Source of the DNA: Zygnema circumcarinatum SAG 698-1b
Lineage: Eukaryota > Plantae > Zygnematophyceae
Reading direction: 5' to 3'
Assembly (NCBI GenBank): GCA_037447605.1
Contig: CM074814.1
Span: 1,798,001-1,862,000 of the forward strand
DNA length: 64,000 nt
The notes below the pieces were generated by a model that saw only the letters and a list, made by a program, of their open reading frames with translations, searched no databases and was not told the DNA's origin. Both the position numbers and the translations under genes were made by a program. This document shows, piece after piece, positions 1 through 64,000 of the stretch; positions within the stretch are counted from its first letter, which is position 1; every line of letters starts with the position of its first letter.

Positions 1-1
1 T

Positions 2-583
2 GGTTCACGCACCAAAGTCTTACGCGCCTGGATTATGGGCTCTAACGGCTACGCTTTGTGCGCGCCCGGACAAGTCCTCGTGCGCGGACTTAACGCCTTG
101 CAAAGCTCGTTTAATTCGTCAGTTCATTCGAACTTGCTCGAGTTCTTACTAACAACTCCACGAAAAGAACGCAATTTTGGCATGCTTCTAACTCGTGCCA
201 AGTCCTATCGCAAGTTTTGGGAGTTTGCCTGTGCAAAACGCAGCGCGAGCGAGTTGCCAGTGGTTTACATGTGTACGCTAGCGCACCGGGATGACATTGT
301 TGTCCTTGAAAAGAGCGGAAAAGGCAAATTCCTTTGTTTGGTTTCCAAAGGCTCGCCCTTGGGTAGAGTAGAATATTTCAAGTACATCTCAACTCAGTAC
401 GACTTCAAAAGGCGAGAAATTGAGTATGAGAACACTTTGCTCAATTCGGTGCCGTGGCGTTGCGTGGAGGCGAAGCGCAAATACAAACAGAAGTATACTG
501 CAGACTACCCGCTTGAATCGCAAGAGTCTTTGAGGAAGTTTCTCGAGTTGCTTGAAGATAGGGACAGCTGCGCAAGGGTCTAA
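2..583 (+). CDS. polB: 3' part of the same PolB (cut by the window start)
   Basis: ORF 35..583 is identical to the C-terminal 182 aa of the 326-aa ORF. Confidence 0.8.
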   Translation, partial: GSRTKVLRAWIMGSNGYALCAPGQVLVRGLNALQSSFNSSVHSNLLEFLLTTPRKERNFGMLLTRAKSYRKFWEFACAKRSASELPVVYMCTLAHRDDIVVLEKSGKGKFLCLVSKGSPLGRVEYFKYISTQYDFKRREIEYENTLLNSVPWRCVEAKRKYKQKYTADYPLESQESLRKFLELLEDRDSCARV

Positions 584-942
584 CGTTCAAGGAAGAGAAG
601 CATGGAGCAGTCGTCTCGAGTCGCGAACTTGCTCTTGATGACAGCGGTGTTAAAGCAGTGCTCACGATGCGCACTTAAGGGCGAGGTTTTGCTCGTAAAT
701 AGAAAGCTTCGGAGCTTGTGGACTTTCTCAATAGGCACGGGATTCGGGAATACACGCATGGCAAGTGTTCGACTAGGATTGACAGCAACTATTGTAAGAA
801 CCAGACGCAACAAGGTGTCGCTCCGGGGAGTTTTCCGCTTACGGCTGACGTATTTATGGTTCTCACCCTTTTCACTGAGTTGGACGCTGGCTTTGAACCA
901 GAGCGGATTTAGTACAGAGTTTATAGAAACGCTTCCAGCCAT

Positions 943-1158
943 GAGGGCGACCAGAGGGCGACCATAGGGAGCTCGCGCGGCGCTCACTGCGTTCGCTTGT
1001 TTCACCGTGAGCTTCGCGAACAGGCGACCGAAGGGTGACGAAGTCACAGGCGACCGTTCGCTCGCGCGGCGCTCACTGCGTTCGCTTGTTTCACGGTGAA
1101 ACAAGCGAACGCAGTGAGCGCCGCGCGAGCTCCCTATGGTCGCCCTCTGGTCGCCCTC
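943..1158. other. Fold-back junction / putative hairpin terminus (second copy 4115-4330)
   Basis: The arms pair up to 1010/1091. The 80-nt loop contains gtgac-GAA-gtcac (1035-1047), cc-GAA-gg (1028-1034), a gcgaac/gttcgc inverted repeat and a second copy of a 35-nt arm segment (971-1005 = 1060-1094). GGCGACC occurs at 946, 957, 1023 and 1049. Confidence 0.7.
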
Positions 1159-1521
1159 ATGGCTGGAAGCGTTTCTATAAACTCTGTACTAAATCCGCTC
1201 TGGTTCAAAGCCAGCGTCCAACTCAGTGAAAAGGGTGAGAACCATAAATACGTCAGCCGTAAGCGGAAAACTCCCCGGAGCGACACCTTGTTGCGTCTGG
1301 TTCTTACAATAGTTGCTGTCAATCCTAGTCGAACACTTGCCATGCGTGTATTCCCGAATCCCGTGCCTATTGAGAAAGTCCACAAGCTCCGAAGCTTTCT
1401 ATTTACGAGCAAAACCTCGCCCTTAAGTGCGCATCGTGAGCACTGCTTTAACACCGCTGTCATCAAGAGCAAGTTCGCGACTCGAGACGACTGCTCCATG
1501 CTTCTCTTCCTTGAACGTTAG
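1159..1521 (+). CDS. Hypothetical 120-aa basic protein (MAGSVSINSV...SRKRKTPR...LLFLER) running away from the hairpin, convergent with polB; copies at 580-942 (-), 3752-4114 (-) and 4331-4693 (+)
   Basis: The ATG at 1159 follows two tggtcgccctc repeats. Its TAG stop overlaps the polB TAA (ctaa at 580-583). No homology recognised. Confidence 0.4.
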   Translation: MAGSVSINSVLNPLWFKASVQLSEKGENHKYVSRKRKTPRSDTLLRLVLTIVAVNPSRTLAMRVFPNPVPIEKVHKLRSFLFTSKTSPLSAHREHCFNTAVIKSKFATRDDCSMLLFLER

Positions 1522-2630
1522 ACCCTTGCGCAGCTGTCCCTATCTTCAAGCAACTCGAGAAACTTCCTCAAAGACTCTTGCGATTCAAGCGGGTAGTCTG
1601 CAGTATACTTCTGTTTGTATTTGCGCTTCGCCTCCACGCAACGCCACGGCACCGAATTGAGCAAAGTGTTCTCATACTCAATTTCTCGCCTTTTGAAGTC
1701 GTACTGAGTTGAGATGTACTTGAAATATTCTACTCTACCCAAGGGCGAGCCTTTGGAAACCAAACAAAGGAATTTGCCTTTTCCGCTCTTTTCAAGGACA
1801 ACAATGTCATCCCGGTGCGCTAGCGTACACATGTAAACCACTGGCAACTCGCTCGCGCTGCGTTTTGCACAGGCAAACTCCCAAAACTTGCGATAGGACT
1901 TGGCACGAGTTAGAAGCATGCCAAAATTGCGTTCTTTTCGTGGAGTTGTTAGTAAGAACTCGAGCAAGTTCGAATGAACTGACGAATTAAACGAGCTTTG
2001 CAAGGCGTTAAGTCCGCGCACGAGGACTTGTCCGGGCGCGCACAAAGCGTAGCCGTTAGAGCCCATAATCCAGGCGCGTAAGACTTTGGTGCGTGAACCA
2101 AAGGTCAAACCCAGAACGCGCTCTTGTTCATTTAAGAGAGTGTTCAAGCGCCCTGTGTTAGCACAAGGAACACGTAGGATAGCGCCGTCCGTGTTTGCTT
2201 GCAGGATGTCGGAACAGGATGAGAGCGATTTGAGCACCTCCAAAAGGATTAGCTGCCCATTTATGGTGATGCTATAGTACAGCTTAGGATTGTAAAGCAA
2301 AGAACCAGAAGCATTCAAATTGCCAACAATCGAAAGCAGAAGCACTTTGTATGTGATTGATCGTCTCCGAAGCTCAATCTCGGGTGAAGCTTTCCACTTC
2401 AAGCGCAAGTCCCGCCATTCGCCTAGCTTGGCCAATAAGCGCTTAGCATAGTCTTGTGAAGAACCGATTATGTGGAATTCGGAGCCCTTCTGCAACAACT
2501 GAATAAGCAGTTCAATAGAAAACGCGGTAATGTCGATATGAAAAATAGCATTCTCTGTATCGCTTTCAAACTCAACAATAGCCTGCTTGTTTCTGTGGAT
2601 AGAGTGCAGCCCACCTAGCCCTACCTTGAA
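1518..2630 (-). CDS. polB: Inverted copy of the same PolB fragment
   Basis: Identical 326-aa translation (ORF 1518..2498), with the frame open up to the N gap. Confidence 0.8.
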   Translation of the reverse strand, partial: FKVGLGGLHSIHRNKQAIVEFESDTENAIFHIDITAFSIELLIQLLQKGSEFHIIGSSQDYAKRLLAKLGEWRDLRLKWKASPEIELRRRSITYKVLLLSIVGNLNASGSLLYNPKLYYSITINGQLILLEVLKSLSSCSDILQANTDGAILRVPCANTGRLNTLLNEQERVLGLTFGSRTKVLRAWIMGSNGYALCAPGQVLVRGLNALQSSFNSSVHSNLLEFLLTTPRKERNFGMLLTRAKSYRKFWEFACAKRSASELPVVYMCTLAHRDDIVVLEKSGKGKFLCLVSKGSPLGRVEYFKYISTQYDFKRREIEYENTLLNSVPWRCVEAKRKYKQKYTADYPLESQESLRKFLELLEDRDSCARV

Positions 2631-2642
2631 TNNNNNNNNNNA

Positions 2643-3755
2643 TTCAAGGTAGGGCTAGGTGGGCTGCACTCTATCCACAGAAACAAGCAGGCTATTGTTG
2701 AGTTTGAAAGCGATACAGAGAATGCTATTTTTCATATCGACATTACCGCGTTTTCTATTGAACTGCTTATTCAGTTGTTGCAGAAGGGCTCCGAATTCCA
2801 CATAATCGGTTCTTCACAAGACTATGCTAAGCGCTTATTGGCCAAGCTAGGCGAATGGCGGGACTTGCGCTTGAAGTGGAAAGCTTCACCCGAGATTGAG
2901 CTTCGGAGACGATCAATCACATACAAAGTGCTTCTGCTTTCGATTGTTGGCAATTTGAATGCTTCTGGTTCTTTGCTTTACAATCCTAAGCTGTACTATA
3001 GCATCACCATAAATGGGCAGCTAATCCTTTTGGAGGTGCTCAAATCGCTCTCATCCTGTTCCGACATCCTGCAAGCAAACACGGACGGCGCTATCCTACG
3101 TGTTCCTTGTGCTAACACAGGGCGCTTGAACACTCTCTTAAATGAACAAGAGCGCGTTCTGGGTTTGACCTTTGGTTCACGCACCAAAGTCTTACGCGCC
3201 TGGATTATGGGCTCTAACGGCTACGCTTTGTGCGCGCCCGGACAAGTCCTCGTGCGCGGACTTAACGCCTTGCAAAGCTCGTTTAATTCGTCAGTTCATT
3301 CGAACTTGCTCGAGTTCTTACTAACAACTCCACGAAAAGAACGCAATTTTGGCATGCTTCTAACTCGTGCCAAGTCCTATCGCAAGTTTTGGGAGTTTGC
3401 CTGTGCAAAACGCAGCGCGAGCGAGTTGCCAGTGGTTTACATGTGTACGCTAGCGCACCGGGATGACATTGTTGTCCTTGAAAAGAGCGGAAAAGGCAAA
3501 TTCCTTTGTTTGGTTTCCAAAGGCTCGCCCTTGGGTAGAGTAGAATATTTCAAGTACATCTCAACTCAGTACGACTTCAAAAGGCGAGAAATTGAGTATG
3601 AGAACACTTTGCTCAATTCGGTGCCGTGGCGTTGCGTGGAGGCGAAGCGCAAATACAAACAGAAGTATACTGCAGACTACCCGCTTGAATCGCAAGAGTC
3701 TTTGAGGAAGTTTCTCGAGTTGCTTGAAGATAGGGACAGCTGCGCAAGGGTCTAA
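2643..3755 (+). CDS. polB: Family-B DNA polymerase, phage-type palm/thumb region; 5' end lost in the N gap (about 370 aa visible)
   Basis: The frame is open from 2643 (FKVGLGGLHS...HIDITAF...) into the 326-aa ORF at 2775. It has GGLH, a motif A Asp (2739), motif B-like YKVLLLSIVG, LYNP..YSITINGQL and motif C QANTDG. The order and spacing match phage-type PolBs of the GGIH / TxNGQL / NTDG kind (recognised from memory, not searched). Confidence 0.8.
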   Translation, partial: FKVGLGGLHSIHRNKQAIVEFESDTENAIFHIDITAFSIELLIQLLQKGSEFHIIGSSQDYAKRLLAKLGEWRDLRLKWKASPEIELRRRSITYKVLLLSIVGNLNASGSLLYNPKLYYSITINGQLILLEVLKSLSSCSDILQANTDGAILRVPCANTGRLNTLLNEQERVLGLTFGSRTKVLRAWIMGSNGYALCAPGQVLVRGLNALQSSFNSSVHSNLLEFLLTTPRKERNFGMLLTRAKSYRKFWEFACAKRSASELPVVYMCTLAHRDDIVVLEKSGKGKFLCLVSKGSPLGRVEYFKYISTQYDFKRREIEYENTLLNSVPWRCVEAKRKYKQKYTADYPLESQESLRKFLELLEDRDSCARV

Positions 3756-4689
3756 CGTTCAAGGAAGAGAAGCATGGAGCAGTCGTCTCGAGTCGCGAAC
3801 TTGCTCTTGATGACAGCGGTGTTAAAGCAGTGCTCACGATGCGCACTTAAGGGCGAGGTTTTGCTCGTAAATAGAAAGCTTCGGAGCTTGTGGACTTTCT
3901 CAATAGGCACGGGATTCGGGAATACACGCATGGCAAGTGTTCGACTAGGATTGACAGCAACTATTGTAAGAACCAGACGCAACAAGGTGTCGCTCCGGGG
4001 AGTTTTCCGCTTACGGCTGACGTATTTATGGTTCTCACCCTTTTCACTGAGTTGGACGCTGGCTTTGAACCAGAGCGGATTTAGTACAGAGTTTATAGAA
4101 ACGCTTCCAGCCATGAGGGCGACCAGAGGGCGACCATAGGGAGCTCGCGCGGCGCTCACTGCGTTCGCTTGTTTCACCGTGAGCTTCGCGAACAGGCGAC
4201 CGAAGGGTGACGAAGTCACAGGCGACCGTTCGCTCGCGCGGCGCTCACTGCGTTCGCTTGTTTCACGGTGAAACAAGCGAACGCAGTGAGCGCCGCGCGA
4301 GCTCCCTATGGTCGCCCTCTGGTCGCCCTCATGGCTGGAAGCGTTTCTATAAACTCTGTACTAAATCCGCTCTGGTTCAAAGCCAGCGTCCAACTCAGTG
4401 AAAAGGGTGAGAACCATAAATACGTCAGCCGTAAGCGGAAAACTCCCCGGAGCGACACCTTGTTGCGTCTGGTTCTTACAATAGTTGCTGTCAATCCTAG
4501 TCGAACACTTGCCATGCGTGTATTCCCGAATCCCGTGCCTATTGAGAAAGTCCACAAGCTCCGAAGCTTTCTATTTACGAGCAAAACCTCGCCCTTAAGT
4601 GCGCATCGTGAGCACTGCTTTAACACCGCTGTCATCAAGAGCAAGTTCGCGACTCGAGACGACTGCTCCATGCTTCTCTTCCTTGAACG

Positions 4690-5136
4690 TTAGACCCTTG
4701 CGCAGCTGTCCCTATCTTCAAGCAACTCGAGAAACTTCCTCAAAGACTCTTGCGATTCAAGCGGGTAGTCTGCAGTATACTTCTGTTTGTATTTGCGCTT
4801 CGCCTCCACGCAACGCCACGGCACCGAATTGAGCAAAGTGTTCTCATACTCAATTTCTCGCCTTTTGAAGTCGTACTGAGTTGAGATGTACTTGAAATAT
4901 TCTACTCTACCCAAGGGCGAGCCTTTGGAAACCAAACAAAGGAATTTGCCTTTTCCGCTCTTTTCAAGGACAACAATGTCATCCCGGTGCGCTAGCGTAC
5001 ACATGTAAACCACTGGCAACTCGCTCGCGCTGCGTTTTGCACAGGCAAACTCCCAAAACTTGCGATAGGACTTGGCACGAGTTAGAAGCATGCCAAAATT
5101 GCGTTCTTTTCGTGGAGTTGTTAGTAAGAACTCGAG
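4690..5136 (-). CDS. polB: 3' part of the same PolB, truncated at the junction with unrelated sequence at 5136-5142
   Basis: ORF 4690..5091 is identical to the PolB C-terminus. Identity to the arm stops after ctcgag at 5136. Confidence 0.75.
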   Translation of the reverse strand, partial: LEFLLTTPRKERNFGMLLTRAKSYRKFWEFACAKRSASELPVVYMCTLAHRDDIVVLEKSGKGKFLCLVSKGSPLGRVEYFKYISTQYDFKRREIEYENTLLNSVPWRCVEAKRKYKQKYTADYPLESQESLRKFLELLEDRDSCARV

Positions 5137-5354
5137 AAAGTTGGCCTTTCAGGGCTTCAGGAAATTTGGAACCGCTCCGCTTTTGTTTCTGTATCTGCTT
5201 CAGGAACAAATATTTTTGGAGGAATATGGCTCTGAAATGGTTGGAAGAAGGGGCAGCAGGGGTTGCTCTCTATGTCGGCAGGACTGCAAAGTGAAGTTGT
5301 TCATGGATTTTTTGTGTTTCTAGAAGCGGTACACTAAACAATCAATCAAACGAG

Positions 5355-5635
5355 CATGCTCCACCTGCTACGCCATAACCATCTCCATAGCCTGCTATAG
5401 CATAGCAGCCACCCCTATATCCACCGCCTGTATCATACCCGACCTTAGCAGGGTTTGAACACAAGACCTCCCGGTACCCACACCAGTGCTTTACCATTAA
5501 AAGGCAACCGCGGATGTAAATACTAGGCCATACAACAGATATATAGCGTTTCGCTACACCGCCCCTAGCAGCACCGTAACCTCCTTTCTCTATATCTGAC
5601 TCTGTCCACTTAGGCTCCGTCTTCTTTATCTCCAC
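5355..5635 (-). pseudogene. Orphan last-exon fragment of an hnRNP A/B-like (RRM + Gly-rich tail) gene, interrupted by a 130-bp insertion
   Basis: An acceptor cttcag|GTGGAG gives VEIKKTEPK...GGYGAARGG...GYGDGYGVAGG. VEIKxAEPK is the typical end of RRM2 in hnRNP1-like proteins. No upstream exons were found. Confidence 0.65.
5429..5558 (-). mobile_element. 130-bp solo LTR with an internal tRNA-like sequence (Helenus-like TRIM LTR)
   Basis: Ends are TGTA...TACA with a 5-bp TSD CCGCC (5424-5428 and 5559-5563). The empty site is confirmed by the paralogous exon at 6300-6320. The minus strand has an A-box-like tggtaaagc, an anticodon-like stem ctggt/accgg and a B-box-like gaggtc..gtgttcaaacc. Confidence 0.7.
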
Positions 5636-6239
5636 CTGAAGAAGAACAAGCGTGAAAACGTGATTCTTTATGTAGGTACAACATCATGACTTGTACAGGC
5701 TTGACTGCACTAACATGGTGCAATCACTTCAAGAGTGACTCGTCAAGTCCCTCCTAGATCACTATGCAAAATAACAGACATTAGCAAGTCGAAAAAGTTG
5801 CTACAGCATAAGTTACTTCCACAATATGACCACAAAAAGAAAGGCATTGTAGCCCCGAAGCGGATTGATCGCTGAGCTATTGTAGCGAGTGCTACAACCA
5901 CCACGGTGCCGCGCTCATCCTGGAGATCCCCAAACGATTCGGCCATATAGGTCCTCCGTGCAATTGTACAATTGAATCTTGAATAGAAGAGTTTTTCTGA
6001 ATGTTTTTAAGCCTGCATGGTCATTTAAAAATGCTGTACCTATTTTCAGGAATCCATCATCAATGTTGTTTCGCAGTGGGAATCTTGAAATTCACAGGGC
6101 AGGAGTCAATCGTCCAACTTCTGCCACTCTATCACATGGTCTATTGGTTTGTACGGGCGTATTGCTGACATGTTCGTTGGTTTGTGTTGGGCAGAGGAAT
6201 TCAAACAATATTTCTCTGCTCTTGTTTGTTCGTCTGCAC

Positions 6240-6483
6240 GTGGAGATAAAGAAGGCGGAGGATAGAGCCAGGTGTAGAGAGAGGAGGTTACGGTGCTGCC
6301 AGGGGCGGTGAATATGGGGGTGGTGGCTATGCTGCAGCAGGCTATGGAGATGGCTATGGCGTAGCAGGTGGCTACGGTGGGAGTGGAGGTTACCGTTCTG
6401 GAGGTGGTTATGGGGGTCGGGGCGGTTACGGCGGTGGTGCAGGTGGATATGGGGGTGGGGGCGCTGGTTCAACGGGAGAATAA
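6240..6483 (+). pseudogene. Second, oppositely oriented copy of the hnRNP-like Gly-rich last exon
   Basis: VEIKKAE is followed by a frameshifting deletion, then GGYGAARGGEYGGGGYAAAGYGDGYG...STGE*. The acceptor is mutated (cac instead of cag). High nucleotide similarity to 5355-5635. Confidence 0.65.
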
Positions 6484-8082
6484 CATGTAGGAGGCTCTTT
6501 CTTTTGTCCTTAGGTCCGATGGGACCAGTTTGCAACAATGGATGTATGTGGCCATGCATGGATGGCACTTGGACATGGGAGTTGGCCTTTGGTCCCGTAT
6601 GTGTGTTGCAGTGCCGGACCAGCCTAACCATTTCACACATTCACACTATTTACATTTGGGACGTGGGCGACGCAAGAGAGGCATGTCGACAGTAGCACAT
6701 GTACCAGGGAACAGCCATAATAAGAAAGGAAGGTCTAAGTCGGATACTGGGAACACAAGCAACATGCAACACAAGGAGTGATGCAAAACCCATTGCGATC
6801 ATCACTGCACAGAAGCAAGCCCGCCCTTACGAGAAGCGAATACATGAAAGTTTAAGCGACTGCCCTGGAGAAGAAGTTTGTTTCATATCGCAAAGAATTT
6901 AAGTTCTTCAAGAAAAAGACATTCCCAGCCTCTAACTAAACCTGATGCTTGCTTATTCCCAACAAAAATGGTAAGGTAGCAGAGACAGTGGCAGCGATCC
7001 CACGGCCGCACCTCGGCCAAACCTAATCCGCGTGCTCTCTCTCAGGGGGGGCTTGAGTTTCTTAGCGATCAGTAAGCGATGCCTGAGACTATTATGTACA
7101 AGCAAGTAGAGGAAGTGCTACACTTTACATGCCCTCCTTGCTGATCCTATTCACAGGGGCCACCCTGCTCCAGCAGACAGCTCGCAGCTGGTAATTGTAT
7201 ATGGATCAACCAGACGATATATAACAGGCTTGAAAATGTGGCACTTGCCCAATCTACTCTTATCGAACTCTTATCTAACTCTCTCTCTCTCTCTCTCTCC
7301 TTCCCTCTCCCTGCCTTTCCCCCTCCCACCCCCCCGCCAAGAAGGCGGCTCTTCTTTCATGCAAGGAATCAGACCTTGTCCGAAGTGGAGGCAAAATCCG
7401 AGTCTCCCCCCACACCCTGGCCGTGAGAGGGGGAGCAGCATGCAGCTGTGAGAGAAGCCACTTGCTGGCCGTACGAAGAAGCAAGGAGAAGCTCCACACT
7501 GTTCTCCATGGACTCGCTTGGAGAGACTTGCGCGTGCTGCAGGAGCAGCACATACCTGCATGTGCTGCGGTCCGGGGCGTCTTTCACAATCACGTCTCCT
7601 GCACATGTGAGAGCGGAAGCCTCGTTACCTTCAGGGTTCATATAGAGTTCTTCACATAGAACAGACGTGCGGCTCTACATGCTTGAATGCTATCCAAAAC
7701 AGCTGATTTTAGTATTGAAACTTGTGTGGCACCTGCTGTGTAGTCCTTGCCGCCAGGAATGTTGTGGACCAACCTGCATCCCTCCATAAAAATTCATCAA
7801 ACAACCGTATACCTCCGTATTCATTCAATCGCAACAACATGGAGCTCTGTTCAGCAACGATGGGAAGCGCGAGAAACAAATTCTACAAACGTGGAGGGTG
7901 GAGGGTCAAATAAGTGTAAGTGAATACCAACGAAGTCGAAGGTCCGCCACGTCTGAACCGCTCTCACCGTCTGCCATCACCTGCAACGCCTCCCACACAA
8001 CTGAACGTGAGCCACGGCCCGAAGTCTGTTTAACTACCTCCTAGCATTAAGAACATTAACCTCCTTTCCAGAGCACGCACAG

Positions 8083-9282
8083 CTAACTGAAAAAGGTATA
8101 TTTTATTTCTAAATTCTGAAAAAATGGTTTGATGAAGTTCAAGTTCTCAGGCATTAGAGAACCACCACTCACAAGTGTGTATAGCTGTTTGATCCCTCCT
8201 GAAATAGCCACATCCACATATGCAGCGATGGGATTCCCCTTATCTCTTCCAGCAGCACACCGCACTTCCAGCCCTCCTGAAACCGCCGAACTCCGCCGCT
8301 TCTCGCCGCCCTGCGCTCTCACCTTCCGCAGAGAGTACACGCCTTTCACAGCCACCCTCCCTTCACCCCCTCCCCCCAGGCCTACCCCTCTCTGCTCGTC
8401 TCCCAGTCCCAAGGAGCTTCCAAAAGCGACCCCCAGAGGCCCTCTCCCTCCTGCAGGAAGGATGGGCTTCTTCAGCTCCGTGTCTCCTATAAGAAACTGC
8501 AACAGTCCTGTAAGCCGCGTCCTCCTCCAAGTGCGCTGAGCAGCCCATTGCTGCGCCTCGCTATTACCGCCGCCCTCCGCGCCCTTAACGTTTCCTGCTG
8601 CTCTTTGGGGCCATTGCTCAGCAGCTGTCTCCTCACATCCAGGGTGTCCGCTCTCACACAGCTGCTTCTTCAAGTCCTTCCTAGGGTTCACTTTCTTATT
8701 CACATATGCTCCACTTGCTGCTGCTGCCTCTCCAGCACCCTCTACGTCAGTTATTCCTTCTTCTCCCCCGAATGAAGCTTGTTCCTCCTCCGGGCTCACT
8801 GACTGCAGGTTCCGAGAGGCAGCCCGGGCGCCATTTGCACGGTTAAGAACGAGCAGCTCGCCAGGATTCATGCCCGCAGCTTTCCCCTTTGCCTCGTCTC
8901 TACCCGTCAGCATTTGCCCTAAACTGAGAGCTGCCGGCTCTTCCAGAGGCTCCGTATACTCCACAAGATGTCTACGAACGGCCATGGCGGCCTGGTACCT
9001 GCTCGAGCTGGAAAGCTCATCCTCCACCTTCCACTGCGCGGCATGGCGGGGCCTCTGGCGGAGAAGCATGGCGAAGGAGGAGAGCCAGTAGAGCACGAAG
9101 ACGGTCCAGCCCACTGCCCAGAGAGCACGCGAGCGGGACCGGGAAGGTGCAGCAGCGGCGCCCTTCTGCTTGTGGCGGCGAGGAGAGCGCGGAGAGCTCC
9201 GCGGGGGGGAGGTCGGAAATCCGCCATAGTACTCTGTCGCCCTCCGCACGTTGGAAGTGACACGTGTCGCCGTCGGAGACAT
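8083..9282 (-). CDS. Large first exon of an uncharacterised type II membrane protein (short basic N-tail, one TM helix, long acidic/low-complexity stem); further exons probable in 7300-8030
   Basis: The ATG at 9282 (MSPTATRV...) lies in the 571-aa ORF, with TM segment ALWAVGWTVFVLYWLSSFAMLL. There is a probable donor ctt|gtgagt near the ORF end and a GC-rich promoter with G-box and CCAAT at 9440-9600. Catalytic family not recognised. Confidence 0.55.
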   Translation of the reverse strand: MSPTATRVTSNVRRATEYYGGFPTSPPRSSPRSPRRHKQKGAAAAPSRSRSRALWAVGWTVFVLYWLSSFAMLLRQRPRHAAQWKVEDELSSSSRYQAAMAVRRHLVEYTEPLEEPAALSLGQMLTGRDEAKGKAAGMNPGELLVLNRANGARAASRNLQSVSPEEEQASFGGEEGITDVEGAGEAAAASGAYVNKKVNPRKDLKKQLCESGHPGCEETAAEQWPQRAAGNVKGAEGGGNSEAQQWAAQRTWRRTRLTGLLQFLIGDTELKKPILPAGGRGPLGVAFGSSLGLGDEQRGVGLGGGGEGRVAVKGVYSLRKVRAQGGEKRRSSAVSGGLEVRCAAGRDKGNPIAAYVDVAISGGIKQLYTLVSGGSLMPENLNFIKPFFQNLEIKYTFFS

Positions 9283-10081
9283 GGCGGCGAGAGGAGAGGG
9301 ACAGGCGGGAAAACTGATGAGGGCGGGGAAGGGGTGGCAGCGGGAGGGAGAGGGAGGGGGGGAGAGGGAGTGGGAGGGAGGGAGGGAGGGAGCGCGTGGG
9401 GTCGTGTCGCGCTTTTGGGCAGCTCGTCGGGAGGGAACGGCTAGCGCCCGCGGGGGGCGCTGACATGGCGGGCGGGCGGCCTCAACGGTCCTTCCACGTG
9501 GCCCAATGGGCGGGAGCGGTCGCGCGCGCGAGCCCGCGGGGGCCCTCGTGGCGCGCGCCCGCGGGCCCTGTGCGGTCGGGCTCGCGCGCCCTCGATCCGC
9601 TACGGGACAAATTGACGTGGATGGAGATCGTACGGAGATTGTCTCCTTGCTGGCACTTGCTGTACGGTCAGGCCGGACAAATATCCCGATGTTTGGACAA
9701 AGGAATGTGCATGGAGCACGACATGGACTGTAGCAGAACATTAGATCTATGTTGCACGGAGCGTGATAGTGGATTGGGACTGTGTTGTTGCGTGCCAAGT
9801 CCTAGCGTGGTCACGCGCCCGAGTCCCGACAAAGCCGGCCGTACGCTTCCCCGCCCTGTGCTGTGCCGTCCCGCCAGCTCGGCTCCACGGGCGCGCCACC
9901 CTCATGGTGTACGTGTGGCGCGCTATGACTGGCCAATTGAGTGAGGCGCGCACCTCGAGGGAGCCGCGTGGCCGGAGGGGTCGCCGCCACGTCGTGCCAC
10001 CCGGCAGACGGCGAGCGGCGGCGAGCGGCGGACCGCCTTTGCTCTTGTTGGGCGGACTGCGAGCCAATGAGCGAGCTGCTT

Positions 10082-12215
10082 GCGGGCGGGCACGTTTGTC
10101 GTTTTTGTTTCAGCCGGCCGGCCGGAGGCAAAGTGGTCGGCGCCGGCCGGCCTGCCGACGGCGTGGCCGCGGGAGGCCGGCCGTACGCATCGCGCCGCTC
10201 GACTCATGCCCATGCCCATGCCTGTGCCCATTGGCCGTGGGCCTATGAGGTAAAGGGCGGCGGGTGGAGTTTACTGGTACAGTATGGTCGGCAATCTTCG
10301 AATCGACGGTGGGGAGGGCATGTAGCGGTAGGCCTTGAGAGCCCCCAACCCTCCAGCAGGACCAATAAGATCTGATATCAATGTAGCGCGGGGACTCATC
10401 TATACCTGCGCTACATTTGGTATCAGAGCCTGTGAGAGGGGCAGAGGGATGAGAAGCAAATTCACCTTCCACCCTTTCTCCCTCTTCACTGTCCATGGAA
10501 ACTTCCCTCCTGGTGCCCGCAGCACTCTCACTCATTTTTCACTCACGTGCATACACAACACACGAGAGGCGGAATAGAAAAACGTAGGAGAAAGCTCCCA
10601 GCCTAAAACTCCTTTATGATGACAAGCTTTCCAACTCAAGCCCCCATAAGCCTAGTCAAGCTTTCACCACATGATCACTTCACCTTCACGTGAGGCAGCT
10701 CTCCACACACGGAGACTCCTCACAAAGGTCCACCTCCTGTTGCCAAAGCCATGCCTTCAAACTGCCATAGCCTTGCAATGCATATCAAGAAGGTTTCTAA
10801 CTTACACACCCACTCTCACTATATAGTATGGGGCTGTGACGTGACCATGTCACGTCACACGCGCCGGGACCATGCATGCAACAACCTTATTCAAACAACC
10901 TAAATAAACTACTTCGTGTCTTGCTATGCATAGTACACCCAGCCTGGCAACGTACCAACACCACCGCTCTAACCCAGATGGCCATGTACTCTACCGCCGA
11001 GCTGAACTTCCCGCCGTCACCCACAAGGACTATCTTCCGTACGCAAAGTAGGCTCCGCCGACTCCACCGACTTCGCCGCCTTTTGCCGCCGCATCAGTCC
11101 ACGATTCCGTACGCCAGGACCGATTCCTCGGCGCGGTACCAAATGTCGGACTCCTGGCCGTACGGTCCATACGAACCGTATTATCCGTACGGTTGCGCGG
11201 TCGGTCTCGCCGCCGCGCGCACGCTGAAGTAAGTCCGTCCCCATACATGTCACACCTAGAAGCACACCCCTAGGAACTAAGCGCCAACACAAACATGCTA
11301 ATCTAAACTAACTATGTACACTAACAGAGCCTGCCTTAAAAACCTGCCCCTTGCAGGACTTGTACCCACAGTCTCTTACATTCTTAGTAGACGTTTCAAC
11401 CAACAAGCCACAACGACGCATAGTAACATGGTCGATCTATATTTTCTTTATTACGTTAAGTCATGCATGTTGCAGGTGTTGTGTTGCGTGAGCAAGGTCG
11501 ACTCAGTGAATGGGTGAAGCGTTCCGCACTTCGTGGCCTAACCCCTTTCTTCTTCTCCCACCTTTTGGGCCAATGCCAGTTCACATATTTCAGATCGATT
11601 GAAGTTTAGTGAGGAGGGGGTTCAGCTTGTTTGAGTTCGTGGCAAATGTTATTCAAGAGTTCATATTTTGTGAATTTTAGTGTTTGAATAGTAAGGTTTG
11701 GGATAAAAGGTTTTAGAATTGGAGGGTTTCCGTTTTTCAGATTTTGAGGACTTGAGGGTTCCAAGGTACAAGTTTCTCAGCACGTGAGGCTTCCATAACG
11801 TTCACATGGAGTCGTTAGGGGTTTGACGATGCTAGGGGTTGTCAGGGTTTAGAGATTTCAAGATTGTAGCAGTCATGTCCATCAGATTGTTTTTCTTATT
11901 TAAATTTGAAAAGAAATTTCTATACCGCTGCGCATGCACAACAACAAACACAACAAGTCCTACACCATTCAACTCCGATGTTTGTATGCTTTCATCCTGC
12001 CGCCACTGTTGCACCACAACTTCTGGAACGGAACTACAACTGCGAAACTAGACTGGAACTGCGAGTGAAACTGTAACTACAGTTGTAACTGCTCCGCGCG
12101 CATCCGTACAGCACATCGAACCTGCCTCTCCCGCCGTCGGCACGCCGGTCGCCACCGACCACTTTGCGCCGGCAGTCCGCCAGTCAAGCAGAAAACGACA
12201 AAGTCGCCCGCCCGC
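10082..12215. repeat. Pair of diverged ~80-bp inverted repeats (10082-10163 and 12133-12215) in the divergent intergenic region
   Basis: Both read gccgtcggca.gccgg.cg.c.ccgaccactttgc...aaaacgacaaa..gcccgcccgc towards the neighbouring gene start. No TSD found. Confidence 0.7.
10321..10429 (+). mobile_element. Short LTR-like relic followed by a tRNA-iMet primer-binding site
   Basis: tgtagcg...cgctaca (10321-10415) is followed by tt and the canonical TGGTATCAGAGC (10418-10429). A purine tract ggtggggagggca lies immediately upstream. No matching second LTR seen. Confidence 0.45.
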
Positions 12216-12367
12216 TGTACGGTACCCGCTTTACAGCCGGGCGACGTCATCCGGTTTAACCACGTGGTCTCCGCCAATGAGCACGTTGCTTTCCAGCGCG
12301 ACGCGCCAGCGTGGCACCGCCCCCGCGCAGCGCTGGCAGCCAGCGGGCAGCCTCCGCCGCCGGGCAC

Positions 12368-12373
12368 TATAAA
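12368..12373 (+). promoter_or_regulatory. TATA box of the B12D gene
   Basis: ctataaaggg lies about 150 nt upstream of the ATG at 12517, preceded by G-box ccacgtgg and ccaat. Confidence 0.6.
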
Positions 12374-12516
12374 GGGGCCGCGAGGGGCTGCGAGCTGCAG
12401 GAATTAATTCTCGCCCTCTCCTCTCCTGCTCCCTCTCCCTCTCCCGCCCGCCCTTCACGCACTCGCTCGCTCGCTCGCACGCCTCCCTACCTCGTCTGCG
12501 TTTCTTCGGACCCGCC

Positions 12517-12903
12517 ATGGCGCCTACTGCTGCTGCTGTTGCCAGATGGGTGAAGCCCGAAGTGTACCCGCTCGTGGGGATGATGTCCATGGCGCTCGGC
12601 TTCATGGCGTACACGTCCGTGCGCTCACTCACCTCCGCTCCCGACGTCTTGTAAGGACAACTTTCCCTCTCGTATTTCTGATTCTGCTGGCGCCTCCCTG
12701 CAAGCTCTGGTCCGCCCCAGCTACCCTCTCTTTTTCTGAGTTGTGCCTGCACGTGGCGCAGTGTGACGAAGGCGCGGCGGCAGGAGGGCGGGCCGGCCTG
12801 CACTGAAGTGGAGGGCCGCGTGTACCGCCACAGCCCTTTGCGGGAGTTTGTCAGGGTGCGCTCTCCTTTCCCTCGAAAATTCAACCCTAAAAGCCTACAT
12901 TGA
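12517..12903 (+). CDS. B12D: B12D / NDUFA4-like small membrane protein (exons 12517-12650 and 12762-12903; an alternative third exon near 12989 is possible)
   Basis: Spliced translation MAPTAAAVARWVKPEVYPLVGMMSMALGFMAYTSVRSLTSAPDVF|VTKARR...EGRVYRHSPLREFVR matches the B12D signature RWxxPEVYPL...P(D/E)V..TK...R.FVR. GT-AG intron in the correct phase. Confidence 0.85.
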
Positions 12904-14415
12904 CATTCTTGCAGCGCGCCTCTCTCTCTCTCTCTCCCCCCCCGTCTCTCTCTCACTCATTGTTACATAAGTTTTTTCCTCCTGCAGAGTTTTTACGACA
13001 TCAGGTCAACATCGAATCCGTTGACTCCGGCTGGTAAACATTGATCGCTCTATTCTTCCCCAGTTTAGATTTTGCGAGCCTTGTATAAGCTCTCGGCTCG
13101 GTTCGCACCGTGTGCTGAAGGCGAAGTCAGCCATGGCAGGATGAGGGCCCTCTGTCACGTCTCTCAATCAGGAGGCGAGTGTGCTGCTAAGCACCGCTAG
13201 GGCCTTAGAAAAGAAGGCCACCCGCAATCTCATTGAAGGTGATATGCGATGGAGACTAAGATGTTATTGGGTAAAGTTGGCTGTAGCTCATGTACCACAC
13301 GTAAATTTTTTAGGCAGATATGAAGATGATCGCGAAGCTTCCGGCGCTTTTGCGGGTATAAGGTGGTCAGGTAGCAGTGCAGTGCAGGCTTCCTCGCCAC
13401 CAAACATGTACATTACACGTTGTTTTATTTATTGACACCAGTTTGTTCTTCACCACCATTGATTTCAGTTTGGTGTTTTCTGGTTTGAAAATTACATGGA
13501 AGTACAGAATTCGCATTTGGATGACCCGGTGTTAAACTCTCGCCGATGCAAACTTTTGTTTCAAAATAAATGCTTGGCCGTGCAGGGCGACTTTCCAAAT
13601 CGCAAATGGAAAATGTCAAACAGCCATGTTTTAAACTTAGCTTTCACGTCATTATCCGTAGTGCACTTTCTGCAGTAAAATGACGAATCACTTTCTGCGG
13701 CCTTCTTTTTCTTGGACTGATTGGGACTCCATAATGGGGGGTCACACAGCAAGCGGACGAGCATTCCAGGGACTCCAACCGTGCACAGCTTTAGCTTTCC
13801 CTGCGCGCTCCCCTCCCCCTCTTCAGGTTTAACTGATGCTGATGATTTGATTTTATTTTATGTGATTTACAATGTTCTCCTACCGTCGTAGAAACCTCTC
13901 GTTTTTAACGGTAGAATACCCCTGACGTAAAGCTGAAAGAAGCTGAATGAATATACTAAGAAGACAACCACGAAAAGAAAACATGCAAGTGGATCGTTTG
14001 TGCTGAACGAGGACGACAGGAAATTTGGAGGGAGAAGAAAGGCAGAGACTACGGTACGAGGAAGAGCCTGGCGGAACTAAAGGGGGGGGGGGGCAGGAAG
14101 CATGATCGGAGAGTAGTTCACCCCACACTTGGTCACACTTGGCGGGGCACCGACTCCCTCGAACCGTACATGGACGGAGGCAACAATGGGAATGTGAACA
14201 TAGGAATGAAAATTCTTTTTTCTTCCGTCAGTTTTGCGACCGGTTGGTTCCTCGTGGTTCCCCATGTTGCTCTTGTCCATGTAGCGCGCCACGTTTGAAC
14301 GGTTCCAACGGTCGACTCGCGACCCGCGTGGCGCGGGATTCAAATTTTCGCCTGCCACCGCCCACGGAGGGAGGCGGGGTGGTAGGCGGAGAGCCTTGGA
14401 AGGCGATGGCAGGCC

Positions 14416-14732
14416 ATGGCGTCCTTCCGTGAACTCAGTGGAAGGCTCCTCGCGGATGCGCGTTTTGGCTGTGAAAAGCGAGTTAGGGATGAGCAAATTA
14501 CGATGGATTCGGTTGGAAGACTGAAGCTCGAGTCGAAGGTTTTCCGAACGAAGGGGTAAATAGACAGAGGACGAGATTGGAACACCTTGAAGACGAGCGC
14601 GCAGAGATGTCTACTTCCCTTGAAGGCAAACAATCGTAGCTGAAGCTGCTGCAAGAGAAGCTGTTCGATGTAAAGCTTAAGCTACTCTGTGAAAAGGAAA
14701 ATGTCCCATTGCTGGGTCTTGAAAAAGAATGA
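14416..14732 (+). pseudogene. Decayed coiled-coil coding fragment
   Basis: MASFRELSGRLLADARF... and RTRLEHLEDERAEMSTSLEGKQS*LKLLQEKLFDVKLKLL... show heptad-like composition broken by stops and a frame change. Confidence 0.3.
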
Positions 14733-15271
14733 GGCTTTTCAGACGGAGGACATCGAGATTCGTAGGCCATGTAACGAGGCACGCAGCAGAGACGAAGGAA
14801 TCGACTGTAAACATTTGCAAGAGGCGAGGTGAGCCACTGCACCAGCCGCCTCGCTAAAGTAAACATTGAAAAACCTGAGATATGGCACACACTGGCTGTT
14901 GAACAACATTGCAAAAGCAACAGAAATAACGTCCCATGATGCCGAAAAACCATATTACGAAACAGACGGAACAAGCCAAAACAGGAGCCGAGAGATGTGC
15001 CTCAGTGCTTAAAAGAACACTTTCTCCACAACAAAATGAGGAAAAAGATGAAAAGGCGGTTGAGACATGCATGCTGAGTTTCCCATTCCCCTCCCACTGC
15101 CTGCCCGCTCGTCGTCAGTTGCTACATGCCACGATTGCAAGACAGGCCGCGTTTTCCGTTTCCGTTGCCGTTGCCGTTCCTGTCGACGGCGCGCATGAAC
15201 TCAGAATCGGGACAGTAAAGCGCAGTCTGAGGAAGGGTTGGGTCCAATTGGCAGGCCGCAGTACAGAGCCC

Positions 15272-18200
15272 TTATGAGCCCCGGGAATCTTCAAGCTTTC
15301 CGAATCTGAATGGCGGTTGGCCAATGGTCGTGAAAGGGACTAAGCCCATAATACGTGCAGTACGAATCTTTCGGCTGACTTTACGTTGTGCTTTTGCACT
15401 TAATTTCGTCTGTCATACCGAATTCCCAATCCAGAACATTTGCGTCACATTAGTCTGATGACACTCTCCAGCATCAAGACATGAAATTGAACCTCTTGAG
15501 GAATCGCAGAAAGATAAAGGGGAGGTCCGAGAATGATGCAGGAAGACAGAGAATAAAAAACTTTATGGCAGGTGGTGTACTAGGGACAAGTAAGAGTAGC
15601 TCGATTTATATACAATGGAGGGAAACCATGGCGAGTGAGAGGAGAAAGATGTGATTGGAGACTTCTGAAGATTTGAAGAAGAATAAGAAGCTAGATGGCA
15701 ATGGACAACAGCCAAACTGGGTGAATCAAACTCGTGCTTGATCTGAATTGAAGTTGATGCTGTTGATGGACAGCTATCAGACCATTTAAACAGAGCAAAC
15801 GAAAAGTAAACTAAAAACCATAAGTGATTTGAAGCTTACCTTTGTGCGAGACATTATCTTGGACGTTTCTGTCGTGAATTGCAAAAGAAACCGCGGATTC
15901 TGCGAAGTGCACCAAAATGGGCATGAACAAGTATGAGCACCTTCACACCACCTGCATGAGGGCTAGCAAACAGAAGCCAACAAAAAGAAGGGCGAGCAAG
16001 AGCAACACAATACTCACCCTAAAGTCTGCTTTATCCAGCGCGTCTTTGGTTGTGAACGTGAGTCGAGAACGCGGCGGCACTGCGTCATACTCCATTGGCG
16101 GAGGAGTACTGGAAAGGTCCAATTCCTGAAACACAATTCCAATCGTTTCTAAGGTTGGTCCTTGTTCAACAGGCAAAATAAAGGTCCAAAACTGGACAGT
16201 CAAGAGCGCAGTCCAACGAACAACCATCGAAGCTCATGAAGTCTGCGAGCTTGTCGCAATGCAGTTTTTACAGCAACATTGAAGGTTCCCTTTGCAGTTA
16301 AATCTTCTTCAGAGTCAGTAGGCAACTCACATCCATCTCATAAGTCTGCCCAGGGTAGTAAAGCCGATCATTGCGAAAGCGATATGGCCGCTCCAAGTCT
16401 TCCAGATCGTATTCCTCAATTGCAGCCAATGCCGCATCACTGAGGACCCCTTCCTCCTTGAGACCATCCAACTCCGACTGATTCGCAGGTGAACCCCTCT
16501 CACCTTCCTCCCACATGCTGAAGTCTTTGCCTCTGATGGGCCGTGGCTTTACCGCCTTCCAATCATCAGGGTCTCCCTCTGCTTTCTCCAAAAGCTCCAC
16601 CAGTTCATCTCGTTCTTCGACGTCTTCAATTGCAAAAGAGTCTTCAAACAATTCAGTATCTTGTCCTTTGTCTCGCGCATTCCACAAAGTCCTCGCCATC
16701 TGCGCGTCTTCCTCATCGCCATCATCTGACACCTGTTGCACTGATGAGCAGCAAATCGTTCCCCATTAGCAAAAAGCAGGCAAACACTTGTTCGCTGTCA
16801 GAAAGAGCATGTTGTTTTGTATGTCTGCTCTTTGACTGGGTTAATGGAAGACCACTTCTCTTGCTTCCATAAGGCAAGTTCAGCTTGTGTAATTGCACGA
16901 GTTTAGAGAAAGTAAACGTTAATCGTTTACATATCCCCTTCGGACTTTCCATACCTTTCTAACATTGCTATCTCATGCCCTGGCCCATGACCTGAATTAC
17001 ATGAATTTGCCAAAAAAAAATCAAAAGAAGAAGTTTGATTCCAATTCACTGGATAGGTCATTGGTTTATCTGGCAATTTGCCTATAGAAAAAGAAGTGTC
17101 AAAACAGGTTGGAATACAACAGAAGGACCCGAAACAAACTGACGCATTTCAGAGTAACCAAACCAAAGGATACTCCTAGTCCATTACTTCATCATCGCCA
17201 ACTCAAAAAAATGGGACTGCTAACTTGAACATGGCCCTTGTCTACAATGCGAAGTTTCCAGCAAAAGCGCGAACCAGTTGGATGAACGCTTTGCAAAAAA
17301 GATGTCTTTTTGGATTGTGTAAATCATATAATTGAAAGCACCGCATTTTCGCGAAGGTAAGAAAACGCATGTGCTTATTCATGTATCGGTACCAAAACCT
17401 AGTTTGACGGGTATCTCTCCGAAAACAAAAATGAAAACTGACATTCTAGTGTAGGATAAGAAGACAAAAGAAGAAAGAGCTATATGTACAGATTTGACTC
17501 AAACAAGAGTGCCAAGCATAACTAAAGAATATTAGTTTTCTATTGAAACTCCTGGTTCTGTCCAATCCTTTTCCCTGCTCAGCAGTCACTAATAGCTGTA
17601 TTGAAGGACAGCTGTCTCTTTTGTGAAGAAGCTCACCCGCAGAATCGCTGATGCTGCGCTGCACCTCAGCGTTTATCTCCTCGTCAGTGGGCTCGTCATT
17701 TCCAGCCTCCAAGGGTTTTGACTTCTCCGCTCCTGAAGGAAAAAAATGACCAGTAGTGTTCAGAAAGGGGCTTCTCACAGCAGCAAGCTTTATGAGGTCT
17801 TGGATTTCAGGGGAGGTAAACTTCAATGGAATACACTCGCATTCGGCTCGACATGAATAATCTAGGGGGTCTACATGGGTAAGCCTTGGCTTGAGATGAG
17901 CAGTGGAAATAGTACATGGCTTCAATACAGCACAGAGGGATATAGTTGCATTTGAGCTCAATCTGCACATGCTCTTTAATCTACCTTCACTAGAGATGCT
18001 TTGAAATCCATGCAGAATAACCGCTGCAACTTCCAACAACAGGTTTGGTTTCGAATTCCGCAAAGAATAGGAAGAAGTTAAGTAATGCAGTCCAGTTGCG
18101 GCTGAAGGATGAAGACCATTAAGTGTGATAATGCCAGTTACGTGTTCTTAAAACACGTAACTGGCGTTGTTCGTGTTCAAGTGGACAGTTGGCAAAGCTA

Positions 18201-19071
18201 ATCTCATTGCCTGCCAAGAGTGTCAGGAAGACATTGAAGGAGTGCAAAACAATGGGAAGCGCAGGTAACGAATAGTCTCCTGTCCACAAAGCCTGAATTA
18301 GCAGGCTTAAAAAATCCTTTTGGTGTTTCACAATGGAAATTAAGGCGACATTCGGTTGGAGAAAAAACATTGGACCACCGTATTTTTTCCCAAGCAACTG
18401 GCAGACCCAATGACTCTCTGGGCTAAATATTGTACCCCTCCTTATGTCAATGGAGTTAGGCGTCATGCTGCTCACCTAAGAAACGATTTGAGATCCAGGA
18501 GCCCCACTCCTGACGGAGACCCTTGTTCTCTGCGGTTCGTTCACCAGTCCCCAATTTTAGTGCGATACTTGGTATCTGTTGATTGGCATCAAGAATGCAT
18601 TTTTCCTCCACCAGTTGAACATTGACCAAACAGGCAGCACTCACTGATTCAAAATGATCATAATACACTTTGCATTTCCTACAATCATAGGCCTGGCCGA
18701 CTGCCACCATCGCAACTGCAGAGTGAGAAACAACTCAAGAGGGCCACTGGAAGGCTTTGCCGCATCTCACCGGAGCTATCTCCCTCCTTGCTCATATATG
18801 CGGCAGCACTGCTTCCAATGAACCGCTGTGCCCCAAAGCGCTGAGAATCGCAGTTTCCCTCATGCCTGCCCGCAGAAACACGCTCCTTGGCATTGCCAGA
18901 AGCTCTTTGCTTCCTCAAAATATTTCCTCCTGCAAGCGGTGCAGGGCTCCCACACTCAAGCGAAGAGCAAGCCTCATCCACACCCAGCCTGCCTTGCGTT
19001 GGCAACCCCGTCCTGCTGCGAGAGGCCCTCGCGATCCTCCCCACGAGGGCAGCGAGCTTGGCGGTCTGCAT
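15272..19071 (-). CDS. RPS18: Nuclear-encoded mitochondrial ribosomal protein S18 (bS18 family with long acidic N-terminal extension), multi-exon
   Basis: Exons give ...RLYYPGQTYE|ELDL...FTTKDALDKADFR|NPRFLLQFTTETSKIMSRTK|TKLSAKAQRKVSRKIRTARIMGLVPFTT... with the stop at 15272-15274. The N-terminus MQTAKLAALVGRIARASRSR at 19071 looks like a presequence; 5' exon assignment is less certain. Confidence 0.85.
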
Positions 19072-19379
19072 GCGTGCAAAAGATGGTGCAGCGGTTGCTG
19101 CAGTGCTTCTGCAACCTTCTTCTCTCTCACTGTCTGTCGGCACTTCCTCAAGGAGCAGCAAGCAGCAGGACTGCAGGAGGGGGCGCCCCAGGTGGAGCAG
19201 AAGTGGCGGACGGGCTCTCGGTATTCGAAGGCGTCTAGCGGAACGAAACGACGGCGCTTTCCTACTGCGAGGGAGAAGGGGGAAGAGGGAGAGAAGGGGA
19301 GGCGGTGTCTGGGAAGCTCGCTGCAGGAGGTCGGGAGCTGTCTCTGCAGCAGCAGAGGGGATGCTTTAGGCAGTGCAAA

Positions 19380-22300
19380 ATGGAGGCTTGCAGGAGCATT
19401 GCAGGAAGGATGAGGTGCTTGACAGCTGTGGCGTTGTTGCTGGTCCTCTGTTGGGGCACCTCTGTGTCTGGTGTATCCACAGCAAAGAAGGTGACGGTGC
19501 AACTGCGTGCCAAATGGAAGGGCACGCCACTCCTGCTTGAAACAGGGTATGGTCTCACGCTGTGCTTCATTATGTGTCGCAATTTCAAGCAGAGGCATTT
19601 AGCTGCAATTTGGAATAGACTTCGAAACTGTGAGAATAGGAGATCCAGATGGTTGAATATTGAATGCAGTAATTCTTATTGAGGAGAGTGCGACTGGGCC
19701 AGCAGCATTAGTTAATGGGGTGTAACAACTTGTCTTGATTTTTTCTTCCTCCTATCACTTCATGTAGCAATGGCTAGATACAAACGAGAGATTGTTGGAA
19801 GTAGGGATGCTCAGGGAAAGGGTGTGTTCATGGGTTGTAACTTGAAAAAAGGCTCTCAGATAGAAATCAACTTTTTTCTTCCCCCTGGATTTAAATATGC
19901 ACGGGTGAATGGAATTTGGGATTAAGAATGACTTCATAGCGGCCTTGTTGTCCACCACACAGACTATTCCGTTTCATTGTTAACTTGAAGCATTTTATAC
20001 TTAACACCTACCGAGAGCAAAGGAGCGTGTTTGCCATTAGCATGGGTACGTGGGTTGGATAGGGAGGATAGCTTATAGGTCTCGTTGTAGTCATGACCAC
20101 ATAAAAGGGCTTGGAATGTACATTTTTATATCTAGGAGGATGTTTTTACGCCAGTTGGCAACATTTCAAAATGATGCTCAGATGATGATCTGTCATGAGA
20201 ATTGAAGGAATTCAAGTAGCTCAATGTTAACGGATCCCTGGTAAACATCACAGGTATTGTAGTTGAAGGTTGACGTACGTAATCCTCATGTATGCTTTTT
20301 TAGATCTACGTGTTCATCACTTTTAGAATACAGCATGACGGTAGCCAAGAACTGTGCTTCTGAAACGGCATGGGCCCACTTTGCTATCCTGGATGAACTT
20401 TTATTCATAAACTTGAATGCAGACTGGCAAACTGCATGATCAACGTTGGGACCAATCTACAATTGCTCGTAGTCTCGTTTTGCCTTTTTTGGCTGAACCA
20501 GCTAAGGGATGTGTCCTAGCTAGTTGTGAGCTGCCGATGAAAGAAAATGTTTTGATAATGCTTGTCTTTTGTGCTCCTTTGGATGAACTAAAGAAGGGAT
20601 AAAACATTTGACTCCTCTGCTCCTGCAAGTTCTCACAAAACTCATGTCAAGCTCAGTAGCTTCGATATCTGTGTACTTGGACTGAAGTAGATGCCCTTTG
20701 GCTTGGCAGACGTGTACGGAGAGAGTTGTCGTAGGTGTTAGTCAGACGCATGATGGGTGGCCTTTAACTGCAACTCTCACTGTAGGAGCATATTTATCTC
20801 TAAGTGTATTAAGCAATTCAACCTGCCAGAATGGCTCCTTGAAGCTGAATGCTGCTCCTATCCTCACCATTCATGCATTGGTTAGTGAACTTCCTAGCGT
20901 TGAGCCCAGGATTCCCACTTTTTGGCAGACGTAAACCATTCTGAGCCAAGTTTGGCCCAAGTTTTACGATTAGATGGAGAGATTCCGATCTCACAATTTT
21001 GGGAGGACCATTAAGTTTTTCCTTTGGTCTATTTTCTTACCGTGCCCATCAACATTCTGGCAGAGTGCATAGACAATCTCAAAAACGAATTGGGGGTCTT
21101 CTGTTCTGTCTCGACAGGGAGCTCCTTGCGCAAGAAGACAACGATTTTTTTTGGCGTTTCATCGATAAATGGGAGTCGTCCAGTAGTACCAATGATGGTA
21201 ACAGCACAGACAGAGAGTGTGTGACACAAATGTTGGCCATTGGGAGTGCTCTTATGGGTGAAGACTTGTCCCCTCTCCTTGAACTCTCCCTAACCATGCG
21301 ATCTGCCTCGCCGAAGGTTGTTCTGTATCGCCAACTGGCAAGAGATTCCCTCTCAGAAGGGGGCTTATTGAAGGCTTTGAATGAAAGCGGAGAGTCGGCA
21401 GACTCTGTCCGATGGGAGATAAATACCAATCCGGTGGCACCGAACGGGCACTGCTGCTGGCTGGACATTGGAGGGAAGGTTCTGCTCGGGGAGGAGGAGG
21501 TGAAACAGTGGCTGGAAGCTATCAAAAAAGGGTGCGTTGCAGGCTCTGCTCTTCCTATGAAGCTCCACTTGCAAGTTTCGAAGGGGCACCTGCAAACAGC
21601 TGTATTGACACACTTTAACAGGATAGGCTGTTTTGCGTGTATGTCCAGCGTCTCAATGTGATCTTGTATTTGAATAATTGAAACCAATTCAAGGTAAGTA
21701 AGTGTTGATACATCAAATTTTGCGTTATCCTACTCATTTGGTACCTTGTAACCATACCATTGTCTAGATTTTCATTTCTGTACTCGTCACAGGCAAACAG
21801 ACAGGCACAGGAGACCCTTGAAGAAACAGCAAACACCAACCAAACCCATCATGATAACGGCCTTCTCTTGCTTCTCCCCTTAACATTTATCCTACGTTGC
21901 ATAATCCTCCTACTCCTCCACCTTACAGAGATCTGCCCTGCTATGATTTGACCTGTGGTTACCAGGGCTCCTGAAGGCGAGGGCGCCCGTCTTGAGCCGT
22001 TCGACCACCTCCACCCTTCCTCTCCCCCCGGGGGGCGGCCCGCTCTCCTCTATGGGGCCCCGGGCACAAGCTGCTTCCGCGAACTGCATGCGCTGCTGGT
22101 GGAGGGTGCGCGGGAGGTGGGTGGATGGGGGGGCATACATGCATGCATGCATGCATGTATGTTGGCATGTTGGCATGTGGGCATGTGGGCATGTGGGCAT
22201 GTGGGCATGTGGGCATGTGGGCATGGGCCGCATGACATGAAGGCTGCATGGGAGGGCTCCGCATGCATCAAAAGGAATGAGCTACCCGCCAATGCACAGC

Positions 22301-25300
22301 GCTTATGCTTCTTGGGACGGTGTGGGCGGGCTGCGTTGGCTCGTGGGTCGACTGTGTGGTTATGTCTGTGAGTTGTTGTTTGTTCGGGAAGGCTGCGGAG
22401 AGAGTCTTGGAGGAATAGGGAAGGGGGCTTGCGTTGCATGTTTTGGTAATTGAAAGGTGGCGTATGTCTTGTGTGGAGATGAAATGCGAGTTCTTCAATC
22501 TCCCTTTTCCCTTCTCTTTGTCACTCTCTTCTTCTCTTTCCTTTCCCCCTCTAGTCGCCTATCGAGTCTCTCCTGTCTCCTCTCTGTCTCTCCTTTTTCC
22601 TCCCTCTCCTTCCTCTGCTCTTTCCTCTAACTTCCTCTTTCCTCTGAGAGGCTTAAGCAAAACTTGCAGAGTCTTCAACCACCCACTCTGCCTCCGTCCC
22701 CCTGTTGCCCATCATTCCCCTTCCTGCAGAAGCTGGTAAAATATGCTTTTCGGCCGGTCCTTTCCGATGGCTGCGAGAAGGAGGCGGAGCCATGCGCCGT
22801 TGTGGGGTTCGGGGGAGGCATTCAGCTTGCAGGCTATGGAGTGGAAATGGCTCTGAAGAACATGGAGTACAAGGCCATAGATGATAGCGAGGTGAAGAAA
22901 GGTGAGCGAGGTTATTGAAAGCTCTTTCTTGTTCCTTTGGTGTAGAGATAGAATGTAGGGAACTGCGAGAAAGTAGCCTATGAAAAGTGGAAGTGGATGT
23001 TGTGCAGACCAGTAGCTTTATATGGCCAAGTTTGTTGCATGCAGAGGCGGCTATGGACGACACGAAGGAGGATCTGACTCAAGATGTGAAAGGTTTCATT
23101 TTCTCAACTCTTTTGGTGAGTAAAGTGAAGCGAAGCAGATTAGGAGGAATTGGTCACAAACAATCAATGTTTTGTGCGCAGATCTGTGCATTCGGTGTAC
23201 GATCATACGTACCTGCAGGCCTTGCTGCCTTGCTCTTTTGACCACCAAATTTTGCTCTATTTTTCTCTCACCATAGAAGAGATTACCTGCTACTTTATCA
23301 TCTATATCCTTGACTAACCTGAATTTCTTGCATGCAGGAGGGGCGGCCCGAACTGACTGGCGATCTCCTCACTCTGCGGGACAACCTGCTTGCCTCCGCA
23401 CAGGACACAGTGAGGGATTCCTACAGCGTGTGGGAGCTCAAGGGTATGCCCAACAACAACAATAATAATACTGAAAAGAGTAATAATAGCTCACAAAGAT
23501 GTCAAAGTCTTTTTGCGAAATTCAAGAAACAGATAGGCAAAAGCGAGGTATTCTGGTTGTAGTTCCTGAAATAGAAACGTTTGCAGGCTCGCTTGTTGAA
23601 GGAAATGAAGGAGATGCTGTTTGGGGTTTTGCGGTTGGGCGGTGCAGATTTAGGCGTGCAGGCCTCGCAGCGCATCGCGCAGGGTTCAGAGCCGCTCCGC
23701 CTCCTGCGGGAGATCAGCCACAACTTCCCCAACCTTGTCACGTCACTCTCGCGAGTCAAGGTGCGTCTCTCTGCCATGCATTCGTTCGCATGCTTTATCT
23801 CGCCATGTCTCCAGGCAAATGTATGGCATGTGCACATGTAGAACGCGCATCTGCGTGCATCTGCTGCCAAGGAGGGAGCAGAAGCAGGGAAGGGCTATAT
23901 GTATCATCCTTTGATGGGCAATGTGGCCGATGGCTAGCAATATCATGAGTTGTATCCACCGGAATGTCTTTTGCTTTTTCTTACTTTCCTATTGGGTGGC
24001 TGCCACCTCCGTCTGTAAGCAATCCCAAAAAAGAAAGAAAAAGTGTCACAATCAACATATCGCGACAGGCCGGGCCGTACAGGCCACATGTCATCTTTTG
24101 GCAATGTAAAGTAAATTAGAGAACACAAGAAAGTATTCTCTACGTATTGGCCCTGATGATTTGCCTATATATTGAGTACTGTTATGGTGGTATTGGACGG
24201 GTTGCAGGTGGACGAGAGATTCTTGGAGGAGTTGCAGGCATCGCAGAAAATGGTGCCGGCAGGTCGCACAGTTCTGACCATCAATGGGCTTGTGCTCAAC
24301 CTCGACAGAATCGACATTTTCTCGTATGTTCTGCCCTTGGTCAGTCCTTACTATTTTGAAACAGAAAAGTCATGTTTGCCAGCAAGCTGGTTCAAATGAG
24401 TGTGGCGAGTAAGCTTGAAAGTTTACTTACAGAATATTCTAAGTGGAGGAAGTCAAGTTTATCGCATGGCTTAGTTCGTTAGTCTGTTTGCTGAGACTGA
24501 AAGGCATGAATTTCTCCATTCTCGAATGCATAACTGACCAAAGGTTTGGACGGTGGTCGATGGGCTCGAGTTAGGCTGCTCAAAATCGTCAAAGTGGAGT
24601 TGGAGTTGGCAGTGAAGCTGAAGAAACTTCAGGTAACGAAGTCTGTCTCAAAACTTCCTATCATATACACAACTAAAGATTACATTAAGACACATACAAC
24701 CTTTAAATATGTCCTCTTAATGGCTCCCTTACCCCCCTTCCGCTATGCATGTGTGGGCAGTTTCCAGCAGCAGCCATTCGTGAGCTCGCCAAAGTGCATC
24801 CCCAAGATTCCGATAACCAGCTCCGACTCGATTTCCGCTCCGAACAAGTTCAATACTTGAACAATATTGAGACTGACCCGCAGTACAGGGGTTGGCGGTC
24901 CAACCTTAATGAGGTCAGCAACTGTACGGAATCGTGAGAGCTGAGCTCAGCTTTGTTGGTTGGATATGGGGAAGAAGTTTCTGAGACATGTGGAATTGGG
25001 TTGGGTTCGTTTGGACCTTCTTCGCAGTTGCTCATGCCGATGTACCCCGGGCAGATGCGGGCTGTACGGAAGAACCTTTTCCATGCTGTTTATATCATAA
25101 ATCCAATCTCTGAGATTGGCATTAAGGTAGGGCCCTTATAGGGACTCCAACGAAAGCTGGAAATGTGAATTTCACCCACCACCAGGTGCAGAATGTCTTA
25201 TTCAACTATGTGTAACAGGTCAGAACTTTTGTTAGCTTCCACTACTCGAAACAGGCGACCGAAGCAGTACTGTCAATGAATATCAATTAAAGGAAGCCTG

Positions 25301-28300
25301 CTATGTGTACCCAACCTTGCAACACCTTGATGTATAGAACCAAACCTTCATCATGATAGCAATGCTTGTCGTTTTAGGCACATCTTTCGGTACATTGTAG
25401 AGCGAGAAGATGTTTGTGTTGTGCAGTTTGTCTAGTCAACGATGTAAAAACATATTCCAAGTTACGCTATCTGGTGAGGAAAGGAGCGCAGGCATTGGAG
25501 GAGGTAAATTATTACTACCAGAATCAGGTCCCTATCCGGTTCGGATTCCTTTTGGTCAGCCCCGGGTTGGTCGACGAGCTGACTTACCGAGCCGACTATG
25601 TGGAGCCGGTAGCTTGGCAGGAGGGCGATCTTGCAGACTTGGTGGGTGCTTAAAACGATGCTCATCTTCATAGTTGGCTACTTGACAACCTTACGAATGG
25701 TTTTGTTTCAAAACTCACTGAGCTATTTGGGTTTTTGGACACTCTGTAAGGCCATTTATGTGGCCTTTTTATGCCCGTGAGAGTTGGGTCTCCCTATAAA
25801 AGGTGTCTGTCTTCATGGTTTCAGATGTGTGAGATCAGATCAAGCTGAGAGTGGTTTTTTGTTGTGGTTTAACGCTATCACACACTTTCAATATGAGGTG
25901 ATTGCAGGCCATACGGATCTTCTATCACATCAAACGAACCGCAGACATTCGGTTGGCCTTTAGTTTTCTCTTTTCGGTGAGTTTCTTCATTGCAGGTATT
26001 AGTGGAGGATTGCAGCTCTTGCTAAGTCCAAGCGACTACTTATACTATCATGTAGAGGTGTTTTGTTTATAACATGAAAATTCAGCGGAAACAAGTGACG
26101 AGAAGTTGCCATATTGCTCCTTCCTTCGTTCAGTTGGCACAGGATGACGACCCATTTGCCGGCATGTTTGGAGGGTTTGCCTTTGAAGAGCCGAAAGAGA
26201 GGAAACCCATAACCGAACAAACTCTTGAAGATGCTTACTCGGATGCCATGAGGTAAGCACTGCTCTTGTTCAGCGCTCATTTCTTGTTGCAATAGTCTTG
26301 GCACTCTATCCTTCTTACTCCTCGATTCCTATGGTTCTGAAAGTCCATACTTCCGTATACGCTTGTTTTCTTTCCAATGACCGTTCCATTGGGTTTTGCC
26401 CGTGCGAACTTCAGAGAATCATCTGCTCACTTGTCTGCATGGAACACAGAACCACTCCTTTTAAACTCCTTTTACATCGATTCTGATCTCTCCCTCTCTC
26501 CTTCTTTCGAGGTTAGGAATCGAGGGCTTTCAGCAGACCTTGAAGTTTTGGAGTCCCTAAAAACGGCTCATTCTCCGGAAGCAGCCGAAGTTTTAGCCAG
26601 TGCCCGCCGAGCTGTACAGATGGGATTGGCCGACTCCCATCCCTGCATGCTGTTTAACGGACAGTTTTACGGCACGGATGCGGTAATCCCTGTTCCACAT
26701 TCACTCCATTTTGCATGCAGGAGAGTTCACACAGATATTGAGAGAATCAGGACAAGTTGATCTCCGGTTGGTGGGGGGGGGGTTTTACTTTGACGTGAAT
26801 GACTGGTTCTTCATATGTTTTTGTTTAAAGCATATGTGTGAGGTGGCAGGTAGTGGGCGGTGCCATGGAAGCCATGAACCGAGAGATGCACGAGGTACAG
26901 CGAGCCGTATACTTCCAAGTGATCACGCAAAGGACGGATGTTTTGGACCACTTTCTCAGCCAAGGGAGCGTCAAGCGCTACAATCCCCAAGTGAGATTCA
27001 TTTAAAAACTGACAAACACAGACTACTTACCACGGGCCATCAAACTACAGACATAGCCAAAGAAGGGAACCTTGCCACTTCGTCAACTTTCGGTTTATGT
27101 TAGCGAGTATTGGAGTATTGAAGAATGGCTATGATGTGCTGTTGGGGCTGCACAGGTTTTGGGCATGGACGGTCACGAACTTCAGTATGTCGGCCTTGCA
27201 GGCGTGCTTTTGGAGAAAGGGGAAGTGATGGCGGGCCTGCAATACCTGCACCATCCTGGAAGTAAGGCATGCCCCATCGCCTGCACGTGCGTGGAATACC
27301 ATAGCAAATGTTGGAAGCAGAATCTTATGCCCATTAACTTGTCGGCTAGGCTAAGCTGAGCTAGGCTGCCTTCGGAAGCTTAGGAGAGAGTCACTTGCAT
27401 TGTCTATTCTTGGGTTTTTTGCCAATTTAACAGCTTTCAACCAGTGCTAGAGGGCTGACTGGGGTTGGTTGGTTGGTTGTAACTTCCTGACGGAGGGTTT
27501 CGCCATTGGTGGGTGCAGCCGAGGATCGTGCCAAGGCCTTCTCCCATTGGCTGGCCCTCGACTCGAGCGCTCCTAAAGGCGGATCGCTGCTCGTGCAGGC
27601 ACTGCAGCATGTGGTGGGCATGCGGACATGCCACATGAGATAACACATGACATGATGGACATGAGATGATGGGACCCATGTGGGGGATGTGTGTCTGGCA
27701 TGTGGGCGGTTAAGGCATGGGATGGTGTTGCCTCACAACCAACCATACTTAAGTGCATTGCCGCTGAATTTAAAGAATGGTAGGGGAGGTCCTGAATTAT
27801 CATACATTTCGTTTAGTCGATGCTAGTGATTGAGGAACGCAAATTCGACTTAAGGCCATGAGCTAGTTATACTTGCATTTAAGCAGATTACCTTTGTCAG
27901 TGAGCCCGGTCATGTAGAAGGCGGGAAAGGGCGAAAGCCCTTTCCCTTTCATGCGTCACAGCATGTCAGCTTAAGCTCATATCTACCTCTGTTTTTTCCA
28001 GGCCCTGAGTGCTATTTGAAGTCCTTTCTTTATTAGAAGGGAGAGCGATGAAGGATGAGGAGTAGTCTCATGGAGCAGTGGTAGTCTGACTCTCTCCCGG
28101 TCACACTATGCAGGTTTCTGAAGAGGGCAAAAATGCGAGGTTGGCAGTACTGCACAACGCCCCCCCACCTGCAGAATGCGACTCTCTCACAGGCCTCCTG
28201 CTTATCCCACGAGTGGTGCTCGCTTTGCTCAACGTTCAGAGGTAATGCGGAGGTCCATCTTTGTGCTGCCTTTGTCAGTCTAATCTTCGCAACCCATCTT

Positions 28301-31300
28301 ATATTCTGCTTCAACTAGATTCATGCTAGTTGTATTGTGTCGATGTGGGGTCTGATGAATGTTTTCTTTATGGTTTCTGAGCAGCCGGCGGTCCAAAGTC
28401 GTTCCTGTTCTCCTCCGCTTTCTCGCCTCTCCCCAAGCCTTAGAAGCAGCCAATGAGTGCTTGGAAGAAACCAACGCTGCTGCAGCGGTGGCCGCTCTGT
28501 TAGAGTTGGCGGAGGAGGGAGGGCTCAGAACAGAGGGGATGAGAGAGACTCTCTCTGAACCTACACAAGTGAAGGCAGCGCTGGAGAGGCTCGAAAAAGT
28601 GAGCTTTTGTTGGGCTCATGAAGGAAGTAAGGCAGGTTTGGAAGCTTTCTGTTTCGATGATGAAGCAATATTTGTTGACAGTCTTAGTTGGAGTTGCAGG
28701 AGGCGGAGTTTGCAAGCACTGATTTGGGCCTTGAGGCCGGGACGGATACTATAGTCAGCAATGGAAGGGTGAGGTTTCTAAGCTTTCAATGGACACGAAA
28801 ACTAGTGCATGGTATGGGATTGATGCAGGTGTTTTAGCAACATTTGTAATGGCGGGCCTAGATTTGACCTTCCTGACATATTTTCCTATAGAACAGTCTC
28901 TGAATTCGGTGATTTCTATTGTGCTCTTTCAATGCTGACTGCATTTGGTTTCTTGCTAATTTGAGGTCAAACCATGGAGGCCCACATTCTGCTCTGTGAA
29001 TCGTGCTGAAAGTAGACCATGGAGTGGGACGTGCAGGTGCTCATTCCCGGGAGTAGTTTTGCGGTGGACGACTTCCTTTTGTTGGAAAACTTCGAGCAGA
29101 AAAAAAGTGAGCCTGTGGCAGCCATCGTGGAAGCCATCGATTGGCAAACAGCTGCATCACTCGATGCTGACGATATCTCCAGGTCAGACTCGTTTTTTTG
29201 AACCCTTGCAGTCGCATTTCTGCCTCAAAGGAAATCGAAAATACCTCTTCAACCACTGACCATTTACAAGTGTTGTTACTTTAGGGGTGGAATGCCTATT
29301 CGCGTATCCAACTTAACCCCAAACTGCTAAAAGCCATGAAGCGCACTTTTCTGCTCTACCACTGCAGTGAATTTCTGAGCACTGTCACAATGGCAGCTTC
29401 TTCCGAAGTCTGGGCTCGTGAACGGAGTGGAGAATACGCAAATTTGGACCAAGTGCTGAAGAACGTACGGAGCAGGTGAGCTGTCAGCGGCTGCACTTTC
29501 CTGACATCAATAGCATGCTAATCATTGAACATAACATGGAGGTGATCAAATGTGCAAACTAGCTCATAGACCTGCCCCTCCTTCTCGGCTCAAATGTCTC
29601 ATTTTGTCGTGTTTCGCCGTTGCTCTTTCCCAGTGGCATTGTTCGCGAGGAGAGCGATGCGCTGCTGTCTGTGGAGGGGTTCATGGACCCTCTCAGCGAC
29701 AAAGCGCAGATTCTCGCCCCTTTGTTGATGCTTCTGCAGGAGTGGTTCAAACCAACACTTAGAATCGCCATGAATCCACAGGTAGGACTGCTTGGGCCTT
29801 TCCTCTGAAGGTAATAAAGGTACCGGCATGAAGTTGTGATTTGGGTATTTCTTCGGCCAGTTGGGTTTTTGAGGTAAATGGGTAACTCATAGGATTGTTC
29901 CATGTTTGTTGGATTGCTTGTGGGTGTACTTGTTGCAGCGTTCTCTGGCAGATGTGCCTCTGAAGAGCTTCTATTCATACGCACACCCTCTCAAGGTGGG
30001 TCTTTATCCAAGCATCGCTGACAGGAGGGAAAAAAGTCTTACCTGATGAGGATGAGCCTTTCTGATTGTTCCTGTGGCAAGGATGGGGAGCCCTTTGGGC
30101 CTGGTGGTTAGATGATGTATGTGTTTGGGATTCCTAGGGTGAACTGGGTCAAGGGAGGGAGAGATGAGCAGGAGGGAGGGAGGTCGAGTTAGGTCGCAAA
30201 AGAGGTGCTTCCACTCCAGCTTACCTCTACCTCCCTCCCGCTTGCTCATCTCTCCGTTCAGTCCACTTGCTAATGGCTCCTCTCCAGCATCTCCCTCTCC
30301 CTCCCTGCCTCTCCCCTTCCTTTCCCGTCCGCGGCTCACTTCCTCCTCCCAGCCTCCCTTCACCCCTCCACCTCCTCTCTCTTTTCCTGCAGCTCATCTT
30401 GTCCTCCCTTCTTGCAGCTCGTTTTCCCCTCCCTCCTTTCCTCCCTCCTTCCCTCCGTCCAATTCTTTGCTTCATCCTCCCTCGCTGCTGCTCTCTTCCT
30501 CCTCGCTCCCTCCCTCCCTTCAAGTTTCATCCAATAGAGTAGTTCATGGCATACTATGCCCGTGAGGAGGCCAAAATGTGTTCAATTCCTGAACCTGAAA
30601 GTAGTTCGCTTTGCGTTCTGCTGACAGGATGATTTTACAGAGAGTGGCGCATTGGGTTCCGGAGCAGCAGCGGTGTTTACAAATCTCCCCAAATCCCGCA
30701 CTCTCACAATGAACCTCAAAGAGCCCGAGCCCTGGTTGGTCGAGCCCACTCTCGCTGTGTGAGAAGCCTTACCACCCCTCTCCCTCACTATGCTCACTTC
30801 TCCTACCTTCCGCTCTGCTGCTCTGCTTCTTATGCACTCACTCTATGCTCAAGAAGAAGTGTGATGCCAAGTATGGTTGTGTCAAAATCATTGCGTGAAG
30901 GTTTGCTAAGGCAGGAGGGATGTCTGGGAGCAGATATGATCTAGACAACTTGGTCTTGGACAAAATTCCGGAACGGAATATCATGGCCATTTTTGAGCTG
31001 GAAGCGCTTATGATCACTGGTTAGTCTTTCATCCTTTTCAGCCATTCCCCTTCACGCCCTACCTTTACCCTAAGCTCGAGATATTCGCAAACGCACTTCT
31101 GAGCTGAGCTGAAACTTTAGAACCCTTTATCTCCAGTCCAATGACTTCGGTCCGTCTGGTAACCTCTCCACTTCTTCTCCTCTTCAGGTCACTGCTATGA
31201 AGGGAGAGAACCCCCTCGAGGTCTGCAGCTTGTTCTGGGAACGAGGCAGAGACCCCATCTTGTGGACACCATAGTTATGTCAAACCTCGGCTACTTTCAG

Positions 31301-34055
31301 CTCAAAGCTTCGCCTGCCTTTTGGACTCTGCAGCTTGCACCGGGTCGGAGCAGCGAGCTCTATACTCTGGAGGGGGAGAGGGAAGGAGAGGGAGAAGGAG
31401 AGGGGGAAGGGGAGGGGGGACCCACCAGCATGGCAGTGGCAGTTAGCGATTTGCAGGGACAGCTTGTGCGAATGACGGTGGTAAAGAGGCGGGGCAGGGA
31501 GGAGGAGAGTCTGTTGGAAGCCGAGGAGAGACCTGCAGAGGACATAGACAACCCTAAAAAGGTGACTGTTCCACAGCAAAAGCTTTGTTTTCCTATAGAC
31601 TGCATCGGTGGGTCGCTTCTTCCAGTGAACAAAGACGCCTTTCCTCCATGAGCTTGCTGAGGATGGTGGAATTCATTGGCAGAGACATCTGTTCACATGG
31701 ATATAACTGCTTGAACCTGTGTGGTGTGACGTCTGCAGCCTGCGAGGGTGGGGGAGCAGAAAAGTAAGTCGGTGTGGGGCTCCCTCCTGCACACGATTAA
31801 GGGAGGAGGTGAGCCGCAGGGTGGGCGGACGGACAGTCAAAAAGAAGCCGCAGGAGGGCAGCAGGTGGGTAGGGTTTGGGGTAATTTGGGAGAATGTCAG
31901 ACTGCTGGATGGGTTGGTCGTTCAAAGAGAACTTTTCTGTACCACACATTTTTCTGCTAAGCAGGTGCAAGGGGTGTCAGAATGAAAGGCACATTCTGTG
32001 CTCCATTACTGACTACTTTCCTGCTGATGATTGCAGCAGTTGAGGGGGAGTTGAGCTACTGAATGTCTTGTCTTGTCTTTGAATGTGCTTCTCAGGATGG
32101 GCGGCAAGAAGCAGACGTGTTGAATGGAGGCCGGCAAGGGGAGACCATCAATATATTCTCAATTGCGAGTGGACATCTGTGAGTGAAGCCATCCTCTCCT
32201 TTCGGAGTATGCTGTACTTTACCACCGTACTTTTCATAAGATGCTCATCTCTGAGCAAAACCAGATTGTGTTCCTATTGGGAATGACTTGGAATACCGAC
32301 CGAGGTGCTTGGCTCGTTTCGCGTGTTGTTCCAGGTATGAGCGTTTCACCAAAATCATGATTTTGTCGGTGCTGAAGAACACCCGTCGGCCAGTCAAATT
32401 TTGGTTTATCAAGAACTACCTTTCTCCTCGATTCAAAGATGTCATACCGGTGATGGCGAAGCACTATGGCTTTGAAGCAGAGCTGGTAACTTACAAATGG
32501 CCTTCTTGGCTTCACAAGCAGACGGAAAAGCAGCGCCTTATCTGGGCCTACAAGATTCTGTTTCTTGATGTGCTTTTCCCTCTGTCCACAAAGAAGGTCA
32601 TTTTCGTCGATGCCGATCAGATTGTTCGGGCAGACATGGGCGAACTTTACGACATGGACCTCCATGGACGCCCTCTCGCTTACACTCCCATGTGCGACAA
32701 CAATATGGAGATGGAGGGCTATCGATTCTGGAAGCAGGTGGGCTGTGCAGGTAGCTGCAAGGGCAGGTAGAGAGGCAGGACAGCTCCTTTCAGTGTTTAA
32801 TGAGATGCACTTGAACTCTGAACTTTGGACATGTTTGAAAGTGTCTACCTCAGTGTTTGGAGGCAGCCACACAACATTTCAAGTGGCTTTAGAATATGGC
32901 AACTGAAGAATGCTTTGGTACGTGACCTGCAGGGCTTCTGGAGAGACCATCTCAATGGCAAACCGTATCATATCAGGTAAGTTTTGGGCCCTGTAGATCA
33001 TAACGCTCAAGCTGAAGCTGAATTCCATGAGCTGAGGCGATAGGAGGGATGCAGGGTGGGATAATTCTTGCTTTGTTCTTTGCTTAGGTTCACCTTCACC
33101 ACTAAAGGACTCGTGGTCAAGGGTCTCATCTTCATCCACTGTGGTGCCTCTTAAACCGCTTTCAAGAGATCTGACGCTTGTGATTGCCGATTGTTAGTCT
33201 AAAGCAATCAGCATTGAGGTGTGTCATTGAAAACTCCGTCAGCTAGGCAGCAGAGCCATTTGAATGAGTCAAGGAGCAATGGGTATGGCCGGCACAGTGC
33301 CCTTTACGTGGTCGACCTTGTAAAGTTTCGGCAATCGGCGGCCGGCGATCAGCTGCGGGTGTTCTATGAGAGTCTAAGTCGCGACCCCAATTCTCTGGCG
33401 AACCTCGACCAGGACCTCCCCAACTACGCGCAGCACATGGTGCCCATCTTCTCGCTGCCGCAGCATTGGCTATGGTGTGAGTCATGGTGCGGGAATGCGA
33501 CCAAACCGTCGGCCAAAACTATCGACCTCTGCAACAACCCAATGACTAAGGAGCCAAAACTGGAGGTGGGTCTCATCCTGGACAAGCAGAAGAAGGAAAC
33601 TCGGAAGCTGTCAAGGTCAATGCTATCCTCATGAACATGATGTATCATGATCTCTCTAAGTCTAGAAAGGGAGGCTCGTGCTTCAGATGTCATGTCTGAG
33701 ATCATGGAGAAATGTGCCGTGCCATATTCGAGTCATTCTGATCACAGATCTGTTTCCCTTCAAGCGTGGGCGATACACTGAAAATGCAATTGTTGCTTTC
33801 TTTGTTTTGCAGGGCGCTCGGCGGATTGTAGCAGAGTGGCCGGCCCTGGATGAAGAGCAGAGGCAGTTCACAGAGCGAGTCGAGTCAGGGGAACTCGAAT
33901 TGGGGGGCCTCCGCAATGTTCCTTTGGAGGCGCACTCCGAGGAGGGCGAAGGCGAGATTGAGGCGAGGGAAGAAGAGGAATTGCGATGGGTGGAGGTGGC
34001 GGAAGGTGAGGACGAGAGGGTTGGCGAAAGAGACGATGGGAAGGACGAGCTATGA
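19380..34055 (+). CDS. UGGT: UDP-glucose:glycoprotein glucosyltransferase, multi-exon
   Basis: Signal peptide, then [21 protein letters not shown]. The GT24 domain has [11 protein letters not shown]|[12 protein letters not shown]...[10 protein letters not shown]...VDADQIVR...[11 protein letters not shown]...WLWCESWC...DLCNNP. C-terminal KDEL. Confidence 0.97.
22137..22232. repeat. Intronic tandem repeat (gcat)n grading into (gtgggcat)n
   Basis: Directly visible; a degenerate relative lies at about 27600-27720. Confidence 0.9.
25745..25882 (+). mobile_element. Probable 138-bp solo LTR in a UGGT intron
   Basis: Ends TGT...ACA, flanks cactc / cactt (5-bp TSD with one mismatch), internal ctataaaagg TATA-like box. 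Confidence 0.45.
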
Positions 34056-34730
34056 GGGAGGGGCTGCTCCAACATTCAATTTGATGGAACTATATCGTCC
34101 GGCGAAAAAATAGACCATTTTTGTTGAACTTTTGACGAAGAAAAGGATGAATTTCGTGGTAGTCTATATTGTGATGTTTCGCGGGAGGCCTCAAAACGGA
34201 AATTTAAGAAAATACAGTCGTCCAGTGTCAATAGATTGCAATAGATTGATCGATTTGATGTTGAAGTTATGCATTGGAGTACTGCACTGCAACTTTCAAA
34301 TGAAAGTAGGAGTGGCATTGGAGTTTTCAAAGTTATGATGACTTTATGTTCCATTCGCCTTGGCAGACGGACAGTTTACCGTTCATCCTATGTAGTGCTT
34401 TCCCGTTGACCTCTTTTAGCGCGGACATCGCTGACCATGCCCCCCCACCAATCGATATCAGACGGAGCCCTGTGGGCCACACAGCTTACACCATTTCACA
34501 AATGTTTGTTTGAAATTTTGGGAATACAAAACGCTAGTTGTATATCCCATTCACATGCAACCAACCATGCGTGCGTTCTGACTCTTACATTCACATTCAT
34601 GCCCACCCCACTAGAGTTACTATACCATGTAAGCCCATGTTTACCATACACGCCCGTACGGTATTCCCTTCCGTATGGACCCTGTACGGCCCTCGTCGTG
34701 GCTCCGCCCTATCTCATCGATCGGGTGCGC

Positions 34731-34860
34731 TGACGTGGTGCCGTGCGGCCCGCCCATTGGCTCTGACCATGAACTCTTCTCCACCACGTGGCACGCCGCG
34801 AGTGGGTCAAATGTTGCCACGTTGCACGCGGGCAGTGGCGGGTGGCAATCGCGGATAAGG
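34731..34860 (+). promoter_or_regulatory. G-box / I-box cluster upstream of the TSP9-like gene
   Basis: TGACGTGG at 34731, CACGTG at 34785, further ACGT cores and GATAAG at 34854. G-box plus I-box is the classical light-responsive combination. Confidence 0.4.
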
Positions 34861-35695
34861 CCCCGCCCCCCACCCTTTGCGCTGCGGCCCTTTCTGCTGT
34901 GCTGCCCTCCACACGCCGGCTTCCTCCCCCCCGCAGGTATGCCCGCCATGGCGGCCTCCCTCTCCCGCACCCTCTCCCGCACCCACTCCGTTTCCTCTCC
35001 CTAGGCAGACCTCCTGCGCTACGTTGTGGTGCTGCCACTTGACATGGTGGAGGGAATATTTAAATGAGATGTGCCCTTCTAGAACGGTGGCATGAGGTTC
35101 AGGCGTTTGATATGGGAATTGGATGAGCATCCGGCACGGGTGGGAGTTGCAGATTGCAGATGCTTGTTGCTGCGCGTGGTTTCATTGACATGTGATTGCC
35201 GCATGGGACGCGGCTGAATGTGCGGTTGACCATGCAGTGCTGGTGCCTTGTTTGATTTTTACTTCCATGGGCGTATAGCTGCCAGAGGCTCGTTCTTCTA
35301 CAATCCCCTCCCGGGCTAAACCTTTCAGTATGCCAAAGCTTCCTGGCTGTCGTACTGTTTGGCTTCACTTTGAAATAGTTACCGCTGCTGGCTTCGCTTC
35401 ACTGCATCTGCGCACTACATGACGAATAATCAGCGATGGCAGCATTTGCCATTGATTGGTTGAGCCGGAGAGCCTCTGCATGACGCCGTGACTCGACTTG
35501 ACAAATGTTCTAGGTTGTAGTTCCAGATGTCGTCTCTTTCGTGATGAGACGTAGCTACTAATGGCACGCAATCAGTAGGGACAGCCTTTATCGTCGTGTG
35601 GTACTCCTGAAGCAGTGCCCGAAGACTATGCATTGCCAACCTAAGAGAATGTGCCTACTGGCGTGCGCGTGATGCTCAGGCAATCTCTCAGCACA

Positions 35696-36495
35696 ATGGC
35701 GACCATGACTGTCTGCATGGCTGGACCTGCTTTCGCCGCGCGGGCCATGGCTGGTAAGCCCAAGGAGAGCAGCGGCAACTTCCTGGACTTCCTGAACAAA
35801 GCCTTTGACAAGGAAGCGCTCTCGGAACTTGACCCAGGTAAGGTGGCTGACTTCGATTCTTGAAAGAACTTGAAAGATCGGCTCGTATTGAAAGTCGGGT
35901 TCATGACGAGTCTGGTTGTGAAATTGAAATGCAGCTATTGAAGATTTAGCTATAAGCTCTTATCGGTGATGATCGACGAAGTGGTGATCTGTACAGTTAC
36001 TTTCAAGACTGAAATGCATTTAGCCTGTCCCTTGAAAGCTCCTTGAAATCGTTCTAAGTTGCTTTTCAGCAGTGCGTTTGTTGCTCGTCCTCCTTGTCAC
36101 TTTACATTTGGACATCCCCTACACGGGAAGGCAAATTATGAAAGGGTTCAGTATAGAAACCCACTTGCGATTCTCTTTTTCTTGATTCAGTTTTGCAGAA
36201 GGTTAGTGGCAACGAGCCTGCCAAGGCACCCGCTAGGAAGTTGCCTGTCAAGGTATGGTGATCCACCTCCACCCCGCCTAGTCGAACTTGGGGCTTTGCT
36301 ATTTTCCAAGTTGCTTGCTACTTTACATTGCTCTGGTGACTGCGGCAAGTCTGTTTAGGAGAGGTGGTCAAGTTCAGTAAAGTCCTGATGTTATGGCACC
36401 CCGGCATCTACATCACGTTCATGCTTGAGGTGCTGCATGCATCCAGATGACATATCCTTCCGTTCGTCTGTGTGCAGAAACCAGTAAAGAAGTAG
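35696..36495 (+). CDS. TSP9: Thylakoid soluble phosphoprotein TSP9-like (exons 35696-35838, 36191-36252, probable 36478-36495)
   Basis: Spliced MATMTVCMAGPAFAARAMAGKPKESSGNFLDFLNKAFDKEALSELDP|VLQKVSGNEPAKAPARKLPVK|KPVKK* resembles the TSP9 core LDxxxxxxxKxxxxxETDPxLxKV, with a short transit peptide and Lys-rich tail. Splice phases are consistent. Confidence 0.65.
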
Positions 36496-37692
36496 AGAAA
36501 CGATGTGAAACTTTCATAGTTGAAGCTATGGGTATACTGATCGTTCTTAATGTGAATATTTTTTTACCATCATTAGGCAAGGTGCAGATAGCAGCTAGAA
36601 AGTCAGAACCGTTCTCGCTGATTGTCAATTACAGCGATTAGTGTCGACTGGCTAGAACTTCAACTTGTCGATCAATCAAATCATCCACCGCTTGCAACTG
36701 AGTGTCTAGTCTCGCAAATGCGACTGTTTTATTTGTGATTGCCTCGACCAGAAAGTGCTGTCCATTGCAACAGTTCCGTGCGTATGTGCGTTCACCGTGT
36801 TGCGTACACATTACACGTGTACACTCATATCAAGTACATTCGCCTCTGCTATTATTGACCTTTTGGCACTTCACAATCCTTCAGACAACTTTACTGAGAA
36901 GAGCAGCGAGAAATGATTTGATTTATTTCAATAGAGGTATGGCGTTTTGATGACATAAACGTGAAAGAGAAAACTAGTCCAATGTCATTTCACTCATCGA
37001 AATCGTCATTTCTTTGGCTGACCGGAGGAAGCAGTGCTATATGTTATGCTTTGCATACTTCTAATGGCAGAACCTCTTCCGCCGACCTCTCCAATTCTAC
37101 TTGGTTAACATGCCTGCTAAGGAAACTCCCCATCAGCCATGACTGCATTCTTAAACTCCTCAAATTTGACCGGACGATGACTAGGGGTTCACAGCTTCGG
37201 TCGAAAGCGATCTGGCGAGAGCCAAAAGAGGAACGCTATTCCACGGTCCACAGCGACGAGGCGCGTGGCACAACGAGGCTCCTCGTCGAGAACATGCTAC
37301 AACTGGAAGGCATATATTACATCTAAGAAGAATAGCGGCTAGGCATCCTGCTCTCCACGAGCTCTAACGTTTACATGGGCTCAAAATCTGGGAGGTGCAC
37401 GCAGCTAGAGTCCCCTAGTCTCCTGCACAGCGTGTCTTCAAGTCTATGGCTCCCTTTATGACCGAGTGGCGATGACTAACAGCCTACCGCCGCTTTACAA
37501 CCCTCTCCTAAAGCGACAGCCTCTAACATGAACAGGGCAGGCGGGAGAGAGGGAGAGGAAGGAATACACAGCAGCTCAATGCACTATTTGGCATTTGGAA
37601 ACCAAGTGAGACCTGAATCTGGGAGGTAAGTCGTAGGCGGGGGATGGATGGCTACATGTGGACCTGGAGTACGCCCTAACTAGATTGGAGCT

Positions 37693-40600
37693 TTAGGCAG
37701 GGGGGGTGGGCAAAGCGAAAAAATTATGGATTACTTTGTAAAGTTGGTCTTCCTCGATAGGTTTCGATAAGAAGCCGTCCATTCCCGACTCCATTGCCTT
37801 CTCTCGAGTGCCAAAAAAGATGTCCGCTGTGAGGGCGAAGATGGGCGTGTGCTTCATGCTGTGCTGCTTCTCCTGACTGCGGATGCGCCGCGTCGCCTCA
37901 AACCCATCCATGCCCGGCATCTGCCAAACCGCACAGCTCAAAACATGAAGGTCATCGATCGACCGACTAACCGACTCATCGACCGACGTCCTAAAATCGA
38001 TTGAAACTTCAAATTTGGATTGAGGAAACGGGAATACTATCCTTCTAGAGACAGCCAGGATGCCACATTCTGCCACATTTGTAGTCTTAAGAGAAGTTTG
38101 AGGACTTACCTGCACATCCATAAGGACGCAGTCGAACACGTGGCCCGGCTGCATCTTATCCACTGCTTGAGGGGCTCCCACCACCGCCACAACATCCACA
38201 CTATACCTCTGCAGCATCTTCTGAATCACTTTCCGGTTCACCATGTTGTCATCCACCTGCTCAGAAACATCCTCAGCAAGGCATAGAGTGAGCAACATCG
38301 CCGACTCCTGGAAAACACAGCTCACACATAGCCCCACATCTCTCCTTCGATGTGACGTACATATTTTGTATCTTGACAGCATGGGTCGACTGGGTTAAGG
38401 CCTTTAAAATAAGAGCTCACCACCAAGAAATGTTTGCCCCTCAGAACAGCTGAAAGCATCTGAGACGTCCCCGGCCTCTCTTCCCCCACAGGCGGAGGCA
38501 GCTTCCTCGGAGAGGGATTCCTCCTCACCACTGGAAGCACCTCCTGACCTCCTCCCATTGTCGGCTCCAACACAGCACTCCCTGCAGGAGACCTGAACCC
38601 GTGACCTGCCGGTTGCGACTCACTCCCTCCCTGATGCCCTAAAGGGGAAGCTCCGTGACCAAAAGGGCCTCCTCCTCCTCCTCCTCCTGAGGAAAAGGAG
38701 GTGCCATTCCCGGGACTGGAAGCTCCTGAATTTGGACGAGGAGAGCGGCGGAGAGGAGGAGTAGCTGCGAGCTCTCCCGAAGAGGAGGGAGCAGTCCCGG
38801 GGGGGCTCACAGGGCGCAGGGCCTGAGCAAGGCAGCCGGCTAAGCTTGCTTTTCGGAGGGGTTTAAGGAGGGTTGCATCGTAGCCAGAGTCTCTCGCCTC
38901 CTCCTCCATGGTGGGATCTCTTACCAGAAGGATGGACCGCCACGTGCTCACAGCTTTAGTGCCTCCCAAAGGATAAAGACCCTCTGCTATAGGAGGGTAG
39001 AAACCGTCCACCATGGTTGAAGGGTTTATGTCTCCATGGCCGCCGCCGCCAAGGGACGAGCTTTCGGCCGTTGAAGAGGGGTGATTCAACATAACTTCCC
39101 GCCAATTCTTGCCGAGCAGACCTGTCCTAGATAGGGTTTCCCCGTCGACAATCAGAATGGGAGTGAGTGGGCCAGTGAAAGAGTGTTGAGGACTTGCGCT
39201 GGGAGAGGTTGTGTCTTGTGAGAACGAAGGAGTGATTGGAATTTCAGGTCTTTCAGTATCGAACTGAGCCTGCTCAAGGAGTTCAGGTACATTCTCCAGC
39301 GAGTCTGCCAGATGCACCTCCATTCGGAGTCGGCGAAGATAGCTCGCTGTGACAGCTCGTCGCACAGAGCGATCATCCACAACAATTGCTGCCCTTCCCT
39401 GCAGGGAAAGGTTTTGTTCCGCGAGTAAGGGAGCAAGCCATCATCGCTGAACCATTTGCAACAAACCATTTGTCACTGCAATTTCGGACGGTCCACTCCC
39501 CTCACCTGCAGATCTGACGAGCGTATGCCGTTGGACAGTCTCCTTTTACTGCTGGGAGTGGGAGGGGCGGTCGTTCTCTCGTACGGCACTGTCATGTCAA
39601 AGAAGAAGGTGGTCCCCACTTTGGGTCTTGACGTGAAGGCCAATCGCCCGCCCATGAGGGCCACCAGGTGCTGCGAGATGGAGAGCCCAATACCTGGTAG
39701 GAAACAATGGGAGATTGTTTCTCATTATCAGCGTAATTGAGTTAAAATTGGTAATGAGAATGTCAAAATGAAGTCAAAACACAATAAACATAATAAACTA
39801 ATAAAATTTTAAATAACTATTATGATATATCTGCATTGGCTTCTCCTCCCATTAACCAAGGGCCACCAGCAGGTGCTGCGAATACCCGTGCCGCCGTGAG
39901 TTCGTGTAGTGGAAGTGTCTGCCTGCACAAAGGGCTTGAAAAGACGGCCCTGCGAAGCCCAGGGAATCCCCTGCCCCGTGTCCTGCAACCCATCCCAAAA
40001 TGCTTCACTTTAACCCGACCGTTGAACATTTGCACGTATGACTTGCACTTGCACCAACGTTGATGGTCCATTGGACCACTCGGAGCACCACAAAGCCCCC
40101 TCCCTCCCCCCCCACTCACCTCCACTGAAACCACTAATCGCACCATCCCTGTGGCCCCACCCACATCCGGCCGTAGATGGCGGACGGGCCCAAACCCCGG
40201 GAGGGGGTCTACAAGGTCTCGGATGCGATGCCAACTGTTGCAGCTCTCTACTGCTTGCACTCCACTCAAAGTCAACCACTCGTCCGCCCTCATAACGTCT
40301 CCTGAAAGCGTTCCCCACGGACTGCTTATAGGCAGAGGAGCATTTTTCACTTCCAACAGCTGTGCCACCCCTTCTATTGATGCACCCCCCCCCGTACTCC
40401 TCTGCGAGCCTTCCACTCGAATGTCTACAGTAGTCGATTGCCGCGAAATTGAGTTGCGACGTGAGCTTGCAGACTCCCAGCTTGCTCGTTTGAGGCGAAG
40501 GTATCCCCCCGGGTCTGCTCCTTCAAGACTGTTGCGGCTTGGAGGGACTTCAATACTTGTTCGCCGATCTTCGGAGAGGCGAGCAACGGAGCGGCCATCG

Positions 40601-43600
40601 GAAAAGTGGGCACCCTCGAGGGCAATGTCTTCTTCAGGGGAGGCAGTTCGGATGACAATGAAGATGTGGCCCTTGTTGGTGAACTTGCAGGAGTTGGAAA
40701 GGAGGTTGATGAGCACCTGGAGGGGCAATTCAGCGAGTGCAAGGGCAGTTTCAGGGCAAACAGGCATTGAGAAAGGAAGAGAATGTCCAAGACGTGACTC
40801 GGTTGCAGTCAGATCGTCTTGTCTTAGGAAAGCAAATGAAAAGATTCACCATACACAGTTTAATTTTGGGGTCTTCAACAGTTTCTAAGTTCAAATTCAA
40901 GCTGTGGACAGACAGCTGATCAGACCATTAGCGGCGTGCATGACCTCTTTCGGCTGAGTGATTCAAAGAAAACAGAATCTATGGATGCTCCATGGATCCT
41001 TCTCCCTCGAAAATCTTTTTTAAGTAGTTTGGGGATGGAAGACTAAAGAAAAAACTCCAGGAAATCAACAGGAGCGTATGAGCTTGTGTGCGTCTCACAA
41101 CAAATGCAGATTTATGGCTTTCGCTTGCCAGGTCAAGTTCTCATAAAACAACCGTGAATTGGGACATCCGAAAACCCCTAGTTATGAACATTTCCCGGCA
41201 TTTCAGCCTTCACGAAGTTACTGCATTACCTAAAGGGGGAAAGCTAAGGGGGCGAGATGATCTACATGTTTCAGTGAAACATAGTAAGCACTGACTGTGC
41301 TTTCAATGGGGCCCTACCGGACGTCAAGAGGGCAGGTCAGTATCCTAACCTCTGGTCATATCAAACCCTCTAAACTGTGAAGATGGTGAACCTATACGAT
41401 GAACTGGACCGTGTATTGGCTTTTCCGTTTCACAGCAACCGCTGCTTCCCAGCCCAAACGCAGGCGTTGACTTTGACCGCAGGACCCATGAAGGACCTGA
41501 AAGTGTTCAGATTGAACTGTACAGAGCGGCAGAGCGAGCTTTCTCTCACCTGCCGAAAGCGGAGGGAGTCTCCCACAATGGCGTGAGGGACCGCATCGTG
41601 CACAAAGGCGGCCACCTCCACTTGTGGTTTTTTGCGCGTTCTCTCCACAAACATGCTCAGCACATCGTCCACTTCAGCACGCAAGTCCACACGTGTTCTC
41701 TCCAGCTCCATCCTCCCCGCCTGAGAGAGACAACCGGAAGTGAGAGGGAGGAGCGTTACGACCTCTCGCTACTTTGGATGAGTCACTCACCCTCTATGGT
41801 TACATTTACATCTGCCTCTGACTGGCGACATATGTGAATTGCATACATGGGTGCTGACCTTGATGACTGACATAGCGTTAATAAGGTTCTCAGTTTTAGG
41901 CCTGGGGGATAAGGTTCAGCTCGTGTTTAGAGAAGTTTGTCTACATGGGTTGAGGACGAGGCGAAGTGAGAGCGGGTAGGGCGACTGAGCATGCCCTTCA
42001 AAGGGAGCCGTACACCAACCTCAATCTTAGAGAGATCAAGAATGTCATTGATGAGAGAACAGAGCGCCCTCCCACTCGTGCGTGCCGTTTCAACATAGTC
42101 CAGCTGTGTGGCATCCAAGGGGGTCTGCAAGAGAAGGTTCATCATGCCTGGACAGGCAGACCCCACCTCACCCTTCGGTCACCCACTTATGACATGCCAT
42201 CTTGTCCACTCAATCAAACAAAACCCGCAATCCATTGTTTCAGAATACGGCTCCCAACACGGCTGAGTAGTAGCACGCGAACGGCAAACGGTCCTCCCAC
42301 CTATGACCCCATTCATGGGTGTGCGAATCTCGTGCGACATGGTGGCCAGAAATGTGCCCTTCGCCTTGCTCGCTGCTTCTGCCGCCACCTTGGCTGCCCG
42401 CATCTGCTCCTTTAGGGCCTCCATGCGCCGGTATTCGCGCCGCATGCGCTGCATTCGCCAGAAGGTGACCCACACGAAGGCCATGGCGGCCAACCACAGC
42501 AGCAGCACTGCCACCGCCCAGTACAGGGCCGGGAAAGAGAACCATCTCCTGTCCCCGTGTCTGAAAGGAAAAGGGGGGAGAGGGGGGGATAAGGGGTGCT
42601 GCAATTGGACTTCAATTCTACGAGCTTTCTCGAACAAGAGAGAGGAAACGCATTTTGGGTGTGTTCTCTCAAGCGTAGGTTTAGAAAAGAAACCAAAATC
42701 GTTTCGAGGAGAACGCGGAAAGGGCCAAAGGGGTGGAGCCAAAAGAATGGGATGAATGGGAGTCTGGTAACAACATGCACACTTGCAGACCTCGGCCCCT
42801 TTCAGGGAAAGTCAGCTTCACTGACTGTAGGCGGAAAGCAAGATGCAGCTGACCTGCAGCGGAGCTCATGCTGCCGAAAAGGGTCTCCCAAGCTGACGAC
42901 AGCTACGGCAGCATAGTCGTCATCCTCCCCAGGTGGCAGCTGGTGATTGGCCGGCTGGTACAGCAGGACAGGCTGCGACACATTTGTTGTGACGTCATAG
43001 AGGCGGGCAAACACTCCATCCATGGCGTCTTTCGAGTCCTGCACATCCCACAACAAGGTAGGCTGTCCACATTATCTGCTTGTTCGTGTTCATATTTCAT
43101 GCTTCAAGTTGAGGTTTACAACTTTTAGAATTCACCTGGCACTGCAATGAGCACTAATGATCGAAATTGATCAGCATTCTACATTCTGCAGCCAAACCTC
43201 ACGGCTTCACTGAAAAACAGAAAGTGGAACAACGGTAGAGGTCGCAAGCTGCACCGTATGTGGATTAGACGCTGTTTAACTAAGCGTTTGATAGCCCTCA
43301 AACCACTGCTGCTATCGCTCCACTCCTGCTAAATATATCTCTTTCCAGTGATTCAATATAAACCCTATTTCTATCAATTCGTAGTTCATGCACAGTTTGC
43401 TTCTCCTCTTGGAATCTCCTCCATAACCAAATCCTTTTCCTTCAGTCATACTTTCAAGAGCTTCTACGAAGTATTTCTCTGTAAATATCTTTCTGGTCTT
43501 ACTGGTCTGGTGATGTATGCAGCCGCTTCTCCAAGCCAACCAGTATGTTATTATTCACTTTTGCTTAACATGTCTGTGCGCTTATATGTCTCGTGTTCAA

Positions 43601-46600
43601 CACCCCTATGGACTCCTGCCGTATCCTTGCAGTACTTCAAACATGGACTCTCTTCGTGTGTGATAATCTTTTTCACGCTGTTATCACCATGTTCAAAGTC
43701 TCCTACACAGCCGCGCTAAGTGCCGTCCTCATCATTCTATATAATTCCCTGTGCCACTACCCCATCTTAGAAGAACTTCCCAGTTAACAATTTACTACCT
43801 CCACCACACTACCCATCGCATCTCTTCATCTTCTTTCACAGCTCTCCATGTGGTGTCAATGTGGTGTCCATGTGGTACTGATACACTGATTAATGTCCCG
43901 ATTCTTACTTGTTGCACAAAGTGTCTCATATTTCTGCCTTGTTTACTCAGCAAACCAGCAAACCCTCACGTTCCGTACGGCTCCTAGTGTTGCACCAGCT
44001 GCTTGCTTTCCTCCTTCTCATCTATGATCCTACATACACTTACCCTACATCTCCCTCTTACAAACTCTTCCACACCAACAACACACAACTTCTTCTCCTA
44101 CCTCCTCCGTTTGCTCCTCCATTTGTCCAAAACTGCTCCTAGATGGCCACCCTAGGCTCCTCTAAACCCACACAATGTGTGACCTTGGTGAACAAACTCG
44201 TGAACAACATCGTGACTCACGCTCGAGAATGAAGTATACCGGGTTTCTTGATGCTCACTACTCACCTGTAAGACCGTGTCGAATACTGCCGACATATTGT
44301 AGTACGCCATCAAGAAGCCTGCACAGGTGGCTTCAGTCTGCACCGCCAAACTTGAGTTTCTGTAGACAGGGTAGACCTGGGCCACACTGCCGTTCAGATT
44401 TCCAAACTGCAACTCTGCAGGCTTGCTCAGAGCTCCGAGAGTCCCGTTTTTCCACGCCCTCGCCATGGCCTCCCCCAGTTCGGGCTCTGCAGGGAGGCAG
44501 AATGATGCGTGGGAAAATAGAGCCTCAGAACTACTGTTTATTATGCGACAACTACGGCATTTTTGGGAAACGAGGTCCATGCCAGTTTTTATAATCTCTA
44601 CGGTGCACTCAGTGCATCACATTTGTCTGATACTTTTGAAATGAGTTGTGAAAGAGTTCTGAGTTTGCCATCCATGAAGCTGCTCTGAAAGATGAGTGGC
44701 AGCATGTAAACGTAAAGGTGAAAGTCCGGTCTTGACACATACGAGAGAATGCGTCAACGCCGATAATGACCTGGTCCACCGCCCCTGCACTGGACGAGAA
44801 AAGAAACGGCGCATACTCCTCCCGCGCAGTCTCACACTCTCCCTCCACCGTCCTGCGATGAAGTCATGGGCAAATGGGGCCAACCCCACTGAGGGAGACC
44901 GTGTGAGAGAGGGACCCCACTAACACAAGAGAGAGTGCGAGAGGGAGGAGTGGGGAGGGACGGTCCCTGGGTGGCCATGGCAGGCCGGGTGGGGGGAGGG
45001 CTCCCTAACCTGATGCAGCTCAGAACGTGCTGCGCTGTGTAGTTGGCGAGACCCGCAGCCGCAAGCAGGGGGGCGTAGGCCAGTACACGTGTGAGGGGTC
45101 GAGAGTAATTTGTCTTCTCGCCGAAGATTTCAAACGTTCTCTGCTCCAACCATGCAGGACATCTCACATTGTGAGTGAGCAGACAACGGCAGCAGCACTG
45201 CAGAGGGACTACGGGAGCGGGGGTGAAGAAGAGGAGGGGGAAGGAAGGTGGGTGGTCAAGGCTTAGAGACATCATGGTTTCTCGGTAAAGGACGGGTGCG
45301 TTTAGCACAGGTCGACCGACCGGCCAGCTGGAAAATGTAGGATAAAAGGCATGCATTTTCTTATAAGCTAACTAATCGGTGCTGCGGATGAAGAGACAGA
45401 GGGAGCCCAGCTCACTGCCTCCAAGGCACTCTCGGCGGTATCCTGCTAAATGCTCACACGAATAGGCCATTTTGGAGCGACGAAAAAAAAATTATTGAGA
45501 AAAAACTCCGCCTAAATTAACAAAAAGGAACAAATGAGAATGAAAGCGTTGCCTCTCTAAACCTGTTAAATGCACCAAATGGGGTTGCATTAGAGCAATA
45601 ACTGCAACCTCCTATGCCGCAATCTGACATCCCACCAGCTGGCTGAACAAAATAGTAATAACCTGTGGCGATAGAGCCGACAAGTCACAAGAGTTGCTCG
45701 CCCGCTGTATTAGGGCTATGATACTACCCGAGAGTCCGCTTCACTGTGGGACTGGAAGCAGCTTCAAATTGACTCAGCCATGAAGGGGTAGAGGAAGACC
45801 AGAGAGAGAGAGAAAGAGAGAGATGGGAGGAAGGGTGAAAGACGAAGAGAGGGAGAGTTGAGGGGCACCTGGTCAAGCGAGCTGCCTGGCCTCTCGTAAT
45901 AGAAAGTAGTAAGGAGGTCACTCATGAGTCGAGCTTGCTGCGAACTCTGTGAAAAGCGGTTTGACAAAGAAAGACTCCATGCCTCGCATTGCTCCTTGAT
46001 GAGGTCCTGCGAGAAGTCCGCCGTATTTCTGAGGTCAGAATGATGCTGCATGCACTATGCATTTTAAAGGTACCGCCAAAATGAGAAGTTCCTCTCATTT
46101 TCCACGCTTGCCAGAATTTGACATCCGTAAATACGGAAGCATTATAGAACCATTACGCAGCACTATATACTACAACCTGTAACCTTTTCACTACTACCGC
46201 TGCTACCCCTGCTTCCACTTCCCTACAGTAATTGTGCTGCAGTGTAGAATTCTTCAACTTTGCGGAGAGAAAGGACTGAATCTGAGAGAAAGCAACAGAC
46301 TTCAGCAAGTTCTGTGTTCAGCGGAATTTGGTTTGAACTGAACTCTCAACCATGGAACAGTAATGTGCCGAACAAATCATGTCCAAAACGGAGTTCATCC
46401 GTCATTTCCCGCAGGCACCTTCCTGACGGTACTGCCGCACTCTTCTAATTCGTCAACGGGCATCGCCTGCTTGTAAAAGTCTTTCGTCGCTTTGTGAAAC
46501 AGCCAAGCACTGCCTCACAACGCTAATAACCCTAACAATGTGCATGCATCCCTTTGCAACGAAATGGTGGCCCCTGCTCCAGCAGAACAGCTGCAGCGTG

Positions 46601-47043
46601 CCTTTCTCGTCGCAAGTGAACATGCAGATACAAAACCCTTATACGCTGTTTCCAAGAAGTCCTTGGAGCGGCACATTGAGAGCGGCAACCTTCACCTAAG
46701 ATAAAGCCCTAACCTTGCGGTGGTTCTCAGCGCGGAAGTAGACGAGCAGGAAGACGCCGGTGGCGACCATAGCTCCAAGTAGGCCAAGGCCGATGCCCGC
46801 CCAGCGTCTGCGCAGCAGCAAGAGGCCGCAGCAGGGGTCTGCCACGTGGAGGCAGCCGGGTTCCTCCTCCGTCTCCGGCTCCAAGCCCGGAGGCGGTCGG
46901 TGCTCGGCCATGATTGGCTCCACGGAGGCCAGGCTGCTGCTGGAGCTGGGAGTGCCGAGGGAGTCCCGCCCGCTGTCGCTCGCCGAGGCAGTGCCCACGC
47001 TCTCAGAAGGGTTCACCCGCGCGCCCGCCTCCCCTCTGCACAT
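37693..47043 (-). CDS. CHASE-domain hybrid histidine kinase (cytokinin-receptor-like CHK), multi-exon; start at 47043 or 46911
   Basis: TM ([22 protein letters not shown]), CHASE-like EEYAPFLFS...GVDAFS...[12 protein letters not shown], second TM, H-box [31 protein letters not shown]-box [13 protein letters not shown]-boxes, and receiver FDCVLMDVQ|[14 protein letters not shown]...ALTAD...GMDGFLSKP. Confidence 0.93.
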
Positions 47044-47526
47044 CGCTTCCCCCGCCACCCCGCCGCCTCCCGCCGTCTCCCCGCGAACAGCCCCTCCCCC
47101 GCCCCCTTCTCCCCGCCCTTGCCTCTCATCCACCCCGCCCCTCCCCGCCCTCTCCTTCGCTTTTAGGGTTTCTGGGCCTGGCCGAGAGCGAGCAAGAGAG
47201 TGAGAGTGGGAGAGCCAGAGAGCGGGCAGGTAGAGGGAGGAGGGAGGAGGCGCGGACCCGAGCTACGGGCAAGAGGTGCCCTAATAAGGATTGTAGGCCG
47301 TAGCCCTAGCCCGTAGGCCCTAGCGCGTAGGGTCTGTCCGCCAGTGCCAGTGCCCGGCCCTTTGGGGCGTTACTGCGCCGCCCGGGCCCGCCCGCCCGCC
47401 CGCTCGCCCGCCACGTGCTCCCGCGCGCGCATTCAATGCGCCCCGCCGGCAGCCAATCAGCGCGCGCCGCCCGGCTATTCCGAGGCCGCCGCCCGGCACC
47501 CTGGGGAGGACTTGGCGGACTACGCG

Positions 47527-48157
47527 TGTACGGTCATGTACGATTGTGTACGGCAATGTACGAAGGGTGTACGGTGGCAGGGCGGGGAAGGGTTTCAGGG
47601 GAGGACTCGGGTTCTGGAAGATTCGGACGCGGAAGGGTGGATTCGGAGTCCACCCGATCTTGGCGCGGCTCGAACTGGCTGGCGGATCCGGGGCGAGGTT
47701 CCCGCGGCGCTAGGGACGGGATTCGCGGCGGCCGTACGGCGGGTCCACGAGCGCGCGCCGACAGTCTTTGCGCGCGGCGCTGGCGCGGGCTGGGCCGTAC
47801 GGCTGGAACTGTACGAGGCCCGTTGCCGCGCGCTGTACGGACGGTGGCGGCCGTTGGTCGCGAACGTTCCGAACGAGCGAACGAACGAACGGGCTGGGTA
47901 CGGCTCCGTACGGGAAGGCGACGGGCACGGACGGGGACGGCCGCGAGAGCGAGGGCGAGGGCGGGGAAGGGCTTGTGGGAGCAGTGGAGCACCCACCGGC
48001 TGGCATAGCTGGGTACGGACTATGGAGTTGTCAGACAGCAAAAAGTTACGGAAAGCAATACAGTACGGAAAAGAAAGGTACGAAAGTACTCCGATGCAGG
48101 CAAATCTCTTCATCGCCGGGGTACTCGTTTTGGTGAAAAGCTTACGAGCGGACGTAC
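47527..48157. repeat. GTAC(G)-motif-rich tract with a helically phased TGTACG array upstream of the CHK gene
   Basis: TGTACG at 47527, 47537, 47547, 47557 and 47568; about 17 GTAC cores counted by eye in about 630 nt. Confidence 0.8.
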
Positions 48158-48727
48158 TGATGATTTTGAAGTCTGACAAGCCCTATTACAGCCGCGCTGT
48201 TGGGCCTGCCTACGGATAGAGTTCGCTCATTGACTTTCACTCGTGTGCGGGTCATTTGTGACCAGTTTACATGGAGCCGGCGTGAAGCCGCGGTTGGTTG
48301 TTGGTGGCCGTGCGTGGCGGGGGCCTTCCGCCGCTCCCTCCCTCCCACCCTCCCTCCCTCCCTCCCTCCGCGCGATGTGATGTGATGTGATGTGATGTGA
48401 TGTGATGTGCCGCACATCGATCGGTGACGTCCGCGGCTGCTTCGAGGGAGGGCTTGAAGCGGTGTTGAGCCGAGGCGTAGCTTTCCGCTCCTCGCCTTTT
48501 TTCCTTCGTGCTTAGGTCCTTTGCGCCCAGTCCCTCGTGGTTCTCTTCCCCATGCTGATTTTGTCCATGCACATTTGATGGCCCCGCCATCGTGAGATCA
48601 ATGGCACTTTCATTTTATTTCCGTTCGCATTGGTTCTACAAGTTTGCTTTTGTCCATGTACAACTGGTAGCGTCACGTTCATGATTTGTTTGCAAAATCA
48701 CTTTCTCTCTGATTCTTGGATGCTACC

Positions 48728-48871
48728 AATAGCGGATCTACATATACAAGTTGGAGTGGTTAATTCGAGTTTTCATTTATTTTTATTTAATGTTATAAAT
48801 GTAATTTATGTATTCTATGTTGGAAGGGGGGGTTAGCCCACCCTCAGAAAGAATAGTGGCTCCGCCCTTGT
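48728..48871. mobile_element. Possible hAT-type MITE remnant
   Basis: The 3' end ggggggttagcccaccc...gtggctccgccctt resembles GGCGGAGCCA-type TIR ends, with an AT-rich interior and a degenerate 5' end (tagcggatct). No TSD seen. Confidence 0.3.
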
Positions 48872-49164
48872 TAGTTACTAAGGGGCTTTTTCGAGTCACC
48901 GACTAACTAACTGCTGAGGGACGTTTCAAACCCTCAGTTAGGGTTTCGTTATTTAATTAGTTAGGATTTTTTCGATGCACCTACTGACATGCCTAAAGCC
49001 CTTGCCGATGCCCGGCAGTTTACATTCTGCAGTACTGTTGTCAATCTTGTGTGCATTCATGCATTTGCAACAACACCATGAATGGTTCTAACTTCATTCA
49101 CTACGATTTCATCTCCACTATGGTATATGGTGTCACAGTCCTCCGAGAGAGCCTGCGGCCATTT

Positions 49165-49205
<41 letters not shown>

Positions 49206-49339
49206 GCCACATGTTTGGCATGTCAGCCATGGCTCCATCGCCATCGAACGTGCCGAAGTGCCCCCAACGCGTGATGTGACGTGATATGACGTGACGTGAC
49301 CCTTCGCAGTTTTGCGGCTCGGCCGGGCCCCGTCAGGGA

Positions 49340-52300
49340 TATTGAAAAAGACGGAGTGGACATTGTACGATCAAAGTGAGGACAGAGAGAGTTGACACAA
49401 AAGACAGATGTGTGATTAACGTGGTAAAAAGTACAATGTCCTAATCTGTTTTATATACATTGCGGCTAGAGCTACACGACAAAAGAGTGTGGAACTAGCC
49501 TGAGTAAGGGCGGCTGGGTGTAAGCACAGAGCCGCAAAGGCACAACTAAACTAACAGTGAAAGTACAAGCTAAAAGGACAGCCAGGTGTAAGTACACGTG
49601 GCTGGGAAAACGACAAAATAGTACGACAAAACTGAGAATGTCGGATTCTCAACACTCCCTCTCATTCGAAAGTGTGGAGTCCGCGTAAGAGCCGTGAAGC
49701 TCAAAAGCCGGGCTGGCCGCATGGGCCTTGGCAGAAAATCAGCGGGTCCGCCAGACGGCAGGGACGTTAGGAGGAAGGTGGGCAGCCGCTTCAATCTTGT
49801 CCCTATGGGGCGGAACTCAATGTCGATGTGTTTGGCACGCTGATGGTGCACGGGTTTTGCATGAGGGCAAGGGCACCTTGAGAGTCCGTGAAGACGGTGG
49901 TAGCGTGAGGGGGAGGGAAGGTGAGGTTGGAGAGGAGGGATCGGAGCCAAACAGCCTCTTTGGCAGCAGTGGAGGCGGCCATATACTCTGCTTCAGTGGA
50001 GGATGTGGCCACTGTAGGCTGCTTCCGAGAGGACCATGAAATAAGGCCACTGCCCAGAGAAAAACACGAGCCAGTAACCGAACGCCTTGTGTCGGGGTCA
50101 CTGCCCCAGTCAGAGTCACAATAGCCAACGAGGGTGGGGGAGCCAGAGGAGAAGGTAAGGCTCAGGGCTTTGGTGCCCTGAAGGTAACGAAGGACACGCT
50201 TGGCAGCGCTGAAGTGAGCAGAAGAGGGGCGGTGAAGGTATTGGCTTAGCTGCCCGACGGCGGCAGCTAGGTCGGGCCGGGTACACAACATTGCATACAT
50301 AAGGGAGCCCACGATGGATCGGTAAGTGGCATGCTCCGTGGGGTCGGGGGAGCCAGCCACAAGGGAGGTAAGGTGAATGTGGGCGTCCAGGGGGGTGGAG
50401 ATGGGGTTGCAAGCGGCCATCCCAAAACGGTCAAGGAGATCGGAAACATACTTTTCCTGACTGAGGTGAAGGGTCCGAGCAGCCTGATCTCGAATGACGT
50501 GAATCCCGAGACACCATTGCAGTTCGACGAGGTCCGTCATGTCAAAATGGCTGCGAAGGAGCTTTTTGACATCCGAAATGGTGGAAAGGGAGGGACCACA
50601 GATGATTAAGTCATCAACGTAAACGGCAAGGATGGTGAGGGTCTGACCGTGGCCACGAAGATAGATGCTGAAATCGGCGTCGATACGAGTGAAGCCGCTG
50701 GCAAGTAGGACAGCATCCAAAGTGCGGTTCCGGACGCGTGGTGCTTGCCGGAGGCCATAGATGAATTTGTTGAGGCGGCAGAAGAGGTGTTCGGTGCCGG
50801 GAGTGACATACCCGTCGGGTTGGCGCATAAAAATCGTTTCTTGAAGGTCCCCGTAGAGGAAGGCGGTTTTGACATCCATCTGGTGAATTTCCCAATCGTG
50901 AGTGGCGGAGAGGGCAAGGAGGACGCGAATGGAGGTGAATTTGGCCACCGGGGCATAAGTTTCGGTGAAGTCGATGCCTTCGAGCTGAGAGAACCCCTTG
51001 GCTACAAAACGGGCTTTGTAGCGGTNNNNNNNNNNACGGGGTTTTGCATGAGGGCAAGGGCACCTTGAGAGTCCGTGAAGACGGTGGTAGCGTGAGGGGG
51101 AGGGAAGGTGAGGTTGGAGAGGAGGGATCGGAGCCAAACAGCCTCTTTGGCAGCAGTGGAGGCGGCCATATACTCTGCTTCAGTGGAGGATGTGGCCACT
51201 GTAGGCTGCTTCCGAGAGGACCATGAAATAAGGCCACTGCCCAGAGAAAAACACGAGCCAGTAACCGAACGCCTTGTGTCGGGGTCACTGCCCCAGTCAG
51301 AGTCACAATAGCCAACGAGGGTGGGGGAGCCAGAGGAGAAGGTAAGGCTCAGGGCTTTGGTGCCCTGAAGGTAACGAAGGACACGCTTGGCAGCGCTGAA
51401 GTGAGCAGAAGAGGGGCGGTGAAGGTATTGGCTGAGCTGCCCGACGGCGGCAGCTAGGTCGGGCCGGGTACACAGCATTGCATACATAAGGGATCCCACG
51501 ATGGATCGGTAAGTGGCATGCTCCGTGGGGTCGGGGGAGCCAGCCACAAGGGAGGTAAGGTGAATGTGGGCGTCCAGGGGGGTGGAGATGGGGTTGCAAG
51601 CGGCCATCCCAAAACGGTCAAGGAGATCGGAAACATACTTTTCCTGACTGAGGTGAAGGGTCCGAGCAGCCTGATCTCGAATGACGTGAATCCCGAGACA
51701 CCATTGCAGTTCGACGAGGTCCGTCATGTCAAAATGGCTGCGAAGGAGCTTTTTGACATCCGAAATGGTGGAAAGGGAGGGACCACAGATGATTAAGTCA
51801 TCAACGTAAACGGCAAGGATGGTGAGGGTCTGACCGTGGCCACGAAGATAGATGCTGAAATCGGCGTCGATACGAGTGAAGCCGCTGGCAAGTAGGACAG
51901 CATCCAAAGTGCGGTTCCGGACGCGTGGTGCTTGCCGGAGGCCATAGATGAATTTGTTGAGGCGGCAGAAGAGGTGTTCGGTGCCGGGAGTGACATACCC
52001 GTCGGGTTGGCGCATAAAGATCGTTTCTTGAAGGTCCCCGTAGAGGAATGCGGTTTTGACATCCATCTGGTGAATTTCCCAATCGTGGGTGGCGGAGAGA
52101 GCAAGGAGGACGCGAATGGAGGTGAATTTGGCCACCGGGGCATACGTTTCGGTGAAGTCGATGCCTTCAAGCTGAGAGAACCCCTTGGCTACAAAACGGG
52201 CTTTATAGCGGTCAACCGAGCCGTCGGATTTTTGTTTGATTTTAAATACCCATTTAGAGCCGATGGCGCGACGACCGGGTGGGAGGGGGACAAGGTCCCA

Positions 52301-54703
52301 CGTGTTGTTTTTCTGAAGGGAGAGGAATTCAGCATCAGCGGCAGCTTTCCAAAGGGCGGCGTCAGGGGTGCGAAGGGCGGCAGCAAAAGTAGGGGGGGCA
52401 GACGAGGAGGCGATGAAGGCCATGGCGGAGGAAAGGAGGGCATGGGCGGCAGTGTCGATAATTTTCCACGTGGGTCGCCGATCGCGAGTGCCGTGGCGGG
52501 GGGCAGGGCCGGGNNNNNNNNNNTGGAGAAGGCGGTGGACATAAACTCGCCGCCGTTATCAGTGCGAAGGGTCTTGATGCGGCGACCGAGAAGGGTCTCT
52601 GCACGGGCTTTGAACTCTTGGAAGCGGGAGAAAACGTCAGACTTGTGAGCGATGGGAAAAACGTGGGAAAAATGAGTCGCTTGGTCAATGAAAGTGACAA
52701 AGTATGATGCGCCGCCGAGGCTAACATCACGCATAGGGCCACAGACATCAGAATGAATGAGTGCCAGAGGCTCAGAGACAAGGGTGGAGCTTGAGGGAAA
52801 AGGCAATCTGGTCATTTTTCCTTGAATACAGCCTGAACAAAAGTCTAACTTGTCGGTAGAGAAAGAGTCTAAACCTAACACTAAGCCCTGTCCGAGAGTT
52901 CTGAGGCTACTTTCAGCAAGGTGGCCAAAGCGGAGGTGCCACCGAGCAAAGGTAAGGGGGGGGTCAGTGGTGTGAGCATGGGCGTGCCCAAGGGAGGCTG
53001 CAAAAGATGTGAGGGAAAACAAGCGGCCGGTTTTGCGGCCGTGCCCAACTACAGCGTCTGGGGTGAAGAAAGTAACCCCGTCTGGCCTAAAAAGAGCTGA
53101 AATGCCTAAAATCAGGATGGAGGCTACTGAAAACAGATTCTTCGCGAGGCCATCCACCAGGTAGACGTCATCGATGATGAAGCGCTGGCCGTCAATTAGA
53201 GTGGAAACCTGGCCGACATGCGTGGCAGTCAAGGAGCGGTTATCCCCTAAGAAAATGGTCATGGGGAGAGGGAGGGGAGAGAGCCGAGAGAACCAGTCAC
53301 GACGAAAAGTTAGATGATGGGAGGCACCCGAGTCAATAAGCCAAGTGGAGTCAGGGAGAGAAGGGTCATACCCAAAAGGGTCCAAGGCCGAAAAAGTTGA
53401 CCGAACTCTAGAGCACCATAGACTCCATACCCGGGTGGGGAGGCGGTCGGGGTCGGGGAAGCCGGGTGAAGATAGAGGGTAAATGCATGGGCGGCAAGGG
53501 ACTATGCTGGAGCCGGGTAGGGGAACGTGGAGGGAGGGTGGCTGCAGCTGTAATGACAGTTCGGGGACCAATCGCAGGGCCAAATCGAGGGCGCCATGGA
53601 TACTGATACGCGCTGCCGGGCGGAGGTACGACGGGCGCGCTGCAAAGTCGGCGCGCTTCCTGGCCAGAGCGGGACAGCTTGTCCTTTACGTGAGTCCGTT
53701 CCTTGCAATACCGATAAAAAGAGGGCCAGGAGACTTGGCGAGGACCATCCAAAAGCGGACGCTGGGAGTGATCCGAGGTGAATCTTTTTCCTCCTCGTTC
53801 AAAAGAAGGTCGGTCAGATCAGCGACAGTTAGTGAGATCGAGGCAGCATCAATGGACAAGATGAAGGACCGGAAAGAGTCGGGCAGCCCGCCTAAAAGAT
53901 TATAGATGATCTCATCATCATGAATCCACGAATCAATAAAGCGCGGCCGCTCAGCAAAGGATTTGACGCGGTCAGTATATGTCAGCATGGTTTCAGAGGA
54001 TTCCCTTTACGCAGTTAGTGAAGTCACGCCGCAAACGGAGTTTGTGAGACCACTTCCGAGGTTCGTACGCATTGGTCAGAAGAGTCCAAGCGTCGTGGGA
54101 GCTGGTGGCGTCACGGACGTGTCCGATGAGACTGCGCTGAATGCCGAGTGTGATGCGGAGAAACGCCTTCTTGTCACGTTTTGTCCAATCGGCGATCTCC
54201 TTCGCGCGTGCAGCCAAGGCGGCCGCGTCGGCGGTGGAGGGAAGTGGCAAAGGACAGGTCTCTAGACCAGTAACGACAGACCACAGATTCTCTTCCTCAA
54301 AAAGCTGCTGGCACTGAAACTTCCAGTCGTGCCAGTTTGTCCCATCAAATTTTTCAAGCGCATTTGAGGCATGAGTGGGCCCATAACCTATTGAAAAAGA
54401 CGGAGTGGACATTGTACGATCAAAGTGAGGACAGAGAGAGTTGACACAAAAGACAGATGTGTGATTAACGTGGTAAAAAGTACAATGTCCTAATCTGTTT
54501 TATATACATTGCGGCTAGAGCTACACGACAAAAGAGTGTGGAACTAGCCTGAGTAAGGGCGGCTGGGTGTAAGCACAGAGCCGCAAAGGCACAACTAAAC
54601 TAACAGTGAAAGTACAAGCTAAAAGGACAGCCAGGTGTAAGTACACGTGGCTGGGAAAACGACAAAATAGTACGACAAAACTGAGAATGTCGGATTCTCA
54701 ACA
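49340..54703 (-). mobile_element. Ty1/Copia LTR retrotransposon (half-tRNA-primed, Osser/Ty5/copia type), internally inflated by assembly duplication
   Basis: 315-bp LTRs at 49340-49654 and 54389-54703, with no differences seen by eye. TSD AGGGA (49335-49339 and 54704-54708). PBS GGTTATGGGCCC; PPT aatgagagggag. Domain order: gag (LEKFDGTNW..WKF), PR (WLIDSGASHH), INT (LIHSDVCGP, RTDNGGEF), RT (YKARFVAKGFSQ, YVDDL), RNase H (YCDSDW, SSTEAEY, KHID). Confidence 0.97.
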
Positions 54704-55344
54704 AGGGAACCCTCCGCCCGCCCGCCCGGCCGCGCCAGGCTGGCTGGCCAACTGGCGCCTTCTGGCGGCGCCACGTGGCCTGCCCCGCGCCGGCGCGGGC
54801 TCCCTTTCCCTCCCCGCTCGGGCCCCGGCCCCTCCGCGCTGCCACGTGGCGGTCCGCCGAGCCCTCGGCGGCGCCGTCAGCGTCCGGTTGACGTGGACCG
54901 CCGTGCCACGTGGCGCCTGCAGCCTCGGCTCCGCCGTCGCCATGGGCCCGCCCGCCCGCCCGCCCGCCCGCCCGCCCTACAAGGCCGCCCGCCGGCCTCA
55001 CTCGCGGACAACCTTCTCTCGCTCTCTCTCTCGTTCTCTCGCTCTCTCTCTCTCTCTGCTCTGTTCCCAGCGCTGCCTAAAGCGCCACCGTAGCTGCAGA
55101 AAGGAAGGCGATGGACGGGAAGAAGCTGCAGTTGCAGATGTTCCCCCTCAACGAGCTTCCGGAGGGTTGCTTGGCGGAGGTGATGCGGCATCTTTCTCCT
55201 GACGACGTAGGGAGACTCGCTTGCGTGAGCGCCACGTTTGCAGCGGCTGCGCGCTCGCACACTGTGTGGGAGGTGCTTGTGCCAAGGCAGCATGGGCCCT
55301 TTTGGAAGATGGCCTCTCCTGCTCGGCCTATTGCNNNNNNNNNN

Positions 55345-56655
55345 GCACGCCGCAAACGGAGTTTGTGAGACCACTTCCGAGGTTCGTACGCATTGGTCAG
55401 AAGAGTCCAAGCGTCGTGGGAGCTGGTGGCGTCACGGACGTGTCCGATGAGACTGCGCTGAATGCCGAGTGTGATGCGGAGAAACGCCTTCTTGTCACGT
55501 TTTGTCCAATCGGCGATCTCCTTCGCGCGTGCAGCCAAGGCGGCCGCGTCGGCGGTGGAGGGAAGTGGCAAAGGACAGGTCTCTAGACCAGTAACGACAG
55601 ACCACAGATTCTCTTCCTCAAAAAGCTGCTGGCACTGAAACTTCCAGTCGTGCCAGTTTGTCCCATCAAATTTTTCAAGCGCATTTGAGGCATGAGTGGG
55701 CCCATAACCTATTGAAAAAGACGGAGTGGACATTGTACGATCAAAGTGAGGACAGAGAGAGTTGACACAAAAGACAGATGTGTGATTAACGTGGTAAAAA
55801 GTACAATGTCCTAATCTGTTTTATATACATTGCGGCTAGAGCTACACGACAAAAGAGTGTGGAACTAGCCTGAGTAAGGGCGGCTGGGTGTAAGCACAGA
55901 GCCGCAAAGGCACAACTAAACTAACAGTGAAAGTACAAGCTAAAAGGACAGCCAGGTGTAAGTACACGTGGCTGGGAAAACGACAAAATAGTACGACAAA
56001 ACTGAGAATGTCGGATTCTCAACAAGGGAACCCTCCGCCCGCCCGCCCGGCCGCGCCAGGCTGGCTGGCCAACTGGCGCCTTCTGGCGGCGCCACGTGGC
56101 CTGCCCCGCGCCGGCGCGGGCTCCCTTTCCCTCCCCGCTCGGGCCCCGGCCCCTCCGCGCTGCCACGTGGCGGTCCGCCGAGCCCTCGGCGGCGCCGTCA
56201 GCGTCCGGTTGACGTGGACCGCCGTGCCACGTGGCGCCTGCAGCCTCGGCTCCGCCGTCGCCATGGGCCCGCCCGCCCGCCCGCCCGCCCGCCCGCCCTA
56301 CAAGGCCGCCCGCCGGCCTCACTCGCGGACAACCTTCTCTCGCTCTCTCTCTCGTTCTCTCGCTCTCTCTCTCTCTCTGCTCTGTTCCCAGCGCTGCCTA
56401 AAGCGCCACCGTAGCTGCAGAAAGGAAGGCGATGGACGGGAAGAAGCTGCAGTTGCAGATGTTCCCCCTCAACGAGCTTCCGGAGGGTTGCTTGGCGGAG
56501 GTGATGCGGCATCTTTCTCCTGACGACGTAGGGAGACTCGCTTGCGTGAGCGCCACGTTTGCAGCGGCTGCGCGCTCGCACACTGTGTGGGAGGTGCTTG
56601 TGCCAAGGCAGCATGGGCCCTTTTGGAAGATGGCCTCTCCTGCTCGGCCTATTGC
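55345..56655. repeat. Duplicate of about 54024-55334 (gag 5' end, third LTR 55710-56024, F-box promoter and 5' end) across the N gap at 55335-55344; likely assembly artefact
   Basis: ORFs recur at an offset of 1321 nt (54600 vs 55921, 54606 vs 55927), and the same AGGGA flank follows the LTR. Confidence 0.9.
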
Positions 56656-57418
56656 ACCTGCGCACCCCCATGGATCGCCCAGCCTGGAGCTCTACAAAGC
56701 TCTTAGGAAGGGCGTCTACTTCAACAATGGACGGTACCACCTAGACGTGAATCCTCTCACCGGCCAGTTCCGCATCAGCATCTCTGTGGCGCAGGCCATG
56801 GAGGTCACCTGGAGCCGCCACAGAGGGAGGCCGGAACTGTGGGCAAAAACTCCTGCAATTCGCACCTCTCCGTTTCTCAAAACTGGACACCTTGCAGTTA
56901 TTCACTGGACGAAGATTAAGTGCGAGCTGGACCTCTGCCTTCCTCCTGGATCCTATTCCGTTATGTGGCGACTTGGTCGGGAATACCTCCCTGAAGATGA
57001 AGATGATCTGTTTGAGCAGCATCCTAACAGTCCTGCGGATTCTCCGCCACTGAGTCCGGGCCCTTCGTCTCCAACATGTAGCAACGTAAACAACACTCGT
57101 GCGGGGCGCATGGGCGTCTCTTTTATCTGCTTGGAAGTGGGAGCGCAGAGCAAGATAGCCGTGAAAGAGGGAAAACCAGTCATTGCTGCAGTGCCAATAT
57201 CGCAGGAAAATGTTGCTGTGGTGCCTCAATGGACAGAATTCAAGGTCGCTGAAATATTTGTGGATGCAAACTCCGAGAAGTCCGATCTCTGCAGAGTTCA
57301 GCTTGAGGCCGAGCTGAAAGATACTCCTCGGCGTAAAGTCGCCTTGTATGCGGACTCGCTGGTGTTGGAGTCGCAGCAGCCAACAGCAGGCAGTATAGTC
57401 AAAAGGTTAAAGGAATAG
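56432..57418 (+). CDS. F-box protein with PP2-like C-terminal domain, intronless (truncated duplicate at 55111-55334)
   Basis: F-box LNELPEGCLAEVMRHLSPDDVGRLACVSATFAAAARSHTVWE. PP2-like EVTWS...W...LAVIHWTKI...LPPGSYSVMWRL...WTEFKVAE...LYADSLVL. Confidence 0.8.
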   Translation: MDGKKLQLQMFPLNELPEGCLAEVMRHLSPDDVGRLACVSATFAAAARSHTVWEVLVPRQHGPFWKMASPARPIAPAHPHGSPSLELYKALRKGVYFNNGRYHLDVNPLTGQFRISISVAQAMEVTWSRHRGRPELWAKTPAIRTSPFLKTGHLAVIHWTKIKCELDLCLPPGSYSVMWRLGREYLPEDEDDLFEQHPNSPADSPPLSPGPSSPTCSNVNNTRAGRMGVSFICLEVGAQSKIAVKEGKPVIAAVPISQENVAVVPQWTEFKVAEIFVDANSEKSDLCRVQLEAELKDTPRRKVALYADSLVLESQQPTAGSIVKRLKE

Positions 57419-58240
57419 AGCTTTGCGTAGGTAATTTGCATGAAAATTCGTATTATCTTTGTAACAGAAACTGCTGCGAGGCAGCACAGATTGAGTTTTC
57501 ACCCGGTAAATCAGACCCGCTTTTCTCCTGCTCTCAGTCAATGTCTTATGACTGTGGCAGAGCAACAAACGTAAATAAAACGTAAATATTGTCTTTCAGC
57601 AAATGTAGGTGTGCAGAACTTAGATAGGGTAACCGCAAACTACGACACTTTAATCTGATATAATAAATCGGTATTAGCATATTAATGTATAGTGCAGATT
57701 TCATTCAGAAAGCGAAGCAAATTATAACCATGGACTAACCTTCATAACCTCTTTGAAGGGGCGTTCATGAAAAATGGAAAGCACTGTAAATATCAATTTT
57801 CGTTTTCTAAGTATGCACAAGTGCTACGCTAGACAAAAAAAAAAAAGAGCGGGCACTTAGGAAAATGGAATGTGTACTTTCTGTATAGCAAAATTGATTA
57901 TAACTTTTTTTTTTATTATCGAAGTTCTTCCATGTTCTATTCTGTACAATTATGAATTTTGCCAAACTGCCTTTTACAGTCGAAACAAAACATATCATAA
58001 ACAACTTTGATTTTTTTTTAATCAAGGTTTTAAAGAACATATTACGTGCGGGAACAAAATTTTCGTTTCTATAATCATTCCATATAACATTTTATCAATC
58101 TGACGAGGTTAACAAAGCTTAAATACTCAGCCAAATATGTAAATGAAGAGTAATATCTACTTCACATTACTGCAACATCCTATTCGTATTTTTTTTTTTT
58201 TTTTTTGCTATTAGCAAGTAACAATGATACATATATATAT

Positions 58241-58290
58241 AACCCTACAACCCTCACCCTAACTTTAACTCTAACCCTACTCCCTCCCTA
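58241..58290. repeat. Degenerate telomere-like (AACCCT) tract in the 3' region of the glycosidase-like gene
   Basis: aaccctacaaccctcaccctaactttaactctaaccctactccctcccta. Confidence 0.55.
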
Positions 58291-58349
58291 ACACAACGGC
58301 TTGACTATGTAACTGTCCTTCATAACAGTGGAACGGCTGTGCTGCATGC

Positions 58350-59687
58350 CTAGGAACCACAGCGCTTCCACTTCGTGTAGTCACTTCCGTCGCTCACTAC
58401 AAGCCCTATTCCCTGCTGGGGGACCACATCGCCCTGCAGCTTCCCCACCCCAAGATAGTACATCCTGAAGCTCTCGTCCGGCATAGCCACCACATACGGC
58501 GTCGCAACTATCTCATTGTCCCACACATCCTCGCCCTTTCGAGACTTCAGAATTGGGCCGCCGGGCTGCTCTCCTACTCCCGTCGCTCTCTCCCACACAA
58601 TTCCATCAACGCTGGTGGCCAAGCCAATGCCAAAGTTAAACATTATATCAGAGCCTTCATAAAACATAACAAACTTATCACCAATGCGCAGAACGTGACG
58701 CACTGACACCCCCCCATCATCCCAGGAGCCCGAAGCACCTCTAGAAAGTACTTTCCCATGCTTCTTCCACTTCAAGCCGTCGTCGGAAAGTGCAAGCCCC
58801 ACAGAAAAAGAAGGAATTTCCAACTCTGAACCTCTCTCTCGCGTGTGATATGTCATCAACCAAGAACGAGAGAGCGGGCCCCTCCCTCCAGGAGGAACAA
58901 CTCTAGCCCACGCAATTCCAAGCTCGTCGAAGTCGCCTGGCATTCCAAGCTGAAGTAGGGGCTCGCTCGGCCTAGTGTAATTGATTCCATCACTTGACTC
59001 TGCAAATCCTGGGCGTATTCTGACCCCTTTGAAGGTGCCTTTCATCCCCGGAACTTCCCCATCCTCCAGTCCTGCACCAAGGTAGAACATTCCCCAACGA
59101 TCCGGTTTGTTTTCTTCTGTTATTCTCACCACGTCACTGACTGCAATCTGAACAGAGTCAAAGGCCTCGACATCCTCAGAAGGATCCATGATTGCGCCAT
59201 TCTTCAATGGCCCTCTAAACCTCTTCCACTTAATTCCATCTTCGCTTGTTGCCAGCCCTATTCTGCCCGTCGGGATGGGACCAGGTGGTACCACCCCTTT
59301 GCTCCAGGAGTCACCATCCCTTCCATAATAGTACATGCGCCATTGGCTGTCTGCTAATTGCTCAATTGCCCCGTCCATGTCTTCCTTGCCGTTCAGATGA
59401 TCTCCTGCCGCCTGCCTTAAAGGAGGTACGACAACAGCCCCAGAAAAGCAGCGCGCATCCCACCACTCTTCCTGCATCGAGGGTGGCCCAAATACTCTCC
59501 CCTCATACCTACAATCCACACCCCTCCCACTCGCCTCTGCTCGCAAAGCCATCCGATTATCCTCTCTCGTCGAACATGCAGCCGCCATGGATCTCGCCAA
59601 ACCACCATAAGCCCACATGCAGGACTGTTCTTCTCGGAAAGGCACAGGCCTCAGCCATGTGCTTGTAAGGCCAAACGCCAGGCTCAT
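58350..59687 (-). CDS. Five-bladed beta-propeller glycoside hydrolase-like protein (arabinanase/levansucrase/invertase superfamily), intronless, probable transit peptide
   Basis: 445-aa ORF with repeated blade motifs WDA....VV, MYY.G, IGLA.S.DG..W, FD...I....V, WDD.GV..RHV, WD...VATP.VV. Confidence 0.75.
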   Translation of the reverse strand: MSLAFGLTSTWLRPVPFREEQSCMWAYGGLARSMAAACSTREDNRMALRAEASGRGVDCRYEGRVFGPPSMQEEWWDARCFSGAVVVPPLRQAAGDHLNGKEDMDGAIEQLADSQWRMYYYGRDGDSWSKGVVPPGPIPTGRIGLATSEDGIKWKRFRGPLKNGAIMDPSEDVEAFDSVQIAVSDVVRITEENKPDRWGMFYLGAGLEDGEVPGMKGTFKGVRIRPGFAESSDGINYTRPSEPLLQLGMPGDFDELGIAWARVVPPGGRGPLSRSWLMTYHTRERGSELEIPSFSVGLALSDDGLKWKKHGKVLSRGASGSWDDGGVSVRHVLRIGDKFVMFYEGSDIMFNFGIGLATSVDGIVWERATGVGEQPGGPILKSRKGEDVWDNEIVATPYVVAMPDESFRMYYLGVGKLQGDVVPQQGIGLVVSDGSDYTKWKRCGS

Positions 59688-60092
59688 GGTACAGCCCTTC
59701 CCCCCTCTGCTCCTCCATGCTCCTCCTTTTGTGAGTCATCAACAGCCCCAATCGAAGCGTCGCTTTGCAGGAAGGGCGGAGCTTCCAAAGAGAACCTCCA
59801 GACATTCAAGGAGAGGGAGAGAGAGCCACATTAGGCAATACGTAACAGAGAGAGAGAGAGCGAGTGAGAGCGAGATGGGGACAGGTCGAGCCGACGGCGT
59901 GCGGAAGTGCCATCGCCGGTGGGGAACCCATGCGTCGTGACCAGTCGTGACGTCATGTGACATCGTCCTAAAGTGCACGTCACCGCCGGCGCTTGCTCCC
60001 CTCCGCCCGCCTTCTGCGCTGCCTTTGTCGCTTAAAAAGAAAGAACGGGCCGGAGGCTATGGCCATGGCCTTGGCTGTGGCCGGCGAGAGCT

Positions 60093-63000
60093 ATGGCGGC
60101 AGCGCAGCTATGCGCAGGAAGCCTCATGAGGAGGTTTCCTGGGAGGTGCGATGGGTCCGAGACGGCTTGTTGGAGGGGTGGGAAGGGAGGGGCGAATGTT
60201 TGTGTGAGGCGGTGTGGGGAGATGGCCCGGGCATCTGGAGGAGGAGAGGGAGGTGACGGCGGTTTGATTGAGAGGGGAGGCAAGGCGGTGGCTGGATCAG
60301 TGGCTATCGTGGGAGGGGGGCTGGGAGGGCTGGCGACGGCCTTAGCCATGAGGGGGCGTGGCATTGACGCACAGGTACGTTTTCATGGGCTCCCATTTGG
60401 TTTATGCGTCAGGTGAGTGGTAATTGTAGTAAATTGAGCTGTGTAGGAGGTTTTTTTTTCGCCCAATCCGTGTCGCTCCAGTTTACGCAATCCGTGGTTG
60501 CAGAGATACAGGAATGAGTTTTTGCCGTATAATATCTTGAACAGGTGTATGAGAAGAATCATATGATCGCTGGAGGGGAGGGGACAATGATTTCCTTATT
60601 CTCCAATGGAATCTGTGCGTTATCACATATCGATCCAGCTATTGTTCCACAGGTGAGGCCACGCAAACAGTACTGGCAGCTGGTGAAATAAAGCAGCGAA
60701 AATAGAATGCAAACATGGGATCCCACTTTCTTTTTCATATTTTGATTAAGGAAAGTCTGCTTCTCCCTATTTCCATAATTCTCAATCTAACGTATTCCAT
60801 TGAAGCAAAGCCTGCAGCTCAAAGTGGCAGGAGTTGCAAACCCTGTGTGTCTCAACTGCACACCATCCGGCCAACTGGTCGCGAATTGGGACATTTCCAC
60901 AAAAATGGAGTCCAAGTACGGATATCCGATGATTGCTATTCGCTGGCGGTCTGTGCTGGACATTCTGAGCCGACTTCTGCCTGCAGACTGCATCCACACG
61001 GGGCATGAGTTTGTTGGGGTTGAACAGGTGAGCTGAGGATTGTGTGAATCCAAGATCGTTTATTTTGTCGTAGCAGGAGGGAATGTGCTCCGAATGATAT
61101 GAATTTTTCAACAGGGATTGACGAATCTTCAATTCAATTCAATTCAATTCCAGGTACAGTTTGACGCAAGATTTTTCTCTTTAACGAGAAGGGGAAAAAA
61201 GAGGGATTTTTCTCTTTCGTTCAATTCACATATTCGATTGGTATCGAAATTGGCTGCTTCTACATGCAAAAGGCCACTCCGCGGGCGACTCCTTTTTTGG
61301 CTCGGCGATTCTTGCAATTGTGTTCACCGCGGTTGTCTTGGATGCAACACTATTAGTACCATCAGAACTGCATATGGTTCCCGATTCAATAGAATACAGC
61401 CAGGTCGTTATTCCAATGAATTGGTCTGCAATATGCGTAGTGACTCGCTTCAAAAAAAGTCGTGTGATCGGGGATGCAGGACGAAGCAAAAGTTATCGCA
61501 AAGTTCAAAACAGATGAGGGAGAGAAATCTGTAGAGGTGAGGACAGTGCCCTGACCCTGCACCCTTCGCAAGGCTGCAAGTCGTTTTAACTATTACGCAT
61601 TCTTGTTGTAACTTCCTTCTATCGATACAGTATATACCGATACCGACACACCCTGCAGAGAAGAATCGTCTCGCTTAGAACTTTCCAAAATTTATCATTA
61701 TTTATTATTTATCATTTAGCATCTGGTCGTCAATGTCACATCTGCCACCCTATCTCAACCCGAGTGACACCTCTTGTCAAAAAGCTTAAACTTCGCTTCA
61801 ATCCTACTGATGTTTTAAGTACCCTCCCAGTGATTGGGAGCACGTCCTCACCTCAGCTTCTCTCCAACAGCGCTGCCAGAAAGTCCCCTCGCGTGCTGCC
61901 TCATTCCCCTCTCCCTCTCTCCCTCCTTTTGCGTGTGAGAGAGAGCCGTACGGTCGGCCCCTCTCACAAGTCCTGTCCTGTCGCTGTGCTGTGCAGGCAG
62001 CGCTGCTGGTGGGTGCAGATGGCCTGCGTTCCAACGTTCGTGCCGACGTGGCTGGCCCTCATTGGCCACACGACAATGAGCGCACCATCTGGAGGGCGAT
62101 GGTTCCCATCGACCGCTGCGCGCACCCTGTGAGTGCTCCTACCGGCGCCCTCGTTTCTGAGCACCATCCAATACCAGGGCCAGAACCACCACGCAGTGGT
62201 GGGAACATGCAGGGTGTGTCCCTCCCCACACAATGTCACAACCCTAATTTTGGCTGCCATGGCAGCTGGTGGAAGGTGGGCACATAGTGGCAGCTGTGGG
62301 AGAAGGGCGCACTGCCACCATAGGGGACGCGGGAAGCGAGTGGCTCTATTGGGCATACACGGTAACAGATGCGGTGAGGGGAGAGGGAGTGCCCACACGG
62401 TCGAAGGATGGGGAGGAGGCAAAGGAACTTCTGCGGAATTACTTTCAGGGATGGGATCTTGCTCTGCACGTGTTGGAGGTGGGGGACACCCTGTCTTGGC
62501 TGGAGGATGAAAGGGATTTTTGAGGTTAAGAAGGGTTAAAGTAAGTGGATACCATTGTTGAGAGGGGTTTCTAGGAGGAGTGAGTGATGCGCTTTTTTGA
62601 CAAGCTGGTAATCTAAACAAAAGTTTAGATTGTACATGAAAGTGTGATGCTGCAAGGAAGCATGTCCGGCCGTGCAGGTGACTGAGCCGGATGCCATTCT
62701 GGAGAGGCGAGTTCTTAATTTGCCTGTTCTCGATCAATGGGCGTACGGCCGAGTAGCGCTCCTGGGAGGTAAGCTAGCTGTTTTTTTCTCTGTTTTTTTA
62801 AGGCTTGAATGATTGTCAGTCCCGCACTATGTTTTTCACGCTGCAATTAATCTGTGTCAGCTTTAAGTGATCACATGCTTCTCCCCGCAGATGCTGCCCA
62901 CGCAGTGGTGCCTGTGCTGGGCCAAGGCGCCAACCTCGCCTTTGAAGATGCATGGGAGCTTGCCAATCAACTAGCTTCAGCCCCGGACGCAAGGTATCCA

Positions 63001-63438
63001 TTCTGATGGATTCTGCTTGAGAGAGAGCAGAGAGAGAGCTTGTTGAGGAAAGAGCAGGGAGGATAGCCCACCAACAGATGAAGTAATTCCCTGCATGGGA
63101 GGCACCTGGCAGCTATCCTCCAGTCCCGTCGCATTCTGGATAGCCGCCATCCATCGCTGCACTTTCATGCCATGTCTCCCTCCCTCCCTACCTCCCTCCC
63201 TCCCTCTCCCCTCCCTCCCTCCCCCCTCCCTCCCCCCCCTCCTCCCTCTGGCAGGAGCGCGCTGAAAGAGTACGAGGCAGTGCGCATCCCTCGAGCTCGA
63301 GCCATCGCAGCGCAGAGCATGGGAGCGTCTGCCAAAACGTACGCCTCCTCGATTGATGAACAGACAGGGCCGCCCAAGCATGGAGACATGGCGAGGTTTC
63401 AGGACTACATGTACGGCTATGTGGGAGGGCGCCTGTGA
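60093..63438 (+). CDS. FAD-dependent monooxygenase (aromatic-ring hydroxylase / zeaxanthin-epoxidase-like family), multi-exon
   Basis: VAIVGGGLGGLATALAMR (Rossmann fold), LLVGADGLRSNVR (DG motif), GRVALLG|DAAHAVVPVLGQGANLAFEDAWELA (GD motif), ALKEYEAVRIPRA. Stop at 63436-63438. Confidence 0.9.
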
Positions 63439-64000
63439 GGGAGGCCGCTTGAGTGAAAGTTGGGTGGGTTATATCGTGTTATGCAATGCAGCTGCTTGTT
63501 TAAGAATTGGGCTTTTTAAGTTGTATTTTTTTTTTAAATGGACATGCGGTAGCGGAGTTGAGCATTGTCCGAGAGAGGTGATGCCTGTGTGCAGCTACAC
63601 GTCCCTTTATGTCCATTTTGCCCTATGCAGCAGCTTGTAGGCGTGGGGAGGTCGAAGGGAGAGAGATAGTTATGACTTAATTACGTTGCATGTGTCCGCC
63701 AATGTTTGTTGATCTGCATTCTAACTTTAAAAACATCTCCTTAAAATCTCAATCTCAATGCTAAAGCAAAATAATTGCAACCAAGCAGACAGAATAAATT
63801 GTGCGTATTCTCAACTGCCGCACACGCAACTAGGAATGCATGCATTGAACAACATCAACATGGAACATTGAACGCTAGAAAGGTTGCAAATCTCTCCTAG
63901 AAAGGTTGGTGGTCCAAGAAGATCTTTGGAGCACGTCACGAGACTCGAACAAGCGACCTCTGCCCCGACCCCCCCTCCATTCAGAACTACAGTACTGTCG

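What the first reader, a model, noticed from the sequence alone, without database searches (positions are those of the whole stretch)
1..5136. Candidate hairpin-ended linear replicon encoding a phage-type PolB in a plant/algal assembly
Seen: a fold-back unit whose arms carry an intronless PolB reading toward the turn-around and a small convergent ORF reading away from it, tightly packed with overlapping stops. It is unlike the intron-rich host genes after 5137. Established: covalently closed hairpin ends occur in poxviruses, ASFV, chloroviruses, phage N15 and some linear organelle DNAs, while eukaryotic linear plasmids and Polintons use protein-primed PolB with terminal proteins instead. As I recall, the GGIH / TxNGQL / NTDG PolB type is mainly from tailed phages. 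Inference: this may be the end of an undescribed linear plasmid or virus-like element associated with the alga or a co-cultured microbe.
Basis: partly seen in the sequence, partly recalled or inferred. Interest (0 to 1): 0.85.

Follow-up and report, generated by a model that had tools for sequence, protein, structure and literature searches.

The report
Organelle polymerase relic, folded by assembly
This high-copy algal DNA carries a phage-type DNA polymerase gene fused to the broken tail of a plasmid-type polymerase; it is likely a piece of an organelle (probably mitochondrial) genome that the assembler likely folded into a false hairpin at short repeats, so it is probably not a new hairpin-ended plasmid or virus.

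Summary
The palindrome and the PolB are in the assembly as described. The hairpin-end reading is not supported. The arm is high-copy: about 100-220 times nuclear contig depth in three DNA runs. It runs on at least 4.4 kb past the gap. The turn-around is not a unique loop but a cluster of short palindromic repeats. The same modules occur in other orders elsewhere, at about the arm's depth. Depth doubles at 4129 in 4 of 4 runs, which fits a 54-bp inverted repeat on a one-armed molecule. The ORF is a chimera: a phage-type palm (motif-A Tyr lost) fused to a pipolin-type PolB tail that continues broken by three stops and a frameshift. The small convergent ORF is likely just the antisense of that remnant. 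Broken relatives of the tail lie in organelle-like DNA beside a tRNA and an LSU rRNA. The join at 5136/5137 looks like a strain-specific nuclear insertion. Best reading: decaying mobile-element DNA in an organelle genome, folded back by a short-read assembler. No raw or long reads could be examined, so a true hairpin end is not excluded (about 8%).

The parts
1..2631 (.). First assembled copy of the fold-back (arm 1-1010, centre 1011-1090, reverse arm 1091-2631); redundant with 2642-5136, likely an assembly duplicate
   Evidence: contig ends are also duplicated (1174 and 1310 nt) at two of the window's three other 10-N gaps
2632..2641 (.). 10-N scaffold gap joining two reverse-complementary ends; the real molecule continues here for at least 4427 bases not in the window
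   Evidence: contigs of X1, X2, X6, X7 run on 844, 619, 2072, 656 nt; X5 contig of 5944 nt
2643..3449 (+). Phage-type family B polymerase palm, fingers and part of thumb (PHROG 1252 type). Catalytic Asp, Lys and NTDG are kept; the motif-A Tyr is Ser. The database version P0002 starts only 27 codons upstream, so no exonuclease domain is in that ORF
3462..3755 (+). C-terminal part of a pipolin-type (piPolB-like, PF03175) polymerase, in frame with the phage-type part; ends at a premature TAA at 3753-3755
3756..4093 (+). Broken continuation of the piPolB-like gene: frameshift near 3857 and two further in-frame TAG stops; 53% identical to P0023 over 79 codons after the shift
   Evidence: no differing letters or indels listed here in any of four runs
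4129..4316 (.). GC-rich (65%) cluster of short palindromic repeats: 54-bp inverted repeat 4129-4182/4263-4316, three copies of a 35-nt unit (4143-4177, 4232-4266, inverted 4268-4302), and an 80-nt asymmetric centre 4183-4262. This is the apparent hairpin
4268..4693 (+). 141-codon convergent frame; likely not a gene (antisense to the piPolB remnant, starts inside the repeat)
4317..5136 (-). Reverse copy of the arm (mirror of 3309-4128). Either the assembler's fold-back path or the nuclear inserted copy itself
5107..5390 (.). Junction to nuclear DNA at 5136/5137. One contig at nuclear depth in X1 and X2 has 30 letters on the element side; X6's contig leaves the window sequence at 5137, so the insertion is likely absent there
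   Evidence: table 8

Best explanation
The arm is high-copy DNA carrying a phage-type PolB fused in frame to the broken tail of a pipolin-type PolB; it is likely a decaying mobile-element insert in an organelle genome (probably mitochondrial), and the long palindrome was likely made by the assembler. Step 1 (shown): one polymerase domain of the PHROG 1252 type and one piPolB-like C-terminus meet near 3450-3500, and the piPolB part carries three stops and a frameshift. Step 2 (inferred): two foreign replicons, a phage-derived PolB element and a mitochondrial-type pipolin, entered the organelle genome, recombined and are decaying. Step 3 (shown): the arm ends in a cluster of short GC-rich palindromic modules that occur in other orders at other loci of the same depth. 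Step 4 (inferred): the true molecule passes once through the cluster, arm - 54-bp inverted repeat - centre - inverted repeat - unknown sequence. The short-read assembler left the second repeat back into the arm. Step 5 (inferred): a copy of at least 30 nt, probably 0.8 kb or more, sits in the nucleus of some strains at 5136/5137 and pulled the contig into a nuclear scaffold.
For: Arm contig depth is 8510, 6106 and 4694 against nuclear 51-61, 62-64 and 21-28 in X1, X2 and X6. Exact-match lay: depth steps 1.87, 2.05, 2.09 and 1.93-fold at 4129/4130 in X1, X2, X5 and X6, even though depth just before the step varies from 0.41 to 1.0 of the arm. A second copy that shares the local drop fits the other end of the same cluster. 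The piece across the centre edge (about 4178-4217) reads 14000, 9000, 1300 and 8786. One arm plus one other locus predicts 14415, 9500, 1415 and 8850; a hairpin loop plus one other locus predicts 11958, 8250, 1093 and 7425. In X5 the centre pieces are 2 to 19 times the arm, and rearranged joints from other loci read 679 and 770 against an arm of 645. Lesions in the piPolB remnant show no variant in four runs. Of 222 pattern matches in metagenome contigs, two encode relatives of the piPolB tail. Both are broken and lie in repeat-rich DNA, one beside tRNA-Cys and one beside the 3' end of a bacterial-type LSU rRNA with a Rep and an integrase fragment. Pipolins are known from mitochondria (PMC5695915, passages). 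Palindromic dispersed repeats are known in green algal organelle genomes (PMC2670323 abstract; PMC1894977 passages). The same assembly duplicates contig ends at other gaps.
Against: No raw or long reads were available. The 35-nt unit is longer than a 31-letter word, so no contig can link either exit of the cluster, and the true continuation was not seen. In X1, X2 and X6 depth falls to 0.41-0.73 of the arm over 4097-4157, which a real molecule end would also cause. Only 32 of 4490 pieces were listed, depths look rounded, and the other-locus values are the best-supported rows. The depth model has a free integer (the number of other loci). No organelle gene was seen on the same contig as the arm; mitochondrion versus plastid rests on relatives and on a recalled likeness of L012's tRNA to green-plant mitochondrial trnC. 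The phage-type domain keeps most conserved residues (4 departures of 35, within the 0-6 range of its relatives), and 370 codons are open, so it is not plainly dead. X1, X2 and X5 may be the source of the assembly; X6 is the one laid DNA run not so marked.
Confidence: 0.68

Rival explanations
1. A separate high-copy plasmid-like molecule (circular, or linear without a hairpin here) in the organelle or cytoplasm shares the repeat family; the fold-back is still an assembly artefact.
For: At least 5.9 kb of unique foreign-looking sequence on one contig. Close piPolB relatives sit mostly on 2.9-3.8 kb contigs (7 of the 8 top hits), the size of single-gene plasmids. No organelle gene was seen on the arm.
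Against: Depth matches that of other repeat-bearing loci in four runs (1.12-1.28 times), which an independent plasmid need not do. The polymerase DNA is chimeric and partly broken.
Confidence: 0.16
2. A true covalently closed hairpin end of a linear organellar plasmid or chromosome, replicated through an inverted dimer junction.
For: Perfect arms around an asymmetric, foldable centre. Flip and flop orientations relative to the long arm. High copy number. Depth falls near the centre in three runs. Linear and palindromic mitochondrial DNAs exist in green algae (PMC3787674 abstract).
Against: Two-fold step at 4129 in 4 of 4 runs. Centre-edge depth is above the hairpin expectation in 4 of 4 runs. 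The centre modules are dispersed repeats. Flip and flop are also what an assembler makes of any inverted repeat.
Confidence: 0.08
3. The fold-back is real but rare: a rearranged minority form, or a nuclear insertion that itself contains the inverted arm and cluster, while the main high-copy molecule is one-armed.
For: The nuclear junction at 5136/5137 has nuclear depth in X1 and X2. Their element contigs show no second break between 3309 and about 4140, so the insertion may reach the cluster.
Against: The first copy (1-2631) extends both arms beyond the insertion's start, which a nuclear copy alone does not explain. No low-depth junction contig was among the rows listed.
Confidence: 0.06
4. 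A prophage or plasmid of a co-cultured bacterium or endosymbiont.
For: Distant relatives are phage polymerases (309 phage records, all under 60%) and a PolB on a Candidatus Megaera plasmid (26%).
Against: No relative in GTDB genome contigs and no close one in IMG/VR. All 20 holder rows carry one organism label across 8 studies. There is a nuclear insertion, decayed genes and organelle-type repeats.
Confidence: 0.02

Closest known systems
Phage- and plasmid-derived non-standard ORFs in green algal organelle genomes (PMC4877394, PMC3814193, PMC5888179; passages read)
   Same: Foreign replication or integration genes (integrases, primases, polymerases) inserted in organelle intergenic DNA.
   Different: The passages read list integrases, D5-type primases and family A polymerases, not a PHROG 1252-type PolB fused to a piPolB tail.
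50-kb foreign region of the Zygnema circumcarinatum UTEX 1559 mitogenome (Orton et al. 2020, doi 10.1093/jxb/eraa149; content recalled, paper not held; only its citation seen)
   Same: As recalled: a mobile-element-like region in a streptophyte algal mitogenome with ORFs like primase, RNA polymerase and DNA polymerase.
   Different: No sequence comparison was possible and the window's host species was not determined. The element could be unrelated, or could be this very kind of region and so already reported.
Mitochondrial pipolins (pCRY1-like plasmids; PMC5695915, passages read)
   Same: The family of the tail has the TTDG and KTRG motifs that define piPolB and PF03175.
   Different: The window holds only the part after those motifs, broken and fused to another polymerase. 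Known mitochondrial pipolins are intact circular plasmids.
PHROG 1252 tailed-phage DNA polymerases
   Same: Profile match E 8e-19; Atlas neighbours are mostly Uroviricota.
   Different: P0002 groups (SH-aLRT 99, quick tree, long branch 1.74) with 25 other proteins, 17 of them 850-2000 aa, apart from the ~600-aa phage type. It lacks the exonuclease domain and the motif-A Tyr.
Hairpin-ended or palindromic algal organelle DNAs (Polytomella magna, PMC3787674 abstract; Cladophorales hairpin plastid DNA, title seen in a reference list only)
   Same: Palindromic arrangement in green algal organelle DNA.
   Different: For P. magna the abstract cites gel support and palindromes of core genes. Here the depths favour a one-armed molecule.
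Short palindromic dispersed repeats of Volvox and Chlorokybus organelle DNA (PMC2670323 abstract; PMC1894977 passages)
   Same: Short modules that combine into stem-loops at many loci; in Volvox, copies also reach the nucleus.
   Different: Sequence relationship not tested.

Membership tests
Hairpin-ended linear replicon (poxvirus, N15, Polytomella type) | Covalently closed end on the physical molecule | not testable with these tools
   All 24 listed runs are kept as contigs, none as raw reads
Hairpin-ended linear replicon (poxvirus, N15, Polytomella type) | Unique loop between two equal arms, with no depth step along the arm | tested here: not met
   About two-fold step at 4129 in 4 of 4 runs; centre pieces are multi-copy. 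Contig-level evidence only
Hairpin-ended linear replicon (poxvirus, N15, Polytomella type) | Telomere resolvase or other end-processing gene | tested here: inconclusive
   None among four frames scanned; at least 4.4 kb upstream could not be read
Pipolin | Intact piPolB with TTDG and KTRG motifs | tested here: not met
   Relatives have both motifs; the window has only the downstream tail, with three stops and a frameshift
Protein-primed linear mitochondrial plasmid or Polinton | Protein-primed PolB as the replicase | tested here: not met
   The open catalytic domain matches PHROG 1252, archaeal PolB and Pol alpha structures; phi29-type structures were not among the 57 hits
PHROG 1252 phage-type PolB | Palm motifs A, B, C | tested here: met
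   D60, K122, N151-G-Q and N173-T-D-G are kept. Motif-A Tyr (25 of 25 relatives) is Ser and the preceding Ser (23 of 25) is Ala
PHROG 1252 phage-type PolB | N-terminal exonuclease domain in the same ORF | tested here: inconclusive
   P0002 begins about 250-290 residues into its full-length relatives; upstream DNA not seen
Organelle chromosome segment | Physical linkage to mitochondrial or plastid core genes | not testable with these tools
   No whole genome held; loose ends are shown to 30 letters only
Organelle chromosome segment | Depth far above nuclear and equal to other loci of a repeat-rich replicon | tested here: met
   96-224 times nuclear in X1, X2, X6; other-locus joints at 1.12-1.28 times the arm
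Nuclear insertion of organelle DNA (NUMT/NUPT) | Junction at nuclear depth between organelle-identical and nuclear DNA | tested here: inconclusive
   Contig 5107-5390 at depth 61 and 64 has only 30 letters on the element side, one short of the tool's bridging rule; element contigs break at the mirror position; X6 differs
Bacterial prophage or contaminant | Close relatives in prokaryote or phage genomes | tested here: not met
   0 confirmed of 81 and of 16 pattern matches in GTDB contigs; 0 of 14 in IMG/VR for P0002; repeat motif 0 matches

The most novel reading that the evidence does not exclude
An autonomous, high-copy linear organellar plasmid of a streptophyte alga with a true fold-back end built from the organelle's palindromic repeats. 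It would be copied by a chimeric family B polymerase (phage-type palm without its steric-gate tyrosine, plus a pipolin-type tail) from an undescribed clade of giant PolB-helicase replicases.
Probability: 0.08. Interest if true: 0.8.

Novelty: new member of a known kind. Interest (0 to 1): 0.3.

Why it matters
As best explained, this is a modest finding: another foreign polymerase relic in algal organelle DNA, plus a warning that repeat-rich organelle DNA makes false hairpins in short-read nuclear assemblies. Two side results have some value. First, there are piPolB-like genes in organelle-like DNA outside fungi (the window's algal host, L012, L013). Second, there is a well-supported clade of long PolB fusion proteins, some with an SF2 helicase, whose carriers are unknown and which had no match in GTDB contigs. 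A real hairpin end would be a new kind of streptophyte organellar replicon.

Tried and rejected
No whole genome was held, so the sequence upstream of the gap and the organelle genomes could not be read. Cluster membership could not be looked up. Five look-ups of earlier scan findings returned nothing. IMG/VR: no close relative of P0002, no match to the repeat motif, none for the piPolB alignment. Clade alignments gave only distant phage-like PolBs: 10 loci at 24-40% and 19 loci at 22-35%. GTDB contigs: nothing. X7 has a GT..AG spliced joint, so it is probably RNA; its low depth over the arm is not interpreted. Rfam hits on the cluster are miRNA models far below their gathering scores, so they only reflect a hairpin. 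Stop-codon reassignment was rejected for the piPolB remnant: the two TAG stops align with different residues (Tyr, Leu in P0023) and there is also a frameshift. A structure prediction of P0002 never finished. The tree is the quick version, because the careful search did not finish; it used the 70 best-scoring of 158 usable rows. Literature searches listed no paper on a hairpin-ended PolB plasmid in a streptophyte alga, judged from listings and the passages read. The most relevant paper (Orton 2020) is not in the library, and no supplements were read.
Full report
Observation. The window opens with two copies of one fold-back, 1-2631 and 2642-5136, joined at a 10-N gap where two reverse-complementary ends meet. 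The arms are perfectly inverted about an 80-nt centre (1011-1090 = 4183-4262; 874 perfect bp in the second copy). The centre region holds three copies of a 35-nt unit, two of which form a 71-nt near-perfect palindrome at 4232-4302. A 370-codon frame at 2643-3755 matches PHROG 1252 DNA polymerase (E 8e-19). The flank after 5137 is intron-rich green-plant-type DNA, with a CHASE histidine kinase whose receiver best matches plant histidine kinase 4 in the PDB, UGGT, an F-box gene and a copia element. I read the host as a streptophyte alga; the species was not determined.

The polymerase is a chimera. Residues 16-240 of the database form P0002 (397 aa) hit phage-type PolBs, best a 1760-aa protein with a weak DEAD-helicase match (P0018, 37%, E 2e-21). 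In a quick tree of the 70 best-scoring of 158 usable rows, P0002 sits on a long branch in a 26-row clade (SH-aLRT 99), 17 of them 850-2000 aa, apart from the ~600-aa phage type. The catalytic Asp, Lys and NTDG are kept. The motif-A Tyr, present in 25 of 25 relatives, is Ser; from recall this is the steric-gate position. Overall departure is 4 of 35 conserved columns, which is ordinary for the clade. Residues 296-392 hit a different family (P0023, P0055, P0122, P0157; PF03175), which has the TTDG and KTRG motifs that define piPolB (PMC5695915 passages). That homology goes on past the ORF's stop at 3753-3755, through a frameshift near 3857 and two TAG stops, to 4093. None of four runs lists a differing letter there, so the lesions are real.

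Copy number and extent. 20 of 24 listed runs hold the stretch or part of it, 11 with half the words or more. They carry one organism label and span 8 studies; 5 may be the source, and none is raw reads. Single-contig depth over the arm is 8510, 6106 and 4694 in X1, X2 and X6, against 51-61, 62-64 and 21-28 for flanking nuclear contigs, or 96-224 times. Contigs pass the gap position without a break; in X5 one of 5944 nt reaches 4427 bases beyond it. The element is therefore extrachromosomal or organellar, and larger than the window shows.

The turn-around. With exact matches only, 186-1505 contigs per run fall on 4040-4302 (32 of 4490 pieces listed). In X5 the arm is 645 and the centre pieces are 1300-12222. 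Contigs that join the same modules in other orders read 679 and 770, which means other single-copy loci at the arm's depth. In all four runs depth steps about two-fold at 4129/4130 (1.87, 2.05, 2.09, 1.93), although depth just before the step ranges from 0.41 to 1.0 of the arm. The simplest reading is a 54-bp inverted repeat (4129-4182/4263-4316) whose two copies flank the centre and share its under-representation, with a different sequence beyond 4316. The centre-edge piece fits one arm plus one other locus better than a hairpin loop plus one other locus in 4 of 4 runs. Against this reading: the local depth drop in three runs is also what a molecule end would give, the model has a free integer, depths look rounded, and 31-letter contigs cannot link across a 35-nt repeat. 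The assembly duplicates 1174 and 1310 nt at two other gaps, so it is prone to such errors.

The nuclear join. A 284-nt contig at depth 61 (X1) and 64 (X2) covers 5107-5390, with 30 letters on the element side, and the element contigs of both runs break at the mirror position 3309-3338. In X6 the nuclear contig leaves the window sequence at 5137, and an element contig (3128-3396) spans that position. I infer a strain-specific nuclear insertion. No other break is listed between 3309 and about 4140 in X1 or X2, so it is either exactly 30 nt or reaches the repeat cluster.

Compartment. The closest piPolB relatives lie mostly on 2.9-3.8 kb contigs, with one of 84 kb. The two loci confirmed among 222 pattern matches in metagenome contigs both carry broken copies in repeat-rich DNA. 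L012 is beside tRNA-Cys(GCA), which from recall looks like green-plant mitochondrial trnC. L013 is beside the 3' end of a bacterial-type LSU rRNA, with a Rep (PF23343) and an integrase fragment. Pipolins are known as mitochondrial plasmids (PMC5695915, passages). Phage-derived ORFs occur in streptophyte and other green algal organelle genomes (PMC4877394, PMC3814193, PMC5888179, passages). Stem-loop-forming dispersed repeats occur there too (PMC1894977 passages; PMC2670323 abstract). From recall only, a Zygnema mitogenome has a 50-kb foreign region with DNA polymerase and primase ORFs (Orton 2020, not held); this could not be compared. No GTDB contig or close IMG/VR contig encodes a relative. 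Distant relatives are phage polymerases and a Megaera plasmid PolB.

Verdict. The sequence is real, high-copy and foreign-derived, but the hairpin end is probably an assembly product. Best explanation (0.68): decaying mobile-element DNA in an organelle genome, probably mitochondrial, folded at short palindromic repeats and attached to a nuclear scaffold through a nuclear insertion. Rivals: a separate plasmid without a hairpin (0.16), a true hairpin end (0.08), a rare or nuclear fold-back (0.06), a contaminant (0.02). Shown: chimeric and broken polymerase DNA, high depth, multi-copy centre, two-fold step. Inferred: compartment, true continuation, insertion length, history. One long read set would settle it.

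Noticed in passing
proteins P0018, P0022, P0027, P0036, P0038, P0039, P0041, P0048, P0070 and others: A well-supported clade of mostly 850-2000 aa proteins with a PHROG 1252 PolB at the N-terminus and long, largely unannotated C-termini (DEAD-helicase match in P0022, weak in P0018); many have an AT-biased composition. Carriers unknown; no match in GTDB contigs.
   Followed up: partly
L013 1-15341: Organelle-like contig with the LSU rRNA 3' end (1-153), dense short repeats, a broken piPolB (4576-5341), a 426-codon HUH Rep frame (8456-9736, PF23343) and an integrase fragment (14259-14591).
   Followed up: partly
L012 302-4836 and 7141-7211: Broken piPolB whose N-terminal part lies downstream of its C-terminal part, with 24-nt tandem repeats between them, beside tRNA-Cys(GCA).
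   Followed up: partly
window 5416-5561: Short high-copy nuclear repeat (summed contig depth 28,000-77,000 in X1, X2, X6) that looks by eye like a tRNA-derived SINE; ARAGORN calls no tRNA in the window.
   Followed up: no
window 5361-5649 and 6226-6371: Diverged inverted copies (88-90%) of pieces of a glycine-rich coding exon, the left copy interrupted by the SINE-like repeat.
   Followed up: no
window 49340-56655: Ty1-copia element broken by three 10-N gaps, with 1174 and 1310 nt duplicated contig ends.
   Followed up: partly
window 37693-44616 and 20945-32770: CHASE-domain hybrid histidine kinase (cytokinin-receptor-like) and a UGGT gene, both intron-rich.
   Followed up: no
run X7, window 5904-6194: A contig skips 289 nt with GT..AG ends, so this run, guessed as DNA, is probably RNA.
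   Followed up: no
L001 (CP113870.1) 4478-16413: Candidatus Megaera plasmid with terminase, primase-helicase, a related PolB and a helicase: a phage-like module in an endosymbiont lineage.
   Followed up: no
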